Shown here: positions 1-31,892 of the stretch, piece by piece | Layout of the letters: each line of letters starts with the position of its first letter | Position numbering within the stretch: position 1 is the stretch's first letter | Virus record (IMG/VR): IMGVR_UViG_2654587686_000018 | Coordinates: 1-31,892 of that record | Length of the DNA stretch: 31,892 nt | Source: a virus | Lineage: Duplodnaviria; Heunggongvirae; Uroviricota; Caudoviricetes | Strand: one strand, 5' to 3' | Notes under the pieces: model-generated | What the model was told of the DNA's origin: nothing | The model's input: only the letters and a program-made list of their open reading frames with translations | Databases searched by the model: none | Position numbers and translations under genes: made by a program

Positions 1-492
1 AATGTATTCTAGCTTGGCGTTTGAATTATTTGATTGTTTGATTTCAAGTAATAATTCTGAAAGAACATTCTCATCTTGTGTTTTTTCGAATAAAATGTAA
101 GAGAAGAAAGAATGTTCTTTATAATAATCAACATTATTATTCTCCCTTATGAACTCAAGGAAAACATTTTTTGCTTCTTTAACTTTATTTTCTTCCAATA
201 ACGACTCTACAGGTAAAAACCAGTGAGTGTCCTTTCTTTCTTGTATATCAGTTGAAGGTGGGGTATCTAAATTTCCTGTTTCGTCTAGGTTATCATCATT
301 CGATATGGATTGATTTTCATCAGTTTCAAAAGTGAGCGGGCCCGCATTCATTTTTAATTTTTTTGCAGAGATTAATTTATTAATGAGTGATTTTAATTGC
401 TTATGATAAACTACTGCGATGACAATACAAAGAATTGGCCATAGAGAAAATTTTAATGCCGTGTCTATGAGTGAGTACATTTCAGGTGTCAT
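1..492 (-). CDS. hypothetical membrane-anchored protein, 5' part only (ORF runs off the window start); AT-rich accessory gene
   Basis: My own translation of the minus strand from the ATG at 490-492: MTPEMYSLIDTALKFSLWPILCIVIAVVYHKQL..., open to position 1. One N-terminal hydrophobic helix. Very AT-rich compared with the neighbouring phage genes. Same strand as CI and 14 bp downstream of its stop. Absent from the ORF track because it has no stop inside the window. Confidence 0.5.
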   Translation of the reverse strand, partial: MTPEMYSLIDTALKFSLWPILCIVIAVVYHKQLKSLINKLISAKKLKMNAGPLTFETDENQSISNDDNLDETGNLDTPPSTDIQERKDTHWFLPVESLLEENKVKEAKNVFLEFIRENNNVDYYKEHSFFSYILFEKTQDENVLSELLLEIKQSNNSNAKLEYI

Positions 493-506
493 ACCCTACG
501 TCCTGT

Positions 507-1064
507 TTAGATGAATGATTTTTTTATGTTCGCTTTGAAATTCAGATCTTTTATAGGGCAGTCAAAGGAAATATCATCCTTAGTCACCCTAACTGAGTTA
601 TTAGGTATACGCGATACATTTCTTATACTAAATTTTTCATCAATACTCAGAAGCCACTTGCCATCGGTAATATCTTCAAAAAATGAATCAGCAATGAATA
701 TGTTGTTATTTTCTTCGATAACAATGGGGCTGACAATATTTTTAGGTAGTATTGTTTTATCAAAAAAAACAGTTCCGGCATCATATAGATTTCCATCAAC
801 TATTTTTTGCTTATGCAATCTTAGAATGTCCTGCCTTTCTATATCAAAAACAGGACCATTACCGTTAACTAGCCAGGTCAGTGATGCTCCTGTTTGTAAA
901 GCGCATGTAATTACCCAATCTGATGGGAAAATATCTCTCATGTATCTAGTGGCAAGGGTGCTTTTCGATACACCCAAGTGATCGGCTAGCGCCTGCCGTG
1001 TGGTGAAACCATATGCTTCAACCAATCTCTCGATAACTTTTCGCCCACCACTGTTGAAATCCAT
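507..1064 (-). CDS. prophage repressor, coliphage 186 CI-like
   Basis: 185 aa with an N-terminal helix-turn-helix (AYGFTTRQALADHLGVSKSTLATRYMRD) and a pattern I recall from 186 CI. Good SD (aagggga) before the ATG at 1062-1064. Divergent from the rightward early operon. Confidence 0.7.
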   Translation of the reverse strand: MDFNSGGRKVIERLVEAYGFTTRQALADHLGVSKSTLATRYMRDIFPSDWVITCALQTGASLTWLVNGNGPVFDIERQDILRLHKQKIVDGNLYDAGTVFFDKTILPKNIVSPIVIEENNNIFIADSFFEDITDGKWLLSIDEKFSIRNVSRIPNNSVRVTKDDISFDCPIKDLNFKANIKKSFI

Positions 1065-1192
1065 TGCTTCCCCTTGGAATCTAATCGTTCTTGACAGATT
1101 CCAAAAGCGATCATAACATCACATCGAAAGTTCGCTTTCGGAATCTTCGCTTGTTAACACTATTAATCCTTGCTCACCACAAGCAGATCAAC
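1065..1192. promoter_or_regulatory. immunity switch region: candidate rightward lytic promoter plus operator-like repeats
   Basis: Perfect -35 TTGACA at 1091-1096, 17-bp spacer, -10-like TAACAT at 1114-1119. GGAATCT at 1076-1082 and 1140-1146, its reverse complement AGATTCC at 1096-1102. Palindrome CGAAAG-N4-CTTTCG at 1125-1140. Confidence 0.4.
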
Positions 1193-1429
1193 ATGGAATC
1201 ATGCATTATGAATCAACACATTTCAATCGCAATTACAACTCCACATGTAACTATTGAACGCTATAGTGAACTTACTGGTTTGTCGGTGGAGACTATCAAC
1301 GACATGTTGGCCGATGGACGGCTCATAAGGCATCGACTACGCAAAGATAAAAAGCGTGAAAAAGTGATGATTAACATCGCAGCCATGACAATAGATGCAC
1401 TTTCTAACAGCAACGTAATCATTAGTTAG
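1193..1429 (+). CDS. Apl/Cox-like small DNA-binding regulator or excisionase (start uncertain: ATG 1193 or 1208)
   Basis: First gene rightward from the switch. HTH-like segment ERYSELTGLSVETINDMLADGRL. The track ORF starts at a TTG at 1091 that coincides with the -35 hexamer, so an internal ATG is more likely. Confidence 0.45.
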   Translation: MESCIMNQHISIAITTPHVTIERYSELTGLSVETINDMLADGRLIRHRLRKDKKREKVMINIAAMTIDALSNSNVIIS

Positions 1430-1461
1430 TTCGATTTTGAGAACTTTTGGAGGCGTTGGCT

Positions 1462-1965
1462 ATGTTTGACTATCAAACTTCTAAACATGCTCACTTTGAT
1501 GCGGCTTGCCGAGCATTTGCAATTGAACACAATCTGGAAGATGTGGCCGCTGCCGTTGGCATGAGGCCGCAGATTCTGCGCAACAAATTGAATCCAGCAC
1601 AGCCGCACCGTTTAACCTGTGACGAGCTTTTAGCTATTACGGATTACACCGAAGATGCGCGTTTACTGGATGGAATGCTGGGGCAGATTAACTGCCTTCC
1701 ATCCGTACCGGTGAACAATGCTACAGAAGGCAACATGCAGTTGTGTGCACTGAGTGCCACAGCCAGTGTGGGCGCAATTGCTGGGGAAGCCGTATCAACT
1801 GGTCATATGACCGCCGCCCGCCGTACACAAATTCTGGATCGCGCTCGCGATGCAATCCGTAGCTTATCCGTGCTGGCTTATACCGTTGAAAGCCGTATCC
1901 AGTCTGCGCCTGTTCTGGCCGCAGCGGTGGATCTGGTGACGGCTAACGCCACAGGCTTGATATGA
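1462..1965 (+). CDS. CII-like transcriptional activator (186 CII family)
   Basis: ATG at 1462 preceded by GGAGG at 1449-1453. N-terminus MFDYQTSKHAHFDAACRAFA...LRNKLNPAQPH matches what I recall of 186 CII. Sits immediately after the Apl-like gene as in 186. Confidence 0.6.
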   Translation: MFDYQTSKHAHFDAACRAFAIEHNLEDVAAAVGMRPQILRNKLNPAQPHRLTCDELLAITDYTEDARLLDGMLGQINCLPSVPVNNATEGNMQLCALSATASVGAIAGEAVSTGHMTAARRTQILDRARDAIRSLSVLAYTVESRIQSAPVLAAAVDLVTANATGLI

Positions 1966-1974
1966 GGGAGCACC

Positions 1975-2202
1975 ATGAAAGCGTTTGTTACTTACCTGAA
2001 AAAAGAATCACCAGCCATGCAACGACCAAGCGGTTCAACGGGCTGGATAGAACTGCCGAACGGTCAGCGCTGGAATCCTGGCCACACGTATAAATTCAAT
2101 GCGCATGAGTCTGTTCGAATGAAAGGCGAGGTGGTTTTACGTTTCTTGCCTACAAAAGTCCGTCGCCTGGTTGGGTGTATAGGGGGGCGCTATGGCGATT
2201 AG
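1975..2202 (+). CDS. hypothetical early protein (75 aa)
   Basis: ORF with SD (gaggga) before the ATG; tightly packed in the early operon. Confidence 0.5.
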   Translation: MKAFVTYLKKESPAMQRPSGSTGWIELPNGQRWNPGHTYKFNAHESVRMKGEVVLRFLPTKVRRLVGCIGGRYGD

Positions 2203-2620
2203 CCAGGAACAACAAAAGCGCGGACTGGAACATTTAAAACAGATCCGCCGCAAATACTTCAGTGAAAGCAGCGAGGCCGCTGAATGGTGGGACAACCTGA
2301 CACCGGAGTGGCGCGGCGTGGTGCTTCATGCCGCTGCGGTTACTTCTGGCGCCAGGGCATTTAAAGCCCACTTAAGCAAGTGCTGCTGGCGTGAGCTTTA
2401 TGAACGCCTGGGCTATCGGGACATGATTGTGCTGCGCCAGGGCATTTCACGGGCGCGGTTAACGTTTGATGGTTTCGGCAGTTTACGTGACAGCGATTTT
2501 TCGAAGCGCACCGCGAACCGTCCGATCAAGAAGGTACATCCAATTTATAGCAGTAGCGGGGTGCAGATGGTAATCGCGCCTCATATCGTCCAAAAGTTGC
2601 AGCAACAGGGGAATCACTAA
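2192..2620 (+). CDS. hypothetical early protein (142 aa)
   Basis: ORF whose start overlaps the end of the previous gene, suggesting translational coupling. Confidence 0.5.
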   Translation: MAISQEQQKRGLEHLKQIRRKYFSESSEAAEWWDNLTPEWRGVVLHAAAVTSGARAFKAHLSKCCWRELYERLGYRDMIVLRQGISRARLTFDGFGSLRDSDFSKRTANRPIKKVHPIYSSSGVQMVIAPHIVQKLQQQGNH

Positions 2621-3021
2621 TGACCATTATTTCCGTCGAGGGTAAATCGTTGGGGGCAGAGTTGGCTGTGTGGGGAGTCCCGCATAACTACGCTTTGGCA
2701 TTTGCAGAGAAAAGCACCAGTAAAAATGGTCGCATTGCGTTGCATCCATTCTTCTTTAATGACACTGAGCACATGACTAATCCGCGTCACTGGCTGGCAG
2801 TCAATGCCGCTTTCTGGTGCTGCGTGTACCGCGAGGCCGAAAGCAAAGAAGCACAGATTGAAGCGCTGGCTGGAATCCGCGCCATTTTCTATACGGCCGG
2901 TGCGCTGGGTGTTGGCGAAATTAAAGCACTGATCCAGGAGTGGTGGCGGACAACGTACGAGCTGCACCTTATTCCAGCACCGAACCATTCCGCCGTCGCT
3001 GTACAACCCGCTTTTCACTAA
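2620..3021 (+). CDS. hypothetical early protein (133 aa)
   Basis: ATG overlaps the upstream stop (TAATG). Confidence 0.5.
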   Translation: MTIISVEGKSLGAELAVWGVPHNYALAFAEKSTSKNGRIALHPFFFNDTEHMTNPRHWLAVNAAFWCCVYREAESKEAQIEALAGIRAIFYTAGALGVGEIKALIQEWWRTTYELHLIPAPNHSAVAVQPAFH

Positions 3022-3088
3022 TTAACAACCTGAATTTTTTGGTCACAGCTTAGGTGGCCGGGGATTCTTTTGCCTTAAGGAAACCAAA

Positions 3089-3322
3089 ATGCACATGACA
3101 CGTCAGGATTTACCCGCAACGAAATCAGGTACTGACCTTCTGGCCATGCTCACCAAAGCCACACAGGAAGGTAAAGCCGCTGCTGCTGATCTGTGTTCCA
3201 CCCGTCTGGATAAGCTGGCCACCCATGCAGCCAATGAAGGTTTAAGCGCAACTGAAGTCATTGAGTTAATCCGCGAAGAAGCCGCAGCGATTTGCAGTAA
3301 GGGCGGTGCAGCATGGCAGTAA
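3089..3322 (+). CDS. hypothetical early protein (77 aa)
   Basis: ORF with SD (aagga) upstream; alanine-rich, predicted helical. Confidence 0.5.
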   Translation: MHMTRQDLPATKSGTDLLAMLTKATQEGKAAAADLCSTRLDKLATHAANEGLSATEVIELIREEAAAICSKGGAAWQ

Positions 3323-4182
3323 AAACTCCGCTTAAGTGGGTGGGCAGCAAAGCCCGCCTTATGCCGCAGTTGCTTCCCCATCTGCCGGAGGGTAAGCGCC
3401 TGATAGAACCTTTTGCCGGTTCCTGTGCTGTCATGATGAATACGGATTATGACGAGTATCTGATAGCTGATGTGAATCCTGACCTTGTTAATCTGTATAA
3501 GACGATGGCTTATCACACTGATGCATTGCTCATTGAGCTGGAGGCTTTATTTTCTGCCGGTTCATTAGGTGATGAAGAAAACCGGGCAATTTTCTATTAC
3601 GCGGTACGTGATGCCTTCAACCACTCCGGCAAATCCTTTGGTTCTGAATCTGTGGAAGCTGCGGCGCGTTTTCTTTATCTGAACCGTCACTGCTTCAATG
3701 GCCTGTGCCGATACAATCGCCGTGGCCAGTTCAATGTTCCGTTTGGTAAGTACAAAAAAACCTACTTTCCTGCTGATGAAATCCGCGCTTTTGCAGAAAA
3801 AGCGAAACGTGCAACGTTCATTACTGCCCACTATTCAGAAACGCTTGATTTGGTAAGGGACGGGCATGACGTTGTTTATTGTGATCCGCCTTACCTGACT
3901 GATACCGACAATTTCACCGCGTACCATGAGCGCGGTTTTTCTCACATGGATCAGGGGCGGCTGGCGCGTAAGCTGCGCCGCCTGGCTGAGCGTGGGATTA
4001 AGGTTGTCGCGTCAAACAGCGATCTGGAAATGGTGCATTACCTGTATGCAGGATTTGACGCTGTGCGGGTAAATGCCCCACGCAGTGTGGGTGCAGCAGC
4101 TGCAAGCCAGAAAGTTGCCGCAGAGCTGATTCTTAAGTCACCTGCAAACCCGGCGATCGGCGTTAGGGCGGTGGTGGCATGA
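3313..4182 (+). CDS. DNA adenine methyltransferase, Dam-like (N6-adenine, D12 class)
   Basis: N-terminus MAVKTPLKWVGSKARL and motifs EPFAGSCAV and DPPY are characteristic of Dam-family enzymes. No restriction endonuclease gene nearby. Confidence 0.85.
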   Translation: MAVKTPLKWVGSKARLMPQLLPHLPEGKRLIEPFAGSCAVMMNTDYDEYLIADVNPDLVNLYKTMAYHTDALLIELEALFSAGSLGDEENRAIFYYAVRDAFNHSGKSFGSESVEAAARFLYLNRHCFNGLCRYNRRGQFNVPFGKYKKTYFPADEIRAFAEKAKRATFITAHYSETLDLVRDGHDVVYCDPPYLTDTDNFTAYHERGFSHMDQGRLARKLRRLAERGIKVVASNSDLEMVHYLYAGFDAVRVNAPRSVGAAAASQKVAAELILKSPANPAIGVRAVVA

Positions 4183-4391
4183 TGGCGGAAATAATCACCG
4201 GCATTTATGCCTTGTTTGCCTGTATCACTTTCGTTTTTCTCTTATGGGACGAATGCAAGGATGAATTTGATCACGATGCTGAGGACTTAGGGTTAATCAC
4301 TCTGAGTGCGGTTTTCTGGCTACCGCTGGTAGCAGCCGTACTTGTGGCCTTCCTGATTGATTTCTGGCGGCAGTGGGTTAACCGTGGATGA
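4179..4391 (+). CDS. small hypothetical membrane protein (70 aa, two hydrophobic helices)
   Basis: ORF overlapping the methyltransferase stop; two hydrophobic stretches. Confidence 0.45.
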   Translation: MMAEIITGIYALFACITFVFLLWDECKDEFDHDAEDLGLITLSAVFWLPLVAAVLVAFLIDFWRQWVNRG

Positions 4392-4392
4392 T

Positions 4393-6408
4393 ATGCTGGA
4401 GCCTGGCCAACACCACGTCGTCAATGCCTGGCGGCGTGAAACCTTTGCGCCTGGCACTCCTTCAGATGCAACGATCACAGAACGCCGTTTGTGGGCTGTA
4501 AACCCACTGGATTATGAATGGCGTTCCCAGTACCTGCATGAAATACCCGACTGGTTAGCCGGGTATTTTGGCAACCGTTACGAAAAGCTGCTGGCTGGTC
4601 TTGACGGGCGTCGCCGTGCCAATACATTCCTGCGCAAAACTATCGGCGGGAATGTATTGCCACGTCTGCGCAAAGTGGCTGCACGTTACAAGCTGGCCGC
4701 TGATGCACTTGATCTTCCTTTCGGTAAGTCGCTGGAGCGACTGCCGTCACTTGACCGCCCGGAACTCAAAAAACTGGCTGGCCAGATATCTGGCTGGATC
4801 TCCCAGTCACTTTATGACTTCACCGATCAGTTTGTGGGCAGCACTGACGATGCCGCAGAGCTGCGCCGCCGTACGCTGGAGTCTTACGGCCATTTATGCA
4901 CGTGCTCCCTGATGCTGAACAATCAACCGCCGTACTGGGCTGAACATGAAGCCAATGGCGGACAACTGGAAACGCGTAAGGCTGAATCCGGGATTCTTCG
5001 CATGATGGCACCTGAATGGTGGTATCTGCGTCTTAAGCGGGCGCGTGATATGCAGCGTGAGCATATGGCCATTGCCGTAGGGCAGGTACAGAAAGCCGCC
5101 AGTGCTTATGTGTCACGTAAAACCCTGGGTGAATGGATAGACCAGAAAAAGCGGAACCTTGAGTTCTTTAAAAAGTTTGACCTGCTGAATGATGAAGGGC
5201 TGCGTATTGCACTGGACAGTATGGTGCACCGCAGCGTTGCTAATCCGGCGATCCGTCGCTGTGAGCTAATGGTAAGAATGAGAGGGTTTGAAGATATGGC
5301 CAATGAAGAAGGGCTGGCCGGTGAGTTTTACACCATCACCGCGCCATCACGATTCCATGCGGTACACAGCAAAGGAGGCTTTGTTTCACAATGGGATGGC
5401 TGCACCCCGCAGGACACCCAGCGCTACTTATGTGGCGTATGGGCGAAAGCCCGCGCCGCTATTTCCCGCGCAGGTATCCATGTTTTTGGTTTTCGTGTGG
5501 TAGAGCCTCACCACGATGGGACACCGCACTGGCATATGCTGCTTTTTATGCGTCCTGGTGACGTGGATACCGTGCGCGATATTCTTTGCTATCAAGCCAG
5601 AATTACCGACTCCGAAGAACTGCAAACGCCAAACGCGCTAAAGGCACGTTTCCATGTTGAAGCCATCGATCCCGCTAAAGGTTCGGCTACAGGTTATATC
5701 GCCAAATACATATCCAAAAACATTGATGGATTTGCGCTGGATGGTGAGCAGGATGATGAAACAGGGGAAAATCTGCGGGATATGGCCAAATCCGTTTCTG
5801 CATGGGCTTCACGCTGGCGCATTCGCCAGTTTCAGCAGATTGGTGGTGCGCCGGTGACAGTCTGGCGTGAGCTGCGTCGGTTGCGTGATCAGGTACTGAC
5901 TGACCGCAGAATGGATGCGGTTCTGGCTGCTGCGGATGTTGGGGACTGGGCTGCATACACCCAGGCACAGGGTGGCGCACTGGTTGCCCGCCGTGATCTG
6001 GTTGTTCGTCTGGCTTATGAAATTACAGAGCAGGGCAATGAATATGCAGAGGACGTGCAGCGCGTTCAGGGTGTCTATTCTCCATTGGTTCCAGATTCAG
6101 CGGTATGTACGCGTCTGGTGAAGTGGCAGAAGGTCGCGAAGTTGGCCGAAGCGCCAGCGGAGGCGGGTTTTTCTGGCGGCAACGCCGCCCCTTGGAGTTC
6201 TGTCAATAACTGTACGGAGGGTGGAACCCGCAGACGGTTAAAACTGGAATTGCGAAGCCGGGGTTTTGAAGGTTCTGACGATGAAATAGCCATTCTCATG
6301 CGGGGTAGTGGTTTGAGATTTGGCCAGGCGGCGTTGATTTACCGTAATGGCAGGTTACAGGAGACACGAAACGAGCCAATGCACGAGCTGTGGCCGGGGT
6401 GGTTGTAG
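4393..6408 (+). CDS. replication initiation endonuclease (P2 gpA / 186 RepA-like rolling-circle initiator)
   Basis: HUH-type motif HHDGTPHWHMLLF and catalytic tyrosine motif GYIAKYISKN. Track ORF begins at TTG 4357; the in-frame ATG at 4393 directly follows the upstream stop and is preferred. Confidence 0.85.
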   Translation: MLEPGQHHVVNAWRRETFAPGTPSDATITERRLWAVNPLDYEWRSQYLHEIPDWLAGYFGNRYEKLLAGLDGRRRANTFLRKTIGGNVLPRLRKVAARYKLAADALDLPFGKSLERLPSLDRPELKKLAGQISGWISQSLYDFTDQFVGSTDDAAELRRRTLESYGHLCTCSLMLNNQPPYWAEHEANGGQLETRKAESGILRMMAPEWWYLRLKRARDMQREHMAIAVGQVQKAASAYVSRKTLGEWIDQKKRNLEFFKKFDLLNDEGLRIALDSMVHRSVANPAIRRCELMVRMRGFEDMANEEGLAGEFYTITAPSRFHAVHSKGGFVSQWDGCTPQDTQRYLCGVWAKARAAISRAGIHVFGFRVVEPHHDGTPHWHMLLFMRPGDVDTVRDILCYQARITDSEELQTPNALKARFHVEAIDPAKGSATGYIAKYISKNIDGFALDGEQDDETGENLRDMAKSVSAWASRWRIRQFQQIGGAPVTVWRELRRLRDQVLTDRRMDAVLAAADVGDWAAYTQAQGGALVARRDLVVRLAYEITEQGNEYAEDVQRVQGVYSPLVPDSAVCTRLVKWQKVAKLAEAPAEAGFSGGNAAPWSSVNNCTEGGTRRRLKLELRSRGFEGSDDEIAILMRGSGLRFGQAALIYRNGRLQETRNEPMHELWPGWL

Positions 6409-6486
6409 CCTCGTAAGTCTGTGATACATCACTGTTTGTCAACGAATAGCAGCAAAAATCACTTTCACATTTTGTGCTTAAATGTA

Positions 6487-6506
6487 TACTGTATGAATAT
6501 ACAGTT
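6487..6506. promoter_or_regulatory. LexA (SOS) box
   Basis: TACTGTATGAATATACAGTT is a CTGT-N8-ACAG palindrome close to the E. coli LexA consensus. It overlaps a -10-like TATACT at 6485-6490. Confidence 0.7.
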
Positions 6507-6523
6507 ATTCTGTTTTTAGGAGG

Positions 6524-6742
6524 ATGCTTGTGCAGGATTTGTTTATGGAAACTATCGCATTGCAGCGGATTGCGTTGTTTACCAGGTTGATCGCCAAAAG
6601 TAATTGCACTGGCTGTGAAAAGGACATTGCACTTGCCTGGCTAAGCGAGCTGACTTCAGATCTGGAAAGTAAACTTGATGAATATGAAAGTAAAAACCCC
6701 CGGGAAGGGGGCTTATCAGGCGGCGGGAGTCGCTTTCAGTAG
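6524..6742 (+). CDS. small SOS-regulated protein, candidate Tum-like antirepressor (start ATG 6524 or GTG 6530)
   Basis: ORF immediately downstream of the LexA box with a strong SD AGGAGG at 6518-6523. Function inferred from position and regulation, not sequence identity. Confidence 0.4.
   Translation: MLVQDLFMETIALQRIALFTRLIAKSNCTGCEKDIALAWLSELTSDLESKLDEYESKNPREGGLSGGGSRFQ
6692..6711 (-). terminator. putative intrinsic terminator for the Ogr-like gene
   Basis: CCCCC/GGGGG stem with 5-nt loop at 6697-6711 and an A-run at 6692-6696 (U-run on the minus transcript), 5 nt past the stop at 6716. Confidence 0.4.
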
Positions 6743-6985
6743 GTCTAATGCCATTTGACGCTGATCGGGTGACAGTGCATTCAATATTTTCTGCACCATT
6801 GCATCACCCGTTTTCGCGCTGGGGCTGAGAGTGTGGGAGAACGTCAGATTCATCACAAACGTATGGCCACACTCCACATCTGAACAGGCGCAGTAAATAT
6901 CCGCAATCTGCCGGTGCTTCCGGTTTGTTTTACGAATAACAGCCTTTGAGCCGCATTCCGGGCATTCGATTTTCAGAACTCGCAT
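6716..6985 (-). CDS. Ogr/Delta-family zinc-finger late gene activator
   Basis: CPEC...CACSDVEC cysteine pattern (CxxC-N22-CxCxxxxC) as in P2 Ogr. Start placed at MRVLKIECPEC (ATG 6983-6985) with GGAG SD; the track ORF extends to 7039. Confidence 0.7.
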   Translation of the reverse strand: MRVLKIECPECGSKAVIRKTNRKHRQIADIYCACSDVECGHTFVMNLTFSHTLSPSAKTGDAMVQKILNALSPDQRQMALDLLKATPAA

Positions 6986-7035
6986 ATTCCATGCTCCAGC
7001 TGTTAAATGATGCCTGGATTTTAGCCTTTTTCGCC

Positions 7036-8097
7036 TCATGCCGCATCCTTATCCGTTGATTCTGTGTAACTTAAATCAAAGTGAAGGTGCAGACGTTCCG
7101 GTATTTCGGGATCGTTGTTCACGGCAGTCATAAACCGACGCTGAATAGGCGCTATCTCGCTTTTCTTGTAAATCCTTTCCGCCTTTTCAACATCCCCCAG
7201 GCCAGCTGTGTTCTGCGGAACAATTCCGGCCAGCCCTGCCGGAAAGCGGTGTGCGTTGAGAATGTCCTGTGCGCTGATGTTTTTGATGTTGGCAAATTCA
7301 TCTTTTGCAGAGATATCCCCCATTTCAATAAACTTGATCGCATCCCCATCCCCGCCTGGAATGTTCACCAGAATAGTGGAGAAGTTGCCGATACCTTTGC
7401 TGTCACGCAGCTGCTGTTCAATTTCTTCTTCCATTTCATCCGTCATACTGGGATCGCGCGTGTAGAGAATGCCGCCAGTATGGGCGCCGTTGTGGTAGTA
7501 ACGGCGGCGAAAAATCACGGCTTCGCTGTTAAGCAATGCAGAATGTACACCGCCGATATAGTCGGGCAGCCCGTAAATATGCTGTTGCGGGTCGTACATC
7601 TTGATAAAAATGATATCTTCCTGTGGCCATACCTGCGGTTCCCCGTCCTGCAATACCACATAATCGCCGGGCTGGTCTGTGGCGTTGTCCCTGACTTTAC
7701 GGCGGCGAATATACAGGCCGGGTAAAGGTTCCAGGGCAATCACATCCCCCCATCCGTTGCGGATTTTGCCAATCGCAATATCCCCGAAGGTTGTATAGTC
7801 AAACGCTGCGGCTTCCAGTTGGTCGTAAGTCAGGCCACCGCCCAGATAATCAGACACAATCATATTTTTCCGGGCGTGGATGATGCCGCCATGCTGACCG
7901 TTCAGATTGATAAGCTGTGCCAGTGCCAGCCGGTCAATCGGCTGGGTGAAGTGATCGGCGGCATTGTCGTACCAGATGTCGCGGTAATCCGTGCCGGTGG
8001 TCAGGACGGGTTCCGGTTTGCCGAATGTGATGATGCTCATTTTTTTGGACTTATCGCCGCGCGGGTTGCGCTTAACGAAGCGTTTTTTTTTACTCAT
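7036..8097 (-). CDS. portal protein (P2 gpQ-like)
   Basis: 353 aa; segments YGLPDYIGGVHSALLNSEAVIFRRRYYHNGAHTGG and DISAKDEFANIKNISAQDILNAHRFP resemble P2 Q. Stop overlaps the terminase gene. Confidence 0.9.
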   Translation of the reverse strand: MSKKKRFVKRNPRGDKSKKMSIITFGKPEPVLTTGTDYRDIWYDNAADHFTQPIDRLALAQLINLNGQHGGIIHARKNMIVSDYLGGGLTYDQLEAAAFDYTTFGDIAIGKIRNGWGDVIALEPLPGLYIRRRKVRDNATDQPGDYVVLQDGEPQVWPQEDIIFIKMYDPQQHIYGLPDYIGGVHSALLNSEAVIFRRRYYHNGAHTGGILYTRDPSMTDEMEEEIEQQLRDSKGIGNFSTILVNIPGGDGDAIKFIEMGDISAKDEFANIKNISAQDILNAHRFPAGLAGIVPQNTAGLGDVEKAERIYKKSEIAPIQRRFMTAVNNDPEIPERLHLHFDLSYTESTDKDAA

Positions 8098-9869
8098 GCA
8101 GCCTCTTTCCTTACACCCCAGCGGGATTTCGGTTTATTTTCGTAGTTGAGTGGTTCGTTATGCAGGGCGTGGGTAATCGCCCAGAAAGCCTCCGCGTGGC
8201 CTGTGTCCTGGCTGCGGTCAGCGACAAATGTCATGGCGTTACCGCTTTGCGTGGTGGTGCGGCGTACAGCCATAAAGCTGGCCGGGATCTCTTTCAGGTT
8301 TTTGTCCCATTCGATACGCTGGCTTTCCACCACGTCCGCCGCTTTCAGTACCAGCTGATTTTTCGTGTTCATGTCGTAACGAATGGCGACGGCCACGCGC
8401 ATGGCAAAATGCTGGATGTTGTCAAAAACACCCTGGCCAATACCGGTAACGTCCACTCCCAGATAGGTGAAGTTGTATTTTTTAAACAGGAGTTCGATCT
8501 GCCTGGCCTGATAGCGGAAGTTCATGCCCTTCCAGTTAATGACCTTCAGAACGCGGAATTTCTCTGCGGCGTACATCGGCGGGGCAATAATCACAAAACA
8601 CGACAAATCGCCGCTGCGTGCAGGGTCAAATCCTCCCCATACCGGCCTGTCACCAAATGGCCGCGCAGCGTCCGGGTTGTGATCCTGCCAGGTGTCCACC
8701 TCCACGCCGCAGGCTTCCAGGTCTGAAAAACTGAATACAGAATCCTTGCTGTCCACGAACACGCACATATAAAGCATGTTGAAGGTGGCGGTGTTGTAGC
8801 GGTTGCGCAGCTTCTCGATGTTGGCCAGGTTGAAGCCGCCCGCAATGGCATCCTCCATCGTGATGACATAGCGCCACTGACCATCCGGGCAAAGCCGTCC
8901 GCCGTTGCGCATTTCATCAAAAGACGGGAACTGAGCGGCCGCGCGTTTTTTGCTGCCCTGTTTCCATTCCTCACCCGTCCAGAACGGGTAGGCCTGGTGC
9001 GTTTTGGCCGATGGCGTTGAAAAGTAGGTGGTGCGCCATTTGTCATGGGTGGCCATTGCGCTGGCCACTTCGTTAAGCCTGGCGAAGTTAGGCACCCAGA
9101 AATATTCGTCACAGTACAGGTGGCCACTGTAGGACTGGGCCGTGTTTTTGTTGGTTGAGAGAAAACGCAGTTCAGCGCCGTTGCTGAGGCGGATCGGGTT
9201 GCCGGTCAGCGTGATGCCAAAATACTGTTCTGCAATGTTGACGATGTAAGACCGGAAGTATTCCGCCTGGACTTTGGAGGCAGACAGGAAGATTTGCGGA
9301 TCGCCTGTCATGACCGCGTTTTCAAAGGCTTCAAATGCAAAGTACCAGGTGGCACCGATCTGGCGGCTTTTAAGGATGTTCCTGACCTGCTGGCCAATAT
9401 TCCGGCGCAGGTGTTTCTGGTATTCAAAAAGATGTTCTTCCGCCCAGGTGTCAAAATCCGCCTGAGTCAGAGAAGAAATATCGTTTTTCCTGTTTTTGCG
9501 TTTGGGGCGCGGTTCATCGCTGTTGCTGTCCCGCGCAGCTGCCTGACTGTTACTCTGGCCGCTGGCCATTTTTTCTTTATGCTTATTGCTTTGAGCACGC
9601 AGCTTTGTCGCATGGGCAATCAGCATGTCCATTTCTTTCAGGTCGAGATCGGTTTTATTATCGCGGCTGGCCAGCAGCTGGTAGCGGCGTTCAATTGCCT
9701 CCTCTGTACTTTCAAAGCTGAGTAAATCCGCCCAGCTGTATTTCTCAGCCCAGTAGTAAACGATCCGCGCATTCGGCAGATTTAATTCTGATGCAATTTC
9801 TTTTGGCGTATAGCGGCGCAAATAAAGTGCGCGGACAACGCCTTTTAGTTCTTCTGAGTATTTAGCCAT
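8094..9869 (-). CDS. terminase large (ATPase) subunit (P2 gpP-like)
   Basis: 591 aa, adjacent to and overlapping the portal gene, divergent from the scaffold gene as in P2. Confidence 0.9.
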   Translation of the reverse strand: MAKYSEELKGVVRALYLRRYTPKEIASELNLPNARIVYYWAEKYSWADLLSFESTEEAIERRYQLLASRDNKTDLDLKEMDMLIAHATKLRAQSNKHKEKMASGQSNSQAAARDSNSDEPRPKRKNRKNDISSLTQADFDTWAEEHLFEYQKHLRRNIGQQVRNILKSRQIGATWYFAFEAFENAVMTGDPQIFLSASKVQAEYFRSYIVNIAEQYFGITLTGNPIRLSNGAELRFLSTNKNTAQSYSGHLYCDEYFWVPNFARLNEVASAMATHDKWRTTYFSTPSAKTHQAYPFWTGEEWKQGSKKRAAAQFPSFDEMRNGGRLCPDGQWRYVITMEDAIAGGFNLANIEKLRNRYNTATFNMLYMCVFVDSKDSVFSFSDLEACGVEVDTWQDHNPDAARPFGDRPVWGGFDPARSGDLSCFVIIAPPMYAAEKFRVLKVINWKGMNFRYQARQIELLFKKYNFTYLGVDVTGIGQGVFDNIQHFAMRVAVAIRYDMNTKNQLVLKAADVVESQRIEWDKNLKEIPASFMAVRRTTTQSGNAMTFVADRSQDTGHAEAFWAITHALHNEPLNYENKPKSRWGVRKEAA

Positions 9870-9923
9870 GCGGATAATTATGCCGTGGCTGTTATGAAAA
9901 AACGGTGGTGTTAATTCGCGTCT

Positions 9924-9948
9924 GTTCGGTAATACGTGATAACCGAAC
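9924..9948. promoter_or_regulatory. dyad-symmetric element in the divergent late promoter region (candidate Ogr-type activator site)
   Basis: GTTCGGT-N11-ACCGAAC between the leftward terminase and rightward scaffold genes; resembles the TGT-N12-ACA half-site arrangement of P2 late promoters. Confidence 0.35.
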
Positions 9949-10030
9949 TGTTCAGAATAAAGCGTGATGCGGTGGTGGTTTTATTTGGCAATAATTGATT
10001 TGCAGCGTCGGTGAATAAATCAGGGGGGAT

Positions 10031-10834
10031 ATGTCGCATTTAAAAACTGACTGGCTGTGTGTTGCTACCGAAGGGGATACCGTTGACGGCAGAGAGATTA
10101 AACGCCAGTGGATTATCGATATGGGGGAAACCTATGACTATAACCACTATGTCGCTTTGATCTGGCCTGAACACGAGAATGATTGCGGTAATTTTGGGGA
10201 GGTGCTGGAGGCCACCTGGCATGATGGCGATGACGGACTGGCGCGGCTTTACGTCAGCCTTTGCCCGAATATGCGTTTAATTTTCGCCAACCATGAAGAT
10301 CAGCTCCTGTTCTTCTCGATTGAACCGGATGAGAACTGGCGCGGTAGTGGGCGTACATACCTCAAGGGGCTGGCGGTAACAGATACTCCCGCCAGTGTTG
10401 GCACCACACGGCTGCGCTTTAGTAGTCGGCGCAAAAAATTATCTAAGCAGGGATATTACAGTTGTGTGATTTCCCGTGACGGAAAAATTAAACAGGACAT
10501 ACGCATGAAGAACTGGCAAAAATTGTTTGGTATTAAACCGAAGTTTGAAGATGAAACGCCGCCTGATGATACCGCGCAGGGTGATGATAAGTTACAGGCG
10601 CTGGCCAACGCGGTAAATGAACTGGAAGGGCGTGTGGCCAAAATTGAAAATCAGCTCAATGATGTTCAGGGTGATGTGGATACCATTGCGGAAGTGGTCG
10701 ATACCGAAGAATTTGCGGCTATTCGTGATAATGCAAAAGATATCGTTCAACGTTTTAACGATCTGGGTAATAAATCCACCCGTACACCGGGGCGTAAGAT
10801 TTCAGAAAAAGCGGGTAAGTTTAATTTCCTGTAA
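10031..10834 (+). CDS. capsid scaffolding protein (P2 gpO-like)
   Basis: 267 aa; VATEGDTVDGREI and GLAVTDTPASVGTTRLRFS resemble gpO. Confidence 0.85.
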   Translation: MSHLKTDWLCVATEGDTVDGREIKRQWIIDMGETYDYNHYVALIWPEHENDCGNFGEVLEATWHDGDDGLARLYVSLCPNMRLIFANHEDQLLFFSIEPDENWRGSGRTYLKGLAVTDTPASVGTTRLRFSSRRKKLSKQGYYSCVISRDGKIKQDIRMKNWQKLFGIKPKFEDETPPDDTAQGDDKLQALANAVNELEGRVAKIENQLNDVQGDVDTIAEVVDTEEFAAIRDNAKDIVQRFNDLGNKSTRTPGRKISEKAGKFNFL

Positions 10835-10895
10835 TACGTTCTGACGTTAATTAGTACAAAACATTTTTATTATCGCTTAATCGCGAGGGAGTTTT

Positions 10896-11918
10896 ATGCA
10901 CCTTAATAATCGTGCACGGGATTTACTGGATAAATATTCGAGTGGTATGGCGCAGCAGTTTGGTGCACGTGATACCAGTCGCTATTTCTCCCTGAATGAC
11001 CCGCAGGAAAATGCGCTGCGTCTGGCGCTGCTGGAGTCCGTGGAGTTCCTGAACATGATCACCTGTCTGGATGTGGACCAGCTGAGTGGCCAGGTGATTT
11101 CTGTCGGTTCCTCCGTGCTGCATACCGGCCGCAGTGAAAATGGCCGCTTTGTTCGTCAGGTTGGCGTGGACGGCAATGACTATTCACTGGTTGAAACGGA
11201 CAGCTGCGCCGCACTGCGCTGGGATCTGCTTTCGGTCTGGGCCAATGCCGGTAAGGACGAAAACGAGTTTTACAACCTGGTCCAGGCGTTTACCACACAG
11301 GCTTTTGCGCTGGATATGCTGCGTATTGGTTTTAACGGTAAGAGCCGTGCCAAAACGACGAATCCAACGGATAACCCGAACGGCGAAGATGTCAACATCG
11401 GCTGGCATGAGCGTATGAAAACGCTGCTGGGCGGTAATCAGATTATGACCGATCCGGTCGTGCTGGATGAAGCCGGGGATTACAAATCACTGGATGCAAT
11501 GGCTTCTGACCTGATTAACGCCAAGATTCCTGCCCAGTTCCGCAATGACCCGCGTCTGGTGGTTCTGGTCGGTGCCGATCTGGTTGCGGCTGAACAATAC
11601 CGGCTGTATCAGGCCGCAGACCGCCCGACTGAGAAAATTGCGGCGCAGATGCTGGGCAGTACCATTGCTGGCCGTCCTGCTGTTATCCCGCCGTTTATGC
11701 CGGGTAAACGTATGGTCGTTACGCCGCTTTCTAATCTGCATATCTACACCCAGCGCAACACCCGTATGCGTAAAGCGGAATTTGTTGAAGACCGTAAACA
11801 GTTCGAAAACAAATACCTGCGCAATGAAGGGTATGCGGTTGAGGTGCCGGAACTGTATGCGGCGATTGATGAATCTGCCGTAACCATCGGCAAGGTTTCC
11901 GAACCAGCAGAGGGCTGA
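10896..11918 (+). CDS. major capsid protein (P2 gpN-like)
   Basis: 340 aa, follows the scaffold gene; SD (gaggga) upstream. Confidence 0.9.
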   Translation: MHLNNRARDLLDKYSSGMAQQFGARDTSRYFSLNDPQENALRLALLESVEFLNMITCLDVDQLSGQVISVGSSVLHTGRSENGRFVRQVGVDGNDYSLVETDSCAALRWDLLSVWANAGKDENEFYNLVQAFTTQAFALDMLRIGFNGKSRAKTTNPTDNPNGEDVNIGWHERMKTLLGGNQIMTDPVVLDEAGDYKSLDAMASDLINAKIPAQFRNDPRLVVLVGADLVAAEQYRLYQAADRPTEKIAAQMLGSTIAGRPAVIPPFMPGKRMVVTPLSNLHIYTQRNTRMRKAEFVEDRKQFENKYLRNEGYAVEVPELYAAIDESAVTIGKVSEPAEG

Positions 11919-11921
11919 TAA

Positions 11922-12623
11922 ATGGCACTTTCTCCCGCGCAGCGTCACAGCCAGCGTATTGCGATGGAACAAAAGCTGAAACGCAGCCAGGCACTGGAAA
12001 CCACGGAAAGCATGCACTTGCTGATTAAGGCGCTGGAAACGGATGTGGAACATGCCCGTAACCTGCCAACAATCGCGGATCGCGTTGAGTTTAAACGGGA
12101 TGTGTTGCTGCCGCGCTGGACACCGACTGTGGAAGCGTATCTGGAAAGCGGGCAGGTGTACGCCAACCCGGTATTTGCCTGGTGTGTTATCTGGCTGTTT
12201 GACGTGGGCGATCTGGATAAGGCGCTGGACTGGGCTGACATTGCAATCAGCCAGCAGCAGGCAACCCCGGATCGGTTGCGCAGTAATTTTCCCACGTTCG
12301 TGGCCGATACGATGCTGGCCTGGGCGCAGGAAACATCCGGGCGCGGGGAAAGTGTTGAGCCGTATTTTTCCCGCACATTTGAGCGTGTCGCCAGTACCTG
12401 GCGGCTGCATGAACAGGTCACGGCCAAGTGGTTCAAGTTTGCCGGGCTGGAGCTGCTGCGCGGCGAAGATGGCCAGACAACGGCTGCGGGCGTGGACGAC
12501 ATTGAAACGCTGGAGAAAGCCGATCAACTGCTGGCCACCGCAGAAAAATACTATTTAAAAATCGGCGTCAGAACGGCACGGCAGACGATTGCCGCCCGTA
12601 TCCGAAAACTGACGCAGGGGTAA
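11922..12623 (+). CDS. terminase small (endonuclease) subunit (P2 gpM-like)
   Basis: 233 aa; N-terminus MALSPAQRHSQRIAMEQ resembles gpM; position after the capsid gene. Confidence 0.8.
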   Translation: MALSPAQRHSQRIAMEQKLKRSQALETTESMHLLIKALETDVEHARNLPTIADRVEFKRDVLLPRWTPTVEAYLESGQVYANPVFAWCVIWLFDVGDLDKALDWADIAISQQQATPDRLRSNFPTFVADTMLAWAQETSGRGESVEPYFSRTFERVASTWRLHEQVTAKWFKFAGLELLRGEDGQTTAAGVDDIETLEKADQLLATAEKYYLKIGVRTARQTIAARIRKLTQG

Positions 12624-12719
12624 AGACTACCGCAAGCCAGGCGGACGCGGTGGAGGGCAGAACACTCCGTGTGTCACTGTGCCGTGGAAACCGGTCAGTC
12701 CGCCTTTTTCGGGGGAATT

Positions 12720-13172
12720 ATGTTTAGCGGAAAACCGCTGGATTATCAGGATGAGCCGCTGACGAATAACGGGTTCTGGCCGGATCTGAATCTGAAGGAC
12801 TTTCAGGCGCAGCGGTCACTGCCAGCTGATATCGACGCGGACACCATCAGTCAGGCGCTGCTGGCCGCAGTCGCGGAGGTGAATGCCGAGCTGGAAAACG
12901 TGGAGGCCAGCTGGAAAGCAAAAGGCCACACGCTGGCAGCAGATGTTCCGGGCGTAAAAATGGGCGGGCTTAACAGTCTGTGTGCCCAGTACATGAAAGC
13001 GGTATTTGCCAGGGCAAAAGCGGATCTGCTGGGGGAGTTCGCCACTGTAGGGCGACGTGAAACCCATCCGGGACAGGAAAGTATGGAAACCCGCGCCGGG
13101 TTACTGGCTGAGGCTTCAGTGGTTATCCGCCGCATGAAGGGGCTTAAACGTGCAACGGTGAAAAAAGTATGA
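12720..13172 (+). CDS. head completion/stabilisation protein (P2 gpL-like)
   Basis: Position after gpM. In-frame ATG at 12720 (MFSGKPL) preferred over the track start at 12669. Confidence 0.6.
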   Translation: MFSGKPLDYQDEPLTNNGFWPDLNLKDFQAQRSLPADIDADTISQALLAAVAEVNAELENVEASWKAKGHTLAADVPGVKMGGLNSLCAQYMKAVFARAKADLLGEFATVGRRETHPGQESMETRAGLLAEASVVIRRMKGLKRATVKKV

Positions 13173-13675
13173 GCCAGACGCAGCTTGAGAGCCTGACTGC
13201 ATTTTTTCAGCAAAACGTGCCGCCGCGCGCCATGCAGTCATTTGACAGTGTGCTGGATGAAATGAAGTTCATCCCCGCCGCGAAGGATTACGGGCTGGGG
13301 CAGTACCGCCAGGCGGTGATTCGCTATGACGCGGTAATCAGCTGGCAGCGTTTCCCGTATCGCCTGTGTCCGCCGCAGTTGCTCATGTCGCTGCTGGCCG
13401 CGTGGCTGGATGAGGCTGACAGGGAATTACTGGATGAAGTCGGCCTGACTGAAGCTGAACCGGACTGGGATGTGTCAGTGGAGGATGAGGAAACCGCCAC
13501 CATTGTGCTGACGGTACCAATGGCGGAAGAACTGGTGATCAGGGAGGACGAAAACGGGGCGATCCCGTGGCGGGGGAAACGCTGGTCGCTGGTTAACCCT
13601 GAAGTCTGGATAGCGATCACCGCCAATATTTATGGCGTGGATGAAACCGGTGCGCCGGTAGGCGGTAACGAATGA
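13169..13675 (+). CDS. putative head-tail joining / tail completion protein
   Basis: 168-aa ORF translationally coupled (ATGA) between the head and tail genes. Family not recognised with confidence. Confidence 0.45.
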   Translation: MSQTQLESLTAFFQQNVPPRAMQSFDSVLDEMKFIPAAKDYGLGQYRQAVIRYDAVISWQRFPYRLCPPQLLMSLLAAWLDEADRELLDEVGLTEAEPDWDVSVEDEETATIVLTVPMAEELVIREDENGAIPWRGKRWSLVNPEVWIAITANIYGVDETGAPVGGNE

Positions 13676-14379
13676 TTGCCGGTGGTGAGCTGAATAAAAA
13701 ACAGCTGGCAGAGTTGCGTAAATCACTGGCCAGCATGGAGCTGCCGCCCAAAAAGCGCCAGCGTCTTATCTGGAGGCTGGCCAAATATGGCGTGATTGCT
13801 GCCGCAAAACGGCACGTTCGCAATCAGGAAGCACCGGATGGCCAGAAGTGGCCGGGGCGTAAAACGAAGCGCAAAGGGAAGATGCTGCGGAACCTGCCAA
13901 AACTGCTGCATATCCGTGAAATGCCAGAAATTCAGGCGGTACGGATTTATTTGCAGGGTGGTGGCTACCGGAACGGGGAAACGCCGTTACCGGCCGGGAC
14001 AGTCGGATATGCGCAACAAAACGGGATGCGCGTCAGTGTCAGCCGTCGCAGTCAGCCACGGAAGGTGGAGGCCGGAAAAATGGCCATGCCAGCCCAGGCC
14101 AAAAAACTGCGGGCGCTGGGGTACCGGGTACGCACCGGTAAACGCTGGAAAAAGCCCACGCTGGGCGAGTTAACCCAAACGATGCCATACAGCCGGGCGG
14201 GGCTACTGATTCGAAAACTCAGCGGTAAAGCGGTGAAAACCAGCTGGACAGTGGATCTTCCTGCCCGTGTATTTCTGGGCATGAGTGACGATGAATTTGA
14301 TAACGCGCTGGCGCGTCAGCTTCAGGCCATCGGCTTTGGCTGGGATGTTAAGGCGCAGGATATTAAGGGGAAAGCATGA
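13672..14379 (+). CDS. putative virion morphogenesis protein
   Basis: 235-aa basic protein, coupled to flanking genes; assignment by position only. Confidence 0.45.
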   Translation: MIAGGELNKKQLAELRKSLASMELPPKKRQRLIWRLAKYGVIAAAKRHVRNQEAPDGQKWPGRKTKRKGKMLRNLPKLLHIREMPEIQAVRIYLQGGGYRNGETPLPAGTVGYAQQNGMRVSVSRRSQPRKVEAGKMAMPAQAKKLRALGYRVRTGKRWKKPTLGELTQTMPYSRAGLLIRKLSGKAVKTSWTVDLPARVFLGMSDDEFDNALARQLQAIGFGWDVKAQDIKGKA

Positions 14380-15503
14380 CCTGGCCAAACGTGACCGTGA
14401 ACCAGGTAAACCAGCTGCTGGGTGAAACCAATGAAGTGGAACGCACGCTGCTGTTTATCGGTACGGGTACCAAAAATGTGGGGAAAACGCTGGCGGTGAA
14501 TGCCCAGAGTGATTTTGATGCACTTCTGGGAGAAGGGGAAAGCCCACTGAAAAGCGATGTTCTGGCGGCACTGGCAAACGCCGGTCAGAACTGGTGGGCA
14601 TTTATTCATGTGCTGCCCGCAGATGCTGAGGACGATGCCTGGGTGAAAGCGGTTCTGGCTGCACAGGTGGTGTGTTCGGTGGAAGGGGTAGTGCTGTCCA
14701 GTGATGTGACGGCCAAAGCCCAGGTGAATCAGGCTGCGACGTTACGATCCACGCTGATTTCCAAATATGGGCGCTGGGTGTGGTTCATCCTGGCCGTGCA
14801 GGGAATGCAGGAAGAAGAAGCCCTGGCGGATTACCTGACCCGTGTGTCTGCCATCCAGGACGGGATTGCAGAGAAGGCGGTGCAGCTGGTCCCGCGTCTG
14901 TGGGGAAATGAGCCGGGTGTGCTGGCTGGCCGTCTGTGCAGTCGTGCCGTGACTATCGCAGACAGTCCCGCCCGTGTGAAAACCGGGGCGCTGCTGAATC
15001 TGGGCAGTGATGAAATGCCGGTTGATGGTACTGGGGCAGTACTGGAGCTGGCCACACTTCAGGCACTGGAAGCGCAGCGTTTTAGTGTACCGATGTGGTA
15101 CCCGGATTATGACGGCTTTTACTGGGCTGACGGGCGAACGCTGGATGTGGAAGGCGGCGATTATCAGTCTATTGAAACCCTGCGTGTTGCCGATAAAGCG
15201 GCGCGTCGTGTACGTCTGCTGGCTATCAGCAAAATTGCGGATCGCTCACTGAACAGCACACCGGGCAGCATCGCTGCACACCAGACGTTGTTTGCACGTC
15301 CACTGCGTGAAATGTCCACAGCGGCCAGTATCAATGGCGTGTCATTTCCGGGGGAAGTGAAGCCGCCGCAGGACGGTGACGTGACCATTGTCTGGAAGAA
15401 CAAAAAGACGGTGGATATTTATCTGGTGGTACGCACCTGGGAAGTTCCGCTGCAAATCACCATCAGTCTGTTACTGGATGCCAGTCTGGAGGGCGCTGCA
15501 TGA
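14376..15503 (+). CDS. putative tail sheath-like structural protein
   Basis: 375 aa, first large gene of the tail block, followed by a tube-sized gene. Not P2 FI-like by sequence. Confidence 0.45.
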   Translation: MTWPNVTVNQVNQLLGETNEVERTLLFIGTGTKNVGKTLAVNAQSDFDALLGEGESPLKSDVLAALANAGQNWWAFIHVLPADAEDDAWVKAVLAAQVVCSVEGVVLSSDVTAKAQVNQAATLRSTLISKYGRWVWFILAVQGMQEEEALADYLTRVSAIQDGIAEKAVQLVPRLWGNEPGVLAGRLCSRAVTIADSPARVKTGALLNLGSDEMPVDGTGAVLELATLQALEAQRFSVPMWYPDYDGFYWADGRTLDVEGGDYQSIETLRVADKAARRVRLLAISKIADRSLNSTPGSIAAHQTLFARPLREMSTAASINGVSFPGEVKPPQDGDVTIVWKNKKTVDIYLVVRTWEVPLQITISLLLDASLEGAA

Positions 15504-15955
15504 GTAAACGTATTTCGGGTATGTCGTTTGATACCTATCTTGATGGCGATCTGATCCATATCGAGAAAATCACACTCGATATCACGGATAACAGCGCCGC
15601 CGCCCAGACCCGTGGTGTGCCGGATGGCCATGTTGATGGTGATGTGGCCGCAGAGGGAGAAATTGAAGTCAGTTCCAAAGTGCTGGGCGTACTGACGGCT
15701 AAAGCCCGCGCCGCAGGTTCGTGGCGTGGTATTCCGCCGCTGGATTTTCTTTTCTATGCCAAAGCGGGCAGCGAAGAAATGAAAGTGGAATCGTTCGGTA
15801 ACAAACTCCAGCTGAGTAATCTGCTGGATATCGATCCAAAGGGCGGCGGTGTGGCGACGCACAAAATCAAATATTTTGTGACCAGTCCCAAGTTCGTGAA
15901 CATCAACGGTGTGCCGTATCTGGAAGCGGAAGCCACGGAAAACCTGATCGGATAA
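15500..15955 (+). CDS. putative tail tube-like protein
   Basis: 151 aa immediately after the sheath-like gene with overlapping start. Confidence 0.45.
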   Translation: MSKRISGMSFDTYLDGDLIHIEKITLDITDNSAAAQTRGVPDGHVDGDVAAEGEIEVSSKVLGVLTAKARAAGSWRGIPPLDFLFYAKAGSEEMKVESFGNKLQLSNLLDIDPKGGGVATHKIKYFVTSPKFVNINGVPYLEAEATENLIG

Positions 15956-15965
15956 GGAAGCCGGA

Positions 15966-16268
15966 ATGCAGGAACATGAAAAGAGCCTTTATTCACTGCT
16001 GATTATGGGGGCGCTCATTGCTGTTGCGAAGGTGCTGGCCAGTGATGATCCCATTACACCGCGCCTGTTTATCAGCCGTGTGATCCTGGGCAGTTTTGTT
16101 TCAGTCATCGCTGGCGCGGTGCTGATTCAAATCCCGGAGGCCAGCCCGCTGGCAATTCAGGGACTGGGGGCAGCGCTGGGTATTGCAGGTTATCAGGCTG
16201 TTGAAATGTGGCTGCGCAGACGTGCAGCGGGAAAGAAGAACGGGAGCGTGACAAATGACCCTGAGTGA
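15966..16268 (+). CDS. holin
   Basis: 100 aa with three hydrophobic segments and a charged C-terminus (RRRAAGKKNG); directly precedes the endolysin. Confidence 0.65.
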   Translation: MQEHEKSLYSLLIMGALIAVAKVLASDDPITPRLFISRVILGSFVSVIAGAVLIQIPEASPLAIQGLGAALGIAGYQAVEMWLRRRAAGKKNGSVTNDPE

Positions 16269-16596
16269 AAAGCAGCAGCTGTTTACCGTCATGGTGGCCA
16301 ACCTGATCCACTGGGCAGAAGAACGCGGCTACCGGCTGACGTTTGGTGAAGCGTACCGCACCCCGGAACAGGCGGCGCTGAACGCGAAGAAGGGCAGCGG
16401 TATTTCGAACAGTCTGCACACCCAGCGTCTGGCCGTGGATTTTAACCTGTTTGTGAATGGCCAGTACCAGACCCGTACAGAGGACTATCTGCCGCTGGGT
16501 GAATACTGGGAATCACTGGGCGGAAGCTGGGGTGGGCGCTTCAAATCCAGACCGGATGGTAATCATTTCAGCCTGGAACATAACGGGGTGCGCTGA
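16255..16596 (+). CDS. endolysin, peptidase M15-type (zinc D-Ala-D-Ala carboxypeptidase fold)
   Basis: 113 aa with SLHTQRLAVDFNLF (H-x6-D) and a C-terminal HFSLEH motif typical of M15 peptidase endolysins. Confidence 0.8.
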   Translation: MTLSEKQQLFTVMVANLIHWAEERGYRLTFGEAYRTPEQAALNAKKGSGISNSLHTQRLAVDFNLFVNGQYQTRTEDYLPLGEYWESLGGSWGGRFKSRPDGNHFSLEHNGVR

Positions 16597-16976
16597 TGAG
16601 TCACGCGCAGTGGCTGGTTGTGGTGGCGCTGGCGTTTGTCTGGGGCTGGCTGACAGCTGACTGGCGGCGCGACAGTCTGGAGCTGGCAATCAATACGGCG
16701 GCGCAGGTGGCGGGTAATGAATCGCGAAAGGCTATGCAGGGCATTGCCAGTGATTCCGCCAGGGAGCTGGAAGATAAACTGGAGGCGCTAAGAAATGCGC
16801 AACCGCGAGAGATCCGCACGGAAGTGCTTAAGCCGGTTTTTACTAACAGGTGCCTGTCTGATGAGTTTGTCAGCATGTACAACAGCGCCGTCGCCGGTAC
16901 CGAACGTGCGTTATCAGGAAAACCTGAAAACACGATGCGCCACGCAGCTGCCGCGCCTGAACGGGGCAACAGGTAA
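16596..16976 (+). CDS. i-spanin (Rz-like)
   Basis: N-terminal hydrophobic anchor (WLVVVALAFVWGWL) followed by a charged, helical periplasmic domain; position after the endolysin. Confidence 0.65.
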   Translation: MSHAQWLVVVALAFVWGWLTADWRRDSLELAINTAAQVAGNESRKAMQGIASDSARELEDKLEALRNAQPREIRTEVLKPVFTNRCLSDEFVSMYNSAVAGTERALSGKPENTMRHAAAAPERGNR

Positions 16977-17094
16977 AGATGCAGCGGAACTGCTGACTGT
17001 TTACCTTGAAATATATGGCCAGTGTGCGGCGCGTCATAATCAATTAGTTGATGAAATTAATTTAAGAGAGCGTGTTATTTATGGAACAAATTAA
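16795..17094 (+). CDS. o-spanin (Rz1-like outer-membrane lipoprotein), overlapped architecture
   Basis: +1-frame ORF starting inside the i-spanin gene. Signal peptide ending in lipobox LSAC. Runs past the i-spanin stop. Confidence 0.55.
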   Translation: MRNRERSARKCLSRFLLTGACLMSLSACTTAPSPVPNVRYQENLKTRCATQLPRLNGATGKDAAELLTVYLEIYGQCAARHNQLVDEINLRERVIYGTN

Positions 17095-17338
17095 ACTGAG
17101 TGTCTGTGGGGTTGATATTGTTTTTGAACCTAATCAGACTGCTTATAATAAACTGATTAATGAAATGGCAATGGATAATAAAGTTGCCCCTGCAAATAAT
17201 TATCTGATGCGTATTGTTACCCCAGAAACGAAAGAAGCACTGATTGACGTATTAAAACGTCCGGGTGCAGCACTGCAACTGGTCAGTAAGGTTAATGATA
17301 TTTACGCGCCGGAACTGGAGATTGAAGTAAAAAACTGA
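17072..17338 (+). CDS. tail assembly chaperone (0-frame product, gpE/G-like)
   Basis: 88-aa ORF immediately upstream of the tape measure gene; ends just after a slippery heptamer. Confidence 0.6.
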   Translation: MLFMEQIKLSVCGVDIVFEPNQTAYNKLINEMAMDNKVAPANNYLMRIVTPETKEALIDVLKRPGAALQLVSKVNDIYAPELEIEVKN

Positions 17339-17529
17339 CAAAGCGAGTCCATGATATTGAACGAAATGGACTCGAACAGTATTTAATTCTCCGTCGTCAT
17401 TATTTACCACATGGTCAGGATTCTGTTGACGATATTGCTGCCGCTATATGGCTGGATAACCGTCACTGGGAATATACGGGAATAGCCGTGGCTAATGGCG
17501 TGGCTAAAGCATTTAAAGGCACTGAATGA
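17072..17529 (+). CDS. tail assembly chaperone -1 frameshift fusion product (gpE+E' / G-T-like)
   Basis: Slippery heptamer A_AAA_AAC at 17329-17335 is in register with the 0-frame codons. The -1 frame is closed by TGA at 17323-17325 just upstream and open from 17335 to a stop at 17527-17529, which overlaps the tape measure ATG. That frame contains no ATG. Confidence 0.55.
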
Positions 17530-19586
17530 AACAGTTAGATTTTACATTAAGCCTTATTGATAAATTGTCCCGCCCGTTAAAACAGGCGCAGGGCAACGTA
17601 ACGGGCTTTGCTGAAAAATCAAAAGAAGCCTTTATGCAGATTGGTGGCGGCGTTCTGGCGCTGGCGGGTACAGGGATGGCCATTAAAGGTGCGCTGATGC
17701 CCGCCATTGAAATGTATGACGCGCTGAATGATGCGGCTGCAAAAGGGATCGATGATTCTGCGCTTAAGGCCGTTCAGCGTGATGCGCTGCGCTTCAGTAC
17801 AACCTACGGTGCCAGTGCGGTGGAGTTCGTCCAGTCCACGGAAAGTATAAATGCGTCCATTGCCGGGCTGACCGGGAATGAACTGCCGAAAGTGACGAAA
17901 GTCGCCAATACCCTGGCGTTTGCGCTCAAATCCACCGCAGCGGAAACCGCTGAGTTTATGGGGCAGATGTTCGGTAACTTCTCCGCCGATGCCAACCGGC
18001 TGGGAAAGGTTGAGTTTGCTGAACAGCTGGCCGGAAAAATGGTGTACATGCGCAAAACCTTTGGCACGGAAATGGCCGCTATCAAGGATTTGATGGAAGG
18101 GGCGCGCGGTGTGGGTACCAACTACGGCGTGGGGCTGGATGAACAGCTGGCCGTGCTGGGACAGCTTCAGCGGACACTGGGAACGGAAGCCAGCAGCGCT
18201 TATGAAGGCTTTATGACCGGAGCCATTGAGGGCGGTAAAAAGCTGGGGCTGTCCTTCACGGATTCCACCGGCAAAATGCTGTCCATGCCTGAAATGCTGA
18301 TCAAGTTACAGGGCAAGTATGGCAAAAGCCTGGAAGGGAATCTGAAAGCCCAGGCTGAACTGGATGCGGCATTTGGTGACAGTTCGGCGGTGGTGAAACA
18401 CCTTTATGGCAATGTGGCGCTGCTTCAGCGCAATATCACAGAACTGGGCAGTACTGATGGTCTGAAGCGTACCCAGGAAATGGCGCAGAAAATGGTGAAG
18501 CCGTGGGATCGGTTTGTCGCAATCCTGAAGGCTATCCAGACCGTCATTGGACTGACGCTGATCCCGGTGCTCTATCCGGTTCTGAACCGACTGGCCGATA
18601 TGGGGCAGACTTTTGCCCGCTGGATGCAGCTATTTCCCAACATTGCGCGTGTTGTTGGTTATGCGGCAATGGCCTTACTCAGCTTTGCGGCTGTGGGCGC
18701 AGTCGCCAACATCGTGATGGGTGTCTCCAGATTCATCATGATGGGGTTGCGTGGGATCTGGGTGGCGCTGACGGCTGTCACGAAGGTTCACACCGCTGCT
18801 GTCTGGCTGGGGAACATTGCCGTGGTTGCCTGGAACGCCACGCTGAAATTTCTGCGCGGTACGTTGCTGGCGGTTCGTATGGCGGCAATGATGGCCGGGA
18901 TAGGTATCAATCTGATGAGCTGGCCGATCCTGCTGGTGATTGGTGCCGTTGCCTTACTTGCTGCCGGTTGCTGGCTGCTGATTAAACACTGGGACACGGT
19001 AAAGAACGCGGTCATGGATACCGCTGCATTTCAGACATGCGCCAGGGGGGTGGCATGGCTTGCCGGGGTGTTTGCTTCAGCCTGGCAGTTTATCAGCGAA
19101 GGCTGGAACAGTTTTATTTCCATGCTGACCGGGTTTTCTCCTTCCCAGGCATTAAGCGGGCTGGCCACGGGCATTGTGTCATTGTTTGATAATGTCTGGT
19201 TGTCCGTTAAAAACGGCTTTCTGAAATCATGGAACTGGATTGTAAGTAAATTAAATAACATTCCGGGTGTTGATATTGAACTGGCGGGTGCGGCTTCACC
19301 GGATATCGCTAAAAATGAAGCGGCAGTATTTCCAGTGCCGGAATTGAAGCAATCAGCGAAAGCTGACGGTGCTCTTGCTGCGGTGACACAAAATAATTAC
19401 GCCCCAGACCGGCTTTTAACCGGAGGCGAATTAAAAGGCATTGAAAAGGGCGGGATCACCAAAACGATTAACAGTAATGCCAAATCCGTAACCGACAATA
19501 GCCGGAAAATTGACACGGTAAACATTTATCCGAAAGAAATGATTACACCCGGTCAGTTAATGGAATTTCAGGAGCTGGGCGCATGA
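17526..19586 (+). CDS. tail tape measure protein
   Basis: 686 aa, alanine/glycine-rich with a central hydrophobic block; follows the chaperone frameshift pair. Confidence 0.85.
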   Translation: MKQLDFTLSLIDKLSRPLKQAQGNVTGFAEKSKEAFMQIGGGVLALAGTGMAIKGALMPAIEMYDALNDAAAKGIDDSALKAVQRDALRFSTTYGASAVEFVQSTESINASIAGLTGNELPKVTKVANTLAFALKSTAAETAEFMGQMFGNFSADANRLGKVEFAEQLAGKMVYMRKTFGTEMAAIKDLMEGARGVGTNYGVGLDEQLAVLGQLQRTLGTEASSAYEGFMTGAIEGGKKLGLSFTDSTGKMLSMPEMLIKLQGKYGKSLEGNLKAQAELDAAFGDSSAVVKHLYGNVALLQRNITELGSTDGLKRTQEMAQKMVKPWDRFVAILKAIQTVIGLTLIPVLYPVLNRLADMGQTFARWMQLFPNIARVVGYAAMALLSFAAVGAVANIVMGVSRFIMMGLRGIWVALTAVTKVHTAAVWLGNIAVVAWNATLKFLRGTLLAVRMAAMMAGIGINLMSWPILLVIGAVALLAAGCWLLIKHWDTVKNAVMDTAAFQTCARGVAWLAGVFASAWQFISEGWNSFISMLTGFSPSQALSGLATGIVSLFDNVWLSVKNGFLKSWNWIVSKLNNIPGVDIELAGAASPDIAKNEAAVFPVPELKQSAKADGALAAVTQNNYAPDRLLTGGELKGIEKGGITKTINSNAKSVTDNSRKIDTVNIYPKEMITPGQLMEFQELGA

Positions 19587-19912
19587 GTGAGAGTCTTTAT
19601 ATTGATTTGCTTATTCAGGGCGGTGATTTTGTTCTGAATACCGGATATGAACCTGAACTGTGTAATAACCGTAAAAGTATCGGACAGGACATTATTCATT
19701 CCATTATTGAAAGCGGGCTGGCAACGGAACTGATTGCCGAACGCAGCCCAACAATGCGGGCGGATATTTTTACCCGTATGGAATTACTGATTGAAGATGA
19801 TGAACGGATTATTCCGGGAACAGTGGAAATCAGTGAGGAAAGCCAGAAACGATTATGGATAACGGCCAGCACCTATGACTTTGGCGGCATATCTGCGCAG
19901 GTGGATTTATGA
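19583..19912 (+). CDS. putative baseplate protein (gpW-like position)
   Basis: 109 aa, coupled between the tape measure and the baseplate J-like gene. Confidence 0.45.
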   Translation: MSESLYIDLLIQGGDFVLNTGYEPELCNNRKSIGQDIIHSIIESGLATELIAERSPTMRADIFTRMELLIEDDERIIPGTVEISEESQKRLWITASTYDFGGISAQVDL

Positions 19913-21093
19913 CGGAAAAACCGCAGGTTGATTTTGAGGAAGTGGTGAAGGCCAGCGGGATGCCGGTGACGGAATCTGAAGTGCGGGATCGCTTTAATGC
20001 GATTGCGGCTGAGGAGGGCATGATCACTAACACATCCCGTATGTCACCGTTCTGGCGGTTAATTACGGCCATTGTGACTGCGCCGGTGATGTGGCTGAAA
20101 GAGGTTCTGGTGTCCACGGTGCTGGCCAATATGTTTGTGGCCACGGCCAGCGGGAGCATGCTGCGCCTGTTGGCCTGGGCGGTGAACGTGACGGCGAAAC
20201 CTGCCAGCGCTGCGCAGGGTGTGATCCGTTTCTTTAAGGAAGATGCCAGAGCCGTTGTGACGGTGAAGGCCAGAACGGTTATCCAGACTGAACGCATCAA
20301 CGGCAGGGTGTACGAACTGGCGACCACGGGCGATGTGGTGATCCCTTCCGGCACGGACAGCGCATTGCTGCCGGTGAAAGCCACCGGAACCGGGGGAGCC
20401 TATAACCTTGCGCCAGGGTATTACCGCATTTTGCCTGTGGCCGTGGATGGTATCAGCCATGTGGCCAGCGAGGAAAACTGGCTGACGGTGCCGGGTGCCG
20501 ATGAAGAAAGCGATGATGAACTGCGTGAACGCTGCCGCAACCAGTTCAATCTGGTGGGCAATTACCACACGGATGCGGTTTACCGTTCAATGATTGCCGG
20601 TGTTGCCGGGCTGAGTATTGACCGGATTTTCTTTGAGCATGAAGCGCCGAGGGGACCGGGTACCGCAAACGCCTATCTGTTGCTGGACAGTGGGGTGGCT
20701 TCCGCACCGTTCGTGAATGCGGTGAATGATTACATCAACACGCAGGGACATCACGGCCACGGCGACGATATGCAGTGTTACGCCATGCCGGAAACCCGTC
20801 ACGATCTGGCTGTGACGGTGTTCGTCAGAAATCTGGCCAACCTGACAGATGACGAACGGAACAGCCTGAAGGCTGGCATTGAAAACATGATCCGCTGTGC
20901 TTTTCGTGAAAACGCTGATTTTGACGTCAGAAAGACGTGGCCATATTCGCGGTTCTCGTTTTCTCAGTTGGGGGGGGAGATCCACAAAACCTTTGCGCTG
21001 GCGGATTCGCTGTCCTTTTCACTGGGTGACATTACCAGTGAGCTGAATGTGCCGCGTCTGAAGTCACTGGTAGTGAGTCTTGAGAATGAATGA
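19909..21093 (+). CDS. baseplate assembly protein, J-like
   Basis: 394 aa in the W-J-I-fibre order typical of P2-type baseplates; weak sequence resemblance to gpJ. Confidence 0.55.
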   Translation: MTEKPQVDFEEVVKASGMPVTESEVRDRFNAIAAEEGMITNTSRMSPFWRLITAIVTAPVMWLKEVLVSTVLANMFVATASGSMLRLLAWAVNVTAKPASAAQGVIRFFKEDARAVVTVKARTVIQTERINGRVYELATTGDVVIPSGTDSALLPVKATGTGGAYNLAPGYYRILPVAVDGISHVASEENWLTVPGADEESDDELRERCRNQFNLVGNYHTDAVYRSMIAGVAGLSIDRIFFEHEAPRGPGTANAYLLLDSGVASAPFVNAVNDYINTQGHHGHGDDMQCYAMPETRHDLAVTVFVRNLANLTDDERNSLKAGIENMIRCAFRENADFDVRKTWPYSRFSFSQLGGEIHKTFALADSLSFSLGDITSELNVPRLKSLVVSLENE

Positions 21094-21673
21094 GTTCATG
21101 AAAAAGCTGGCCGGGATGGTGCTTCCTTCCTGGATGAATCAGGGGGAGCCGAACAAGCTGCTGAAAACAGCCCGGCGATTCTGGGCGGAGGTTTACGGCT
21201 GGATAACCTGGCCACTGAACCAGTTTGATCCGCTCACCTGCACACCGGCATTACTGAACCTGCTGGCGTATGACCGGGACATAACCCGCTTTGATGGTGA
21301 GCCACTGAGTCTGTTTCGTAAGCGTGTGGCGTATGCCTTTGTCAATGCCCGTGATGCCGGTTCCGTTGAGGGATTTATCAACATCTTTGAACGGCTGGGT
21401 ATTGGGTATGTGGAGCTGCGGGAGCGCCAGCCAGGTATTGACTGGGATGTGATCTTGGTACGTGTGACGGACGGCCAGATAGCAGACAACACGCAGCTGC
21501 TTATCCAGATAATCCGGCAGTACGGGCGAACATGCCGCCGCTATCAGTTTGAGGTGATCACATCGGAAAAAATGGCTATCAGAGCCGGATGGGATCAGGG
21601 GGAATATGTGGTTTATCCGGCTTCGTTAGCAGGGACGGAAACCCACAGCGCGACATTCAGCGCAGGTTTGTAA
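21080..21673 (+). CDS. tail protein I-like (baseplate)
   Basis: 197 aa; LLNLLAYDRD and RKRVAYAFVNARDAGSVEGFINIFERLGIGYVEL resemble P2 gpI. Confidence 0.6.
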   Translation: MRMNEFMKKLAGMVLPSWMNQGEPNKLLKTARRFWAEVYGWITWPLNQFDPLTCTPALLNLLAYDRDITRFDGEPLSLFRKRVAYAFVNARDAGSVEGFINIFERLGIGYVELRERQPGIDWDVILVRVTDGQIADNTQLLIQIIRQYGRTCRRYQFEVITSEKMAIRAGWDQGEYVVYPASLAGTETHSATFSAGL

Positions 21674-21683
21674 GGAATTTTTT

Positions 21684-23693
21684 ATGTCACAGACAGTTAT
21701 CACGCTGGCGTTTGAACACTGGAAAGCGCAGCAGGGTGCGACCGGCGAGCCGGTGTTACTGGATGAATTTGTGTTTGCGAATGTGCCAGGGCTGAACCCG
21801 GATATTCCCGTTGATCGCAGTGAAGCACTGCCGCCTTTGGAACAGATTGTGCACCGGCAACCTGTTACCCGCACTGGAGTGGTGAATGAAAATGGCGTGG
21901 TGTATTCCGCTGTTCTGGGCGCTGACGTGGGCGATTTCAGTTTCAACTGGATCGGACTGCTGAATAAGGCCAGCGGAACTCTGGCCATGATTGTTCATGC
22001 GCCTGTACAGCAAAAGCTGAAAACAGCGGAAGGGCAGCAGGGGAACGTGCTTACCCGTTCGTTTCTGATGGAGTACAACGGCGCACAGACTGAAACCGGG
22101 ATTACTACACCGGCTGAAACCTGGCAGATTGATTTCACGGCGCGTATGGCCGGAATGGATGAGCGTCAGCGCCTGGAAAATGCGGATATTTACGGCGCTG
22201 CGGCATTCTTTGGCGATGGCTGGATGGTCGGTAAAACGGGTAATCAGTTCTTTGTCACCAACGGCACTGGCTACGTGGCAGGGCTGCGTACATCACTGGC
22301 CGCAAATCAGAATATCACCGTGACGACAAAACCGGTCAAAGTCTGGCTGGATGTGTGCTGGACGGGATCGCTTACCAGCGTGTGGAATACGCAGTGTAAA
22401 ATTACCGTTACGGAAAACCTGGCTGATTACGTGCAGAACGGTGTGCAGCATTATGTGTTTGCTGTGGCCAGCATTGATGTGAATGGCAATATCACGGATT
22501 TACGGCCAAAAGGGACGCTAAATGAGCAGGTGGCCAGCGATGCGCTGAAAAAGCATGAGCAGTCCCGAAATCATCCTGATGCCACGACCAGCGAGAAGGG
22601 ATTCACTCAGTTAAGTAACGCGACAGACAGCGCCAGTGAAGGGCAAGCTGCAACACCGAAGGCGGTTAAAATAGCGATGGATAATGCAAACGCGCGTCTT
22701 GCAAAAGAGCGTAATGGTGCAGACATCCCGAATCCACCGTTATTTGTTCAGAATATTGGTTTGCAGGATACGGTTAACAAGGCGGATGGCGCAGTACAGA
22801 GAACAGATGTTCAGGCATCGCGTGATGATGTAACACCTGGCCGTCTGCTTACTAATGGCAGCGCAATTGCAACCCGTTCAGTTGCAGCATCGAATGCAGA
22901 ATGGGCTTTTACAAATGACTCAAACAGCTTGCCAGCTAACGCAGTGAGCTTTGTTTATTCGTCTGCCAGAAATTCACCCGGATATGAGGCGTCAGTTCTG
23001 GATTATTCCGGGCTTTCTGGTGAGTACCGAACACAAATTGCAGCAAGTTATACCGCTAACAAAATCAGTTTCAGGACCAAAAACGGCGACAATAATAACT
23101 GGAATAACTGGTTTGAGTTTTACCATACTGGAAATAAACCTACCCCGCAGGATATAGGTGCTCTGCCGGCATGGGTACTGGGTGGTGTCAGAGATGGAGG
23201 CAGTTTCGATGGTTTTACGACGCCGGGTTTTTATTGGGTAAGCATTGATAATGCAGAAACCGTCGCAGGTATGCCGTCACGTACCAATGGAACCCATTGC
23301 TATGGATATGGTTCTTTACTTGTTATTCCGGCCGGAAATGCAATCACGCAAGTGTACATCAGTGATGCCGGAGATTTTGCTACAAGGCAATGGTGGGGTA
23401 ACTGGCATCCCTGGAAATCATCCTATAGTCCGGTATCTCAACCCAATCCCGGTGATATTGGCGCTTATACGAAAGCAGAGTGTGACGCCCGTTATGTTGC
23501 TGACGTTCAGTTAGGAACGGGAACGCGGGTTACAACATGGAATTCCGCAGGAGACTGGCCTAACTCTCCAGGCTATGTCATTACGTCAGTAAATAAAGAC
23601 TGGATGGATCAAAACCTTGACGGGGTGACTTATGCTCCACTCCAGAAAAGAATAGGTAATCAGTGGTATACCGTTATTGGGGGGACGCCATAA
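21684..23693 (+). CDS. tail fibre protein
   Basis: 669 aa; conserved fibre motif SEKGFTQLSNATDSASEGQAATPKAVKIAMDNA; distal part compositionally AT-richer. Confidence 0.8.
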   Translation: MSQTVITLAFEHWKAQQGATGEPVLLDEFVFANVPGLNPDIPVDRSEALPPLEQIVHRQPVTRTGVVNENGVVYSAVLGADVGDFSFNWIGLLNKASGTLAMIVHAPVQQKLKTAEGQQGNVLTRSFLMEYNGAQTETGITTPAETWQIDFTARMAGMDERQRLENADIYGAAAFFGDGWMVGKTGNQFFVTNGTGYVAGLRTSLAANQNITVTTKPVKVWLDVCWTGSLTSVWNTQCKITVTENLADYVQNGVQHYVFAVASIDVNGNITDLRPKGTLNEQVASDALKKHEQSRNHPDATTSEKGFTQLSNATDSASEGQAATPKAVKIAMDNANARLAKERNGADIPNPPLFVQNIGLQDTVNKADGAVQRTDVQASRDDVTPGRLLTNGSAIATRSVAASNAEWAFTNDSNSLPANAVSFVYSSARNSPGYEASVLDYSGLSGEYRTQIAASYTANKISFRTKNGDNNNWNNWFEFYHTGNKPTPQDIGALPAWVLGGVRDGGSFDGFTTPGFYWVSIDNAETVAGMPSRTNGTHCYGYGSLLVIPAGNAITQVYISDAGDFATRQWWGNWHPWKSSYSPVSQPNPGDIGAYTKAECDARYVADVQLGTGTRVTTWNSAGDWPNSPGYVITSVNKDWMDQNLDGVTYAPLQKRIGNQWYTVIGGTP

Positions 23694-24250
23694 TGCAAAA
23701 TATTAGAAATTTCAGACTGGTGGATATGCCGAAAAACCGTGAGAAAACACCGGGTGAAATAAATATAGGTAGCCTGTTTTTAGAATCGGAAGACGGGCTG
23801 GACTGGTACGAGTGCCAAGCGTTTTATTCAGATGATACGGCCAAAATCATGTATGACGGATCTGGCATTATCTGGGGAGTTGTTAATAAACCTGTACCAC
23901 AGCGGAATAACACTTATGCGGTGTCGATGTTATGGCCGGTGAATATGTCTGTTGCCGAGCTGGATGTTGCGTTATGCCCTGATGATTGTTTAGGCGATGG
24001 TACATGGAGATATATTGATGGAAAAATCGAGAAAATCCCTACTGATTACGTTGCTATTGCTGAAAGTAAAAAATCCCGACTAATGAATGAAGCAAATGCT
24101 GTGATAGCGCCGCTTGAACGGGCTGTAAAACTGGGGATTGCCACGAGTAATGAGATTGCAGAGTTGGAGGCATGGGAGCGATATAGCGTCATGGTTAACC
24201 GGGTCGATACTACAAAACCTGAATGGCCAGAGGTGCCTGATGTGGCGTGA
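23693..24250 (+). CDS. tail fibre assembly protein
   Basis: ATG overlaps the fibre stop (TAATG); about 186 aa, the usual size and position for a fibre assembly chaperone. The track ORF starts 30 nt upstream, inside the fibre gene. Confidence 0.65.
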   Translation: MQNIRNFRLVDMPKNREKTPGEINIGSLFLESEDGLDWYECQAFYSDDTAKIMYDGSGIIWGVVNKPVPQRNNTYAVSMLWPVNMSVAELDVALCPDDCLGDGTWRYIDGKIEKIPTDYVAIAESKKSRLMNEANAVIAPLERAVKLGIATSNEIAELEAWERYSVMVNRVDTTKPEWPEVPDVA

Positions 24251-24965
24251 AGCGCGTCTGGCTTTCACAGACTCACTGGCCGCGCTGAATTGTTCCGTTG
24301 TTCCGGCGCATCCGTGGATAAACGGTCTGGGGCAACAGACGGATAACGGGGCATACCTCAGCCCGGTGAATGCCGTCCGCTATTTTGCTGAAAGGCTGGC
24401 CGGAACGGGCGGGAATGCCGATGTGATGATCATGATGGTGACAGGCCAGACGCATGAGAATTTTATGACCCGTCTCAACGGTCTGGTCGATGTTTTTCCG
24501 GCACCGGCATTCACGCAGGTCAAGCGCCTGGCACAATCCGCAGCGACGCTGGCCATCGAAAAAATGCAGATCCCCGCTAAAACCGGGGCGGGGTTGCCGG
24601 TGGCCATTCCGCTGTCTGTGCCAACCAGCAGGGTGGCATTATCTGCGGCGGCTGTCAGCCAGGCACAAAAAGCGGCCAGTGCGGGATTCAGCCTGGACGG
24701 ACTAAAGCAGCAACTGGGCGAGTTCGCGCAGCTGCGTGACAGCCTGATCAGTGATGTGGCCAGCGGGCTGAATGATTTGCAGGGGAAAAGTGCCAGAGCA
24801 TGGGTGTTTACCAGCACCGGCGATACAGCCACCACGCTGCTGGAACTGGTAAAGGATATCCCGCAACCGTCAGCCGTCTATACAGCGGCGGTGATGCTGG
24901 TCGGTGACAATCTGGATGGAATAAAGGGAATGATTCATGACTTCGATCCCAACGCTGGCGCTTAA
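24240..24965 (+). CDS. hypothetical tail/baseplate-associated protein
   Basis: In-frame ATG at 24240 overlapping the upstream stop; 241 aa, alanine-rich; function not recognised. Confidence 0.45.
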   Translation: MWREARLAFTDSLAALNCSVVPAHPWINGLGQQTDNGAYLSPVNAVRYFAERLAGTGGNADVMIMMVTGQTHENFMTRLNGLVDVFPAPAFTQVKRLAQSAATLAIEKMQIPAKTGAGLPVAIPLSVPTSRVALSAAAVSQAQKAASAGFSLDGLKQQLGEFAQLRDSLISDVASGLNDLQGKSARAWVFTSTGDTATTLLELVKDIPQPSAVYTAAVMLVGDNLDGIKGMIHDFDPNAGA

Positions 24966-25482
24966 TGGTGAGGCTATCCAGCTGAAAAATATGCGCGTGA
25001 CCGTCTCGCAGCAGTTTCAGGATAAAGACCAGTCCGGCCAGACAAGTGCCACAACCAAATCAGAACAGGGGGCAAAAGGGAAAGAGCTGCGTATCAGTGG
25101 CGAAATTCCGTTTAAAAGCCCGGAGATCCTGAAGCGTATTTTCGAACTGGCCAGCGCCACGGATGCCGGAGGCAACCGCCAGAAATACCGCGTGGCGCAT
25201 GAAGTGGCCAGAGCCGTGAATTTTCGTGAGGCGACATTCAGCGGAATGCTTGATGCCCCGCAGCAGGACGGGAAAATGGCCTGGCTGGTCACGTTTACGC
25301 TGGCAGAACATATCAGCGTGCAGGAAAAGCGGGAAGCCAGGGCAACAGGCAAAACGTCTGCCAAAAAACAGACGGCCGGTAATGCGGGACAATCCGGTGG
25401 CCAGAGTGCCGGGGAAGATGAAGAAAAACTGACGTGGTTTGAAAAACGGGTACTGAAACCCGTCAATGATGCTTTGGGTTAA
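24937..25482 (+). CDS. hypothetical tail-associated protein
   Basis: 181 aa, start overlaps the previous gene, SD (aaaggga) upstream. Confidence 0.45.
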   Translation: MTSIPTLALNGEAIQLKNMRVTVSQQFQDKDQSGQTSATTKSEQGAKGKELRISGEIPFKSPEILKRIFELASATDAGGNRQKYRVAHEVARAVNFREATFSGMLDAPQQDGKMAWLVTFTLAEHISVQEKREARATGKTSAKKQTAGNAGQSGGQSAGEDEEKLTWFEKRVLKPVNDALG

Positions 25483-27185
25483 TGATGAAACCAGTTAAAC
25501 GCCTGTACCTTTCAACGGATGAAGTTCACCTGGCGGATGCCAGCCTGGTGCTGGAGCTGAACAGCTGCGGCCGGGGATTTATCACTGTACAGACAGCCAC
25601 GGATTACACCGGGAAACTGGTGCGGCTGGATGTGGGGTATTCCGATCTGCTTTTGCGCTGGTTTACTGGTTATGTGGAACGCTCACAACCCGCCGAAAAC
25701 GGTTTTCAGCGTCTGTTTGTGCGCGAGCTGGTCGGCGTGTTTGAAAGGATGTGGCCATGTTCATTTCAGCACCCCACTTTGCGCAAGGTAGCCAGCTGGC
25801 TGGAGGAAAACAGCGGAATTGCTGTCAGTGTGCCGGATGCCCCTTACAGCGATAAACCGATCCCCCATTTCACCCACAACGGCACAGGCTATCAGTTGCT
25901 GAATAATCTGGGCAGGGCGTTCAGTATCCCGGATTACATCTGGTACCAGCTGCCGGATGGTTCCCTGCATGTGGGCGGCGCGGAAAAAGCGATGTTTGCC
26001 GGTCGCCCGGTCGATATCCCGGCAGAGTTTAGCCTGGGGGCGGCTGGCGGTAATTCCATGACGCTGCCGGTGATCCAGAGTCTGCGGCCGGGTGTGGAGC
26101 TGAACGGGGAGCGTGTGACCAAAGTTCATCTGACCAATGACACAATGGCTGTTACCTGGACACCCAGAAACCGTGCAACAGGTCAGCCATTACAGAAAAC
26201 ACCTGCACAGCGCCAGATTGAAAGCAATTACCCGGAACTGGCTTCCGGGCTGCATCTGCCAAAACTGGCCAGAGTGGTGGCACCCAGCGAGGCTGTGAAA
26301 AGTGGTAATTTTGCCGATCCGTTCCGGCCGCGCTATGCCGTTGATGTGCAGCTGCTTGATGCAGACGGCAACCCGGACAACCAGACACCGGTTTATTCTG
26401 CGGTGCCGCTGCCGGTACCTATGGCCGGGAATGACTCTGGCATGTTCCAGTTCCCGCCAGAAGGGACGCTGGTTGAAGTGGCGTTTACCGGAGGTCGCCC
26501 GGATAAACCGTTTATCAGGCAGACGTTGCCAGATGGTACCAGTCTGCCGGATGTTAAACCCGGCGAGCAGCTGCAACAGCAACGGGCGGAAGTGTCGCAA
26601 CGTGTTACCCAGGCTGGCGATTGGGTACGGCAGACCGATCAGACCATCAGCGAAACATCGATGGCGCGGACGGTTAAAGCCGATACGGAACAGCGTGATT
26701 TGGTCAGCCGTGAAACCACGGTTAAAGCCACCGACAAAACCACGGTTCTGGGTACCGCCACCCTGTTGGCCGGTGCCATCCAGCAGGTCAGCGCCGGGGA
26801 TTTTAGCCAGGCCGTGAAGGGCAACAGACTGGCCAGCATTGAAGGCAATGACGAAACCGATATTTCCGGGAAACAGTCCACTAAGGTGGCCGGAGCCGTG
26901 GATGTTGATGTGGGGGGAACCCTGACTGAAAAGATTGCTGCATTACGTAAATCGGTGGCGGCGGGCGGTCAGCAGATTATGGGACCAACCGTCCATATTG
27001 GCAGTGAGAGCGTCAACACGCTGACTATGATGCTGGACACTATTGATTTACTGGCCGAGCTGGCGCAGCAGTGTGCGAGCCATTCACACCCCAGTGTTGG
27101 TACGCCAACCAATGCCGGGGCATTCACACAGACGGCGGAGAAGGCCGGACAGACCCGAAGTAAGTACCAGAAAATAATCGCCTGA
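25482..27185 (+). CDS. baseplate central spike protein (gpV / gp5 / VgrG-like OB fold) with C-terminal extension
   Basis: FPPEGTLVEVAFTGGRPDKPFI matches the spike OB-fold motif (FxPxxGxxVxVxFxxGxxDxPxI). C-terminal HSHP is reminiscent of the HxH tip of P2 gpV. Confidence 0.5.
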   Translation: MMKPVKRLYLSTDEVHLADASLVLELNSCGRGFITVQTATDYTGKLVRLDVGYSDLLLRWFTGYVERSQPAENGFQRLFVRELVGVFERMWPCSFQHPTLRKVASWLEENSGIAVSVPDAPYSDKPIPHFTHNGTGYQLLNNLGRAFSIPDYIWYQLPDGSLHVGGAEKAMFAGRPVDIPAEFSLGAAGGNSMTLPVIQSLRPGVELNGERVTKVHLTNDTMAVTWTPRNRATGQPLQKTPAQRQIESNYPELASGLHLPKLARVVAPSEAVKSGNFADPFRPRYAVDVQLLDADGNPDNQTPVYSAVPLPVPMAGNDSGMFQFPPEGTLVEVAFTGGRPDKPFIRQTLPDGTSLPDVKPGEQLQQQRAEVSQRVTQAGDWVRQTDQTISETSMARTVKADTEQRDLVSRETTVKATDKTTVLGTATLLAGAIQQVSAGDFSQAVKGNRLASIEGNDETDISGKQSTKVAGAVDVDVGGTLTEKIAALRKSVAAGGQQIMGPTVHIGSESVNTLTMMLDTIDLLAELAQQCASHSHPSVGTPTNAGAFTQTAEKAGQTRSKYQKIIA

Positions 27186-27196
27186 CCATCCCATCA

Positions 27197-27227
27197 GCCC
27201 GCGCATAATGCGGGCTTTGTCGTTTGC
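27197..27227 (+). terminator. intrinsic terminator after the tail operon
   Basis: GCCCGC / GCGGGC stem at 27197-27215 followed by a T-rich tract (TTTGTCGTTTG). Confidence 0.55.
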
Positions 27228-27290
27228 TCAGTTCCTTGTTAGGATTGTTGCGATAGGATTATTGCTGACTCAAAGGATAAGAAAAGGGAT

Positions 27291-27623
27291 ATGAAAAATT
27301 TCATTATGTTAGCTGTAGGCGCAGCAGTTTCATTCAATGTGTTAGCCGCTGAAGTTTTTACTGTGCCAACGGATACGAAGGCTAGCTATACGGTCTTAGA
27401 GAAGACGCGTACCGGTGATATGGCTACGATAACAACCAAGAGAGAGGGACCATCTGGAGTGTCATATTCTAAGCGCTTGTACGACTGTACGGCCTCGACG
27501 GTCAAGTATCTTGGAAGCGGTGACACTATAGAGCAAATGAATGGCTCAGCACCAGATCCAAATATGGCACCTATAATTGACCGTTCAATTGCATACTATG
27601 TTGGTCAGAAAGCCTGCCGATAA
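27291..27623 (+). CDS. moron: small secreted/periplasmic protein of unknown function (110 aa)
   Basis: Signal-peptide-like N-terminus MKNFIMLAVGAAVSFNVLA-AEV. Two cysteines in the mature part. AT-richer than the tail genes. Bracketed by two terminators. Confidence 0.6.
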   Translation: MKNFIMLAVGAAVSFNVLAAEVFTVPTDTKASYTVLEKTRTGDMATITTKREGPSGVSYSKRLYDCTASTVKYLGSGDTIEQMNGSAPDPNMAPIIDRSIAYYVGQKACR

Positions 27624-27665
27624 CCATAGCTTCATATCAGTTGATATAAATTGAGTATTCCGCTA

Positions 27666-27688
27666 ACCCGCATAATGCGGGTTTTTTT
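27666..27688 (+). terminator. intrinsic terminator after the moron
   Basis: ACCCGC-ATAAT-GCGGGT hairpin followed by TTTTTTT. Confidence 0.7.
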
Positions 27689-28191
27689 GTGCCTGTTAAC
27701 AGGCGGCACAGAACGCACACTGTACGCATTGCAATGCTCAGATACCACACGAGACACATCAATAGGATCAAGTGCACAGCGAAGCACTGACGGCTCTACA
27801 TGCTGACAAAAGAAATACTTCACAGACAAAAACGGCACTACACCGCACCCGCCTGCGGTTTCTGGATCGATAAAATTTTTCAGTTTTCTTTTCCTACAAA
27901 CCAGACCGCCGGACAGCGCCAGTTCTGGCTGATTGCGGGAAATCTCCAACTGAAAAAATTGAAAGGAATTTCAGTGATTTTCAGTAAAAAGGATCTCTCA
28001 AGAAATTGAAGGATTGTGTAAGTTACAGATAAATAATGGAAAAAATAATTTTAGATGATTGCTTGGATGCTAATAGCGCAGGGAATTATTTATAACGAAT
28101 AGCCCGCAGTGTTAAGCTGGGGGCGGGCTAGAGTATGCATGTTGGCATTTTACCTGCTGAAAAAATGAAGAATCTAACGTCGTAAATAAAA

Positions 28192-28554
28192 TTACTCTGT
28201 TTTAGGGCAGACTATTCCTTCTTGTCTCATTTTGGCTATAAAACCAACCCCATCCCCTGTAAGGTGACTTCCATCATCTTCCAGGATACCGTCATCTCTG
28301 CCGGCACTGAGTGGAGCGCTATAAATTTCCTTATGGAACAACAGGCAAGCTCTCCCAACACCTTGCTTTTTGCATTTATCAAGGCCTAAATTCGTAATGT
28401 GATACAGTACATAAGGTGGATGTGGAAGCTCAACCTCTCTAAACACAATGCTACCAACGGCCTTGCCATCAAGACGAACTTCAATTTCAAGGCCTGAGTG
28501 ATTAACTAGTTGATACTCAACACCTCTTTTTGATTCGAAAATAGAAGTTTCCAT
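28192..28554 (-). CDS. hypothetical protein, possibly a minimal GNAT-like fold (second gene of an AT-rich cassette)
   Basis: 120-aa ORF with SD GGGAG about 9 nt upstream. Segment KKQGVGRACLL resembles the acetyl-CoA-binding motif A (Q/R-x-x-G-x-G/A) of GNAT enzymes, but the protein is short for that fold. Confidence 0.5.
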   Translation of the reverse strand: METSIFESKRGVEYQLVNHSGLEIEVRLDGKAVGSIVFREVELPHPPYVLYHITNLGLDKCKKQGVGRACLLFHKEIYSAPLSAGRDDGILEDDGSHLTGDGVGFIAKMRQEGIVCPKTE

Positions 28555-28582
28555 ATCTTTTCTCCCTATATGTAAGATAAAT

Positions 28583-28981
28583 TTATTTCTCTTCGCACTC
28601 CTGCTTAGTTTTGTTATTGATAGATATTGCTGCGCATTTGTCTAGTAATAACATGCACTTATCAATATCATCTGCTTTTCTGAGTTTTACTCGTGTTACA
28701 CCTTGGTTGTTGTCAAGTGTGGAACATATCATTTCAATTTCTATGTCATTTCGATTGAATAATCCCATAATAGTTTTAGCTACCTCTCTGCTTTTTTCTA
28801 CAATATCAAACACTAAGGATAGCTTATCTGGTGCTTTTTCAGAAAAACAAAGCACTTTGCTCAGAGGCAAATTATTATGAGAAAAGTGTCCTTTGACTTC
28901 CTCTAGAAGTTCTTGGGAGGTGTAGATGGTGATTCCTGCGAATTGTCCTAGGTGGAGAGCATTTTGTCTTGTTCTGGTCAT
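28583..28981 (-). CDS. hypothetical protein (first gene of an AT-rich two-gene cassette)
   Basis: 132-aa ORF with SD AAGGA about 7 nt upstream; 28-bp gap to the downstream gene; no family recognised. Confidence 0.5.
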   Translation of the reverse strand: MTRTRQNALHLGQFAGITIYTSQELLEEVKGHFSHNNLPLSKVLCFSEKAPDKLSLVFDIVEKSREVAKTIMGLFNRNDIEIEMICSTLDNNQGVTRVKLRKADDIDKCMLLLDKCAAISINNKTKQECEEK

Positions 28982-29117
28982 GAAGAATCCTTGAACAAAT
29001 TGTTATCAAGATTTGTTATTGATGTCGGCAGAGAAAAATGTGTCGCCACTTTGCCGCCACAGGTTAGATTGAAGAGTTTTAACTATCTGATTTGTATAGG
29101 GGATGATAACAGGCAAC

Positions 29118-29160
29118 AAAAAACCCATCAACCTTGAACCGAAATGGCGGGGTTGATGGG
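29118..29160 (-). terminator. putative terminator downstream of ybjL
   Basis: 10-bp inverted repeat CCCATCAACC / GGTTGATGGG at 29124-29160 (long loop) with AAAAAA on the plus strand at 29118-29123 (U-run on the minus transcript). Confidence 0.35.
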
Positions 29161-29272
29161 CTCCACAAAATGGGGACATCAAAGAAAAGCAGTGGCACTA
29201 ATTAAGACTGATGCCCTGCGGAAAAGTTCTGCGGTTGTGCAAAAAAATTTCATTTTCAGGGCAACTTCAGTT

Positions 29273-30958
29273 TTATCCTAATCCTGGCCATACCATGACG
29301 ATGATTGTCCCTGCCAGCGTCAGCAGGACGTTGGCGATTGCATAGGTGCCCGCATAGCCCAGCGCCGGGATGTTACTGCGAGCTGTATCACTGATGATCT
29401 CCATTGCCGGCGCGCAGGTGCGTGCGCCCATCATTGCGCCGAACAACAGTGCGCGGTTCATTCGCAATACATAAGCACCGAACAAGAAACAGATAACCAC
29501 GGGCACCAGACTGACAATCAATCCGGCAATCAACATTTGACCGCCAATCGCGCCCAGGCCGTTATTAATACCGCTACCGGCGCTCAGACCAACGCCTGCC
29601 ATAAACACCATCAAGCCGAACTCTTTCACCATGCTTAATGCACCTTGCGGAATGTAACCGAAGGTCGGGTGGTTAGCACGCATAAAGCCCAGCATAATTC
29701 CGGCGAATAACAACCCGGCAGCGTTCCCCATGCCGAAACTGAATGTGCTGAACTGGAAGGTGATCATCCCGATCATCAGCCCAATAACAAAGAAGGCGCA
29801 GAATGCCAGCAGGTCAGTGACCTGGCTGTGAATCGAGATAAAGCCGATGCGATCGGCGATGGTTTTTACGCGGCGGGCATCGCCGCTGACTTGTAAAACG
29901 TCACCTTTGTTAAGCACGACGTTGTCATCTATCGGCATCTCAATCTGGCTACGAATGACGCGGTTAAGGAAGCAACCGTGATCGGTCAACTTCAGTTGTG
30001 CGAGACGTTTGCCCACGGCGTTATGGTTTTTAACGACCACTTCTTCAGTGACGATACGCATGTCGAGAAGGTCACGATCGAAAACTTCTTTGCCGTTACG
30101 GAAGCTGGGATCGAGTCGTGCGTGGGCGTCGGGATAGCCTACCAACGCTATTTCATCGCCCATTTGTAGCACAGCATCACCGTCTGGATTCGCCAGAATC
30201 CCGTTACGTCGAATACGTTCAATGTAGCAGCCAGTTTGTCGATAAATACCCAGTTCACGCAGATTTTTGCCGTCGGTCCAGGCCACCAGCTCCGGGCCGA
30301 CGCGGTAGGCGCGGATCACCGGTAAATAAACCTTACGGTTGGCATCAGTGTCCAGACCACGTTCGCGGGCGATTTGCTGGGCGCTGGTCTGTAAGTCCTG
30401 ATGCTGCAATTTCGGCAAGTAACGCGCACCAACAATCAAACTCACCAGACCGATTAAATAGGTTAAGGCATACCCGAGGCTCAGATTATCCAGTGCCAGT
30501 GAGAGCTGCCTGCTTTCCATGCCGGAATGACGCAGTGTATCGCCAGCACCGACCAGAACCGGTGTCGACGTCATAGAGCCAGCTAACATACCGGCCGTCA
30601 GGCCAATATCCCAGCCAAACAGCTTACCTAACCCTAAGGCGATCACCAGCGCACTGCCAACCATCACCAGTGCTAACATTAGGTAATTTTTCCCATCGCG
30701 AAAAAAAATGGAAAAAAAGTTCGGTCCGGCTTCGACCCCGACGCAGAAAATAAACAGCATAAAGCCAAGATTAAGCGCGTCGGTGTTAATGCTGAAATGT
30801 TGTTGGCCTAATAACAGCGATACGACTAAAACGCCAATGGAATTACCCAGTTGGATCGAACCAAGTCGTAATTTCCCGAGACATAGCCCAAGCGCGAGGA
30901 CCACAAATAATAACAGAATGTAATTCCCATTTAACAATTCGGCGACGTTTATATTCAC
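29273..30958 (-). CDS. ybjL: putative transport protein YbjL (AAE-family transporter)
   Basis: 561 aa; N-terminus [33 protein letters not shown] matches E. coli YbjL as I recall it; multiple membrane helices. Confidence 0.9.
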
Positions 30959-31227
30959 GGAGGCTAACTTCTTGTTTACTAGTAAGCTGTTGAAAGAAAT
31001 GGTAATTTACGATAATGTTTTTTACCAGAATTCAGGGCGCAGATTCATTCAGCGCACCTAAACGATAGTAAAGTAACAATATATTTTACTAGTGTAATCA
31101 CATTAGGTATCAACGGCTATATGAATTGCGTTGGCCTATATTAGCATGGAATGCGAAGCGGCTTTATCTTACTGAACGCCACACTGGCGAAAATTGTGTT
31201 CGATAGACGCAGTGTCAGGAGGAACGA

Positions 31228-31605
31228 GTGAAACATAAACAACGTTGGGCGGGGGCAATTTGCTGTTTTGTCCTCTTCATTGTGGTGTGTCTTTTTCTGG
31301 CGACGCACATGAAAGGCGCTTTTCGGGCTGCCGGGCATCCTGAAATCGGTTTGCTATTTTTCATTCTTCCTGGTGCAGTTGCCAGCTTCTTTTCACATCG
31401 TAGAGAAGTCCTGAAACCTCTGTTTGGCGCAATGCTGGCGGCACCCTGTTCGATGCTCATTATGCGGCTGTTTTTTTCACCGACGCGCTCATTCTGGCAA
31501 GAGCTGGCATGGTTATTAAGTGCGGTGTTCTGGTGTGCGCTGGGGGCATTGTGTTTCTTATTTATCAGTAGTTTGTTTAAACCACAGCACAGAAAAAATC
31601 AATAA
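31228..31605 (+). CDS. ybjM: inner membrane protein YbjM
   Basis: 125-aa hydrophobic protein MKHKQRWAGAICCFVLFIVV..., GTG start; conserved position between ybjL and grxA. Confidence 0.85.
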   Translation: MKHKQRWAGAICCFVLFIVVCLFLATHMKGAFRAAGHPEIGLLFFILPGAVASFFSHRREVLKPLFGAMLAAPCSMLIMRLFFSPTRSFWQELAWLLSAVFWCALGALCFLFISSLFKPQHRKNQ

Positions 31606-31606
31606 A

Positions 31607-31623
31607 GCCCTCAACGCGAGGGC
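31607..31623. terminator. hairpin between convergent ybjM and grxA
   Basis: GCCCTC-AACGC-GAGGGC stem-loop in the 29-bp gap between the two convergent stops. Confidence 0.45.
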
Positions 31624-31634
31624 TTGTCAGACGA

Positions 31635-31892
31635 TCAGGCGTCCAGATTCTCTTTCACCCATGCAGCAAAATCGGTATAGCCGCCGATATGTTGCTGATC
31701 GACAAAAATCTGCGGCACGGTTTCTACGGGTTTTCCTGCCTTTTGTTGTAGATCTTCTTTAGTGATCCCTTCCGCACGAATATCTACATACTGATACTGG
31801 AAATCATCGCGTTCATTGCTCAATTTCTCAGCCAGATCTTTTGCACGCCCACAGTAAGGGCAACCCGGACGACCAAAAATAACGGTTTGCAT
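31635..31892 (-). CDS. grxA: glutaredoxin 1
   Basis: 85 aa with the CPYC active site (MQTVIFGRPGCPYCGRAKDL); the start codon is the last three bases of the window. Confidence 0.9.
   Translation of the reverse strand: MQTVIFGRPGCPYCGRAKDLAEKLSNERDDFQYQYVDIRAEGITKEDLQQKAGKPVETVPQIFVDQQHIGGYTDFAAWVKENLDA

What the first reader, a model, noticed from the sequence alone, without database searches (positions are those of the whole stretch)
1..506. AT-rich membrane-protein gene directly downstream of the CI repressor
The first ~490 bp are far more AT-rich than the flanking phage genes. They encode, on the CI strand and only 14 bp past the CI stop, the N-terminal 160+ residues of a protein with one hydrophobic anchor helix and an acidic, Asn/Lys-rich soluble domain. 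A foreign gene co-transcribed with the repressor would be expressed in the lysogen, which is the position where temperate phages place exclusion or abortive-infection genes (lambda rexAB after cI is the classic case). I recognise no family, and the 3' part lies outside the window.
Basis: partly seen in the sequence, partly recalled or inferred. Interest (0 to 1): 0.7.

Follow-up and report, generated by a model that had tools for sequence, protein, structure and literature searches.

The report
Membrane-anchored TPR cargo gene after cI
The AT-rich stretch is the start of a 527-residue membrane-tethered repeat protein of unknown function that a 186-like prophage carries between its repressor and integrase genes, a slot where related prophages carry known anti-phage defence genes, so it is a good but untested defence candidate.

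Summary
Window 1-492 (minus strand) encodes the first 164 residues of a protein that starts 14 nt after the cI stop. Its GC content is 0.31, against 0.52 for the rest of the window.

One correction: the AT-rich block also covers the 3' two-thirds of cI.

The full gene was recovered from near-identical prophages. It encodes 527 residues:
- an N-terminal transmembrane helix, predicted N-out/C-in;
- an acidic disordered linker;
- a roughly 330-residue TPR solenoid;
- an unassigned roughly 100-residue beta domain.

It belongs to PHROG 31809 (function unknown) and to a wider full-length family of 1401 representatives. It matches no known defence model and has no recognisable enzymatic domain. It is under purifying selection (dN/dS 0.11-0.16) and survives in decayed prophage remnants.

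The slot between the cI stop and a conserved int leader is a hypervariable, AT-rich cargo site in 186-like prophages. Relatives carry PD-Lambda-1, an OLD/AriA-like ATPase, KAP-NTPase and HEPN candidates there.

Best reading: a cargo gene transcribed with cI in the lysogen that defends against or excludes other phages. This rests on position and linkage only. It is a new, uncharacterised candidate in a known kind of locus, of moderate interest.

The parts
1..492 (-). 5' part (codons 1-164 of 527) of the cargo gene. It encodes a membrane-anchored TPR protein; the remaining 363 codons lie left of the window.
   Evidence: Translation. The 164 residues read the same as the N-terminus of P0002 (527 aa) in the alignment. 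The full gene is seen in L002-L007 (8001-9584) and in E. coli EcPF15 (L001 6909-8495, RefSeq 'tetratricopeptide repeat protein'). GC is 0.309.
403..462 (-). Residues 11-30: hydrophobic transmembrane anchor (core FSLWPILCIVIAVVY).
   Evidence: Best 19-residue stretch has mean Kyte-Doolittle score 1.96 and starts at residue 11. Among 138 family members the median score is 2.08, and 91% have more Lys/Arg on the C-terminal flank (3.3 against 0.8). By the positive-inside rule this gives N-out/C-in. AF2 places a helix at residues 3-28, with block-mean pLDDT 82-94 over residues 1-30.
367..402 (-). Residues 31-42: basic juxtamembrane helix (HKQLKSLINKLI).
   Evidence: AF2 helix at 30-42. Lys-rich flank. 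The FR/K-rich pattern is conserved across the family.
223..366 (-). Residues 43-90: a short conserved K-x-K...G...E hairpin, then an acidic disordered linker.
   Evidence: pLDDT is below 50 for residues 48-50 and 53-86. Residues 49-90 hold 11 Asp/Glu against 2 Lys/Arg. E56 is invariant.
1..222 (-). Residues 91-164: the first helices of the TPR solenoid, which runs to about residue 419 outside the window.
   Evidence: AF2 model with a 65-sequence alignment has mean pLDDT 89.9, with paired helices from 92 to 419. The family profile matches consensus TPR in the PDB at E 4.9e-44. 34 of 65 members hit Pfam TPR_2. Foldseek returns only TPR superhelices.
493..506 (-). 14-nt cI-cargo junction carrying the ribosome-binding site (AGGA at 504-501).
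   Evidence: The sequence reads TAA-ACAGGACGTAGGGT-ATG. There is no room for a promoter or terminator. The gap is 12-23 nt in 10 of 11 family loci and 65 nt in L023. No terminator-like site lies between cI and the cargo gene in L002.
507..1064 (-). cI repressor gene (185 aa). Its AT-rich 3' two-thirds belongs to the same compositional and evolutionary block as the cargo gene.
   Evidence: Pfam Phage_CI_repr and Phage_CI_C. GC is 0.314 for 507-840 and 0.446 for 841-1064. Identity of cI falls in step with that of the cargo. For L001 against L002, dS is 0.33 for cI and 0.36 for the cargo, but 1.09 for int and 0.07 for cII.
1208..1429 (+). apl/cox-like gene (73 aa) on the divergent lytic strand. 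The pR/pL switch region lies at about 1065-1207.
   Evidence: ORF table. The orthologous 73-aa gene is called in L001 and L002. Promoter-like sites lie upstream of cI in L002. This part is context only.

Best explanation
The stretch is the 5' third of a single-gene cargo ('moron'). It sits in the hypervariable slot between the cI stop codon and the conserved int leader of a 186-like (Peduoviridae) prophage. The prophage is integrated between rcdA and ybjL.

**Shown**
- The gene is read on the cI strand, 14 nt after cI, with its own Shine-Dalgarno sequence and no intervening terminator-like site.

**Predicted**
- The product has 527 residues: one N-terminal transmembrane helix predicted N-out/C-in, a flexible acidic linker of about 45 residues, a TPR solenoid of about 330 residues, a long connecting helix, and an eight-strand beta domain of about 100 residues.
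- The whole recognition part is therefore predicted to hang on the cytoplasmic face of the inner membrane.

**Inferred**
- The gene is transcribed with cI from the lysogenic promoters, so it is made in the lysogen.
- It protects the lysogen against other phages.

**Most likely mechanism (also inferred)**
- The TPR/beta module binds a protein of an infecting phage at the membrane.
- It then either holds that protein there, which is exclusion by sequestration or a block of genome entry or early functions, or clusters the transmembrane helices and damages the membrane, which is abortive infection.
- No enzymatic effector domain is recognisable. I therefore rank sequestration or exclusion slightly above membrane-damage abortive infection.
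For: **Position**
- The gene order cI -> gene -> int is found in every prophage locus that carries the gene. These loci come from Escherichia and Klebsiella isolates, a food-metagenome contig and unnamed Logan, ENA and IMG/VR contigs. Protein identity to the window's gene falls as low as 31-36%.
- In phage 186, int lies downstream of cI and reports leftward (lysogenic) transcription (PMC7708051).

**The slot is a defence hotspot**
- In 22 of 25 species-representative loci, the interval from the cI stop to the ACATTGA int-leader motif is 339-3227 bp. Its median GC is 0.34, against 0.51 for the neighbouring phage DNA.
- The slot holds many unrelated cargos.
- Identified cargos are PD-Lambda-1 (E 3e-120 in phage vB_EcoM-813R9; 558-565-aa ORFs at the same position in six genomes were not scanned), PDC-M18A, an OLD/AriA-like ATPase-Toprim protein, PDC-S20 KAP NTPase (PifA-like) and PDC-M34B/HEPN_Swt1.
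- A membrane-anchored DUF4041 protein of the PD-Lambda-1 architecture was validated as a defence system (PMC9519451).
- A cI-int hotspot is described for Vibrio K139-like phages (PMC9122126). 8% of defence systems in P2-like prophages lie between integrase and primase (PMC13586616).

**The gene is functional**
- dN/dS is 0.11-0.16.
- The family is conserved over its full length: 149 representatives at E <= 1e-30, mostly 500-560 aa.
- The gene stays intact in decayed remnants. In Serratia only a cII fragment, apl, cI and this gene remain. In Pectobacterium a 60-aa CI_C fragment remains beside the intact gene.

**Architecture**
-.
Against: - There is no experimental or homology evidence for defence. 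PADLOC v2 returns no hits, Pfam finds only sub-threshold TPR matches, and PHROG 31809 has no known function.
- No effector domain is recognisable.
- Distant family members occur outside phages. P0102 is a solitary gene among housekeeping genes. Neighbours of P0019 and P0041 give no defence hits. The ancestral role of the family may therefore be cellular.
- Not all hotspot cargo is defensive.
- Expression in the lysogen is inferred from gene arrangement and was not measured.
Confidence: 0.55

Rival explanations
1. Lysogenic-conversion factor that changes host envelope or membrane-protease physiology and does not sense phages. It would be a LapB-like, membrane-anchored cytoplasmic TPR adaptor that redirects FtsH or another membrane complex. 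Possible effects are altered LPS or envelope, or altered stress tolerance. Any effect on phages would be indirect.
For: - It has the same gross layout as LapB: an N-terminal transmembrane helix followed by cytoplasmic TPRs. The family profile and the model hit LapB among many other TPR proteins (E about 2e-6).
- Distant homologues are solitary chromosomal genes among housekeeping genes.
- The gene is retained in prophage remnants, which fits any host benefit.
Against: - The LapB similarity is generic TPR similarity. Consensus TPR scores far higher, at E 4.9e-44.
- The alignments show no conserved rubredoxin-type Cys pairs at the C-terminus. The model places a beta domain there, with one Cys conserved among close relatives.
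- The slot's identified cargos are defence families, not envelope genes.
Confidence: 0.2
2. Accessory regulator of the phage's own lysis-lysogeny switch, functionally coupled to this cI lineage. It might tether or modulate CI, or modulate membrane-protease turnover of CII.
For: - cI, especially its C-terminal oligomerisation domain, and the gene fall in identity in step across 8 loci. Int and CII do not.
- cI and the gene share dS (0.33 and 0.36), unlike the flanking genes.
- 186 CII is degraded by the membrane proteases FtsH and RseP (PMC7708051 abstract).
Against: - The same tight linkage of cargo to cI clade is seen for PD-Lambda-1. Linkage is therefore a property of the slot: the genes are 14 nt apart and recombination breakpoints fall outside the block.
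- The cIs of L017, L023 and L024 do not cluster with the core clade.
- Phage 186, with int directly downstream of cI, and most relatives lack the gene.
- The beta domain is unrelated to CI_C (hhalign probability 0.6%).
Confidence: 0.1
3. Decaying or selfish passenger DNA with no function for phage or host, or a mis-called ORF in AT-rich DNA.
For: - It is AT-rich.
- It is rare: 1 of 5,426 complete E. coli genomes.
- It has no annotated function.
Against: - An intact ORF of 516-546 codons persists at down to 31% identity.
- dN/dS is 0.11-0.16.
- The AF2 model is confident (pLDDT 89.9).
- The family has 1401 representatives.
- The gene outlives its prophage.
Confidence: 0.03

Closest known systems
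PD-Lambda-1 (membrane-anchored DUF4041 + T5orf172 protein; Vassallo et al. 2022, PMC9519451) as carried by Escherichia phage vB_EcoM-813R9
   Same: It occupies exactly the same slot (cI -> gene -> int, prophage next to rcdA) in a related 186-like prophage. It is also a single gene of about 560 aa that is AT-rich relative to the phage backbone (GC 0.37). It has an N-terminal membrane anchor followed by a large cytoplasmic part. Its presence also tracks a cI clade.
   Different: There is no sequence relationship. PD-Lambda-1 has a recognisable nuclease-type effector (T5orf172/MUG113) and a coiled coil. The window's protein has TPRs and an unassigned beta domain, with no effector.
cI-int defence hotspot of Vibrio K139-like P2-related prophages (Rousset et al. 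2022, PMC9122126), and the 'integrase-primase' defence locus of P2-like prophages (PMC13586616)
   Same: [quoted passage not shown] Here the slot has sharp borders and a variable AT-rich content.
   Different: Neither paper mentions a TPR or transmembrane protein of this kind in its main text, and the supplements were not searched. The hotspot in enterobacterial 186-like phages is not singled out beyond the 8% figure.
Lambda rexAB downstream of cI
   Same: The positional logic is the same: an accessory gene in the repressor transcription unit, expressed in the lysogen, that acts against other phages through a membrane component.
   Different: RexAB has two components, with a multi-pass channel protein. 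The window has a single one-pass TPR protein. No PADLOC model, of any system, matched.
LapB (YciM), the inner-membrane TPR adaptor of FtsH
   Same: An N-terminal transmembrane helix, cytoplasmic TPR array and small C-terminal domain. It appears among the structural and profile hits.
   Different: The similarity is no better than to any TPR protein. The C-terminal domain is a beta domain and not a rubredoxin. The window's gene is phage cargo and not a core gene.

Membership tests
Tetratricopeptide-repeat (TPR) proteins | Tandem 34-residue helix-turn-helix repeats detectable by TPR sequence profiles | tested here: met
   The protein alone is below threshold in Pfam (TPR_17 and TPR_8 at E 0.4; ARM_TT21_4th at 0.002-0.018). 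However, 34 of 65 family members hit TPR_2 (best 1.5e-11). The family profile hits engineered consensus TPR proteins in the PDB at E 4.9e-44.
Tetratricopeptide-repeat (TPR) proteins | Right-handed alpha-solenoid of paired antiparallel helices | tested here: met
   The AF2 model (pLDDT 89.9) has about 19 helices between residues 92 and 419. Foldseek top hits are TPR superhelices such as OGT, CTPR and APC/C subunits (E down to 1.7e-7).
PHROG 31809 (phage protein family, function unknown) | Full-length match to the family profile | tested here: met
   The EcPF15 orthologue (88% identical to the window's protein) matches at E 1.9e-57, residues 20-524 on profile positions 26-532 of 538. The 164-residue window fragment alone gives no hit.
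Cargo of the cI-int hotspot of 186-like prophages | Lies between the cI stop codon and the conserved int leader, on the cI strand | tested here: met
   Window 1-506 together with the full loci L001, L002, L008, L011, L012, L017, L023 and L024. The slot is 1612-1685 bp.
Cargo of the cI-int hotspot of 186-like prophages | Content varies between otherwise related prophages and is compositionally foreign | tested here: met
   The 30 related loci carry many different cargos and none is this family. Slot GC is 0.31-0.34 against about 0.51.
Known anti-phage defence systems (PADLOC-DB v2.0.0) | Significant match to a model of a known or candidate defence protein | tested here: not met
   No family matched at E <= 1 for the full protein or for the fragment.
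Known anti-phage defence systems (functional definition) | Reduces phage propagation when expressed | not testable with these tools
   This needs plaque and liquid-infection assays.
LapB/YciM family | C-terminal rubredoxin-type zinc-binding domain after the TPRs | tested here: not met
   The model places eight beta strands at residues 430-523. The alignments show one Cys conserved among close relatives (C495) and no conserved CxxC pairs. No NCBIfam LapB hit.
   tblastn against 50,697 phage records gives no match. The gene is absent from 30 of 30 cI-related species-representative loci. It is present in 1 of 5,426 complete E. coli genomes.

The most novel reading that the evidence does not exclude
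The family is a previously undescribed single-protein anti-phage immunity system with no enzymatic effector. It would be a cytoplasmic TPR plus beta-domain sensor tethered to the inner membrane by one helix. It would act either by capturing an incoming phage protein at the membrane or by ligand-driven clustering of its transmembrane helices. It would be useful enough to its host to be kept after the prophage around it has decayed.
Probability: 0.35. Interest if true: 0.7.

Novelty: new member of a known kind. Interest (0 to 1): 0.45.

Why it matters
If the gene does protect the lysogen, it adds an effector-less, membrane-tethered TPR sensor to the list of prophage-encoded defences. It also marks the cI-int slot of enterobacterial 186-like prophages as a sharply bounded place to look for more. 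The slot is bounded by the cI stop codon on one side and a conserved int leader on the other, and about half of the cargos sampled here have no annotation.

The case also shows that cargo in this slot is inherited together with the immunity (cI) type. This links superinfection immunity and heterologous defence into one exchangeable module.

If the gene has no phage phenotype, it is one more uncharacterised prophage gene.

Tried and rejected
- **Phage database.** Megablast of window 1-1100 and tblastn of the full protein gave no match.
- **Family libraries.** PADLOC and NCBIfam on the protein gave nothing useful.
- **Structure searches.**
  - Foldseek against the PDB (two models) and against BFVD returned only generic TPR hits.
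- **C-terminal domain by sequence.**
  - A profile against the PDB gave a best hit to the TbpB barrel at E 0.16, which is not significant.
  - Pfam on 32 fragments found no consistent family.
  - hhalign against the cI alignment, including CI_C, gave probability 0.6%. The idea that the domain mimics the cI oligomerisation domain is rejected.
- **The search for related loci.** The broad family alignments had no stretch conserved enough to use. The narrower alignment found no relative in one-genome-per-species GTDB contigs and 3 loci in IMG/VR.
- **Neighbours of distant homologues.** PADLOC on these, and on a neighbouring Pectobacterium prophage's cargo, gave no hits.
- **Rfam on window 1-1500.** Only a chance-level hit to IsrM, 14.6 bits against a gathering threshold of 376.
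- **RNAalifold on the int leader.** The alignment did not register the variable hairpins, so there is no covariation statistic.
- **Homology with other cargos of the slot.** Comparison with the 4LV2017 349-aa, YenM_324 232-aa and 813R9 558-aa proteins found none.

Full report
**1. The observation**

Window 1-492, read on the minus strand, is an open frame of 164 codons that runs off the left edge. It starts at the ATG at 492-490.

The neighbouring ORF 507-1064 (-) is a 185-residue repressor. It matches Pfam Phage_CI_repr (1.6e-29) and Phage_CI_C (2e-27). Its TAA is at 509-507.

The junction reads TAA-ACAGGACGTAGGGT-ATG. This gives 14 nt between the genes and an AGGA placed 8 nt before the ATG.

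GC of 1-492 is 0.309. This is the lowest of all 492-nt windows in the 31.9-kb sequence; the rest averages 0.518 +/- 0.051, so z = -4.1.

The fragment has:
- a hydrophobic 19-residue stretch starting at residue 11 (mean Kyte-Doolittle score 1.96);
- a Lys-rich helix after it;
- a linker (residues 49-90) with 11 Asp/Glu against 2 Lys/Arg;
- 9% Asn and 9% Lys overall.

The description is therefore correct, with one correction. The AT-rich block does not stop at the gene. The 3' part of cI (507-840) has GC 0.314, and only the HTH-coding 5' part rises to 0.446.

**2. The full gene**

Megablast finds the region in one of 5,426 complete E. coli genomes, strain EcPF15, at 91% identity. RefSeq annotates a 528-residue 'tetratricopeptide repeat protein' there, between 'phage repressor protein CI' and 'phage integrase'.

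A search of 5.8 billion proteins gives 9 close clusters from Escherichia, Citrobacter and Klebsiella. In the alignment, the window's 164 residues read the same as the N-terminus of P0002 (527 aa).

Loci that encode P0002 match the window at 98.5% nucleotide identity over its first 3.3 kb. Their gene order is cII, apl, cI, this gene, int, then the host genes rcdA and ybjJ. GC stays at 0.31 over the whole 1.58-kb gene.

At the window's other end lie the host genes ybjL and ybjM. The prophage therefore sits between rcdA and ybjL.

**3. The protein**

- *Family matches.* Pfam gives only sub-threshold TPR hits for the protein alone. PADLOC gives none, and NCBIfam gives nothing meaningful. PHROG 31809 (function unknown) matches over the full length at E 1.9e-57.
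- *Wider family.* A profile of the nine close relatives, run against 1.84 billion cluster representatives, finds 1401 proteins at E <= 1e-3 and 149 at E <= 1e-30. Most are 500-560 residues and most align over most of their length. 34 of 65 members hit TPR_2. The family profile hits consensus TPR proteins in the PDB at E 4.9e-44.
- *Predicted structure.* With a 65-sequence alignment, AlphaFold2 gives mean pLDDT 89.9:
  - helix 3-28, the membrane anchor;
  - helix 30-42;
  - low confidence at 48-50 and 53-86;
  - paired helices from 92 to 419, the last of them 44 residues long;
  - eight beta strands from 430 to 523.
- *Topology.* Among 138 family members the hydrophobic segment has a median Kyte-Doolittle score of 2.08. 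In 91% of them the C-terminal flank carries more Lys/Arg (3.3 against 0.8). By the positive-inside rule the soluble part is cytoplasmic. This is a prediction and has not been measured.
- *Fold searches.* They return only generic TPR superhelices, with LapB among them.
- *C-terminal beta domain.* It has no significant relative by sequence. The TbpB barrel scores E 0.16, and Pfam finds nothing consistent. It is not related to the cI C-terminal domain.
- *Effector.* No enzymatic domain is recognisable.

**4. The gene is real and under selection**

dN/dS is 0.11-0.16 in three pairwise comparisons, against 0.03-0.06 for cI. An intact ORF of the same architecture persists down to about 20% identity.

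It also outlives its prophage:
- In Serratia the rcdA/ybjL-side locus retains only a cII fragment, apl, cI and this gene.
- In Pectobacterium a 60-residue CI_C fragment precedes the intact 546-residue gene among host genes. In one food-metagenome contig a fresh P2-like prophage lies next to that remnant.

**5. The slot**

In every prophage context found, the gene directly follows a cI of the Phage_CI_repr + Phage_CI_C type and precedes int. The gap after cI is 12-23 nt in 10 of 11 loci and 65 nt in L023.

Other 186-like phages carry unrelated genes at the same place:
- Klebsiella phage 4LV2017 carries a 349-aa protein.
- Yersinia phage YenM_324 carries a 232-aa protein.
- Escherichia phage vB_EcoM-813R9 carries a 558-aa protein.

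Thirty species-representative genomes carry a cI that is 37-54% identical over a full-length match (one further hit was a 23-residue fragment). Their slots hold one to three genes of many sizes, and none belongs to this family.

The slot has sharp borders: the cI stop codon on one side and a conserved motif, ACATTGAC(C)ACTG, about 55-60 nt upstream of int on the other. In 22 of 25 loci the interval is 339-3227 bp. Its median GC is 0.34, against 0.51 for neighbouring phage DNA.

The identifiable contents of the slot are defence genes or defence candidates:

| Cargo | Evidence |
|---|---|
| PD-Lambda-1 | E 3e-120 in 813R9; 558-565-aa ORFs at the same position in six further genomes, not scanned |
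| PDC-M18A | PADLOC match |
| OLD/AriA-like ATPase-Toprim | PADLOC match |
| PDC-S20 KAP NTPase (PifA-like) | two loci |
| PDC-M34B / HEPN_Swt1 | two loci |

[quoted passage not shown] (PMC9519451). Rousset et al. describe a cI-int hotspot in Vibrio K139-like phages (PMC9122126). A 2026 survey places 8% of defence systems in P2-like prophages between integrase and primase (PMC13586616).

The kind of locus is therefore known. This cargo is not.

**6. Linkage to cI**

Identity to the L002 reference falls in step for cI and the cargo, but not for Int.

| Protein | Identity to L002 across the loci compared (%) |
|---|---|
| cI | 97, 82, 76, 63, 52, 51, 48, 39 |
| Cargo | 88, 66, 55, 45, 36, 33, 34, 32 |
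| Int | 91, 87, 89, 92, not available, 37, 90, 70 |

Between L001 and L002, dS is 0.33 for cI and 0.36 for the cargo, but 1.09 for int and 0.07 for cII. The AT-rich block, made of the cI C-terminal domain and the cargo, therefore has its own history, with recombination breakpoints on either side.

A neighbour-joining tree of cI puts six cargo-bearing loci in one clade. L017, L023 and L024 fall elsewhere, and PD-Lambda-1 also tracks its own cI clade. I read the linkage as a consequence of the 14-nt spacing, which is a property of the slot, and not as evidence that the protein works with cI.

**7. Expression**

No terminator-like site lies between cI and the gene. In phage 186, int lies directly downstream of cI, and an int::lacZ fusion is used to measure leftward, lysogenic transcription (PMC7708051).

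Between the cargo and int, every locus has a GC-rich hairpin of variable sequence. Its 3' arm contains the int Shine-Dalgarno sequence, and a T-run and the int ATG follow it. This looks like an attenuator or terminator that would end or thin the cI-cargo transcript before int.

Co-transcription with cI is therefore very likely, but it is inferred.

**8. Explanation and rivals**

- *Best reading (confidence 0.55).* It is a lysogen-expressed cargo gene that defends against or excludes other phages. A cytoplasmic TPR/beta sensor tethered to the inner membrane would do the work. Because no effector is visible, I rank capture or exclusion at the membrane slightly above transmembrane-helix-mediated abortive infection.
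- *Rival 1 (0.2).* A LapB-like adaptor that changes host membrane physiology. Support comes from the gross layout and from solitary chromosomal homologues. Against it are the generic nature of the LapB similarity and the missing rubredoxin domain.
- *Rival 2 (0.1).* An accessory of the phage's own switch. Support comes from the linkage to cI. Against it is the same linkage for PD-Lambda-1 and the gene's absence from most 186-like phages.
- *Rival 3 (0.03).* Junk DNA. The selection data refute it.

**9. Verdict**

The function is untested.

This is a new, uncharacterised candidate in a known kind of hotspot, and interest is moderate. It is a single gene with a clean prediction and would be easy to test.

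Noticed in passing
Outside the window: L002 9598-9659; also L008, L011, L012, L015, L017, L023, L025, L029, L035, L040 and L045, upstream of int: A conserved int leader bounds the cargo slot whatever the cargo. It consists of ACATTGAC(C)ACTG, 9-11 nt, then CAGT(T/A)AAAT. This is promoter-like (TTGACA-17-AAAAAT) and contains an inverted repeat. A GC-rich hairpin of variable sequence follows, with the int Shine-Dalgarno sequence in its 3' arm, and then a T-run and the int ATG. It is possibly an attenuator or translational control of int. RNAalifold could not register the hairpins.
   Followed up: partly
window 507-840 (cI 3' part) together with 1-492: The cI C-terminal (oligomerisation) domain is as AT-rich as the cargo (GC 0.314). 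It diverges in step with the cargo, while the HTH domain stays conserved. The exchangeable module is therefore 'cI C-terminal half + cargo', and not the cargo alone.
   Followed up: yes
L055/L056 (Serratia) 5795-8557; L058 (Pectobacterium) 6795-8641; L057: Prophage remnants keep the TPR gene intact. It sits beside cI, apl and a cII fragment in Serratia, and beside only a 60-aa CI_C fragment in Pectobacterium. In L057 a second, intact P2-like prophage with different cI-int cargo (374, 104 and 149 aa, one of them DUF4325) lies directly beside the remnant.
   Followed up: partly
window 27291-28981 and 25482-27185: This is the second AT-rich island of the window (GC 0.35-0.40). It lies at the right prophage/host border, before the host genes ybjL (29273-30958, -) and ybjM (31228-31605, +). 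It holds four small ORFs of 105-132 aa with no Pfam match. A 567-aa protein with weak Phage_base_V and Gp5_C matches precedes it.
   Followed up: partly
L002-L007 10741-11226: A 161-aa ORF with no Pfam match lies between int and the host gene rcdA. It is absent from the EcPF15 prophage (L001). PMC13586616 notes the int-att interval as a minor defence locus of P2-like prophages.
   Followed up: no
window 3313-3328 against L002 4851-5180: The window lacks the DUF3850 gene that the otherwise 96-98% identical prophages L002-L007 carry between the DUF2732 gene and dam. The BLAST alignment breaks there.
   Followed up: no
L003 1-370 and L007 1-925: In two loci that carry the identical TPR protein, the portal and terminase genes next to ogr are replaced by a Gp5_C-repeat gene. 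That gene matches window 26229-26772 at 94%. This suggests a deletion of the late region in those prophages.
   Followed up: no
window 16900-17200 and 30600-30900: Two further short dips in GC, to 0.39-0.42. They were not examined.
   Followed up: no

What the first reader, a model, noticed from the sequence alone, without database searches (positions are those of the whole stretch)
1065..1192. Immunity switch with a perfect -35 hexamer and three copies of a 7-bp motif
The CI / Apl-like intergenic region has a TTGACA at 1091-1096 with a -10-like TAACAT 17 bp downstream. The motif GGAATCT occurs at 1076-1082 and 1140-1146, and its reverse complement AGATTCC at 1096-1102, bracketing the -35. A separate palindrome CGAAAG-N4-CTTTCG lies at 1125-1140. 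These look like operator half-sites. A leftward promoter-like TTGATC / ATTAAT pair on the minus strand around 1160-1200 would make the two promoters face to face, as in 186 and P2.
Basis: seen in the sequence. Interest (0 to 1): 0.45.

Follow-up and report, generated by a model that had tools for sequence, protein, structure and literature searches.

The report
186-type phage immunity switch operators
This is the lysis/lysogeny control region of an uncharacterised 186-like (P2-family) prophage, and the repeated GGAATC motif is the strong half of three 16-bp repressor binding sites around the lytic promoter, so it is an ordinary kind of switch with a new operator sequence and wider operator spacing.

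Summary
The region lies between a 186-type cI gene (507-1064, minus strand) and a Cox/Apl-like gene (1208-1429). It is followed by cII and fil, so it is a 186-type immunity switch.

Comparison with nine related prophages changes the anatomy.
- There are three copies: O1 at 1066-1081, O2 at 1097-1112 and O3 at 1130-1145.
- O2 fills the spacer of pR (TTGACA-17-TAACAT) and is nearly invariant in all relatives whose CI has the same recognition helix.
- A Brenneria prophage with that helix, and an Apl-like gene whose N-terminal sequence looks unrelated, carries three copies of the whole 16-mer.
- Klebsiella-type phages with a changed helix but a 74%-identical Cox carry different palindromes.

The motif therefore tracks CI.

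- The CGAAAG palindrome is not conserved.
- The proposed pL (TTGATC/ATTAAT) is not conserved either. The homologue of the mapped 186 pL is TTGAAA-17-CATGAT at 1226->1198, and it is conserved.

The promoters are still face to face, about 65 bp apart. The operators sit about three helical turns apart (31 and 33 bp), against two turns in 186. My verdict is a new member of a known kind, of modest interest.

The parts
507..1064 (-). cI immunity repressor gene (185 aa), 186 type
   Evidence: Pfam Phage_CI_repr (1.6e-29) plus Phage_CI_C (2e-27). It is 31% identical to 186 CI. The recognition-helix region GVSKSTLATRYMRD is shared with the relatives.
1066..1081 (.). O1: operator GCTTCC-CCTT-GGAATC (reverse complement GATTCCAAGGGGAAGC). 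Its left half overlaps the cI ribosome-binding site.
   Evidence: Only one mismatch to GATTCC-N4-GGAATC. It lies 30-31 bp left of O2 in all relatives. The Brenneria locus has the full 16-mer at the same place. Confound: GGGGAA on the minus strand is the cI SD.
1091..1096 (+). pR -35 TTGACA
   Evidence: It reads TTGACA, TTGACT or TTGAAA in the relatives.
1097..1112 (.). O2: operator GATTCC-AAAA-GCGATC, filling 16 of the 17 spacer bases of pR
   Evidence: All 16 bases are invariant in 6 of 8 diverged loci; the other two carry one A->G change. The same 16-mer sits in the pR spacer of Brenneria L005. The 186 central operator TCTCTC-AATT-GGGAGA occupies the same place.
1114..1119 (+). pR -10 TAACAT; inferred transcription start near 1126-1128
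   Evidence: It reads TAACAT, TAATCT or TAAAGT in the relatives. The start is inferred from the hexamer position only.
1130..1145 (.). O3: operator GTTCGC-TTTC-GGAATC (reverse complement GATTCCGAAAGCGAAC), just downstream of the inferred pR start
   Evidence: It lies 33 bp right of O2 in all nine loci. The site is kept while the flanking sequence diverges. It forms the 15-bp inverted repeat with O2.
1125..1140 (.).
   Evidence: Not conserved as a palindrome in the relatives. The RNA hairpin is -5.7 kcal/mol with z = -0.86. Its right arm overlaps O3.
1172..1183 (.). Conserved block GCTCACCACAAG between the promoters; candidate Cox/Apl binding sequence (inference)
   Evidence: It is kept in all relatives, including the Klebsiella-type phages L002 and L003, which have other CI operators but a 74%-identical Cox.
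1162..1191 (-).
   Evidence: Not called by the scan. The hexamers are not conserved and the relatives show no A at position 2 of the -10.
1195..1200 (+). Fourth GGAATC copy. It overlaps the pL -10 and sits where the apl Shine-Dalgarno lies. It may be a weak CI contact over pL.
   Evidence: The same position reads GGGAAT in 186 and AGGAGA in the Klebsiella-type phages, so SD function explains its conservation equally well.
1198..1226 (-). pL (lysogenic promoter) candidate: -35 TTGAAA at 1226-1221, 17-bp spacer, -10 CATGAT at 1203-1198; inferred start near 1191
   Evidence: The scan hit scores 9 of 12. CATGAT followed by TCC matches the annotated 186 pL -10. The -35 is invariant and the -10 keeps CAnnAT in all relatives.
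1208..1429 (+). cox/apl-like gene (73 aa), first gene of the lytic operon
   Evidence: PHROG 575, Cox-like excisionase and repressor, 1.2e-28. No Pfam family. About 32% identical to 186 Apl in a global alignment.
1429..1444 (.). Candidate FR flanking operator GTTCGA-TTTT-GAGAAC, overlapping the predicted pE -10 (CAAAAT, 1439-1434, minus strand)
   Evidence: It has the same position as the annotated 186 FR, at the apl stop / cII start. It is conserved. It reads GTTCGATTTTGGAATC in L014, which is 14 of 16 to the operator consensus. In the window it is only 11 of 16 and has a low matrix score.
1462..1965 (+). cII gene, with the CII-site-like inverted repeat ATGTTTG...TAAACAT at its start (1462-1489)
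   Evidence: Pfam Phage_CP76, 9e-47. The repeat matches the annotated 186 CII site.
805..820 (.). Weak candidate FL flanking operator TTTTGCTTATGCAATC inside cI
   Evidence: It is the fourth-best matrix score in the first 2.3 kb and lies 292 bp left of O2. 186 FL lies about 306 bp left of its central operator. It is not conserved in position in the relatives, so confidence is low.

Best explanation
The 143-bp cI-apl intergenic region is the lysis/lysogeny switch of a 186-type temperate phage of the P2 family (Peduoviridae).

The lytic promoter pR (TTGACA-17-TAACAT, 1091-1119) fires rightward into cox/apl-cII-fil and the replication genes. CI, a 186-family repressor with an HTH N-terminal domain and an oligomerising C-terminal domain, binds three 16-bp pseudo-palindromic operators of consensus GATTCC-AAAA-GCRAWC.
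- O1 (1066-1081) lies upstream of the -35.
- O2 (1097-1112) fills the promoter spacer.
- O3 (1130-1145) lies just after the transcription start.

Occupancy of O2 excludes RNA polymerase, and O1 and O3 add cooperative binding through the CI oligomer.

The lysogenic promoter pL most likely lies at 1226->1198 on the minus strand, partly inside apl. It faces pR with starts about 65 bp apart. Repression of pR would then also relieve transcriptional interference on pL, as in 186. A fourth GGAATC over the pL -10 may give weak autorepression at high CI. A degenerate operator at the apl/cII junction (1429-1444) overlaps the predicted CII-dependent pE -10, as FR does in 186.

What is shown: gene identities, motif positions, conservation, and covariation with the CI recognition helix. 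What is inferred: binding itself, transcription starts, cooperativity, interference, and the roles of FR and the fourth copy.
For: Gene content:
- CI has both 186-CI Pfam domains, and cII and fil follow.
- The first rightward gene is a Cox-like RDF.

The promoter: pR is the best promoter-like hit in the region, and its hexamers and 17-bp spacer are kept in eight diverged loci.

The operators:
- The 16 bases of O2 are invariant or differ by one base in loci whose CI is only 56-82% identical and whose flanking intergenic DNA has diverged. A promoter spacer has no other known reason to be conserved.
- O1 and O3 keep their positions, -30/-31 bp and +33 bp from O2, in all nine loci.
- GATTCC is the most repeated 6-mer across the eight intergenic regions.
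- In L009 both O1 (GATTCC-CCTT-GGAGTC) and O3 (GGTTCC-ATTT-GGAATC) are near-perfect palindromes.

Covariation with CI:
- Brenneria populi L005 has a CI only 54% identical overall but with an identical recognition-helix region. The N-terminal sequence of its first rightward gene does not resemble the window's Cox on inspection; no alignment was computed. It carries three copies of the whole 16-mer (GATTCCAAAAGCAATC, GATTCCAAAAGCGATC, GATTCCAAAAGCAAAC) at 28 and 30 bp spacing. The middle copy fills the spacer of TTGACG-17-TAGTAT.
- Klebsiella-type phages L002 and L003 have a 74%-identical Cox but a changed helix (LANRYLRD). They lack GGAATC sites and carry GTACCC-AATT-GGGTAC-type sites at the same three positions.

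Comparison with 186:
- The 186 record annotates a CI-bound region over pR in which TCTCTC-AATT-GGGAGA fills the pR spacer.
- It also annotates a pL whose -10 CATGAT precedes the apl start, starts 62 bp apart, and FR at the apl/cII junction.
- The same CATGAT-TCC string and the same layout occur here.
- PMC3675496 and PMC7498355 describe the 186 mechanism.
Against: - No binding, footprint or transcript data exist for this phage or any close relative, and no deposited phage has a CI more than 50% identical.
- The left half of O1 doubles as the cI Shine-Dalgarno, and the fourth GGAATC doubles as the apl Shine-Dalgarno. Their conservation is therefore ambiguous.
- The -35 of the preferred pL lies in conserved apl coding sequence, so its conservation is confounded too.
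- The operator spacing of 31 and 33 bp does not fit the two-turn phasing on which the 186 wheel-wrapping model rests. The cooperative mechanism may therefore differ.
- The window's FR candidate matches the consensus at only 11 of 16 positions, and its central TTTT is also explained by the pE -10.
- No convincing FL was found.
- Window-wide the motif is not enriched.
Confidence: 0.8

Rival explanations
1. The GGAATC copies are binding sites for the Cox/Apl-like protein, the second regulator of the switch, and not for CI.
For: In P2-like phages the RDF binds between and over the two face-to-face promoters (PMC7498355). The motif copies lie in that zone. The fourth copy sits right before the apl gene.
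Against: RDF sites are 6-bp direct repeats spaced 10-11 bp apart, and at least three adjacent ones are needed. Here the copies are inverted and 21-55 bp apart. Phages with a 74%-identical Cox but another CI helix lack the motif. A Brenneria prophage with the same CI helix, and an Apl-like gene that looks unrelated on inspection (no alignment computed), has three full 16-mers. The block that does follow Cox is GCTCACCACAAG at 1172-1183.
Confidence: 0.05
2. The operator unit is the reader's pair of 9-bp arms TTGGAATCT-N13-AGATTCCAA, with half-sites two helical turns apart bracketing the -35. A third half-site lies four turns further on. Each strong half-site would contact one subunit of a 186-like wheel with two-turn phasing.
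For: The arms are a perfect 9-bp inverted repeat. The centres of the strong hexamers lie 21 and 43 bp apart (1078.5, 1099.5, 1142.5), which are multiples of two helical turns. That is the phasing reported for 186 pR operators.
Against: This model does not explain why the ten bases after GATTCC (AAAAGCGATC) are invariant in every relative. It also does not explain why Brenneria repeats the whole 16-mer three times in direct orientation at 28 and 30 bp. In relatives the O1 strong half degenerates (GGAGTC, GCAATC, TAAATC, GGAACC) while a 6-4-6 pseudo-dyad remains.
Confidence: 0.1
3. The repeats are a by-product of overlapping signals (cI and apl ribosome-binding sites, promoter hexamers) plus chance, and CI binds somewhere else.
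For: Triples of some 7-mer occur in 2.6% of 128-bp windows. Two of the four GGAATC copies coincide with or adjoin Shine-Dalgarno positions. The motif is not enriched window-wide.
Against: O2 and O3 overlap no ribosome-binding site. O2 is invariant inside a promoter spacer. The motif switches together with the CI recognition helix. This specific cluster occurred in 0 of 2000 shuffles.
Confidence: 0.05

Closest known systems
Coliphage 186 CI / Apl / CII switch (pR-pL with FL and FR; Dodd, Egan, Shearwin and co-workers; PMC3675496, PMC7498355, PMC7708051)
   Same: - The repressor has the same two-domain family.
- The gene order is the same: cI, then cox/apl-cII-fil in the opposite direction.
- A 16-bp 6-4-6 pseudo-palindrome fills the 17-bp pR spacer.
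- The pL -10 CATGAT-TCC lies just before the apl start, with its -35 inside apl.
- The promoters are convergent, about 62-65 bp apart.
- An operator-like site sits at the apl/cII junction over the pE -10.
- The CII inverted repeat lies at the start of cII.
   Different: - CI is only 31% identical and its recognition helix differs: SKSTLATRY here against SSSLSNRY in 186.
- The half-site is GATTCC rather than TCTCTC.
- All three pR operators share the same strong half-site and lie 31 and 33 bp apart, against two helical turns in 186.
- The intergenic region is 143 nt. The published range for 18 CI-type phages is 88-125 nt (PMC3448106).
- The RDF is a PHROG-575 Cox-like protein with no clear similarity to Apl.
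- The gene downstream of cI is not int.
- No Tum homologue was found.
- FL was not found.
Klebsiella / Escherichia Peduoviridae with the same Cox type (e.g. vB_EcoM-813R9 ON470620, KP12 OM835953)
   Same: - Cox is 74% identical and CI is 46% identical, with a nearly identical HTH.
- Three 6-4-6 sites lie about 29-30 bp apart, with one in the pR spacer.
- The block GCTCACCACAAG and the pL -10 position are conserved.
   Different: - The operator half-sites differ (GTACCC and GATCTC), matching the T->N change in the recognition helix.
- The intergenic region is shorter (95 nt) and the pR -35 overlaps the cI start codon.
- These phages are therefore expected to be heteroimmune.
Phage P2 C / Cox switch
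   Same: The early and lysogenic promoters are face to face, and a Cox-type RDF/repressor is the first early gene.
   Different: The P2 C repressor is about half the size and cannot be aligned with CI. It binds direct repeats. P2 has no cII and no pE (PMC3448106). The window's repressor is the CI type.

Membership tests
186-type (CI/Apl/CII) immunity switch of P2-like phages | Repressor with a Phage_CI_repr HTH domain and a Phage_CI_C oligomerisation domain, and no S24 peptidase domain | tested here: met
   Pfam hits at 1.6e-29 and 2e-27 cover residues 10-72 and 84-181. BLASTP to 186 CI gives 4e-31.
186-type (CI/Apl/CII) immunity switch of P2-like phages | Divergent gene order: cI leftward, and an RDF (apl/cox) followed by cII and fil rightward | tested here: met
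   ORFs, Pfam CP76 and Fil, PHROG 575. RefSeq annotates the near-identical E. coli EcPF15 prophage the same way.
186-type (CI/Apl/CII) immunity switch of P2-like phages | Convergent pR and pL promoters a few tens of bp apart between cI and apl | tested here: inconclusive
   pR and a conserved homologue of the 186 pL are predicted from sequence, with starts about 65 bp apart. No transcript mapping is possible with these tools.
186-type (CI/Apl/CII) immunity switch of P2-like phages | Inverted-repeat CI operator overlapping pR, filling its spacer | tested here: met
   O2 at 1097-1112 fills the spacer. It is near-invariant and covaries with the CI helix. Protein binding itself was not tested.
186-type (CI/Apl/CII) immunity switch of P2-like phages | Three pR operators spaced two helical turns (about 21 bp) apart, matching adjacent dimers of the CI wheel | tested here: not met
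   There are three operators, but their centres lie 31 and 33 bp apart in all nine loci. The spacing is 28/30 in Brenneria and 29/30 in the Klebsiella type. The 186 value comes from PMC3675496.
186-type (CI/Apl/CII) immunity switch of P2-like phages | Distal single operators FL and FR about 300 bp to either side | tested here: inconclusive
   The FR candidate at 1429-1444 is at the homologous position and is conserved, but it is degenerate in the window. The FL candidate at 805-820 is weak and not conserved.
186-type (CI/Apl/CII) immunity switch of P2-like phages | RDF binding sites as 6-bp direct repeats at 10-11 bp spacing between pR and pL | tested here: inconclusive
   A Cox-linked conserved block was found at 1172-1183, with loose YAACMC-like repeats near 1155, 1165 and 1175. 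No clear repeat array could be defined, and att is not in the window.
186-type (CI/Apl/CII) immunity switch of P2-like phages | SOS induction through a LexA-controlled antirepressor (Tum) | tested here: inconclusive
   A perfect LexA-box-like site at 6489-6504 precedes a small ORF in the position that tum occupies in 186. The ORF has no similarity to Tum and no Pfam family.
186-type (CI/Apl/CII) immunity switch of P2-like phages | CI assembles into a 14-mer wheel that wraps operator DNA | not testable with these tools
   This needs biophysics or structure determination. Only the Pfam CTD match is available.
P2-type C/Cox switch | Small C repressor binding directly repeated operators; no cII | tested here: not met
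   The repressor is the CI type and cII is present. The operators are inverted pseudo-palindromes.
Lambda-type CI switch | Repressor with an S24 self-cleaving peptidase domain, and divergent PR/PRM promoters | tested here: not met
   There is no S24 domain. The promoters are predicted to be convergent.

The most novel reading that the evidence does not exclude
In this CI subfamily (the window, its relatives, Brenneria and the Klebsiella-type phages) the three lytic-promoter operators are identical-type 16-mers spaced about three helical turns apart (28-33 bp, varying by half a turn between phages). In 186 the spacing is a fixed two turns. If that spacing is real and functional, these repressors cannot wrap DNA on a 186-style heptamer-of-dimers wheel with two-turn phasing. 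They would have to use a different oligomeric geometry or a looser, linker-mediated cooperativity. This would be a natural variant for testing the wheel model.
Probability: 0.25. Interest if true: 0.55.

Novelty: new member of a known kind. Interest (0 to 1): 0.3.

Why it matters
The work defines, from sequence alone, the likely operator code (GATTCC-AAAA-GCRAWC) and promoter layout of a previously uncatalogued immunity class of 186-like prophages in Enterobacterales.

This is useful in three ways:
- It helps predict superinfection immunity and heteroimmunity.
- It supports prophage annotation.
- It offers an orthogonal repressor/operator pair for synthetic circuits.

Comparing 186, the Klebsiella type and this phage shows a shared 6-4-6 operator geometry, with the outer bases changing together with one or two residues of the recognition helix. 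The roughly three-turn operator spacing is a testable contrast to the two-turn spacing in the 186 CI wheel model. Otherwise the biology is that of a well-studied kind of switch.

Tried and rejected
- Window-wide enrichment of GGAATCT, TTGGAATC (up to 1 mismatch) or GATTCC-N4-GGAATC (up to 3 mismatches): none was found. Only the local clustering and the conservation are informative.
- Megablast of the switch against deposited phages matched only from cII rightward. Distant blastn found only Klebsiella-type phages, through the cI N-terminus and cox. tblastn found no phage CI above 50% identity.
- The genome-contig scan with CI returned only two Brenneria loci. The close relatives came from the protein search and contig look-ups.
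- The CGAAAG hairpin as an RNA element: -5.7 kcal/mol, z = -0.86, and not conserved. Rejected.
- The FL search with two position matrices gave only non-conserved weak hits. An operator-like hit at 956-971 in every relative lies in the codons for the invariant recognition helix, so I attribute it to coding constraint.
- The small SOS-box ORF was compared with 186 Tum and gave no alignment.
- I could not retrieve the original 186 operator definitions (A, A' and B types). The supplement of PMC3675496 is not held, so 186 operator positions rest on the GenBank annotation and the text of PMC3675496.
- I could not define Cox/Apl boxes convincingly.
Full report
**1. What is there**

- GGAATCT at 1076-1082 and 1140-1146, and its complement at 1096-1102.
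- TTGACA at 1091-1096 and TAACAT at 1114-1119, 17 bp apart.
- CGAAAG-N4-CTTTCG at 1125-1140.
- On the minus strand, TTGATC (1191-1186) and ATTAAT (1167-1162).

The repeat finder adds what the eye missed:
- The arms are longer: TTGGAATCT/AGATTCCAA, and the 15-nt pair AGATTCCAAAAGCGA/TCGCTTTCGGAATCT.
- There is a fourth TGGAATC at 1194-1200.

**2. Chance**

For this particular motif the clustering is extreme. Three copies within 71 bp occurred in 0 of 2000 dinucleotide shuffles, and four GGAATC within 125 bp in 1 of 2000. The motif was chosen after the fact, however. If any 7-mer is allowed, 2.6% of 128-bp windows of this sequence hold a triple. The motif is also not enriched over the whole 31.9 kb. 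The count alone would not carry the claim. The comparative evidence does.

**3. Context**

- The ORF at 507-1064 (minus strand) has both Pfam domains built on the phage 186 repressor, Phage_CI_repr and Phage_CI_C. It is 31% identical to 186 CI.
- To the right lie a 73-aa Cox-like excisionase/repressor (PHROG 575), then cII (Phage_CP76), fil, a D12/Dam-class methyltransferase and the replication gene A.
- The structural genes resemble the Escherichia Peduoviridae phages ESSI2_ev129, ev015 and ev040 at about 86% identity.
- The immunity region has no counterpart among deposited phages. Megablast starts matching only inside or after apl, and no phage record has a CI above 50% identity.
- One E. 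coli chromosome (EcPF15) carries a 95.7%-identical copy, annotated the same way.

**4. Relatives and phylogenetic footprint**

A protein search and contig look-ups gave seven usable, non-redundant loci whose CI is 56-82% identical to the window's. L008 is degenerate and was used only in the first alignment. All of them have an identical or near-identical recognition-helix region, GVSKSTL(M)ATRYMRD. Alignments of the intergenic regions show islands of conservation in otherwise diverged DNA:
- TTGAC(A/T)-GATTCCAAA(A/G)GCGATC-n-TAA, that is the pR -35, its whole spacer and its -10.
- A 16-mer ending in GGAATC, GCAATC or GGAGCC exactly 33 bp further right.
- A weaker 16-mer 30-31 bp to the left.
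- GCTC(A/G/T)CCACAAG.
- (T/A)GG(A/G)AT(C/G)nTGC just before the apl start.

An unbiased k-mer count over the eight intergenic regions ranks GATTCC, ATTCCA and TTCCAA first.

**5. The unit is a 16-mer, not a 7-mer**

Written with the strong half first, the three window sites are:
- O1: GATTCC-AAGG-GGAAGC (1081->1066).
- O2: GATTCC-AAAA-GCGATC (1097-1112).
- O3: GATTCC-GAAA-GCGAAC (1145->1130).

In L009 both flanking sites are near-perfect palindromes: GATTCC-CCTT-GGAGTC and GGTTCC-ATTT-GGAATC.

The decisive case is the Brenneria populi prophage L005. Its CI is 54% identical overall but has the same recognition helix. Its first rightward gene begins with a sequence that does not resemble the window's Cox on inspection; I did not compute an alignment. 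It carries GATTCCAAAAGCAATC, GATTCCAAAAGCGATC and GATTCCAAAAGCAAAC in direct orientation, 28 and 30 bp apart. The middle copy fills the spacer of TTGACG-17-TAGTAT.

The converse case is the Klebsiella-type phages L002 and L003. They keep a 74%-identical Cox, but their CI helix reads LANRYLRD. They have no GGAATC sites. At the same three positions they carry GATCTC-ACTT-GGGTAC, TATCTC-TTTT-GCGATC (in the pR spacer) and GTACCC-AATT-GGGTAC.

The motif therefore follows CI and not Cox. In 186 itself the annotated CI-bound region over pR contains TCTCTC-AATT-GGGAGA, which fills the 17-bp spacer in the same way. The 6-4-6 geometry with an A/T centre looks like a family property, and the outer bases carry the specificity.

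**6. Promoters**

pR is secure as a prediction. It scores 10 of 12 and is the best hit in the region. Its hexamers and spacer length are kept in the relatives.

ATTAAT lacks the A at position 2, the scan did not call it, and in the relatives the corresponding hexamers are GTTAAG, TTAACG, TTAATC or nothing promoter-like.

The 186 record places the pL -10 (CATGAT) immediately before the apl start and its -35 inside apl, with pR and pL starts 62 bp apart. The window has the same string, GGAATCATGCA(T)TATG. It gives TTGAAA-17-CATGAT at 1226->1198, which the scan did call. TTGAAA is invariant in all relatives and the -10 keeps CAnnAT. The inferred starts, about 1127 and about 1191, are roughly 65 bp apart and face to face. 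That matches the 40-60 bp quoted for P2-like phages and the 62 bp of 186. One caveat applies: the -35 lies in conserved coding sequence, so only transcript mapping can settle this.

**7. The other elements**

- The CGAAAG-N4-CTTTCG palindrome is not conserved as a palindrome. As RNA it folds no better than shuffles (-5.7 kcal/mol, z = -0.86). Its right arm (1135-1140) overlaps O3.
- The fourth GGAATC (1195-1200) overlaps the pL -10 and could be one of the weak CI contacts over pL that 186 is reported to have. It also sits exactly where the apl Shine-Dalgarno lies. The same position reads AGGAGA in L002 and GAGGAA in L011 and L012. Its conservation is therefore ambiguous.
- The left half of O1 likewise doubles as the cI Shine-Dalgarno.
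- At the apl stop / cII start there is a conserved GTTCGA-TTTT-GA(G/A)A(A/T/C)C. It reads GTTCGATTTTGGAATC in L014, which is 14 of 16 to the operator consensus. The position is that of the annotated 186 FR, and its centre is the predicted pE -10 (CAAAAT). This repeats the 186 design in which FR overlaps pE. In the window the match is only 11 of 16.
- No convincing FL was found. The site at 805-820 is the best candidate but is not conserved.

**8. Mechanism (inferred by analogy with 186)**

- In a lysogen a CI oligomer occupies O1-O2-O3. O2 sterically blocks RNA polymerase at pR, and O3 lies over the early transcribed region.
- Silencing the strong pR removes convergent transcription over pL, so cI expression is sustained.
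- At high CI, contacts over pL (the fourth copy) may damp it.
- After infection, pR expresses Cox/Apl and CII. CII activates pE through the conserved ATGTTTG...TAAACAT repeat at 1462-1489, giving a burst of cI. CI at the FR-like site would then shut pE.
- Cox/Apl probably binds the conserved block at 1172-1183 and its neighbours.
- CI has no S24 domain, so induction should need an antirepressor. A perfect LexA-box-like site at 6489-6504 precedes a small ORF where 186 has p95-tum. The ORF is unrelated to Tum.

**9. Comparison and novelty**

This is a member of the 186-type switch family by gene content, repressor family, promoter layout and the position of the central operator. One property reported for 186 was tested and not met. 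The three pR operators are not two helical turns apart. They are 31 and 33 bp apart, constant across nine loci, with 28/30 in Brenneria and 29/30 in the Klebsiella type. All three are the same operator type.

The intergenic region (143 nt) is longer than the 88-125 nt reported for 18 CI-type phages. This may mean that the cooperative geometry differs from the 186 wheel with two-turn phasing. The half-turn variation between phages argues for flexible rather than strictly phased contacts.

I rate the finding a new member of a known kind, specifically a new immunity specificity. A moderately interesting structural question is attached to it. Interest is 0.3.

Noticed in passing
window 6489-6504 and 6524-6742: A perfect LexA-box-like palindrome, CTGTATGAATATACAG, lies between replication gene A and an ogr/delta-like gene. 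It sits just upstream of a 72-aa ORF with no Pfam family and no similarity to 186 Tum. This is the position of p95/LexA/tum in 186, so the ORF is a candidate new SOS-controlled antirepressor for this CI.
   Followed up: partly
window 1172-1183: The block GCTCACCACAAG between the two promoters is conserved in all relatives. It is also kept in Klebsiella-type phages that have different CI operators but a similar Cox. It is a candidate Cox/Apl recognition sequence. No clear 10-11-bp direct-repeat array could be defined around it.
   Followed up: partly
window 1109-1112 (GATC inside O2), 1186-1189, and gene 3313-4182: The phage encodes a D12/Dam-class N6-adenine methyltransferase (Pfam 1.7e-66). 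The invariant right half of O2 (GCGATC) contains a GATC next to the pR -10. Methylation state might influence CI binding or pR activity.
   Followed up: no
window 956-971: GGGTGCTTTTCGATAC, inside cI, scores as operator-like in every relative, 141-142 bp left of O2. It encodes the invariant recognition-helix residues VSKST, so coding constraint is the likelier cause.
   Followed up: partly
window 1-506 and L001 1-1513: The gene downstream of cI is a roughly 530-aa protein annotated as tetratricopeptide-repeat in E. coli EcPF15, and as 'chromosome segregation ATPase' in the Klebsiella-type phages. In 186 that position is occupied by int. It may be a moron or defence cargo transcribed with cI.
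   Followed up: no
L008 (Enterobacter roggenkampii GCA_036948305.1), reverse complement around 2043-2300: This relative looks like a decaying prophage. The pR -35 has a 1-bp deletion (C-TGAAAG). The apl reading frame breaks off into unrelated sequence. cI and the operators O2 and O3 are intact, so this may be a domesticated immunity module.
   Followed up: no
window 1065-1207: The cI-apl spacer is 143 nt, longer than the 88-125 nt range reported for 18 CI-type P2-like phages (PMC3448106). This fits the wider operator spacing.
   Followed up: partly
L002 1207-1281 (Escherichia phage vB_EcoM-813R9): The predicted operators of the Klebsiella/Escherichia-type CI are GATCTC-ACTT-GGGTAC, TATCTC-TTTT-GCGATC and the perfect palindrome GTACCC-AATT-GGGTAC, 29-30 bp apart. 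The pR -35 TTGACA overlaps the cI start codon. None of these features is annotated in the record.
   Followed up: partly

What the first reader, a model, noticed from the sequence alone, without database searches (positions are those of the whole stretch)
1975..3322. Four consecutive small early genes with no recognisable family
Four translationally coupled ORFs of 75, 142, 133 and 77 aa lie between the CII-like gene and the methyltransferase. In 186 the corresponding interval holds host-takeover genes (fil, a division inhibitor, and dhr, a replication inhibitor), so these may be host-shutoff or anti-defence proteins. I cannot assign any of them by sequence.
Basis: inference. Interest (0 to 1): 0.4.

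Follow-up and report, generated by a model that had tools for sequence, protein, structure and literature searches.

The report
Conserved early-gene block of a P2/186-like prophage
The four small genes are real and belong to the conserved early operon of a P2/186-type prophage: one is a Fil-family gene, one a DUF2732-family gene, one a distant single-repeat relative of the P2 replication protein B, and one a tightly linked helical protein of unknown function, so this is mostly ordinary phage biology with one modest new homology.

Summary
ORFs at 1975-2202, 2192-2620, 2620-3021 and 3089-3322 (+) are real genes with Shine-Dalgarno sequences and dN/dS of about 0.04-0.37. They keep the same order in 12 related loci from eight genera.

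"No recognisable family" is half wrong:
- ORF1 passes the Pfam threshold for Phage_186_Fil.
- ORF4 passes the Pfam threshold for DUF2732 (186 CP79, P2 Orf80).
- ORF2 and ORF3 have no Pfam, NCBIfam, PADLOC or PDB match.

ORF2 links through intermediates (Yersinia phage 324 gp07, Vibrio K139 orf3) to the N-terminal repeat of P2 gpB, the protein reported to bind host DnaB. hhalign gives about 85% probability, E about 6e-6, roughly 10 sd above shuffled controls. A direct comparison is not significant.

ORF3 is a confident helical model with no specific structural match. An ORF3-like gene directly follows the B-like gene in 69 of 71 viral contigs.

Only three of four junctions overlap. The 67-nt ORF3-ORF4 gap holds the sequence homologue of the 186 tR1 terminator. 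No Dhr homologue is present.

The best reading is a core early module for cell division and replication, not a variable anti-defence cassette. Interest is low to moderate.

The parts
1462..1965 (+). Context: cII-like activator gene. The ATG at 1462 follows RefSeq annotation of the 96%-identical prophage; the ORF listing extends the ORF to a TTG at 1447.
   Evidence: PF06892 Phage_CP76, E 1e-46; RefSeq 'phage regulatory CII family protein'
1975..2202 (+). ORF1, 75 aa, pI 10.3: Fil-family protein, homologue of the phage 186 fil cell-division inhibitor.
   Evidence: PF10893, 38.9 bits against gathering score 25, residues 1-37. phrog_7623 and phrog_816 'cell division inhibitor'. 39% identity over 33 aa to 186 Fil. 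Shared motif F..L.K.SP.M....GWI...G.RW.P. dN/dS 0.09-0.37.
2192..2620 (+). ORF2, 142 aa, pI 10.1: single-repeat, distant relative of P2 replication protein B (gpB-like). The helical core spans residues ~5-90 and the C-terminal tail is poorly predicted.
   Evidence: No Pfam, NCBIfam, PADLOC or PDB hit. phrog_33841. hhalign of A1 against the gp07-like family: 99.5%, E 4e-22. gp07-like or merged profile against the P2 B family: about 85%, E 6e-6. Shuffle and reverse controls. hmmsearch hit on P2 B at E 2e-6. AF2 pLDDT 69. dN/dS 0.04-0.22.
2620..3021 (+). ORF3, 133 aa, pI 6.4: conserved Trp-rich alpha-helical protein (phrog_3935) of unknown function, tightly linked to the B-like gene.
3039..3074 (+). 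Terminator-like hairpin (GGTCAC-7 nt-GTGGCC) followed by GGGGATTCTTTTGCC. It is the sequence homologue of 186 tR1 and of the putative P2 terminator after gene B.
   Evidence: Terminator scan hit at 3036-3064. Fold (the energy alone is not exceptional, z -0.45). The stem is conserved while the loop varies, and pair 6 is C-G, U-G or U-A in 11 loci. Same sequence frame as 186 tR1 and the P2 terminator.
3089..3322 (+). ORF4, 77 aa: DUF2732-family protein, homologue of 186 CP79 and P2 Orf80. Its homologue in 186 is annotated as non-essential with unknown function.
   Evidence: PF10809, 48.9 bits against gathering score 25. 32% identity over 66 aa to the 186 protein. 186 and P2 annotations. dN/dS 0.06-0.16.
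3313..4182 (+). Context: Dam-type N6-adenine DNA methyltransferase gene, overlapping the ORF4 stop by 10 nt. It is present in only some related loci.
   Evidence: PF02086, E 2e-66; presence or absence across loci
4393..6408 (+). Context: replication endonuclease gene A (rolling-circle nickase). ORF2 is proposed to assist the replication it initiates.
   Evidence: 46% identity to 186 A; RefSeq 'replication endonuclease'

Best explanation
The interval is the promoter-proximal core of the early lytic operon of a temperate P2/186-family (Peduoviridae, Quadragintavirus-like) prophage integrated in an enterobacterial chromosome. It is transcribed rightward after cox/apl and cII.

It has two parts, separated by a tR1-type partial terminator.

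Upstream of the terminator:
1. A Fil-family protein. By homology to 186 Fil, it is expected to block host cell division when the lytic operon is on.
2. A basic 142-aa protein that is a one-repeat, highly diverged relative of P2 gpB. It most likely binds the host DnaB helicase and helps bring it onto the DNA nicked by the A protein, for lagging-strand synthesis.
3. A 133-aa helical protein, translationally coupled to the B-like gene and almost always encoded right after it. It most likely acts with the B-like protein as a non-enzymatic partner or adaptor in replication or helicase capture.

Downstream of the terminator:
4. The DUF2732 protein shared with P2 (Orf80) and 186 (CP79). Its homologue in 186 is annotated as dispensable with unknown function.

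What is shown: the genes are real, ORF1 and ORF4 belong to their families, ORF2 has a remote link to gpB, the terminator is homologous to tR1, and the synteny is conserved. What is inferred: every biochemical activity, and in particular any role for ORF3.
For: Real genes and conserved order.

Fil and DUF2732: Pfam scores above the gathering thresholds. RefSeq and INPHARED use the same names. Pairwise similarity to the 186 proteins. Shared Fil motif.

ORF2 to gpB chain:
- The ORF2 profile matches Yersinia phage 324 gp07, annotated 'replication protein GpB', at 98.5%, E 3e-15.
- A full-library HMM search finds only small (~113-158 aa) relatives.
- The ORF2 family against the gp07-like family gives 99.5%, E 4e-22.
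- The gp07-like or merged profile against the P2 B family gives 85%, E 6e-6 over 70 columns, onto B residues 14-100.
- Real scores are 37.3 and 34.9. 150 column shuffles give mean 12.7-12.9, sd 2.4-2.5, max 21. The reversed control scores 13-17.
- Plain hmmsearch hits P2 B at E 2e-6. The P2 B profile hits the Vibrio B-like proteins at about 1e-4.
- P2 B and the intermediates share phrog_14551, 602 and 5349.
- The two halves of P2 B are internal repeats (84%, E 7.5e-6). A one-repeat homologue is therefore plausible.

Distribution: no P2-type B occurs anywhere in the window or in the ORF2 loci. Phage 186 has neither gene.

Position: gene B in P2, dhr in 186 and ORF2-ORF3 here all end at the same homologous terminator followed by the DUF2732 gene.

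ORF3 linkage: it lies 7-17 nt after the B-like gene in 69/71 IMG/VR loci whose B-like identity spans 33-99%. It is also present with a B-like gene in Vibrio K139, PV94 and yong1.

P2 B binding to DnaB is known from Odegrip et al. 2000. That paper is cited in PMC4887207 and PMC11087808 but was not readable here.
Against: The direct comparison of the ORF2 family with the P2 B family is not significant (E 0.064, and it aligns to the other repeat). The link is transitive and rests on about 70 columns of low-complexity helical sequence.

Precomputed Pfam shows no PF26815 (the P2 B family) on ORF2-family proteins.

ORF2 has one repeat plus an unrelated tail, whereas gpB has two repeats. Which part of gpB contacts DnaB is not known to me.

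The ORF2 model is only moderately confident (pLDDT 69), and no gpB structure exists to compare it with.

The 'GpB' label on Yersinia gp07 is a depositor annotation with no evidence I could trace.

ORF3 has no informative homologue or fold match. It is not strictly co-inherited with the B-like gene: SMHB1 and ValB1MD-2 have the B-like gene without ORF3, and a Vibrio cyclitrophicus prophage has ORF3 without a detectable B-like gene. The IMG/VR sample was drawn with a single peptide pattern and is therefore biased.

The activity of Fil itself is known only from a GenBank note ('overexpression blocks cell division'). Only the N-terminal 37 residues match the Pfam model.
Confidence: 0.55

Rival explanations
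1. ORF2 and/or ORF3 are host-takeover proteins that functionally replace 186 Dhr. They would depress host DNA replication, for example by sequestering DnaB or another replisome component, rather than promote phage replication.
For: ORF2 and ORF3 occupy the slot between fil and the tR1-type terminator that dhr occupies in 186. They are co-expressed with a Fil homologue. A DnaB-binding protein can both load and sequester the helicase; lambda P does both (established knowledge). The gpB relationship therefore does not exclude host inhibition.
Against: Neither ORF is similar to Dhr. Dhr belongs to a separate PHROG, 6069. The only characterised relative found, P2 gpB, is annotated as an essential replication protein needed for lagging-strand synthesis. 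The strict conservation of the pair across 33-99% divergence fits a core function better than an accessory one.
Confidence: 0.15
2. ORF2 and/or ORF3 are anti-defence proteins, or superinfection-exclusion or defence morons, carried in the early operon.
For: They are small early genes of unknown function with no curated family. The ORF3 fold has no specific match, as is common for anti-defence proteins. P2-like prophages are known carriers of defence cargo (established knowledge).
Against: PADLOC gives no hit, though that library covers defence rather than anti-defence. The genes sit in a fixed position with a fixed order in nearly all relatives and are under strong purifying selection. Anti-defence and defence cargo is typically patchy and located in hotspots. 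GC and GC3 match the neighbouring core genes. ORF2 has a traceable relationship to a replication protein.
Confidence: 0.1
3. The ORF2 to gpB similarity is a chance match between helical low-complexity profiles. ORF2 and ORF3 would then form an independent two-gene unit of unrelated function, for example a small DNA-binding regulator and its partner acting on early or late transcription.
Confidence: 0.15

Closest known systems
Phage 186 Fil (Pfam PF10893 Phage_186_Fil; formerly DUF2724)
   Same: ORF1 has the same length (75 aa) and the same position directly after cII. It scores above the Pfam gathering threshold, shares the N-terminal SP..GWI..G.RW.P motif, and has a basic C-terminal tail.
   Different: Only residues 1-37 match the model. 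The C-terminal half is unrelated to 186 Fil and varies in length (62-75 aa) among relatives. PHROGs places ORF1 in its own family, 7623. The activity is untested.
P2 replication protein B (gpB; PF26815, phrog_235), reported to interact with host DnaB helicase
   Same: Remote profile-level homology of the ORF2 superfamily to gpB residues ~14-100. Both are early-operon genes upstream of the homologous terminator and the DUF2732 gene. ORF2 and P2-type B were never found together in the loci examined.
   Different: gpB is 166 aa with two internal repeats. ORF2 is 142 aa with one repeat plus an unrelated tail. There is no direct significant match and no PF26815 hit on the ORF2 family. ORF2 is followed by ORF3, which P2 lacks.
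Yersinia phage vB_YenM_324 gp06-gp09 and Vibrio phage K139 orf3/orf5 (also PV94 gp08/gp10 and Kappa KP7/KP9)
   Same: The Yersinia phage has the same block: cII - fil - B-like - ORF3-like - DUF2732 - A. The Vibrio phages carry homologues of both ORF2 and ORF3 in the same operon after cII.
   Different: The sequences are very divergent (ORF2 about 15-30% identity, ORF3 about 21-50%). The Vibrio phages have one or two extra genes between the pair and no Fil. All are annotated hypothetical except the Yersinia 'GpB' label.
DUF2732 (PF10809): P2 Orf80 and 186 CP79
   Same: ORF4 passes the Pfam threshold, has the same length (77 aa as in 186), and is likewise the first gene after the tR1-type terminator.
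   Different: Nothing notable. The function is unknown in all members, and the homologue in 186 is annotated as non-essential.
Phage 186 Dhr (depressor of host replication)
   Same: dhr occupies the same slot between fil and tR1.
   Different: It has no sequence similarity to ORF2 or ORF3. It is 66 aa and belongs to a different PHROG, 6069.

Membership tests
Phage_186_Fil (PF10893) | Profile HMM score at or above the Pfam gathering threshold | tested here: met
   38.9 bits against a cut-off of 25, E 7e-10, residues 1-37 onto profile positions 1-34 of 56
Phage_186_Fil (PF10893) | Conserved N-terminal motif shared with 186 Fil, and position directly downstream of cII | tested here: met
   Alignment of 12 orthologues with 186 Fil and Yersinia gp06; gene maps
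Phage_186_Fil (PF10893) | Overexpression blocks cell division (filamentation) | not testable with these tools
   Known for 186 only from the record note
DUF2732 (PF10809) | Profile HMM score at or above the gathering threshold | tested here: met
   48.9 bits against a cut-off of 25, residues 8-67 onto profile positions 6-67 of 75; 32% identity to 186 CP79
P2 gpB (PF26815 / phrog_235) | Direct significant profile match to the gpB family | tested here: not met
   hhalign of the ORF2 family against the B family gives E 0.064, probability 0.9%. ORF2-family proteins carry no precomputed PF26815. PF26815 is absent from the local Pfam copy.
P2 gpB (PF26815 / phrog_235) | Homology detectable through intermediate sequences (superfamily level) | tested here: met
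   A1 to A4: 99.5%. A4 and A5 to A3: about 85%, E 6e-6. Controls. Reciprocal HMMER hits. Shared PHROGs.
P2 gpB (PF26815 / phrog_235) | Two-repeat architecture of about 166 aa | tested here: not met
   The halves of gpB align to each other. ORF2 aligns to one repeat only and has a different tail.
P2 gpB (PF26815 / phrog_235) | Binds host DnaB and is required for lagging-strand synthesis | not testable with these tools
186 Dhr (phrog_6069) | Sequence similarity to Dhr | tested here: not met
   BLASTP finds no alignment for ORF2 and E 12 for ORF3
Known anti-phage defence systems (PADLOC-DB) | Match to any defence-system protein model | tested here: not met
   No hit at E<=1 for any of the four ORFs

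The most novel reading that the evidence does not exclude
ORF2 and ORF3 together form an undescribed two-protein helicase-hijacking module that is widespread in cII-type Peduoviridae, from Vibrio K139 to E. coli prophages. ORF2 would be a minimal one-repeat gpB-like DnaB binder. ORF3 would be an obligate partner that either bridges DnaB to the A-nicked origin or neutralises the host loader DnaC. The second option parallels the loader-plus-loader-inhibitor pair of S. aureus phage 77 (PMC4887207). If so, P2 gpB would be a duplicated, self-sufficient derivative of this module.
Probability: 0.15. Interest if true: 0.55.

Novelty: new member of a known kind. Interest (0 to 1): 0.3.

Why it matters
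In practical terms, two of the four "unknowns" are already nameable and the block is core phage biology. It should not be prioritised as an anti-defence candidate.

The modest new content has three parts:
- A family of small proteins annotated hypothetical (phrog_33841, 5349, 14551 and 602, including Vibrio K139 orf3) appears to be a one-repeat relative of P2 gpB.
- gpB itself appears to be an internal duplication.
- A second orphan family (phrog_3935, ORF3) is almost always encoded next to the B-like gene.

If ORF2 does engage DnaB, this would show how 186-like (cII/fil-type) phages that lack a P2-type B obtain a helicase. It would also give a defined two-gene system for studying non-AAA+ helicase capture. 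186 itself is reported to depend on host dnaA and dnaC (Hooper and Egan 1981, from my own knowledge, not checked here).

Tried and rejected
ORF2 and ORF3 searches that gave nothing:
- Pfam, NCBIfam and PADLOC.
- PDB sequence-profile searches. ORF2 had no match and ORF3 only chance matches at E>0.4.
- Foldseek of ORF3 against BFVD viral structures. Nothing at E<=0.001.
- The AFDB50 library was unavailable.

Ideas tested and rejected:
- HD-hydrolase for ORF3: no conserved metal-binding residues.
- ORF3 related to gpB or to ORF2: hhalign probability below 1%.
- Dhr homology.
- DUF5347 as the Pfam home of the Vibrio B-like proteins, as one phage record claims: not reproduced.
- An NCBIfam model for 'replication protein B': none hits P2 B or the intermediates.
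- The antisense 133-aa ORF over ORF3 as coding: not conserved.

Other dead ends:
- Rfam scan of 900-4500: only sub-threshold noise.
- The folding energy of the intergenic hairpin is not exceptional on its own (z -0.45). The case for a terminator rests on conservation and on homology to tR1.
- Literature searches for DUF2732, 186 fil/dhr and vB_YenM_324 returned nothing useful.
- Odegrip et al. 2000 is not held in the library.
- The search for related loci with the diverse ORF3 alignment failed for lack of a conserved peptide stretch.
Full report
**What the window is.** The window is a P2/186-type prophage. Its left 12 kb is 96% identical to a prophage of E. coli EcPF15 that lies next to rcdA/ybjJ. 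It is about 88% identical to Escherichia phages ESSI2_ev040, ev129 and ev015 (Peduoviridae, Quadragintavirus). Host genes ybjL and ybjM lie at the right end. The early region reads as follows:
- cI (507-1064, minus strand)
- cox/apl-like (1208-1429)
- cII (1462-1965)
- the four ORFs
- dam (3313-4182)
- a 70-aa membrane protein (4179-4391)
- replication gene A (4393-6408)

**Checking the observation.** All four ORFs are at the stated coordinates.
- Each has a Shine-Dalgarno-like sequence upstream.
- GC and GC3 resemble the neighbouring genes.
- Pairwise dN/dS against 12 related loci is 0.04-0.37 while dS is often saturated, so all four are translated and under purifying selection.
- The equally long antisense ORF over ORF3 is interrupted by 1-5 stops in relatives and is not a gene.
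- The order cII - ORF1 - ORF2 - ORF3 - ORF4 is identical in loci from eight enterobacterial genera. What follows ORF4 varies: dam may be present or absent, and extra exonuclease genes may occur.

The "translationally coupled" description is right for ORF1/ORF2 (11-nt overlap), ORF2/ORF3 (TAATG) and ORF4/dam (10-nt overlap). It is wrong for ORF3/ORF4, which are 67 nt apart.

**The ORF3-ORF4 spacer.** The spacer is more conserved than the flanking coding sequence, with 77% mean column identity across 11 loci.
- It contains a hairpin, GGYCAY-loop-RTGGCC, with a variable loop. Pair 6 is C-G, U-G or U-A in different loci.
- The hairpin is followed by GGGGATTCTTTTGCC and then the ORF4 ribosome-binding site.
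- The same sequence frame (TAATTAA ... hairpin ... GGGCATTCTTTTGCC ... ATG) is the annotated tR1 terminator of 186 between dhr and CP79. It is also the putative rho-independent terminator of P2 between B and orf80.

So the four ORFs are not one unit. ORF1-3 fill the variable slot between cII (or cox in P2) and tR1. ORF4 is the first gene after tR1. The folding energy alone is unremarkable (z -0.45). The terminator assignment rests on homology and conservation and is not shown functionally.

**ORF1 and ORF4 have families.**
- ORF1 scores 38.9 bits on PF10893 Phage_186_Fil (gathering score 25) and also hits the PHROG 'cell division inhibitor' family 816. It shares the N-terminal motif F..L.K.SP.M....GWI...G.RW.P with 186 Fil and has a basic tail of variable length.
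- ORF4 scores 48.9 bits on PF10809 DUF2732. It is 32% identical to 186 CP79, which the 186 record annotates as 'unknown function; not essential'. P2 Orf80 belongs to the same family.
- RefSeq already uses both names in the EcPF15 prophage.

**ORF2.** No curated library recognises ORF2. Word-indexed and exhaustive HMM searches of billions of proteins found only small 'hypothetical' proteins from Enterobacteriaceae, plus a shell of more distant proteins of 113-158 aa.

One of these distant proteins is essentially gp07 of Yersinia phage vB_YenM_324. It sits between that phage's fil and an ORF3 homologue, and its depositors labelled it 'replication protein GpB'. I tested that label step by step:
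1. The ORF2 family and the gp07-like family are clearly homologous (hhalign 98.5-99.5%, E 3e-15 to 4e-22).
2. The gp07-like family, and a merged ORF2+gp07-like profile, match a P2 gpB family alignment at about 85% probability, E about 6e-6. The match covers about 70 columns and maps ORF2 residues 25-106 onto gpB residues 28-100.
3. Controls support this. Real scores are 37.3 and 34.9. 150 column-shuffled gpB alignments give mean 12.7-12.9, sd 2.4-2.5 and max 21. Reversed alignments score 13-17.
4. Plain HMMER agrees in both directions. The merged ORF2 profile hits P2 B at E 2e-6 in a 2220-ORF set, and the P2 B profile hits Vibrio PV94 gp08 and K139 orf3 at about 1e-4.
5. P2 B and the intermediates hit the same PHROGs: 14551, 602 and 5349.
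6. The two halves of gpB align to each other (84%, E 7.5e-6). gpB therefore looks like a tandem duplication of the unit that ORF2 carries once.

Three results weaken the link. The direct comparison of the ORF2 family with the gpB family is not significant. ORF2-family proteins carry no precomputed PF26815. The ORF2 model is only moderately confident, and no gpB structure exists to compare it with.

I therefore file ORF2 as a probable superfamily-level relative of gpB (about 75%), not as a member of the gpB family.

Distribution fits this reading. No P2-type B occurs in the window or in any ORF2 locus. Phage 186 has neither a B-like nor an ORF3-like gene. From my own knowledge, not checked here, 186 is reported to rely on host dnaC.

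**ORF3.** The AlphaFold model is confident (pLDDT 85.6, pTM 0.80). It shows a small beta/alpha N-terminal part followed by a three-helix bundle.
- BFVD gives nothing.
- Distant homologues exist in Yersinia phage 324 and in Vibrio phages PV94, yong1, K139 (orf5, apparently frameshifted) and Kappa. The conserved core is EAL..IRALF...WWR...LH..P, with no catalytic-looking residues.

The most informative fact about ORF3 is linkage. I fetched 71 IMG/VR contigs through the B-like motif, with B-like identity spanning 33-99%. In 69 of them an ORF3-like gene starts 7-17 nt after the B-like stop. Of the two exceptions, one contig is truncated. The full order cII - fil - B-like - ORF3 - DUF2732 - A is seen in 57 contigs.

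The linkage is not absolute. Salinivibrio SMHB1 and Vibrio ValB1MD-2 have a B-like gene without ORF3. A Vibrio cyclitrophicus prophage has ORF3 without a detectable B-like gene. The IMG/VR sample is biased by the search pattern. I infer, without direct evidence, that ORF3 is a non-enzymatic partner acting in the same process as ORF2.

**Mechanism proposed.** After derepression, rightward transcription expresses cox/apl, cII, Fil, the B-like protein and ORF3. A fraction of transcripts pass the tR1-type terminator to reach DUF2732, dam and A.
- Fil is expected to delay host division.
- A nicks the origin.
- The B-like protein, possibly together with ORF3, is proposed to recruit host DnaB for lagging-strand synthesis, as reported for P2 gpB (record note; Odegrip et al. 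2000, cited).

The anatomy and the homologies are shown. All activities are inferred.

**Rivals.** A DnaB-binding protein could equally act as a Dhr-like depressor of host replication. An anti-defence role for ORF3 cannot be excluded. The gpB link could be spurious, leaving a small basic protein, possibly DNA-binding, and its partner. Each rival is less well supported (see the rival explanations).

**Verdict.** The finding is real but largely ordinary. It describes a conserved early-operon block of a well-known phage family. Two members are already in Pfam. One is newly connected, at superfamily level, to a known replication protein. One is a structurally orphan but tightly linked partner. I rate the novelty as a new member of a known kind and the interest as about 0.3.

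Noticed in passing
window 1-495 (minus strand); compare L003:1909-3495: The first ~500 bp are very AT-rich (GC 0.34). In the 96%-identical EcPF15 prophage they correspond to the 5' part of a 528-aa 'tetratricopeptide repeat protein' gene inserted between int and cI. This is a likely cargo or defence-type moron at the int-cI junction. ESSI2_ev040 carries an 'abortive infection family protein' near the same end.
   Followed up: no
window 4179-4391 (+): A 70-aa hydrophobic, acidic ORF (GRAVY 0.92, pI 4.1) is wedged between dam and gene A and overlaps the dam stop. RefSeq annotates it as hypothetical. It is only 29-41% conserved in some relatives and absent in others.
   Followed up: partly
window 27291-28981 (both strands): Four small ORFs (110, 105, 120 and 132 aa) have no Pfam match. 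They lie in a low-GC stretch (0.38-0.43) between the last phage tail gene (25482-27185, gpD/Gp5-like) and host ybjL/ybjM. They are probably prophage-end cargo genes.
   Followed up: partly
L016:1959-2456 (P2 gene B): The N- and C-terminal halves of P2 gpB align to each other (hhalign 84%, E 7.5e-6). gpB therefore appears to be an internal tandem duplication of a ~60-70 aa helical unit. PHROGs v4 lists the gpB family (phrog_235) as 'unknown function'.
   Followed up: partly
L017:5009-5457 (Vibrio phage K139 orf5 region): The ORF3-like gene of K139 (and Kappa KP9) matches the ORF3 profile in two different reading frames. This suggests a frameshift, either a pseudogene or a sequencing error, in these reference genomes.
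   Followed up: no
L001:4354-5276 versus window 3313: Between DUF2732 and dam, ESSI2_ev040-type phages carry two extra genes that this prophage lacks: a DnaQ-like exonuclease subunit and a gene annotated 'RNA-binding protein'. The region downstream of ORF4 is the truly variable part of the early operon.
   Followed up: partly
L019:4561-5004 and 3199-3738 (Vibrio cyclitrophicus prophage): Depositor notes match neighbours of the ORF3-like gene to ORFd and ORFb of retron Ec67. This reflects the known residence of that retron in a P2/186-like prophage. This prophage has an ORF3-like gene but no detectable B-like gene.
   Followed up: no

What the first reader, a model, noticed from the sequence alone, without database searches (positions are those of the whole stretch)
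3313..4182. Orphan Dam-family adenine methyltransferase in the early operon
A D12-class N6-adenine methyltransferase (DPPY motif) is encoded just upstream of the replication initiator with no restriction endonuclease partner. A phage-borne Dam could protect against GATC-directed restriction, modulate replication or packaging, or alter host gene expression in the lysogen.
Basis: partly seen in the sequence, partly recalled or inferred. Interest (0 to 1): 0.45.

Follow-up and report, generated by a model that had tools for sequence, protein, structure and literature searches.

The report
Ordinary prophage Dam methylase gene
This is an intact, well-conserved copy of the DNA adenine methylase (Dam) gene that many P2/186-like prophages of enteric bacteria carry just before their replication gene; it is already annotated in public genomes, so it is ordinary.

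Summary
Window 3313..4182 (+) is a 289-aa ORF that matches the D12/Dam family over its full length (Pfam PF02086 E=1.7e-66; TIGR00571 270 bits against a cutoff of 115). It is 41% identical to E. coli Dam, and its predicted fold matches EcoDam (TM 0.79/0.92). DPPY and the EcoDam GATC-contact residues I mapped are kept or conservatively replaced, and dN/dS is 0.05-0.17, so it is most likely an active GATC methylase. The window is a 186-type P2-like prophage (Peduoviridae, close to Quadragintavirus) next to host ybjL/ybjM. dam sits in the rightward early operon (apl-cII-fil-...-DUF2732-dam-70 aa ORF-A), overlaps both neighbours and has no convincing promoter of its own. No restriction enzyme was found among the proteins scanned in the window or in the gene tables of 11 related loci, so "orphan" is supported. 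The identical protein is called on contigs in 43 index blocks; a 99% identical cluster is named "DNA adenine methylase [Citrobacter freundii]", and the gene is annotated in ICTV-classified phages. Being in what is presumably a CI-repressed operon argues against a role in the lysogen. GATC is not depleted, and switch-region GATCs are not conserved. The likely role, which is inferred, is topping up GATC methylation on replicating phage DNA. Low interest.

The parts
3313..4182 (+). dam: 289-aa alpha-class (D12) N6-adenine DNA methyltransferase, predicted target GATC
   Evidence: dN/dS is 0.05-0.17 against relatives.
3412..3426 (+). Motif I (AdoMet binding), F34-A-G-S-C38. EcoDam has FVGAG and T2 Dam has FCGGL
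   Evidence: G36, S37 and C38 are invariant in 54 clade members, and F34 and A35 nearly so.
3694..3756 (+). DNA-recognition hairpin, residues 128-148: F128 N129 L131 R133 N135 N141 P143 K146 Y147 K148, equivalent to EcoDam Y119 N120 L122 R124 N126 N132 P134 R137 Y138 K139
   Evidence: Mapping. Roles of R124, Y119, L122, P134, N120, K9 and Y138 come from PMC4417163.
3883..3894 (+). Catalytic motif IV, D191-P-P-Y194. The codons GAT CCG themselves contain a GATC site
3089..3322 (+). Upstream DUF2732 gene (77 aa). Its last 10 nt overlap the dam start, and AAGGG lies 8-9 nt before the ATG, so translational coupling is likely
4179..4391 (+). 70-aa ORF with two hydrophobic helices. Its ATG overlaps the dam stop (ATGA). 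It is variable cargo, present only in some relatives
4393..6408 (+). Gene A, the rolling-circle replication initiator (671 aa)
   Evidence: PF05840 E=1.5e-103. The start was placed by comparison with relatives.
1091..1119 (+). pR-like promoter (TTGACA-17-TAACAT), the likely source of the early transcript that includes dam
   Evidence: best match in 1-7200. Consensus match only.
3039..3061 (+). Conserved hairpin (GGYCAC-N7-GTGGCC) in the only intergenic gap of the operon, 28 nt before the DUF2732 gene. It may attenuate transcription into dam and A
   Evidence: The folding-energy z-score is not significant.

Best explanation
The gene encodes an active, solitary Dam-type methyltransferase that puts N6-methyl groups on the adenine of GATC, using the same recognition chemistry as E. 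coli Dam. It is one cistron of the rightward early lytic operon of a 186-type P2-like prophage and overlaps the reading frames on both sides. It should therefore be made together with the replication initiator gpA after induction or infection, not in the quiescent lysogen. Its most likely job is to add methylation capacity while the phage genome (98 GATC sites in 27.3 kb) replicates faster than the scarce host Dam can follow, so that progeny DNA is packaged fully rather than partly methylated. That would protect it from nucleases that cut un- or hemi-methylated GATC, such as MboI/DpnII-type restriction enzymes and MutH. Shown here: family, fold, motif and contact-residue conservation, purifying selection, operon position, and no partner nuclease found among the genes examined. 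Inferred: GATC specificity, timing of expression, and the biological payoff.
For: Family: PF02086 E=1.7e-66, TIGR00571 269.8 bits against 114.85, and EcoDam 2g1p E=2e-59. Fold: AF2 model pLDDT 83.4, best PDB hits EcoDam at TM 0.79/0.92 and rmsd 2.4-2.5, followed by DpnM and T4 Dam, all three of them GATC enzymes (own knowledge). Specificity residues: K8, N129, L131, R133, N135, N141, P143, Y147 and DPPY are identical to EcoDam, with Y119->F (as in T2/T4 Dam) and R137->K. Their roles are described in PMC4417163. These residues are invariant or nearly so across 54 clade members of 66-99% identity. Selection: dN/dS 0.05-0.17 with dS up to about 2. Operon context and coupling. Synteny without a nuclease in 11 related loci. 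PADLOC's best model is the orphan MTase. Host Dam is limiting for phage DNA: lambda is 46% GATC-methylated on wild-type E. coli and 77% with extra Dam (bioRxiv 10.1101/2025.08.29.673000). GATC is not avoided in the prophage: observed/expected is 0.93 from base composition and 0.77 from a Markov model, mid-range among 4-bp palindromes.
Against: No activity or specificity was measured. Motif I reads FAGSC where EcoDam has FVGAG, and there are two clade-specific insertions (about residues 84-88 and 109-113) in the DNA-binding domain, so kinetics or specificity could differ from EcoDam. The likely hosts already have Dam (own knowledge), so the benefit of a second GATC methylase is unproven. The same lambda study found that raising methylation did not change mismatch-repair outcome. 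[quoted passage not shown] Promoter and terminator calls are consensus matches no more numerous than in shuffled sequence, so expression timing rests on analogy with phage 186.
Confidence: 0.8

Rival explanations
1. It is the methylase half of a Type II restriction-modification system (DpnII/MboI type) whose endonuclease went unrecognised, for example one of the unannotated ORFs, or the 527-aa gene between int and cI that is truncated at the left edge of the window.
For: PADLOC's Type II MTase model scores almost as well as the orphan model (298.7 against 305.9 bits). Several nearby ORFs have no known function. The 527-aa ORF is probably expressed in the lysogen.
Against: None of the unknown ORFs hits any PADLOC model, which would include any restriction-endonuclease models in that library. 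The 527-aa ORF, the 70-aa ORF and the low-GC cargo are absent from relatives that keep dam (L001, L010-L013). The dam-flanking genes are conserved phage early genes.
Confidence: 0.03
2. It acts as an epigenetic regulator. Either it is expressed in the lysogen to reprogramme host genes, or it acts during the lytic switch by methylating GATC sites in the phage's own pR/pL region (1109, 1186) or in the origin inside gene A.
For: A GATC abuts the -10 hexamer of the pR-like promoter and another lies near the predicted pL start. Three GATC sites in gene A are conserved in all 7 relatives at 72-96% nt identity. Host Dam affects excision of the P2-like SopE-phi prophage in Salmonella (PMC7380047).
Against: Six of 8 dam-carrying relatives have no GATC at all in the CI-Apl intergenic region. 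The conserved sites in A are all GAT (Asp) followed by a C-initial codon, so protein constraint can explain them. There is no GATC enrichment in the early region, with 21 observed against 20.7-24.8 expected. There is no promoter-like site directly upstream of dam. Host Dam would methylate the same sites anyway.
Confidence: 0.08
3. It is a relaxed-specificity or non-GATC adenine methylase that gives broad anti-restriction cover, like some other phage-borne methylases.
For: The clade has invariant differences from EcoDam: motif I Gly->Cys and two insertions in the DNA-binding domain. It fails the host-Dam equivalog cutoff (258.8 against 441). Relaxed-specificity prophage adenine methylases exist (PMC7556043). 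Relatives stack a second methylase (dcm type) at the same locus, which suggests an anti-restriction slot.
Against: R133 (EcoDam R124, the residue that enforces the fourth base pair), L131 and P143 (third base pair), and K8 and Y147 (first base pair) are all retained and invariant. The three closest solved structures are all GATC enzymes (own knowledge).
Confidence: 0.08
4. It is a decaying, catalytically dead remnant.
For: None beyond the unusual motif I.
Against: The ORF is intact and full length. dN/dS is 0.05-0.17. DPPY and D53 are invariant and F34 nearly so. The identical protein is found on contigs in 43 index blocks of the assembly collection.
Confidence: 0.01

Closest known systems
Dam of Escherichia phages ESSI2_ev015 / ev040 / ev129 (Peduoviridae, Quadragintavirus) and Cronobacter phage ESSI-2 (Seongnamvirus)
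   Same: The protein is 90-92% (ESSI2_ev015) and 82% (ESSI-2) identical. In ev015 and ESSI-2 the gene sits directly before the gpA replication gene of a 186-type P2-like genome; in ev129 a second methylase lies in between. It is already annotated as DNA (adenine) methyltransferase.
   Different: Here a 70-aa membrane-type ORF separates dam from A, and the 3'-5' exonuclease + DUF3850 pair (ev015, ev040, ev129) and the extra dcm-type methylase (ev129) are absent.
E. coli Dam (EcoDam; PDB 2g1p, 4rtj)
   Same: Same alpha-class D12 fold (TM 0.79/0.92), DPPY, and all base-contact residues. The predicted GATC target is the same.
   Different: Only 41% identical. It is below the host-Dam equivalog cutoff. 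Motif I is FAGSC, there are two short insertions and a 2-residue deletion after DPPY. It is phage-borne and lies in a lytic operon, not in the chromosomal damX-dam-rpe context.
T2/T4 Dam
   Same: A phage-encoded solitary GATC methylase of the same family. It shares F at the intercalating position, K at the EcoDam R137 position, and the lack of the 2 residues after DPPY.
   Different: 23% identity. T2 and T4 are virulent phages with modified cytosines (own knowledge). Several EcoDam contact residues are not conserved in T2 Dam (K9->A, N120->S, L122->M, Y138->R in the alignment).
Dam genes of other temperate phages (P1, VT-2/933W, HP1, PhiARM81mr)
   Same: [quoted passage not shown] HP1 is also P2-related (own knowledge).
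   Different: They were not compared by sequence here. P1 Dam is linked to pac-site packaging (own knowledge), whereas P2-like phages package from cos sites (own knowledge).

Membership tests
Dam family / D12-class alpha N6-adenine DNA methyltransferase (PF02086, TIGR00571) | Full-length profile match above the curated cutoffs | tested here: met
   PF02086 225 bits against 22, residues 9-257 on profile positions 1-251 of 253. TIGR00571 269.8 bits against 114.85.
Dam family / D12-class alpha N6-adenine DNA methyltransferase (PF02086, TIGR00571) | Catalytic motif IV, DPPY | tested here: met
   D191-P-P-Y194, invariant in 54 clade members and aligned to EcoDam 181-184 and T2 Dam 171-174.
Dam family / D12-class alpha N6-adenine DNA methyltransferase (PF02086, TIGR00571) | AdoMet-binding motif I (FxGxG) at the N-terminus, followed by the acidic residue that binds the ribose | tested here: met
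   F34-A-G36-S-C38 and D53. The FxG core and the Asp are kept. The last Gly is Cys here (invariant in the clade) and Leu in T2 Dam, so that position is not strictly required.
Dam family / D12-class alpha N6-adenine DNA methyltransferase (PF02086, TIGR00571) | Two-domain fold: Rossmann catalytic domain plus helical DNA-binding domain with a beta-hairpin | tested here: met
   AF2 model pLDDT 83.4, pTM 0.84. Foldseek top hits are EcoDam (E=1.7e-26, TM 0.79/0.92), DpnM and T4 Dam.
Dam family / D12-class alpha N6-adenine DNA methyltransferase (PF02086, TIGR00571) | GATC-reading residues of EcoDam (K9, Y119, N120, L122, R124, P134, Y138) | tested here: met
   K8, F128 (conservative, as in T2/T4 Dam), N129, L131, R133, P143 and Y147. 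Roles are from PMC4417163.
Dam family / D12-class alpha N6-adenine DNA methyltransferase (PF02086, TIGR00571) | Actual m6A methylation of GATC | not testable with these tools
   Needs a DpnI/MboI assay in a dam-negative host, or SMRT/nanopore methylome calling.
Host chromosomal Dam ortholog (NCBIfam equivalog NF008152 / PRK10904) | Score above the equivalog cutoff, and the chromosomal damX-dam-rpe context | tested here: not met
   258.8 bits against a cutoff of 441. The context is a phage early operon, not damX/rpe.
Orphan (solitary) methyltransferase | No cognate restriction endonuclease in the neighbourhood, and conservation of the methylase without one | tested here: met
   No nuclease or defence hit for any unknown ORF tested. 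Gene tables of 11 related loci show no nuclease near dam. PADLOC's best model is oMTase PDLC03729. An unrecognisable nuclease fold cannot be excluded absolutely, and several smaller late-region ORFs were not scanned.
Type II R-M system (DpnII/MboI type) | An adjacent endonuclease gene that co-occurs with the methylase | tested here: not met
   Same evidence as above. The variable unknown ORFs do not co-occur with dam.
186-type P2-like phage (Peduoviridae) early lytic operon | CI repressor divergent from Apl/Cox-like, CII, Fil and then gpA on one strand, followed by Ogr/Delta, portal and terminase | tested here: met
   PF07022/PF16452, PF06892, PF10893, PF05840 and PF04606. The closest phages are classified in Peduoviridae.

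The most novel reading that the evidence does not exclude
This prophage clade's Dam may not be a mere duplicate of host Dam. Its invariant peculiarities are the motif I Gly->Cys change, two insertions in the DNA-binding domain, and placement in the same early operon directly before, or one cargo gene before, the rolling-circle initiator gpA. These could mark a high-capacity or altered-specificity enzyme that the phage needs as a counter-defence or replication accessory. It might shield rolling-circle products from MutH, from restriction, or from a defence system that senses under-methylated GATC. The dam-to-A slot would then be a dedicated anti-restriction cargo site, which fits the extra dcm-type methylase found there in ESSI2_ev129.
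Probability: 0.12. Interest if true: 0.4.

Novelty: already known. Interest (0 to 1): 0.12.

Why it matters
It matters little on its own. Solitary Dam genes in temperate phages of enteric bacteria have been known for decades. This exact protein is already in public assemblies, a 99% identical cluster is named "DNA adenine methylase", and its genomic position is the same in ICTV-classified relatives. The open question is general rather than specific to this locus: why do phages of Dam-positive hosts carry their own Dam? A clean knockout in a P2-like phage, with methylome read-out of virion DNA and plating on hosts that carry different defence systems, would address that question. This prophage would be as good a model as any other.

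Tried and rejected
1. GATC avoidance or enrichment. There are 98 sites in the prophage against 105 (base composition) or 127 (Markov) expected, which is unremarkable among 4-bp palindromes, and there is no enrichment in the early region, dam or gene A. Rejected as a signal.

2. Dam-controlled lysis-lysogeny switch. The two GATCs at pR/pL in the window are absent from 6 of 8 dam-carrying relatives. Rejected as a conserved feature.

3. Dam-marked origin. Three GATCs in gene A are conserved in 7 relatives, but all sit in an Asp + C-initial codon context. Inconclusive. The P2/186 ori nick site was not located.

4. Hidden endonuclease partner. PADLOC, Pfam and PHROG scans of all unknown ORFs, including the 527-aa int-cI gene, gave nothing, and those ORFs do not co-occur with dam. 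Rejected.

5. Own promoter for dam. No promoter-like site lies between 1466 and 4600 on the + strand, and counts do not exceed shuffles.

6. Hairpin at 3039-3061 as a terminator. The stem is conserved but there is no proper U-tract and the energy z-score is -0.15. Left open.

7. Literature searches for an experimental study of Dam in enterobacterial P2-like phages found none in the held library.

8. Two malformed look-ups returned nothing.

Full report
**Observation**

The ORF is present exactly as described: 3313..4182 on the + strand, ATG start, 289 aa.
- It matches Pfam PF02086 (D12-class N6-adenine methyltransferase) from end to end, E=1.7e-66.
- It matches the NCBIfam Dam subfamily TIGR00571 at 269.8 bits against a cutoff of 114.85.
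- It does not reach the cutoff of the host-Dam equivalog NF008152 (258.8 against 441).
- The best solved relatives are E. coli Dam (2g1p, E=2e-59), then DpnM, then T4 Dam.
- DPPY is at residues 191-194, nt 3883-3894.

**What the window is**

- The neighbours are a 186-type CI repressor (507..1064, minus strand) and, on the + strand, an Apl/Cox-like ORF, CII (PF06892), Fil (PF10893), two unknown ORFs and DUF2732.
- Next come dam, a 70-aa ORF and gpA (PF05840, E=1.5e-103).
- On the minus strand follow Ogr/Delta, portal and terminase, and after them P2/HP1-type head, tail and baseplate genes.
- The right end of the window carries host ybjL-like and ybjM genes. The left end cuts into a 527-aa ORF that lies between int and cI in identical contigs.
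- The closest annotated phages are Escherichia phages ESSI2_ev015/ev040/ev129 (Peduoviridae, Quadragintavirus; Dam 92% identical over residues 1-277 by tblastn, 90% in the MAFFT alignment) and Cronobacter phage ESSI-2.
- The 10.2 kb that overlaps each of three NCBI assembly contigs is 99.96-99.98% identical to them, and the identical Dam protein is indexed in 43 blocks of the assembly collection.
- A 99% identical cluster is named "DNA adenine methylase [Citrobacter freundii]".
- PGAP annotates the same five-gene stretch in a 95.6% identical E. coli prophage as hypothetical, DUF2732, DNA adenine methylase, hypothetical, replication endonuclease.

**Is the enzyme intact, and what should it recognise?**

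- In an alignment with EcoDam (41% identity) and T2 Dam (23%), the residues that read GATC in EcoDam are conserved. K9, N120, L122, R124, N126, N132, P134, Y138 and K139 correspond to identical K8, N129, L131, R133, N135, N141, P143, Y147 and K148.
- Y119 is Phe, as in T2/T4 Dam, and R137 is Lys.
- The roles of these residues are taken from PMC4417163: R124 enforces the fourth base pair, Y119 intercalates, L122 and P134 read the third pair, and K9 and Y138 the first.
- Across 54 clade members of 66-99% identity, these positions and DPPY are invariant or nearly so.
- Motif I reads FAGSC where EcoDam has FVGAG. The Cys is invariant in the clade, and T2 Dam has Leu at that position, so the FxG core is what is conserved.
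- Two short insertions (about residues 84-88 and 109-113) and a 2-residue deletion after DPPY distinguish the clade from EcoDam.
- An AlphaFold2 model (pLDDT 83.4, pTM 0.84) superposes on EcoDam-DNA complexes at TM 0.79/0.92 and rmsd about 2.5 Å.
- Pairwise dN/dS against six relatives is 0.05-0.17, with dS up to about 2.
- Together this indicates an active enzyme with predicted GATC specificity. Activity itself could not be tested.

**Orphan status**

- None of the window proteins I scanned matches an endonuclease. The unknown ORFs tested were 2192-2620, 2620-3021, 4179-4391, 27291-27623, 28192-28554, 28583-28981 and the 527-aa int-cI gene. None has a PADLOC hit, none has a Pfam hit above its curated cutoff, and PHROG matches, where any, are to families of unknown function. 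The small ORF 6524-6742 was scanned against Pfam and PHROGs only.
- Several smaller late-region ORFs (about 12669-17094, 19583-19912 and 21080-21673) were not scanned.
- Gene tables of 11 related loci, with Dam identity from 69% to 100%, show no nuclease near dam.
- DUF2732 is immediately upstream of dam in 8 of these 11. ev015 and ev129 have an exonuclease and a DUF3850 gene in between, and ESSI-2 has no annotated DUF2732.
- gpA is immediately downstream in 6 of the 11. L006-L009 have the 70-aa ORF in between, and ev129 has a second methylase.
- The variable ORFs, including the 527-aa gene, are missing from relatives that keep dam, so they are not obligate partners.
- PADLOC's top model for the protein is "orphan methyltransferase" (305.9 bits), narrowly ahead of a Type II methylase model.

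**Expression context**

- dam overlaps the end of the DUF2732 gene by 10 nt, with AAGGG 8-9 nt upstream of its ATG. Its stop overlaps the ATG of the 70-aa ORF (ATGA), and gene A starts 2 nt after that ORF's stop. This packing suggests one polycistronic message with translational coupling.
- The only strong promoter-like site on the + strand is TTGACA-17-TAACAT at 1091-1119, facing promoter-like sites on the other strand about 65-70 bp away, as in phage 186 (own knowledge). None lies directly upstream of dam. These are consensus matches and are no more frequent than in shuffled sequence.
- A hairpin with a conserved stem and variable loop (3039-3061) sits in the single intergenic gap before the DUF2732 gene and might attenuate transcription. 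Its folding energy is not unusual.
- By analogy with 186, dam should be silent in the lysogen and switched on together with gpA.

**Tests of a regulatory role**

- GATC is neither depleted nor enriched: 98 sites in 27.3 kb of prophage against 105-127 expected, and 21 against 21-25 in the early region.
- Two GATCs lie in the switch region, one abutting the pR-like -10 hexamer, but 6 of 8 dam-carrying relatives have none there.
- Three GATCs in gene A are conserved in all seven relatives. Each is a GAT Asp codon followed by a C-initial codon, so protein constraint suffices to explain them.
- I found no sequence evidence for a conserved Dam-dependent switch or origin.

**Most likely role**

- Host Dam is limiting for a replicating phage: lambda virion DNA is 46% GATC-methylated on wild-type E. 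coli and 77% when Dam is overproduced (bioRxiv 10.1101/2025.08.29.673000).
- A phage-encoded Dam co-expressed with the replication initiator would close that gap. Progeny DNA would then be fully methylated and resistant to nucleases that act on un- or hemi-methylated GATC.
- The benefit is unproven. The same study saw no effect of extra methylation on mismatch-repair outcome for lambda. [quoted passage not shown]
- P2 itself has no methylase (PMC3091744), so the gene is accessory. The locus is a cargo slot: relatives add a 3'-5' exonuclease plus DUF3850 before dam, or a dcm-type methylase after it, and this window has the 70-aa membrane-type ORF instead.

**Verdict**

The gene is ordinary. It belongs to a very large family (6451 database proteins at E<=1e-10 among the candidates scored; 1281 phage records by tblastn). 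A 99% identical form is already named in public genomes, and the gene sits in the same place in classified relatives. Interest is low. The residual novelty lies in whether the clade-specific sequence features change kinetics or specificity, and in the unanswered general question of what phage Dam is for.

Noticed in passing
window 4179-4391 (+): A 70-aa ORF with two hydrophobic helices (about residues 4-23 and 37-63) is wedged between dam and gene A, with its start overlapping the dam stop. It has no Pfam, PHROG or PADLOC match and is annotated only as hypothetical. It is present in about 9 of 31 related E. coli prophages, while other relatives join dam directly to A.
   Followed up: partly
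window 1-492 (-); full gene in L007 1597-3180: The window's left edge truncates a 527-aa low-GC (0.34) ORF lying between integrase and cI, probably transcribed with cI in the lysogen. It has an N-terminal hydrophobic helix, belongs to PHROG 31809 (unknown function) and has no Pfam or PADLOC hit. It is absent from several dam-carrying relatives, so it looks like a lysogen-expressed accessory gene (moron), possibly a defence or exclusion gene.
   Followed up: partly
window 3039-3061 (+): A hairpin GGYCAC-N7-GTGGCC followed by GGGGATTCTTTTGCC lies in the only intergenic gap of the early operon. The stem is conserved and the loop varies in six relatives. It is flagged as terminator-like, but the folding energy is no better than shuffled sequence. 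It could be an attenuator or a protein-binding palindrome.
   Followed up: partly
L001 4319-5235; L002 3834-4864 and 5702-6712: Relatives carry different cargo in the DUF2732-to-A interval. ESSI2_ev015, ev040 and ev129 have a 3'-5' exonuclease plus a DUF3850 'RNA-binding' gene before dam. ESSI2_ev129 also has a second, dcm-type cytosine methylase between dam and A. This interval appears to be a hotspot for DNA-modification cargo.
   Followed up: no
window 27291-28981: Three small low-GC ORFs (110 aa +, 119 aa -, 131 aa -) lie between the last tail/baseplate gene and host ybjL. Two match PHROGs of unknown function and none matches PADLOC. This is probably prophage-end cargo. The attachment-site boundary was not mapped.
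   Followed up: no
window 1091-1232: Promoter-like sites face each other (pR-like on the + strand at 1091-1119, pL-like on the - strand at 1232-1198), with predicted starts about 65-70 bp apart. This resembles the convergent pR/pL switch of phage 186 (own knowledge). GATC sites at 1109 and 1186 fall inside it but are not conserved in relatives.
   Followed up: partly
window 4711, 5668, 5995 (inside gene A): Three GATC sites are conserved in all seven gpA genes compared (72-96% nt identity). All are in GAT (Asp) + C-initial codon context. Whether any lies at the replication origin was not determined.
   Followed up: partly

What the first reader, a model, noticed from the sequence alone, without database searches (positions are those of the whole stretch)
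6409..6742. Near-consensus LexA box upstream of a small ORF: candidate SOS-inducible antirepressor
TACTGTATGAATATACAGTT at 6487-6506 is a CTGT-N8-ACAG palindrome overlapping a -10-like TATACT. It is followed by a strong AGGAGG and a 65-72 codon ORF. In 186 the LexA-repressed tum gene sits in the equivalent place, after the replication gene, and encodes the antirepressor that inactivates CI. The protein here is shorter than 186 Tum and I do not recognise its sequence, so it may be a distinct small antirepressor.
Basis: partly seen in the sequence, partly recalled or inferred. Interest (0 to 1): 0.6.

Follow-up and report, generated by a model that had tools for sequence, protein, structure and literature searches.

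The report
LexA-controlled short Tum antirepressor gene
This is the DNA-damage switch of a 186-type prophage: a LexA-repressed promoter drives a 70-residue protein homologous to the antirepressor half of phage 186 Tum, a known kind of system that databases still label "hypothetical protein".

Summary
TACTGTATGAATATACAGTT (6487-6506) is the only LexA box in the window. It matches 17 of 20 consensus positions and occurred in 0 of 100 shuffles. It overlaps a -10-like element and precedes AGGAGG and a small ORF. The eight CTGT/ACAG core bases are invariant in 32 distinct relatives whose flanks have diverged. Relatives place the start at GTG 6530, giving 70 aa. Codons 2-55 are under strong purifying selection (dN/dS 0.03-0.07).

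The protein is not a new kind of antirepressor. It is homologous to the N-terminal, antirepressor half of 186 Tum (profile-profile probability 96%, E 1e-9, with a Yersinia phage protein bridging the two). It is 49% identical to the 62-aa tum of E. coli HS prophage DuoHS, whose deletion abolishes mitomycin C induction. The promoter layout matches 186 p95, and the resident CI is 186-type with no autocleavage domain.

Three differences from the known examples:
- There is no DinI domain or dinI/tumB gene and no orf97, so the SOS unit is one gene.
- The gene converges on an ogr-like gene and contains that gene's terminator.
- One Tum type occurs with at least seven CI types, which suggests broad specificity.

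Verdict: a new member of a known kind, of modest interest. Function is inferred, not shown.

The parts
6464..6469 (+). -35-like hexamer TTCACA of the p95-like SOS promoter
   Evidence: It is the same hexamer as the annotated -35 of 186 p95. It is moderately conserved (TTTCACA) in 32 distinct relatives. The consensus promoter scan did not call it.
6485..6492 (+). -10-like region: TATACT at 6485-6490 and TACTGT at 6487-6492, overlapped by the LexA box
   Evidence: In 186 the annotated -10 of p95 is TACTGT, the first six bases of the LexA box. The layout here is the same, with a 17-nt spacer.
6487..6506 (.). LexA (SOS) box TACTGTATGAATATACAGTT
   Evidence: It is the only such box in the window. 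It matches 17 of 20 consensus positions, reached by 0 of 100 shuffles. It matches 17 of 20 positions of the 186 p95 box TACTGTATGTTTATACAGTA. The CTGT and ACAG cores are invariant (2.0 bits each) in 32 unique relatives, while the 45 nt upstream average 0.82 bits.
6518..6523 (+). Shine-Dalgarno sequence AGGAGG
   Evidence: It lies 6 nt upstream of GTG 6530. A GGAGG or GGGAGG is conserved at this spacing in relatives.
6530..6742 (+). tumA-like gene encoding a 70-aa stand-alone Tum antirepressor domain (GTG start). The core helical hairpin is codons 1-55 (6530-6694) and the tail is disordered.
   Evidence: Family hits: phrog_698 at E 1.8e-17 and phrog_8554 at E 1.3e-7. The N-terminal 70 aa of 186 Tum hits the same families. 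Profile-profile comparison with the 186/PSP3 TumA group gives probability 96.4% and E 1.1e-9. Identity to E. coli HS tum ECHS_RS04495 is 49%, E 3e-18. dN/dS is 0.03-0.07. AlphaFold2 predicts helices 2-23 and 28-55 with pLDDT about 90 in the core.
6694..6714 (-). Intrinsic terminator of the convergent ogr-like gene, embedded in the 3' part of the tumA-like ORF
   Evidence: The scan finds an 8-bp stem, 5 of them GC, followed by TTTTT on the minus strand. The minus strand folds at -12.9 kcal/mol. On the plus strand the hairpin has no T tail. The same hairpin is present in Cronobacter phage ESSI-2.
6716..7039 (-). Ogr/Delta-like zinc-finger late-gene activator, convergent with the tumA-like ORF and overlapping its last 27 nt
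   Evidence: Pfam Ogr_Delta at E 9e-20. The order A, then tum, then convergent ogr and portal is conserved in all loci of this subfamily.
507..1064 (-). 186-type CI immunity repressor, the presumed target of the antirepressor
   Evidence: Pfam finds Phage_CI_repr plus Phage_CI_C and no S24 peptidase domain. The protein is 31% identical to 186 CI and 48% identical to DuoHS CI.

Best explanation
Positions 6464-6742 are the SOS-induction module of a 186-type (Peduoviridae) prophage.

Proposed mechanism:
1. In the lysogen, host LexA binds the box at 6487-6506. The box overlaps the -10 of a p95-like promoter, so the promoter stays shut.
2. DNA damage activates RecA and LexA cleaves itself.
3. The promoter fires and a 70-aa two-helix protein is made from GTG 6530.
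4. That protein corresponds to the N-terminal antirepressor half of 186 Tum (PSP3 TumA, E. coli HS DuoHS Tum). It binds the resident 186-type CI, which cannot cleave itself, and keeps it off its operators.
5. The early lytic promoter is thereby freed and the prophage enters lytic growth.

Shown here: the box, its invariance in relatives, the promoter layout shared with 186, the homology, purifying selection on the ORF, and the absence of any DinI partner.

Inferred: LexA binding, antirepression, and CI as the target.
For: LexA box:
- It is unique in the window, matches 17 of 20 consensus positions, and was reached by 0 of 100 shuffles.
- Its core is invariant in 32 unique relatives with diverged flanks, and it ends 20-25 nt before the start codon in all of them.

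Promoter: the -35, spacer and box layout matches the annotated SOS-dependent p95 of 186.

Homology:
- The ORF hits phrog_698 and phrog_8554, and 186 Tum residues 1-70 hit the same families.
- hhalign of the ORF family against 186 Tum alone gives E 1.3e-4. Against a 186/ENT90/YenM/PSP3 TumA alignment it gives probability 96.4% and E 1.1e-9 over 60 columns.
- A Yersinia phage vB_YenM_324 ORF bridges the two: E 3e-14 to the window ORF and E 2e-13 to 186 Tum.

Experimental anchor:
- The ORF is 49% identical (E 3e-18) to ECHS_RS04495.
- That gene is the one deleted as 'tum' in E. coli HS. The deletion, like lexA(Ind-), abolishes mitomycin C induction of prophage DuoHS (PMC12055606).
- Lemire et al. 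2011 report that in PSP3 the upstream half carries the antirepressor activity (PMC3121763).

Context: the resident CI is 186-type with no S24 domain. The gene sits right after gene A, as tum does.

The ORF is a real gene: dN/dS is 0.03-0.07 at dS 0.55-0.76.
Against: - There is no experiment on this protein or its subfamily. Identity to the nearest tested protein is only 49% over 53 residues, and direct BLASTP against 186 Tum finds nothing.
- The consensus sigma-70 scan calls no promoter here.
- The same Tum type occurs with CI proteins only 30-46% identical to each other. This is unexpected for a specific binding partner. It means either broad specificity or that some of these pairings do not work.
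- No plus-strand terminator follows the ORF, so the transcript's 3' end and its stability are unknown.
Confidence: 0.8

Rival explanations
1. The gene is SOS-induced, but the product is not the antirepressor of the resident CI. It might instead modulate the host SOS response, inhibit host functions during induction, or act only in trans on other prophages.
For: Tum type and CI type are nearly uncorrelated across 36 unique combinations (Mantel r 0.12). The window's Tum type is found with 7 CI types. No interaction has been tested. The AlphaFold2 model is a generic helical hairpin with no informative structural neighbour.
Against: The protein is homologous to the half of Tum that carries antirepressor activity, not to the DinI half. 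The closest tested relative is required for induction. Nothing else in the window carries a LexA box, and CI has no autocleavage domain. Without this gene the phage would have no route to SOS induction, yet the gene is under strong purifying selection.
Confidence: 0.1
2. The ORF is a decaying remnant of a full-length tum that lost its DinI half and no longer functions. The LexA box is a leftover.
For: The protein is half the size of 186 Tum. No DinI or orf97 homologue is present anywhere in the window. The 3' end of the ORF is built from a terminator and the end of another gene.
Against: dN/dS is 0.03-0.07. The start codon, Shine-Dalgarno sequence and LexA box are conserved in 40 distinct haplotypes. 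Stand-alone short Tum genes are the functional form in PSP3 and DuoHS. The exact protein is seen on hundreds of contigs from Citrobacter, Salmonella and E. coli.
Confidence: 0.04
3. The palindrome is a chance match or binds another factor, and the ORF is expressed independently of LexA.
For: The loose CTGT-N8-ACAG pattern alone appears in 30 of 100 shuffles. The scan called no canonical promoter.
Against: The 17/20 consensus match was reached by 0 of 100 shuffles. The eight core bases are invariant while flanks diverge. A box sits at the same place in 186, PSP3, Fels-2, SopEPhi, DuoHS, ENT90 and the Yersinia phages.
Confidence: 0.03

Closest known systems
Tum of coliphage 186 (146 aa, promoter p95; Shearwin, Brumby and Egan 1998, cited in PMC3121763 and PMC7708051)
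   Same: The gene lies immediately after replication gene A. The promoter uses TTCACA as its -35 and has a LexA box that starts at the -10. The N-terminal roughly 45-60 residues are homologous. The partner is a 186-type CI.
   Different: The C-terminal DinI-like domain (Pfam DinI at Tum 87-145) is absent. There are no nested internal-start products, no orf97 downstream and no t95 terminators. Direct pairwise identity is too low for BLASTP.
TumA of phage PSP3, and the 62-aa Tum of Fels-2 (STM2728), SopEPhi (orf10) and E. coli HS DuoHS (ECHS_RS04495)
   Same: All are stand-alone proteins of about 60 aa behind a LexA box after gene A. Identity to the Fels-2/DuoHS type is 45-49% over residues 1-53. 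DuoHS tum is required for mitomycin C induction.
   Different: In those phages a dinI-like gene (tumB) follows within about 10 nt, then further genes. Here nothing follows except a convergent ogr-like gene. This subfamily has a 15-residue Gly-rich tail ending in FQ, encoded by the ogr terminator and the end of ogr. The Fels-2 type lacks that tail.
Unannotated 70-aa ORF of Yersinia phage vB_YenM_324, and the 60-aa 'tum protein' of vB_YenM_06.16-2
   Same: vB_YenM_324 has the same arrangement: A, LexA box, short ORF, then convergent ogr and portal. Its ORF has the same Gly-rich tail and aligns with the window ORF over its full length at E 3e-14.
   Different: Its sequence is closer to 186 Tum (44% identity) than to the window ORF (34%). 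It is useful mainly as the bridge that establishes homology.
LexA-controlled antirepressors of other phage groups (Gifsy GfoA/GftA, Fels-1 FsoA, N15 AntC; PMC3121763)
   Same: The logic is the same: a LexA-repressed small protein inactivates a non-cleavable repressor. In the Gifsy phages the antirepressors also act on repressors of co-resident prophages.
   Different: No sequence relationship was found. Pfam, NCBIfam and PADLOC give no hit to any antirepressor family. In the Gifsy phages dinI comes before the antirepressor gene.

Membership tests
Tum/TumA antirepressors of 186-type Peduoviridae | Sequence homology to the N-terminal (antirepressor) half of 186 Tum / PSP3 TumA | tested here: met
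   PHROG families are shared between the ORF and Tum 1-70. hhalign gives E 1.3e-4 against Tum alone and probability 96.4%, E 1.1e-9 against a TumA alignment. A bridging protein matches both at E 3e-14 and E 2e-13. Identity to DuoHS/Fels-2 Tum is 49%. Direct BLASTP against 186 Tum was negative.
Tum/TumA antirepressors of 186-type Peduoviridae | A LexA box overlapping the promoter directly upstream | tested here: met
   The box is at 6487-6506 and matches 17 of 20 consensus positions. The layout is the same as 186 p95. The box is invariant in 32 unique relatives. LexA binding itself was not tested.
Tum/TumA antirepressors of 186-type Peduoviridae | Location at the end of the early region, immediately downstream of replication gene A | tested here: met
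   Gene A occupies 4357-6408 and the ORF starts at 6530. The order is the same in 186, PSP3, Fels-2, SopEPhi, DuoHS and all 46 related loci.
Tum/TumA antirepressors of 186-type Peduoviridae | The resident immunity repressor is 186-type CI, which lacks RecA-stimulated autocleavage | tested here: met
   The CI at 507-1064 has PF07022 plus PF16452 and no S24 peptidase hit.
Tum/TumA antirepressors of 186-type Peduoviridae | Binds CI and blocks operator binding; required for SOS induction | not testable with these tools
   Known only by analogy to 186 Tum (PMC3121763, PMC7708051) and the DuoHS tum deletion (PMC12055606).
Full-length 186 Tum architecture, or a tumA-tumB operon | A DinI-like C-terminal domain or an adjacent dinI-like gene (tumB) | tested here: not met
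   tblastn with 186 Tum, PSP3 TumB and Fels-2 DinI finds nothing in the 31.9-kb window (best E 0.8). None of the 46 subfamily loci has a hit.
Gammaproteobacterial SOS regulon operator | A CTGT-N8-ACAG palindrome with an AT-rich centre, placed over a promoter | tested here: met
Other antirepressor families (P22/P1 Ant, Bro-N/KilA-type, Gifsy GfoA type) | A match to the family's profile | tested here: not met
   Pfam gives only two sub-threshold unrelated hits. NCBIfam gives none. PADLOC gives none.

The most novel reading that the evidence does not exclude
This TumA subfamily may be a broad-spectrum antirepressor. Its gene travels with the A/ogr/portal module and not with the immunity module. 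One Tum type (at least 85% identical in the core) is found with seven CI types that are less than 80% identical to each other, some only 30-46% identical. Individual CI types are found with up to three Tum types. If all these prophages are SOS-inducible, the 70-aa hairpin must recognise a surface conserved across heteroimmune 186-type CIs. The N-terminal HTH domain is the likelier site, since it is more conserved (median pairwise identity 55%, against 34% for the C-terminal domain). One prophage's Tum could then induce heteroimmune 186-type neighbours in polylysogens. Immunity specificity and induction would be evolutionarily uncoupled.
Probability: 0.45. Interest if true: 0.45.

Novelty: new member of a known kind. 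Interest (0 to 1): 0.28.

Why it matters
The practical value is in annotation. This protein and its relatives are labelled "hypothetical protein" or "unknown function" on well over a thousand Salmonella, Citrobacter and E. coli contigs and in PHROGs. Yet they are very probably the switch that makes these P2/186-like prophages inducible by DNA-damaging antibiotics.

The locus also shows a minimal form of the 186 SOS operon, with the antirepressor domain alone and no DinI or orf97. That says the DinI half is dispensable for this lineage.

The lack of co-variation between Tum and CI gives a testable lead on how a 70-residue hairpin recognises repressors of different immunity, and on cross-induction between co-resident prophages.

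Tried and rejected
- Direct BLASTP of the ORF against 186 Tum found no alignment. Homology needed profiles and a bridging sequence.
- Pfam, NCBIfam and PADLOC gave no family for the ORF.
- A PDB sequence search with the family profile gave only chance-level hits.
- Foldseek of the AlphaFold2 model against the PDB gave only generic helical hairpins, all with E above 1.
- Rfam at a permissive threshold found nothing credible in 6200-7200, so a known RNA element was rejected.
- The sigma-70 consensus scan found no promoter. The promoter assignment therefore rests on homology with 186 p95.
- The scan of species-representative genomes returned only 2 loci. IMG/VR gave 44.
- The 1.8-billion-protein profile search found 85 representative clusters, nearly all 45-100 aa, and no Tum-DinI fusion above threshold.
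- One literature query (tumA/PSP3) returned only noise. Bunny et al. 2002 (PMC151935) is not held.
- I first took the window to be E. coli EcPF15, because the 381-nt query is 100% identical to it. That is wrong. In EcPF15 the CI and A proteins are 97% identical to the window's, and the terminase small-subunit gene is annotated as truncated and appears to be followed directly by the homologues of the window's baseplate genes at 24937-27185. In the window that terminase gene is intact.
- No heterology index was computed for the box, because I do not hold the published matrix.

Full report
**What is there**

The window is a P2/186-like (Peduoviridae) prophage. Reading left to right it carries:
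- a 186-type CI repressor at 507-1064 on the minus strand (Pfam Phage_CI_repr plus Phage_CI_C, with no peptidase domain);
- an Apl-like ORF;
- CII (CP76) at 1447-1965;
- fil, several small ORFs and a Dam methylase;
- replication gene A at 4357-6408;
- the region of the finding;
- a convergent Ogr/Delta-like gene at 6716-7039 on the minus strand;
- portal, terminase and the late genes.

The right end of the window reaches the host genes ybjL and ybjM. That is the same chromosomal neighbourhood where E. coli HS carries its P2-like prophage DuoHS.

The 381 nt around the finding are 100% identical to a prophage in E. coli EcPF15. The window is nevertheless a different, complete relative. In EcPF15 the CI and A proteins are 97% identical to the window's, and the terminase small-subunit gene is annotated as truncated, with what appear to be the window's baseplate-gene homologues directly after it. 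In the window that gene is intact. The nearest named phages are Escherichia phages ESSI2_ev040, ev015 and ev129 (genus Quadragintavirus), at 87% DNA identity.

**Checking the observation**

TACTGTATGAATATACAGTT lies at 6487-6506. It is the only CTGT-N8-ACAG site in 31.9 kb. The loose pattern is not significant on its own, since 30 of 100 shuffles have at least one. The 17/20 match to the 20-mer consensus was never reached in 100 shuffles.

The consensus promoter scan calls nothing here. TTCACA (6464-6469) followed after 17 nt by TACTGT reproduces what the phage 186 record annotates as the SOS-dependent promoter p95: TTCACA, 18 nt, TACTGT, with the LexA box TACTGTATGTTTATACAGTA starting at the -10.

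**Evolutionary test of the operator and the ORF**

I collected 46 related loci from IMG/VR and from reference genomes, plus reference phages. All 40 distinct haplotypes of upstream region plus ORF carry a CTGT-N8-ACAG box. Among the 32 unique promoter segments of this subfamily, the box ends 20-25 nt before the start codon.

In those 32 segments, anchored on the box, the eight core positions are invariant at 2.0 bits each. The 45 nt upstream average 0.82 bits.

The codon at 6530 is GTG in most relatives and ATG in two. It follows a GGAGG by 6-7 nt. ATG 6524 exists only in the closest relatives and abuts the Shine-Dalgarno sequence. ATG 6545, the RefSeq start, lies 21 nt from it. The product is therefore most likely 70 aa.

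Over codons 2-55, dN/dS against close relatives is 0.03-0.07 at dS 0.55-0.76. The median is 0.17 over 86 pairs. The ORF is a real, constrained gene.

**What the protein is**

Pfam, NCBIfam and PADLOC are silent. PHROGs places the protein in phrog_698 (E 1.8e-17) and phrog_8554 (E 1.3e-7), both labelled "unknown function".

Residues 1-70 of 186 Tum hit the same two families (E 5.9e-6 and 3.4e-12). Residues 87-145 of Tum are the Pfam DinI domain.

Direct BLASTP of the ORF against Tum fails, but three other comparisons establish homology:
- A profile of the ORF family aligns its residues 5-43 to Tum 5-43, at E 1.3e-4.
- Against an alignment of 186, ENT90, two Yersinia phages and PSP3 TumA, the result is probability 96.4% and E 1.1e-9 over 60 columns.
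- An unannotated 70-aa ORF of Yersinia phage vB_YenM_324 bridges the two groups. It matches the window ORF over its full length, tail included, at E 3e-14. It matches Tum 1-61 at E 2e-13.

The conserved signature is E7, R13, L20, C26, A34 and E40. AlphaFold2 predicts a two-helix hairpin, with helices 2-23 and 28-55 and pLDDT about 90 in the core. The tail, residues 59-70, is disordered. Structure searches give only generic hairpins.

**Link to experiments**

Lemire et al. 2011 make three relevant points (PMC3121763):
- 186 Tum looks like a fusion of an antirepressor and DinI.
- Fels-2 and PSP3 have tum split into two genes.
- In PSP3 the upstream gene carries the antirepressor activity.

The PSP3 record names these genes tumA (60 aa, "UV induction of prophage") and tumB (DinI).

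The window ORF is 45-49% identical over residues 1-53 to the Fels-2, SopEPhi and E. coli HS version of tumA.

In E. coli HS, the gene deleted as "tum" in the Phollow study is ECHS_RS04495 (PMC12055606, supplementary file 3). That is this 62-aa ORF. It sits right after gene A, behind the box TACTGTAAATATAAACAGTG, and is followed by a DinI-like gene. The tum deletion and lexA(Ind-) each abolish mitomycin C-induced lysis and virion formation.

In 186 itself, Tum is described as sequestering CI after LexA-controlled p95 is derepressed (PMC7708051).

**Most likely mechanism**

LexA occludes the p95-like promoter. After DNA damage, LexA self-cleavage derepresses it. The 70-aa TumA-type protein accumulates and titrates the non-cleavable 186-type CI off its operators, which starts lytic development.

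The operator, the homology and the selection are shown here. LexA binding, CI binding and induction are inferred. I put this at about 0.8.

**How it differs from the known examples**

1. There is no DinI domain, no tumB and no orf97 anywhere in the window or in any of the 46 subfamily loci. The SOS operon is reduced to a single gene.
2. The gene converges on an ogr-like late activator.
   - The last 27 nt overlap the end of ogr, and the ogr terminator (6694-6714, minus strand) lies inside the ORF.
   - As a result the Gly-rich tail (PREGGLSGGGSRFQ) is encoded by the hairpin and by the end of ogr.
   - On the plus strand that hairpin has no T tract, so the SOS transcript probably reads antisense into ogr. 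The only plus-strand terminator-like site is at 6910-6924.
3. Tum and CI do not co-vary.
   - Among 36 unique Tum-CI combinations, the Mantel correlation of identities is 0.12.
   - Pairs with at least 95% identical Tum have CI identities of 30-100%, with a median of 46%.
   - The window's Tum type occurs with seven CI types, and single CI types occur with up to three Tum types.
   - Tum travels with the A/ogr/portal module.
   - The N-terminal domain of CI is more conserved than the C-terminal domain, with median pairwise identities of 55% and 34%.
   - This pattern suggests a broad-specificity antirepressor, as is known for the unrelated Gifsy antirepressors. It has not been tested.

**Rivals**

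- An SOS-induced protein with a different role, about 0.1.
- A decaying remnant, about 0.04. Purifying selection and the conserved expression signals argue against it.
- A chance or non-LexA palindrome, about 0.03. Invariance of the core across relatives and its presence upstream of every Tum and TumA gene examined argue against it.

**Novelty and verdict**

This is a new member of a known kind, a stand-alone TumA-type antirepressor under LexA control. Only the idea that the protein is unrelated to Tum is wrong.

Public databases name every member "hypothetical protein". The exact 65-aa and 72-aa forms occur on 762 and 393 contigs in Citrobacter, Salmonella and E. coli, and the Salmonella cluster has members on 1000 or more contigs each. 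The family comprises about 85 clusters at 50% identity. The result therefore closes an annotation gap and does not uncover new biology.

Interest is modest at about 0.28. The uncoupling of Tum from CI is the one lead worth an experiment.

Noticed in passing
window 6694-6742 and 6910-6924: The tumA-like ORF and the ogr-like gene converge and overlap by 27 nt. The ogr terminator hairpin lies inside the ORF and has no T tail on the plus strand. An SOS-induced transcript would therefore run antisense into ogr and possibly portal, unless it stops at a weak terminator-like site at 6910-6924. Transcriptional interference with the late activator is possible.
   Followed up: partly
window 6716-7039 (-): In this lineage the Ogr/Delta-like late activator sits between tum and the portal gene. 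In DuoHS the ogr-like gene is at the far end of the prophage, after the tail genes. The ORF is 107 aa, longer than the 72-aa profile of the NCBIfam family it partially matched. The ESSI2_ev040 record annotates a shorter CDS (270 nt, about 90 aa), so the start codon is uncertain.
   Followed up: no
window 1-492 (-); full gene in L001 527-2113: A 528-aa tetratricopeptide-repeat protein (phrog_31809, unknown function, no PADLOC hit) is inserted between int and cI. 186 has nothing there. It could be a moron or defence cargo.
   Followed up: partly
L001 13543-16057, compared with window 11922-12623 and 24937-27185: In the E. coli EcPF15 copy of this prophage, the terminase small-subunit gene is annotated as truncated. 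It is followed by two ORFs whose lengths match the window's HP1_ORF34-like baseplate gene and the next gene. About 12 kb of late genes therefore appear to be deleted there, while the LexA box and tumA-like gene are retained at 100% identity.
   Followed up: partly
window 27291-28981: Three small ORFs lie between the last tail/baseplate genes and the host gene ybjL: 27291-27623 (+), 28192-28554 (-) and 28583-28981 (-). None has a Pfam family. Two belong to PHROGs of unknown function (phrog_13843 and phrog_14142). They are likely cargo at the prophage end.
   Followed up: partly
L056 (Yersinia phage vB_YenM_324) about 389-601; L006 (Cronobacter phage ESSI-2) 1501-1725: Both phage records leave the LexA-controlled short tum ORF unannotated. 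In ESSI-2 the region is covered only by the convergent 'transcriptional regulator' CDS. The Fels-2/DuoHS-type homologue is named 'Levan regulatory protein' in UniRef and in some Klebsiella phage records, which looks like a propagated misannotation.
   Followed up: partly
L004 1440-1480 (Fels-2); L054 24560-24600 (E. coli HS): Just downstream of the main LexA box, the Fels-2/DuoHS-type promoters carry an extra TGTACAGTA or ATACAGTA half-site-like element. The window's promoter lacks it. It could be a second, degenerate operator.
   Followed up: no

What the first reader, a model, noticed from the sequence alone, without database searches (positions are those of the whole stretch)
6692..7039. 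Ogr/Delta-type zinc-finger activator placed next to the portal gene, converging on the SOS-regulated ORF
In P2 the late activator ogr lies beyond the tail genes. Here a CxxC...CxCxxxxC protein is encoded on the minus strand immediately before the portal gene, and its 3' end overlaps the 3' end of the convergent tum-like ORF by 27 bp. The putative ogr terminator hairpin (6697-6711) lies inside the tum-like coding sequence, which suggests possible transcriptional interference between SOS-driven and late-activator transcription.
Basis: partly seen in the sequence, partly recalled or inferred. Interest (0 to 1): 0.4.

Follow-up and report, generated by a model that had tools for sequence, protein, structure and literature searches.

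The report
Late-gene activator gene beside phage portal gene
A P2-family prophage of E. coli carries its zinc-finger late-gene activator right after the portal gene, tail-to-tail with a DNA-damage-controlled antirepressor gene; this layout is real but is the normal one for a known branch of these phages, so it is ordinary.

Summary
ORF 6716-7039 (-) is an Ogr/Delta zinc-finger protein (Pfam PF04606, 70.8 bits), identical to RefSeq WP_012602735.1. It follows the portal gene, and its 3' end overlaps a convergent small ORF by 27 bp. The hairpin at 6697-6711 is a minus-strand intrinsic terminator inside that ORF.

The small ORF has a 186 p95-type promoter with a LexA box (6487-6506). It is homologous to the N-terminal part of the 186 antirepressor Tum, and the prophage repressor is 186-CI-like with no self-cleavage domain.

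The placement is unusual only relative to P2 and 186. The rep / ogr / portal / terminase order occurs in four enterobacterial Peduoviridae genera inspected here, in Vibrio K139, Aeromonas phiO18P and Haemophilus HP1, and in 28 of 5426 E. coli genomes. It is already noted in the literature for K139.

Conserved extras:
- a TAAAAT hexamer 38 nt before the internal ATG, a probable ogr promoter -10;
- an open N-terminal extension whose ATG overlaps the portal stop codon;
- one dyad, TTCGG-N13-CCGAA (9925-9947), between the divergent late operons.

Transcriptional interference is possible, because no convincing plus-strand terminator exists, but it is untested. The overlap is more simply two operon ends sharing one terminator. 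This is a new member of a known kind, of low to moderate interest.

The parts
6716..7039 (-). Ogr/Delta-type zinc-finger gene, long form (107 aa). Its ATG overlaps the portal stop codon (ATGA).
   Evidence: ORF list. Pfam PF04606 at 9.1e-20, 70.8 bits against a cut-off of 26.3. Identical to the PGAP-annotated WP_012602735.1. The extension is open in every locus with an adjacent portal gene and shows weak codon periodicity.
6716..6985 (-). Short form (89 aa) starting MRVLKIECPEC, the form shared with K139 orf13 and phiO18P gp19. GGAG lies at 6994-6997.
   Evidence: Annotated at this length in ESSI2_ev040. phrog_603 'transcriptional regulator' at 2e-40.
6827..6967 (-). Zinc-finger domain (residues 25-71 of the long form) with four Cys in the spacing C-x2-C-x22-C-x4-C.
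   Evidence: Pfam match covers profile positions 1-47 of 47. The four Cys are invariant in an alignment that includes 186 B.
7018..7023 (-). TAAAAT hexamer, the probable -10 element of an ogr-specific promoter. It is embedded in the N-terminal extension, 38 nt upstream of the internal ATG.
   Evidence: Present at a fixed -38 in 39 distinct loci and at -44 in 11 more. The flanking codon positions vary (xTA = Leu/Val/Ile; Txx = Ser/Phe/Tyr) while the hexamer does not. Its function as a promoter is inferred.
6686..6714 (-). Intrinsic terminator of the terminase-portal-ogr transcription unit. The core hairpin is 6697-6711 and is followed on the minus strand by TTTTTACTTTC.
   Evidence: Terminator scan and RNA fold. 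A hairpin plus T-run sits right after the ogr stop in about 30 related loci, with quite different stem sequences.
6530..6742 (+). Small SOS-controlled gene (70 aa from GTG 6530; PGAP uses ATG 6545, 65 aa). It is a homologue of the N-terminal region of the 186 antirepressor Tum. Its last 14-15 codons run through the terminator hairpin and 27 nt of ogr.
   Evidence: phrog_698 at 3e-14 over residues 1-51. hhalign against Tum residues 5-43: probability 95.4%, E 1.8e-8. Tum hits the same PHROGs. Conserved in four genera. 101 clusters of mostly 50-90 aa proteins. SD AGGAGG at 6518-6523 lies 6 nt before the GTG.
6716..6742 (.). 27-bp convergent overlap of the two coding regions. The plus-strand stop TAG is the complement of a Leu codon (CTA) in the Ogr motif DLLK.
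   Evidence: The overlap is 24-30 nt in 25 of 32 loci and absent in 7.
6464..6506 (+). p95-type SOS promoter: -35 TTCACA (6464-6469), 17 nt spacer, -10 TACTGT (6487-6492). The LexA box 6487-6506 overlaps the -10.
   Evidence: Sequence. Unique LexA-box match with 0.00 expected by chance. Same hexamers and the same register as the annotated 186 p95 and LexA site. The box is conserved in six loci.
9925..9947 (.). Dyad TTCGGTAATACGTGATAACCGAA between the divergent terminase and scaffold genes. It is the candidate binding site of the zinc-finger activator. The -10-like hexamers at 9877-9882 (leftward) and 9990-9995 (rightward) each lie 42 nt from the dyad arms.
   Evidence: Conserved in ev040, SC477, ESSI-2, YenM324 and K139, with a half-site in HP1. 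Exact in 30 of 73 genome loci at that position, against 3 exact matches in about 420 kb elsewhere. It is the only exact copy in the window. Binding is inferred.
7036..8097 (-). Portal gene (gpQ-like), immediately upstream of ogr in the same transcription unit.
   Evidence: Pfam Phage_portal at 3.6e-18. No terminator was found between the portal gene and ogr.

Best explanation
The ORF encodes the late-gene transcription activator of a 186-like, HP1/K139-architecture Peduoviridae prophage integrated next to the host genes ybjL and ybjM.

**The activator gene.** It is the last gene of the leftward late packaging operon (terminase, portal, ogr). That operon ends at the intrinsic terminator 6686-6714. 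I propose that ogr is expressed in two ways:
- First, from a weak promoter of its own inside the portal-ogr junction. The -10 would be TAAAAT at 7018-7023, giving the 89-aa form through the GGAG/ATG at 6985.
- Later, by read-through from the Ogr-dependent late promoter upstream of terminase. This could give the 107-aa form by ATGA coupling to portal and would close a positive feedback loop.

The logic matches P2 ogr and 186 B, which sit at the 3' end of a late operon with a promoter of their own. Here the late operon is a different one.

**Target site.** The protein most likely binds the single dyad TTCGG-N13-CCGAA at 9925-9947. From there it would activate both divergent late promoters.

**The facing gene.** It is a LexA-repressed, stand-alone homologue of the Tum N-terminal region. 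It presumably inactivates the non-cleavable 186-type CI repressor after DNA damage.

**The overlap.** The two units meet tail-to-tail at the boundary between the early/SOS side and the late side. The small ORF has no stop codon before the terminator, so it runs on for 27 nt into ogr. This is most simply genome compaction with no dedicated regulatory role.

**Shown:** family membership, coordinates, and conservation of every element.
**Inferred:** promoter activity, DNA binding, antirepressor activity, and the two protein forms.
For: **Identity of the zinc-finger protein**
- Pfam Ogr_Delta at 70.8 bits.
- Four Cys aligned with 186 B.
- phrog_603.

**Context**
- gpA, portal and terminase domains.
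- The repressor is 31% identical to 186 CI over its full length. It carries Phage_CI_repr and Phage_CI_C and no S24 peptidase domain.
- Cox/Apl-like and CII-like genes are present.

**Same gene order elsewhere**
- Four Peduoviridae genera inspected here, plus K139, phiO18P and HP1.
- 28 of 5426 E. coli genomes.
- About 50 further Enterobacterales loci with an adjacent portal gene.
- The literature states this for K139 and Smhb1 (PMC8537503).

**Expression signals**
- The terminator is conserved as a structure with unrelated stem sequences.
- No terminator lies between portal and ogr.
- TAAAAT shows a DNA-level conservation signature.
- The N-terminal extension is open in all loci and shows third-position periodicity: entropy 1.02, 0.96 and 1.36 for codon positions 1, 2 and 3.

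**Candidate binding site**
- The dyad is conserved from E. coli to Vibrio K139 and strongly enriched at this position.
- There is a single copy in the window.
- The geometry is symmetric, 42 nt on each side, in both the window and ESSI-2.

**Tum homology and the SOS promoter**
-.
- The function of Tum and p95 in 186 is described in PMC7708051.

**The overlap is not obligatory**
- 7 of 32 loci lack it.
- One homologue has a frameshifted tail.
- In SW3 a methylase gene faces ogr instead.
Against: - No member of this K139/HP1-type Ogr subfamily has been tested for late-gene activation, as far as I could find. The function rests on family membership and context.
- Identity to 186 B is only 26% over 39 residues.
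- The putative ogr promoter has no recognisable -35 element, and the sigma-70 scan found nothing in 6300-7300.
- The conserved dyad differs from the P2/186 activator sites shown. It would sit about -66, not -55, from the predicted start sites (predicted start sites inferred from the -10-like hexamers).
- The fact that the small ORF reads through the hairpin in most loci, whatever the stem sequence, could mean the read-through matters. The compaction explanation does not predict that.
Confidence: 0.7

Rival explanations
1. After DNA damage the strong LexA-controlled promoter fires. Its transcript is not terminated at the hairpin, so it runs antisense through ogr and across the ogr promoter. RNA polymerase collisions, promoter occlusion or RNA pairing would then hold back Ogr, and so late genes, while the SOS signal lasts. 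Conversely, late transcription is stopped at the hairpin before it can run into the SOS gene.
For: - The two units are convergent, with predicted start sites about 510 bp apart (inferred from the promoter coordinates).
- On the plus strand the hairpin is followed by CTTATCAGG, with no T-run.
- Ribosomes would translate through the hairpin.
- The only plus-strand terminator-like site, 6910-6924, is weak: fold z-score -0.47.
- The convergent LexA-box-ORF / ogr arrangement is conserved in many Enterobacterales.
- A LexA box also precedes the gene facing the zinc-finger gene in K139.
Against: - There are no expression data.
- 7 of 32 loci end the small ORF before ogr.
- Relatives such as SW3 and phiO18P have unrelated genes facing ogr. 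Ogr control therefore cannot depend on an SOS transcript in general.
- Rho-dependent termination after the stop codon at 6742 cannot be excluded; the C/G ratio of 0.9-1.7 is uninformative.
- In an infection without SOS the promoter is off, so any effect would be limited to induction.
Confidence: 0.2
2. The zinc-finger protein is not the late activator. It would be a small zinc-ribbon protein with another role, such as restriction alleviation like Lar or a packaging accessory factor. Late transcription would be controlled by something else.
For: - Weak sub-threshold Pfam and NCBIfam matches to Lar-type and other zinc ribbons.
- No experimental work on this subfamily was found.
- The candidate operator differs from the P2/186 activator sites.
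Against: - The Ogr_Delta score is far above its cut-off, while every other match is below its own cut-off.
- None of the other proteins scanned in the window matched Ogr_Delta, and the tail-int region where P2/186 carry ogr/B holds no ogr gene in ev040.
- The gene co-occurs with the conserved dyad in the divergent late promoter region across distant hosts.
Confidence: 0.06
3. The small plus-strand ORF, or at least its overlap with ogr, is not real coding sequence. It would be an open frame left by G+C-rich terminator and ogr sequence.
For: - The last 14 residues lie outside the PHROG profile match, which covers residues 1-51.
- Many family members match only query positions 1-50.
- One homologue has a frameshifted tail.
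Against: - The core of the ORF is clearly a gene. It is conserved at protein level across four genera with divergent DNA.
- It has SD spacing to a conserved GTG, a PHROG family and Tum homology.
- No in-frame stop codon occurs before 6742, so translation would be expected to run through the tail; what is doubtful is whether the tail is needed, not whether it is made.
Confidence: 0.04

Closest known systems
Vibrio phage K139 orf13 ('zinc-finger protein') and its homologues in Kappa, Smhb1, Aeromonas phiO18P gp19, Pasteurella F108 and Haemophilus HP1
   Same: - 57% identity to K139 orf13 and 47% to the phiO18P protein.
- Same position, downstream of the portal gene and facing the replication side. 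This is described in PMC8537503.
- Same conserved motifs, YCAC..ECGHTFV and SHTLSPSA.
- Same TTCGG-N14-CCGAA dyad between the divergent late genes of K139.
- In K139 a convergent gene with a LexA box faces the zinc-finger gene, and a terminator is annotated inside its 3' end.
   Different: - In K139 an extra ORF (orf14) and a 70-nt spacer with a predicted promoter separate portal from the zinc-finger gene. There is no N-terminal extension there.
- In the window clade the gene abuts portal with an ATGA overlap.
- The facing K139 gene orf12 is not detectably related to the Tum-like ORF: hhalign probability 2%.
P2 Ogr, 186 B and P4 Delta (founding members of Pfam Ogr_Delta)
   Same: - Same Pfam family and the same four-Cys spacing.
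- Same kind of phage.
- Same logic: the gene sits at the 3' end of a late operon, has a promoter of its own, and is followed by a terminator. The 186 annotation says tB terminates 'transcription from pB and late promoter'.
- One activator site is shared by the divergent P and O promoters.
   Different: - Only 26% identity to 186 B over 39 residues.
- 186 was not among the tblastn hits at E <= 1e-3 (inferred from the organism counts).
- The gene follows the packaging operon rather than the tail operon.
- The C-terminal half differs.
- The candidate operator TTCGG-N13/14-CCGAA is unlike the annotated 186 B sites GTTGTG...TCCA and lies one helical turn further upstream.
- No CI-operator-like sequence was found at its promoter, unlike 186 pB.
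Phage 186 SOS operon: p95, LexA site and the tum antirepressor
   Same: - Same location, after the replication gene A.
- Same -35 TTCACA and -10 TACTGT, with the LexA box starting at the -10.
- Homology to Tum residues 5-43.
- The cognate repressor is of the 186 CI type.
   Different: - The protein has 65-70 residues against 146 in Tum.
- The C-terminal DinI-like part of Tum is absent.
- There is no orf97, no t95 terminators and no cos site downstream. The gene ends inside ogr instead.
- Plain BLASTP finds no similarity.

Membership tests
Ogr/Delta zinc-finger late activators (Pfam PF04606) | Match to the family profile above the curated threshold, over the whole domain | tested here: met
   70.8 bits against a cut-off of 26.3, covering profile positions 1-47 of 47.
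Ogr/Delta zinc-finger late activators (Pfam PF04606) | Four zinc-ligand cysteines in the spacing C-x2-C-x22-C-x4-C, in a protein of about 70-90 residues | tested here: met
   C8, C11, C34 and C39 of the 89-aa form are invariant and aligned with 186 B. C32 is extra and is not conserved.
Ogr/Delta zinc-finger late activators (Pfam PF04606) | Encoded in a P2-family phage with gpP, gpQ, gpO and gpN-type late genes and divergent P/O promoters | tested here: met
Ogr/Delta zinc-finger late activators (Pfam PF04606) | Late promoters carry an upstream dyad element, of the kind annotated as the activator site in P2 (pO/pP) and 186 (B protein sites); by my own recollection these are partial dyads near -55 | tested here: inconclusive
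   A conserved dyad is present at the equivalent place. Its sequence, TTCGG-N13-CCGAA, differs from the P2/186 sites, and it is centred about -66 from the predicted start sites.
Ogr/Delta zinc-finger late activators (Pfam PF04606) | Activates late transcription through contact with the RNA polymerase alpha subunit | not testable with these tools
   This needs reporter assays and genetics.
186 Tum-type SOS antirepressor | LexA-repressed promoter of the p95 type | tested here: met
   TTCACA-17-TACTGT with an overlapping LexA box, which is unique in the window.
186 Tum-type SOS antirepressor | Sequence homology to Tum | tested here: met
   Homology to the N-terminal region only. hhalign probability 95.4%, E 1.8e-8, over Tum residues 5-43. 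Both proteins hit phrog_698 and phrog_8554. BLASTP was negative. A control with K139 orf12 gave 2%.
186 Tum-type SOS antirepressor | C-terminal DinI-like domain | tested here: not met
   The protein ends after about 51 conserved residues plus an unconserved tail. The Tum C-terminal part has no counterpart. I therefore do not file it as a full Tum orthologue but as a stand-alone Tum-N-domain protein.
186 Tum-type SOS antirepressor | Partner repressor of the 186 CI type that is not self-cleaving | tested here: met
   31% identity over the full length. Phage_CI_repr plus Phage_CI_C, with no S24 peptidase domain.
186 Tum-type SOS antirepressor | Binds CI and blocks its DNA binding | not testable with these tools
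   This needs biochemical or in vivo induction tests.

The most novel reading that the evidence does not exclude
The conserved tail-to-tail junction would be a regulatory device. SOS-driven transcription, not stopped by the one-directional terminator, would run antisense through ogr and over its TAAAAT promoter. This would time or gate late-gene activation during prophage induction. The gene would also yield two activator forms: a short form from its own promoter and a long form coupled to portal from the late transcript, giving an early trigger and a late feedback form.
Probability: 0.15. Interest if true: 0.5.

Novelty: new member of a known kind. Interest (0 to 1): 0.25.

Why it matters
The direct value is in annotation.
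- The reading fixes the identity of three small elements (ogr, a short Tum-like antirepressor and their shared terminator) in a prophage type found in many Enterobacterales.
- It shows that the ogr position is a lineage trait, not an oddity.

For specialists it offers concrete, testable sequence predictions for a never-tested Ogr subfamily:
- an operator, TTCGG-N13/14-CCGAA;
- a promoter -10 buried in coding sequence;
- possible long and short protein forms.

It also offers a compact natural case in which convergent SOS and late transcription could be measured. None of this changes current understanding of P2-family regulation unless the interference or two-form ideas prove true.

Tried and rejected
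**Locating cos**
- I searched the window for the P2 cos sequence with up to 3 mismatches and found nothing.
- HP1-type phages keep cos next to attP (PMC2771037). I did not locate cos in the window.

**Identifying the small ORF**
- BLASTP against 186 Tum gave no hit. Pfam and NCBIfam gave nothing above threshold. Only profile methods showed the relationship.
- K139 orf12 compared with the small-ORF profile is not related.
- The word-indexed protein search returned only 17 close 'hypothetical' relatives.

**Regulation of ogr**
- I looked for 186-style CI operators at the ogr promoter, using k-mers shared with the pR/pL switch region and GGAATC(T) half-sites. None lies near 6980-7120.
- The sigma-70 consensus scan of 6300-7300 gave no hits at its threshold. 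Both proposed promoters are therefore weaker than consensus.

**Other late promoters**
- I searched the window for further copies of the late-promoter dyad. Only 9925-9947 matches exactly. The near-matches lie inside genes and look like chance.

**Fate of the plus-strand transcript**
- For a plus-strand terminator after the small ORF there is only the weak 6910-6924 candidate, whose fold is no better than shuffles.
- A C-over-G bias suggesting a Rho site was inconclusive.
- An Rfam scan of 6300-7200 found nothing meaningful.

**Other dead ends**
- The literature search on ESSI-2 was unhelpful.
- The locus search with an alignment that included 186 B failed for lack of a conserved stretch. I repeated it with closer sequences.
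Full report
**1. The observation**

- ORF 6716..7039 on the minus strand encodes 107 residues. It begins with an ATG that overlaps the stop codon of the portal gene 7036..8097.
- An in-frame ATG at 6985, preceded by GGAG at 6994-6997, gives an 89-residue form.
- A plus-strand ORF 6524..6742 converges on it and shares 6716-6742, which is 27 bp.
- The hairpin CCCCCGGGAAGGGGG at 6697-6711 is reported by the terminator scan as a minus-strand terminator. It has an 8-pair stem at 6714..6694 followed by a T-rich tail (fold). It lies inside the plus-strand ORF.
- A LexA box, TACTGTATGAATATACAGTT, sits at 6487-6506. It is the only such match in the window, with none expected by chance.

**2. What the zinc-finger gene is**

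- The protein matches Pfam Ogr_Delta (PF04606) over the whole 47-position profile at 70.8 bits, against a cut-off of 26.3. Every other zinc-ribbon family scores below its own cut-off.
- In the short-form numbering, C8, C11, C34 and C39 give C-x2-C-x22-C-x4-C. They align with the four Cys of the 186 activator B. C32 is extra and not conserved.
- The protein is identical to the PGAP-annotated 'ogr/Delta-like zinc finger family protein' WP_012602735.1 in E. coli chromosomes.
- The surrounding genes are a P2-family set: replication protein A, portal, large terminase, scaffold and capsid. The lysogeny module is 186-like, with a Cox/Apl-like gene, a CII-like gene and a repressor 31% identical to 186 CI over its full length.
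- That repressor has the Phage_CI_repr and Phage_CI_C domains and no self-cleavage domain.
- The right end of the window is host DNA (ybjL- and ybjM-type genes), so this is an integrated prophage.

**3. The placement is a lineage trait**

The order rep / (cargo) / ogr / portal / terminase, with ogr on the same strand as portal, occurs widely.
- It is found in Quadragintavirus (ESSI2_ev040, 91% DNA identity), Seongnamvirus ESSI-2, Tresduoquattuorvirus YenM324 and Irrigatiovirus SI7/SW3. The ev239 lineage matched at the same record position, but I did not inspect its gene order.
- It is found in 28 of 5426 complete E. coli genomes.
- The closest relatives outside the enterobacteria are K139 orf13 at 57% identity (annotated 'zinc-finger protein'), phiO18P gp19 at 47%, and Pasteurella F108. 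Haemophilus HP1 has an unannotated reading frame in the same place. All lie just downstream of the portal gene and face the replication side.
- A paper on the Salinivibrio prophage Smhb1 says this explicitly. [quoted passage not shown]
- In HP1 the cos site lies next to attP, not after the portal gene (PMC2771037). This fits with there being no P2-type cos sequence in the window. I did not locate cos in this prophage.
- A scan of one genome per species returned 80 loci from Enterobacterales and Vibrio. In about 50 of them a recognisable portal gene ends 50-56 nt before the short-form ATG.

**4. How ogr is probably expressed (inferred)**

- No terminator separates portal from ogr, and a terminator follows ogr directly. 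Late transcription from the promoter upstream of terminase should therefore read through ogr.
- That terminator is conserved as a structure. About 30 related loci have a strong hairpin plus T-run right after the ogr stop, with quite different stems: CCCCC/GGGGG, GAGCCACT/AGTGGCTT, ACCACCG/CGGTGGT and GCCTCC/GGAGGC.
- Inside the 54-nt stretch between the portal stop and the short-form ATG, the hexamer TAAAAT lies at a fixed distance, 38 nt before the ATG, in 39 distinct sequences. It lies at 44 nt in 11 more.
- In the extension reading frame the hexamer spans xTA-AAA-Txx. The first base of the first codon varies, giving Leu, Val or Ile. The second base of the last codon varies, giving Ser, Phe or Tyr. 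The hexamer itself never changes. That is the signature of a constraint on the DNA rather than the protein. I read it as the -10 element of an ogr-specific promoter.
- The -35 region is poor, and the consensus scan did not call a promoter. This assignment is therefore a prediction.
- The in-frame extension back to the ATG that overlaps the portal stop is open in all of these loci, despite strong sequence divergence. It shows the weak third-position excess expected of coding sequence: entropy 1.02, 0.96 and 1.36 for codon positions 1, 2 and 3, much like the portal tail.
- Both a short form (own promoter, GGAG and ATG 6985) and a long form (coupled to portal on the late transcript) are therefore plausible. 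I cannot decide between them.
- The arrangement reproduces the logic of 186 B. The 186 record annotates pB plus a terminator tB that ends 'transcription from pB and late promoter'. Here the gene is attached to the packaging operon instead of the tail operon.

**5. The likely target site (inferred)**

- Between the divergent terminase and scaffold genes there is one perfect dyad, GTTCGGT-N11-ACCGAAC, at 9924-9948. Its core is TTCGG-N13-CCGAA at 9925-9947.
- The same dyad, with 13-14 nt between the arms, occurs at the same place in ev040, SC477, ESSI-2, YenM324 and K139. HP1 has a half-site.
- In the genome loci it is exact in 30 of 73 loci, and within one mismatch in 39 of 73, in the 260 nt upstream of terminase. 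There are only 3 exact matches in the remaining roughly 420 kb.
- It is the only exact copy in the window. This fits a layout with one leftward and one very long rightward late operon.
- The -10-like hexamers ATTATG (9877-9882, leftward) and AATAAT (9990-9995, rightward) each lie 42 nt from the dyad arms, both in the window and in ESSI-2.
- The site differs in sequence from the annotated P2 and 186 activator sites. It would be centred about one helical turn further upstream.
- Binding by the zinc-finger protein is inferred from co-occurrence only.

**6. The facing gene**

- The promoter is TTCACA-17 nt-TACTGT, with the LexA box starting at the -10. The annotated 186 p95 is TTCACA-18 nt-TACTGT with its LexA site in the same register.
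- The best start is GTG 6530, 6 nt after AGGAGG. It is conserved in relatives and gives the shared N-terminus x-D-L-L/F. PGAP uses ATG 6545.
- Pfam and NCBIfam find nothing, and BLASTP against Tum finds nothing.
- Residues 1-51 match phrog_698 (3e-14) and phrog_8554. 186 Tum residues 4-44 match the same two families.
- A profile of the small ORFs aligns with Tum residues 5-43 at 95.4% probability, E 1.8e-8. A control with K139 orf12 gave 2%.
- An exhaustive profile search found 101 clusters, almost all of 50-90 residues, typically matching only the first 50 or so positions.
- The gene is therefore a stand-alone homologue of the Tum N-terminal region, without the DinI-like C-terminal part.
- In 186, Tum is the LexA-controlled antirepressor that inactivates CI (PMC7708051). 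Given the 186-type, non-cleavable repressor here, the same role is the natural inference, but it is untested.

**7. The overlap and the interference idea**

- In all six loci first compared, the small ORF runs through the hairpin. It stops at a TAG or TAA that is the complement of a Leu codon in the Ogr motif DLLK.
- In the wider set, 25 of 32 loci with the small ORF overlap ogr by 24-30 nt, whatever the stem sequence. In 7 loci the ORF ends earlier.
- The tail lies outside the family profile. One homologue has it in another frame. In SW3, phiO18P and HP1 other genes face ogr.
- I therefore regard the overlap as compaction at the meeting point of two transcription units that share one terminator. 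That terminator works for the ogr strand.
- On the plus strand the hairpin has no T-run, and the next terminator-like site (6910-6924) is weak. SOS transcripts may well continue antisense into ogr and over its promoter.
Nothing here tests it, and I give it about 0.2.

**8. Verdict**

The 'unusual placement' is the known K139/HP1-type layout. The Tum-like label is right for the N-terminal domain only. The interference hypothesis remains open.

This is a new member of a known kind. The modestly new points are the sequence-level predictions: the operator, the buried -10, the two possible protein forms, and the short Tum family. Interest is 0.25.

Noticed in passing
window 9867-9883 (minus strand): The conserved -10-like GCATAAT lies only 6-7 nt upstream of the large-terminase ATG (9869) in the window, ESSI-2, YenM324 and SW3, and no Shine-Dalgarno sequence is visible. 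This suggests a leaderless or nearly leaderless terminase mRNA, unlike P2, where the P transcript has a 23-nt leader.
   Followed up: partly
L013 (HP1, U24159) about 3440-3715: HP1 has an unannotated Ogr-like reading frame just after its portal gene orf15. The N-terminal CxxC part and the rest lie in different frames, so the record has either a frameshift or a sequencing error.
   Followed up: no
L012 (K139, AF125163) about 4020-4045 and 3437-3455: The predicted promoter P12 of K139 orf12, the gene facing the zinc-finger gene, contains a LexA box TACTGTATATTAATACAGTG. The predicted P13 region also contains CTGTACAAAAACACAG. Neither is annotated as a LexA site.
   Followed up: no
window 6409-6690 compared with E. 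coli relatives: In 26 of the 28 matching E. coli genomes, DNA identity above about 85% begins only at window position 6688-6695, which is exactly at the terminator. The small ORF to its left is a diverged allele with only about 45% protein identity. The terminator therefore marks a recombination or mosaic boundary.
   Followed up: partly
window 1074-1104: The inverted repeat TTGGAATCT-N13-AGATTCCAA brackets the -35 TTGACA of the probable early rightward promoter, between the CI-like and Cox-like genes. It is a likely CI operator. No copy lies near ogr.
   Followed up: partly
window 27186-31892: Past the last tail gene there is a terminator-like hairpin (about 27198-27220, seen by eye). Four small ORFs with no Pfam match follow, then host genes of the ybjL (Asp-Al_Ex/TrkA_C) and ybjM type. 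The right prophage boundary, and by analogy with HP1 perhaps cos, lies in 27186-29270.
   Followed up: no
L015, L048, L084 (genome contigs): Near-identical copies of this enterobacterial prophage junction sit on contigs labelled as Bacillota, Bacillales and Ilyobacter metagenome-assembled genomes. These are probably binning contamination.
   Followed up: no

What the first reader, a model, noticed from the sequence alone, without database searches (positions are those of the whole stretch)
9870..10030. Dyad-symmetric element between the divergent terminase and scaffold operons
GTTCGGT-N11-ACCGAAC at 9924-9948 sits about 55-75 bp from each start codon. It resembles the partially symmetric upstream element of P2 late promoters bound by Ogr-family activators, and may be a shared activator site driving both late operons.
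Basis: partly seen in the sequence, partly recalled or inferred. Interest (0 to 1): 0.35.

Follow-up and report, generated by a model that had tools for sequence, protein, structure and literature searches.

The report
Late-promoter control element of a P2-like prophage
The small palindrome between the terminase and scaffold genes of this P2-like prophage is real and strongly conserved. It is best read as the inner halves of two back-to-back late promoters, probably switched on by the phage's own Ogr-type zinc-finger activator: a variant of a known phage control scheme, not a new one.

Summary
The dyad GTTCGGT-N11-ACCGAAC is exactly at 9924-9948. A 7-bp inverted repeat alone is not beyond chance (P about 0.12), but conservation shows it is functional. 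TTCGG and CCGAA are near-invariant in 57 distinct relatives while the spacer between them varies, and CCGAA persists in five enterobacterial phage genera plus Vibrio K139 and Haemophilus HP2.

The window is an HP1/K139/ESSI-2-type P2-like prophage. It encodes an Ogr/Delta zinc-finger protein (6716-6985, minus strand) just downstream of the portal gene.

P2's own record annotates one activator site shared by pP and pO at the equivalent place. However, this element does not match the P2 consensus TGT-N12-ACA.

Comparative geometry also argues against one shared dimer site. Each half sits a fixed 47 nt from its own -10-like hexamer (CATAAT 9882-9877, AATAAT 9990-9995). Each is followed 10 nt later by a second unit (GCGAAT, CAGAAT). 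The distance between the two halves varies among relatives (N12, N13, N14, N24).

I read it as two mirrored, promoter-specific activator sites at about -63 to -44. They drive terL-portal-ogr leftward and a 17-kb head-tail-lysis operon rightward. Binding and transcription start sites are inferred, not shown. New variant of a known kind, modest interest.

The parts
9924..9948 (.). The reported dyad GTTCGGT-N11-ACCGAAC, centre 9936. It is the inner pair of a four-unit mirror-symmetric array.
   Evidence: exact, unique in the window. (half-sites conserved, spacer variable).
9925..9929 (-). Unit 1 of the leftward (pP) arm: CCGAA on the minus strand, predicted -59 to -55 of pP.
   Evidence: 91-100% conserved in 57 spacers. 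Lies 47 nt from CATAAT.
9914..9919 (-). Unit 2 of the pP arm: GCGAAT on the minus strand, 10 nt downstream of unit 1, predicted -49 to -44.
   Evidence: TTCG at 9915-9918 is 98-100% conserved. Pooled arm consensus CcGAAT.
9943..9947 (+). Unit 1 of the rightward (pO) arm: CCGAA, preceded by ATAA, predicted -59 to -55 of pO.
   Evidence: Invariant in all 57 spacers and in nine phages of five genera. Lies 47 nt from AATAAT.
9953..9958 (+). Unit 2 of the pO arm: CAGAAT, 10 nt downstream of unit 1, predicted -49 to -44.
   Evidence: CAGAAT is 96-100% conserved. Relatives have CCGAA-N5-CCGAA here.
9877..9882 (-). Predicted -10 hexamer of pP (CATAAT on the minus strand). It ends 7 nt before the terL ATG, so the predicted start is about 9869-9871.
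   Evidence: 9875-9887 is 93-100% conserved. In ev239 the hexamer stays at offset 46-48 from the unit although the ATG is about 45 nt further away.
9990..9995 (+). Predicted -10 hexamer of pO (AATAAT, with G at -14). Predicted start is about 10002, giving a leader of about 29 nt to the scaffold ATG.
   Evidence: 100% conserved in 57 spacers. xATAxT conserved across genera. Offset 47.
8094..9869 (-). Large terminase (gpP-like), first gene of the leftward late operon.
   Evidence: Pfam Terminase_6N, Terminase_6C and Terminase_5.
7036..8097 (-). Portal protein (gpQ-like), second gene of the leftward operon.
   Evidence: ORF. Annotated as portal in the 86-91% identical phage ESSI2_ev129.
6716..6985 (-). 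Ogr/Delta-family zinc-finger protein (89 aa from the internal ATG with a GGAG 8 nt upstream). It is the candidate late activator and the last gene before the terminator.
   Evidence: PF04606 E = 9e-20 over the whole model. CX2CX22CX4C. 100% identical to the ev129 'transcriptional regulator'. Start context.
6694..6714 (-). Terminator-like hairpin with T-run directly after the ogr-like stop codon. Marks the end of the leftward operon.
   Evidence: 8 pairs, 5 G-C.
10031..27185 (+). Rightward late operon: scaffold gpO (10031-10834), capsid, small terminase, head completion, tail, lysis, tape measure, baseplate and fibre genes. All are on one strand with only short gaps.
   Evidence: Same gene order annotated in ev129, YenM324, SI7 and K139.
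27196..27226 (+). Terminator-like hairpin with T-rich tail, 11 nt after the last tail gene. Marks the end of the rightward operon.
   Evidence: 8 pairs, 6 G-C. K139 has an annotated terminator T39 at the same place.

Best explanation
The dyad is the inner part of a compact, mirror-symmetric control region for the only two late promoters of this HP1/K139/ESSI-2-type P2-like prophage.

Each promoter has its own upstream arm with these parts:
- Unit 1, (A)TAWCCGAA, at about -63 to -55.
- Unit 2, nCGAAT or CAGAAT, 10 nt downstream at about -49 to -44.
- Only a residual TG at -34/-33 in place of a -35 hexamer.
- G at -14.
- A good -10 hexamer.

The two arms point away from each other, and their unit-1 copies, 13 bp apart, make up the reported palindrome.

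The phage's Ogr/Delta-family zinc-finger protein (6716-6985, minus strand) most likely binds these units. From the position where P2 Ogr acts (about -55), it would recruit RNA polymerase to both promoters. Leftward transcription would give terL-portal-ogr, a positive feedback loop ending at the terminator 6714-6694. Rightward transcription would give the 17-kb head-tail-lysis operon, ending at the terminator 27196-27216.

Shown here: the sequence, its conservation, the fixed geometry, the presence and family of the activator gene, and the absence of other copies of the motif. Inferred: the transcription start sites, binding by the Ogr-like protein, and the RNA polymerase contact.
For: 1. Conservation. 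Half-sites are near-invariant and the spacer varies in 57 distinct spacers. CCGAA is invariant in nine phages of five genera. The same units occur in Vibrio K139 (TTCGGATAT-N6-ATATCCGAA plus CCGAA-N5-CCGAA) and in Haemophilus HP2, whose record flags the repeat as 'most likely contains promoters for late genes'.

2. Geometry. A -10-like hexamer lies 46-48 nt from a CCGAA unit in 23 of 24 arms of 13 phages. Both arms qualify in 89 of 114 distinct spacers. Only 22 of 325 CCGAA occurrences do so genome-wide, and those 22 include the true arms.

3. The inter-arm distance varies (N12 x1, N13 x54, N14 x11, N24 x23) while the arm-to-hexamer distance does not.

4. The composite CCGAA-N5-nnGAW-N32/33-(-10) occurs only in this spacer, once per strand, in the window and in the complete genomes of ev129, YenM324 and K139. 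SI7 has it once.

5. The activator gene is present. It matches PF04606 and has CX2CX22CX4C. Its first 60 residues are almost invariant in 74 of 80 related loci. The same subfamily and the same ogr-portal-terL | scaffold gene order occur in K139, HP2, F108 and phiO18P.

6. There is no full sigma-70 promoter in the spacer.

7. P2 precedent: an annotated activator site sits between pP and pO, centred 55.5 bp from each start site. The arms here cover the equivalent positions.
Against: - No start site has been mapped. The -10 assignments, and therefore all positions, are predictions.
- No binding data exist for this Ogr subfamily, and no solved structure.
- P2-type Ogr proteins recognise an inverted repeat. 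A direct-repeat mode for this subfamily would be a departure from that, and it is only inferred.
- Within the window's own clade the inter-arm spacing is nearly constant (N13 or N14). N24 differs from N13/N14 by about one helical turn, so some coupling between the arms, or even one oligomer spanning both, is not excluded.
- The covariation test between protein and site was uninformative.
- The sequences compared are related, so conservation counts are not independent events.
Confidence: 0.55

Rival explanations
1. The dyad is one shared site: a dimer of the Ogr-like activator binds TTCGG-N13-CCGAA and activates both divergent promoters from a position centred about 66 bp upstream of each start, one helical turn further than in P2.
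For: - P2's record annotates one site for both pO and pP, and Smp131 was described the same way.
- Both halves are conserved and exactly equidistant (54 bp) from the two -10-like hexamers.
- The spacing is N13 or N14 in 65 of 89 spacers, and N24 is about one helical turn more.
- In some Haemophilus phage contigs both halves changed together (CCGAA to CCTAC), keeping the symmetry.
Against: - Near-identical Haemophilus phages carry N12 or N24 with the same arms and the same activator protein. A rigid dimer site would not tolerate that.
- Hybrids with CCGAA on one side and CCTAC on the other exist.
- SI7 lacks the pP-side half but keeps the pO arm.
- Each half has a second, directly repeated unit 10 nt toward its own promoter. 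A simple dimer site does not explain this.
Confidence: 0.25
2. The conserved units are bound by some regulator other than the Ogr-like protein: the 186-type CI repressor, the CII-like or Cox-like proteins of the phage, or a host factor. The element would then be an operator or an architectural site rather than the late activator's target.
For: Nothing here shows which protein binds. The phage encodes a 186-type CI (507-1064) and a CII-like protein (1447-1965).
Against: - The motif is absent from the CI/Cox switch region and from everywhere else in the genome. A repressor or CII site would be expected there.
- The element is conserved in phages of Escherichia, Yersinia, Vibrio and Haemophilus, together with the Ogr-like gene and the same gene order. 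Their immunity regions differ (SI7 lacks an annotated CII).
- Its position upstream of -35-less promoters fits an activator.
Confidence: 0.08
3. The palindrome is a chance feature or a nucleic-acid hairpin (terminator or RNA element) with no protein-binding role.
For: A 7-nt inverted repeat is expected in 12% of shuffled spacers. The DNA hairpin is only marginally more stable than shuffles (-6.7 kcal/mol, z = -1.8).
Against: - Conservation follows the pattern of a protein site: half-sites fixed, loop free.
- Relatives keep the half-site sequences, not complementarity through compensatory change, and hybrids break the pairing.
- There is no T-run. The element lies upstream of both predicted start sites, so it would not be transcribed.
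- No Rfam family matches there.
Confidence: 0.02

Closest known systems
Bacteriophage P2 pP/pO late promoter pair with its shared Ogr-binding site (TGT-N12-ACA class; also 186 B, P4 Delta, PSP3 Pag)
   Same: - Same genomic place, between the divergent terminase (P) and scaffold (O) operons.
- An Ogr/Delta-family zinc-finger protein is encoded by the phage.
- The promoters lack a usable -35.
- The upstream element covers about -64 to -45.
- The activator gene lies at the end of a late operon just before a terminator.
   Different: - No TGT-N12-ACA.
- The units are TAWCCGAA-like and directly repeated within each arm.
- The predicted start sites are about 132 bp apart rather than 111 bp, leaving room for two sites.
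- There are only two late promoters rather than four.
- The activator is 28% identical to P2 Ogr over 39 residues and has a C-terminal extension.
- The ogr gene follows the portal gene rather than gene D.
Late-gene repeat region of Haemophilus phages HP1/HP2 and the orf16/orf17 spacer of Vibrio phage K139
   Same: - Same gene order (ogr-like, portal, terL | scaffold ... one long operon).
- Same Ogr subfamily: 57% identity to K139 orf13 and 37% to the HP2 ORF.
- Same TAWCC(GAA) units in mirrored arms.
- Same 47-nt unit-to-hexamer distance.
   Different: - The inter-arm spacing differs: N13 here, N14 in K139, N24 or N12 in HP2-like phages.
- HP2 has a 21-bp perfect inverted repeat and an extra degenerate inner copy.
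- The second unit here is degenerate (CAGAAT, GCGAAT).
- In those phages the region is only annotated as 'putative' or 'most likely'. I found no functional study in the searchable library.
Class I activator-dependent sigma-70 promoters (for example CAP at -61.5), as a mechanistic analogy
   Same: The activator sits upstream of a promoter with a poor -35. An A/T-rich stretch lies between the activator site and the -35 region, where the RNA polymerase alpha C-terminal domain could dock. P2 Ogr is known, from established knowledge, to act through the alpha subunit.
   Different: This is an analogy only. No protein homology exists and nothing here tests the RNA polymerase contact.

Membership tests
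P2-type Ogr-dependent late promoter | The phage encodes an Ogr/Delta-family C4 zinc-finger activator (CX2CX22CX4C). | tested here: met
   PF04606 E = 9e-20, 70.8 bits against a cut-off of 26.3, full model length. C8-X2-C11-X22-C34-X4-C39 in the 89-aa protein.
P2-type Ogr-dependent late promoter | The upstream element matches the consensus TGT-N12-ACA. | tested here: not met
   None in 9870-10030. Window-wide there are 8 matches against 8.6 expected, all outside the P-O spacer. No similarity to the four P2 late promoters aligned on their annotated start sites.
P2-type Ogr-dependent late promoter | The element is centred about 55 bp upstream of the transcription start. | tested here: inconclusive
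   Start sites are not mapped. With starts predicted from the conserved -10 hexamers, the dyad centre is at -66 for both promoters. Each arm (unit 1 plus unit 2) spans -63 to -44, centred near -53. P2 sites are centred at -55.5.
P2-type Ogr-dependent late promoter | The promoter has a -10 region but no functional -35. | tested here: met
   The consensus scan finds no promoter with both hexamers in the spacer. The pooled arms show only tG at -34/-33, and xATAAT at -12 to -7.
P2-type Ogr-dependent late promoter | The element is located between the divergent P (terminase) and O (scaffold) operons. | tested here: met
   The P2 record annotates 'activator binding site; pO, pP promoters'.
P2-type Ogr-dependent late promoter | The activator binds the element, and transcription depends on it and on the RNA polymerase alpha subunit. 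| not testable with these tools
   Needs gel shift or footprinting, reporter fusions and rpoA mutants.
HP1/HP2-K139-type late control region | Gene order ogr-like, portal, terL | scaffold, with a single long rightward structural and lysis operon. | tested here: met
   Window. K139, HP2, F108, YenM324 and SI7.
HP1/HP2-K139-type late control region | Mirrored arms of TAWCC(GAA) units in the terL-scaffold spacer, with a -10-like hexamer 47 nt from the unit. | tested here: met
Intrinsic terminator or structured RNA | A stable G+C-rich hairpin followed by a T-run, or a match to an RNA family, within a transcribed region. | tested here: not met
   The stem is 7 bp with an 11-nt loop, -6.7 kcal/mol, z = -1.8. 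There is no T-run, no terminator call there and no Rfam match. The element lies upstream of both predicted start sites.

The most novel reading that the evidence does not exclude
The HP1/K139/ESSI-2 branch of the Ogr/Delta family may read DNA differently from P2 Ogr. It would bind head-to-tail to direct repeats of TAWCCGAA spaced one helical turn apart at about -59 and -49, not to an inverted repeat. If so, the whole morphogenesis and lysis programme (about 20 kb) of these phages is fired from one 130-bp bidirectional module made of two such sites placed back to back, with the leftward transcript starting at or next to the terL AUG (leaderless).
Probability: 0.35. Interest if true: 0.45.

Novelty: new variant of a known kind. 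Interest (0 to 1): 0.33.

Why it matters
It gives a concrete, testable definition of the late-promoter element for a widespread group of P2-related prophages of Escherichia, Salmonella, Cronobacter, Yersinia, Vibrio and Haemophilus. The classical TGT-N12-ACA rule does not apply to this group, so late promoters and satellite-phage targets cannot be found with the P2 consensus.

Because all structural and lysis genes hang on this one 130-bp region, it is the single switch for particle production. That is useful for annotating these prophages, for predicting which satellites could exploit them, and for building inducible bidirectional expression modules.

It does not change the general picture of P2-type late control.

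Tried and rejected
1. I looked for further copies of the dyad or of the arm motif in the window and in four complete relatives, to define a regulon. None exists outside the terL-scaffold spacer. A recurrent weak hit at 12708-12732 is only the conserved ribosome-binding site and start of the head-completion gene. A hit at 27155-27209 is the loop of the operon terminator.

2. I searched for TGT-N12-ACA. It occurs at chance level and is absent from the spacer.

3. I tested covariation between the Ogr-like protein and its presumed site in the Haemophilus clade. The same protein sequences occur with CCGAA, CCTAC and hybrid arms, so the test is uninformative.

4. A possible CCGAA pair upstream of the ogr-like gene (7110-7095, minus strand) has no -10-like hexamer at the conserved distance. 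I judged it to be chance.

5. The hairpin or RNA reading was rejected.

6. No solved structure of a relative exists. I could not obtain the classical P4 Delta binding paper.

7. Literature searches found no description of this motif. The library lacks most subscription journals, so the original HP2 and K139 papers could not be checked.

8. phiO18P and F108 do not show a clean CCGAA dyad: F108 has GATAACCG, GATAGCCG and CATATCCG direct repeats. I did not pursue them.

Full report
**Observation.** The sequence reads GTTCGGT (9924-9930), 11 nt, ACCGAAC (9942-9948), centred on 9936. It lies in the 161-bp spacer between two divergent start codons. One is the large terminase at 9869 on the minus strand (Pfam Terminase_6N, Terminase_6C, Terminase_5). 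The other is a gpO-type scaffold or protease at 10031 on the plus strand (PF05929). The exact dyad, and the looser TTCGG-N12-15-CCGAA, occur only here in the window. As a bare palindrome it is unremarkable. About 12% of dinucleotide shuffles of the spacer contain a perfect inverted repeat of 7 nt or more with a 0-20 nt loop, and the window has 64 such repeats. The case for function rests on comparison with relatives.

**What the window is.** Bases 1340-25000 are 86% identical (91% across the terL-scaffold region) to Escherichia phage ESSI2_ev129, a member of Peduoviridae, genus Quadragintavirus. The gene order is:
- a 186-type CI repressor and a CII-like protein at the left;
- replication genes;
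- then, on the minus strand, an Ogr/Delta zinc-finger gene (6716-6985), portal (7036-8097) and terL (8094-9869);
- on the plus strand from 10031, an uninterrupted series of head, tail, lysis, tape-measure, baseplate and fibre genes up to 27185.

A terminator-like hairpin follows the ogr-like gene at 6714-6694. Another follows the last tail gene at 27196-27216. The same layout is annotated in Yersinia phage YenM324, Salmonella phage SI7, Vibrio phage K139, Haemophilus phage HP2 and Pasteurella phage F108. This is the HP1/K139 branch of P2-like phages, not the P2/186 branch. The element occurs once per genome in 27 of 5426 complete E. coli genomes.

**Conservation.** In nine phages of five genera the right half, TTATAWCCGAA, is invariant. 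The left TTCGG is kept in all but the most distant, SI7. In 57 distinct spacers from 80 related viral contigs (scaffold identity 74-99%), TTCGG scores 1.6-2.0 bits per position and CCGAA 2.0 bits. The middle of the spacer between them scores 0.7-1.3 bits. That is the signature of a protein-binding site rather than of a hairpin. Other conserved blocks are:
- TAATTATGCCGTG (9875-9887);
- AAAAAACGGYGG (9897-9908);
- TTCG (9915-9918);
- CAGAATAAA (9953-9961);
- TGC (9968-9970);
- GCAATAAT (9988-9995).

**Architecture.** Read outward from 9936, the two strands are near mirror images. Each has ACCGAAC at positions 7-13, GAAT(A/T)AA at 20-26 and ATAATT at 56-61 (sequence). The composite CCGAA-N5-nnGAW-N32/33-(-10-like hexamer) occurs exactly twice in the window, once on each strand, and nowhere else. 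The same holds in the complete genomes of ev129, YenM324 and K139, while SI7 has one copy.

In 13 representative phages from Escherichia, Cronobacter, Yersinia, Salmonella, Vibrio and Haemophilus, 23 of 24 arms have a hexamer with A2, T6 and at least 4 of 6 matches to TATAAT at 46-48 nt from a CCGAA unit. The exception has an extra inner copy, and its second copy is at 47. Of 114 distinct spacers, 89 have such an arm on both strands. The background is 22 of 325 CCGAA occurrences in five genomes, a count that includes the true arms.

In ev239 the hexamer keeps its distance to the unit although the terL ATG is about 45 nt further away. The block is therefore tied to the element, not to the start codon.

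I take CATAAT (9882-9877, minus strand) and AATAAT (9990-9995) as the -10 hexamers of pP and pO. The predicted start sites are then about 9870 and about 10002. On that numbering the pooled arm consensus is:
- ATAwCCGAA at -63 to -55;
- CcGAAT at -49 to -44;
- tG at -34/-33;
- G at -14;
- xATAAT at -12 to -7.

No promoter with both hexamers is found in the spacer.

**One shared site or two?** The distance from each unit to its own hexamer is fixed, but the distance between the two inner units is not. It is N13 in 54 spacers, N14 in 11, N24 in 23 and N12 in one. Haemophilus phage contigs with identical scaffold and Ogr-like proteins carry either N24 or N12 with otherwise identical arms. SI7 keeps the pO arm without a recognisable pP-side partner.

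Every arm has a second, directly repeated unit one helical turn toward its own promoter:
- CCGAA-N5-CCGAA in K139, YenM324 and ev239;
- ATATCCGAAGATATCCAAA in HP2;
- CCGAA-N5-CAGAA and CCGAA-N5-GCGAA here.

These facts fit two promoter-specific sites placed back to back better than one dimer site.

They do not exclude coupling. N24 is about one turn more than N13/N14. In some Haemophilus contigs both arms changed together from CCGAA to CCTAC, although hybrids also exist.

**The likely activator.** The ORF at 6716-7039 matches the Ogr/Delta zinc-finger model over its full length (E = 9e-20). The likely start is the internal ATG at 6985, which has a GGAG 8 nt upstream, giving 89 aa with C-X2-C-X22-C-X4-C. 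It is only 28% identical to P2 Ogr over 39 residues. It is 100% identical to the ev129 protein, 68% to YenM324, 59% to SI7, 57% to K139 orf13 and 37% to the HP2 ORF. Its first 60 residues are almost invariant in 74 of 80 related loci, while the C-terminal tail varies. The six loci without a hit include at least four (L024, L067, L068, L077) with under 1 kb of sequence upstream of the scaffold gene, too little to reach the ogr position; the other two were not identified. Its position, last in the leftward operon before a terminator, parallels P2, where ogr shares the terminator of the F late operon. This would give positive feedback.

**Comparison with P2.** The P2 reference record annotates start sites at 3016 (P, minus strand) and 3127 (O, plus strand), with a single 'activator binding site; pO, pP promoters' at 3057-3087. 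That site is centred 55.5 bp from both starts. The separate sites for pV and pF lie at the same distance. The published consensus is TGT-N12-ACA, and a shared pP'/pO' site was also proposed for phage Smp131 (PMC3931495).

In sequence it fails: there is no TGT-N12-ACA here, and no similarity to the four P2 promoters. In geometry, the dyad centre would sit at -66, one helical turn further out than in P2. Each arm, however, covers -63 to -44, which is the stretch covered by the P2 element (-64 to -47). This is a second reason to regard the arm, not the dyad, as the functional equivalent of the P2 site.

**Mechanism proposed.** After replication the Ogr-like protein accumulates. It binds the TAWCCGAA-type units of both arms and recruits RNA polymerase to two promoters that lack a -35. 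By analogy with P2 Ogr, this would be through the alpha subunit; that point is established knowledge for P2 and is not tested here. The terL-portal-ogr operon and the 17-kb structural and lysis operon are then switched on together.

The steps shown here are the conserved anatomy and the presence of the activator gene. Binding, start sites and the polymerase contact are inferred.

**Novelty.** The searchable literature describes the K139 ogr homologue's position (PMC8537503) and the P2 consensus, but not this motif. The HP2 record merely flags a repeat that 'most likely contains promoters for late genes'. The original HP2 and K139 papers are not in the library, so prior description cannot be ruled out. 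I rate this as a new variant of a known kind, of modest interest.

Noticed in passing
window 9866-9887 (minus strand): The predicted pP -10 hexamer CATAAT ends 7 nt before the terL ATG, and there is no Shine-Dalgarno sequence, so the terL mRNA is predicted to be leaderless or nearly so. The same 6-7 nt gap is seen in ESSI-2, YenM324, K139 and L089. In ev239 the leader is long and has AGGAAG. The P2 record annotates the V operon start site on the first base of the V coding sequence, a precedent.
   Followed up: partly
window 6694-7039 (minus strand): The Ogr-like gene is the last gene of the leftward late operon. It lies 50 bp after the portal gene and directly before a terminator-like hairpin. 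A TAAAAT hexamer at 7023-7018 could be its own promoter. This implies late positive feedback plus a separate early or middle promoter, as for P2 ogr.
   Followed up: partly
window 29115-29193 (minus strand): There is a full-length RybB small RNA gene (Rfam RF00110, 105 bits) in what looks like the bacterial flank. A 561-aa transporter-like ORF (29273-30958) and the start of a glutaredoxin-like ORF (31635-31892) lie next to it. The right prophage end should therefore lie between 27230 and 29115. No tRNA gene is present in the window.
   Followed up: no
window 27291-28981: Between the late-operon terminator and RybB there are small ORFs not shared with the phage structural module. They are a 110-aa protein with a signal-peptide-like N-terminus (27291-27623, plus strand) and three minus-strand ORFs. 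They may be cargo (moron) genes or host genes.
   Followed up: no
window 9904-9919 and 9974-9989: There is a 16-nt direct repeat, 81% identical: GGTGGTGTTAATTCGC and GGTGGTTTTATTTGGC, 70 bp apart. It overlaps the spacer regions of the two predicted promoters. Its orientation is direct, so it is not part of the mirror symmetry. It is unexplained.
   Followed up: no
L120, L121, L123, L130, L140 (Haemophilus phage contigs), about 90-150 bp upstream of the scaffold gene: Near-identical HP1/HP2-like phages differ by a 12-bp insertion or deletion between the arms (N24 versus N12). Some have CCGAA replaced by CCTAC in both arms, keeping a perfect 21-bp inverted repeat, and others are hybrids. The invariant core there is ATATCC.
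   Followed up: partly
L093 (Salmonella phage SI7) 20696-20730, minus strand: There are three tandem CCGAA-N5-nnGAW matches at about 10-bp spacing, in the non-coding stretch between the last tail gene and the integrase gene. They may be recombination-arm sites or another target of the same protein.
   Followed up: no
L001 (ESSI2_ev129) 16332-17045: The RefSeq annotation of the ev129 scaffold gene starts at an internal codon (237 aa). The N-terminus conserved with the window protein extends 30 codons further, so that record's terL-scaffold gap is overstated (251 versus about 161 bp). From memory, the P2 gpO N-terminus agrees with this.
   Followed up: partly
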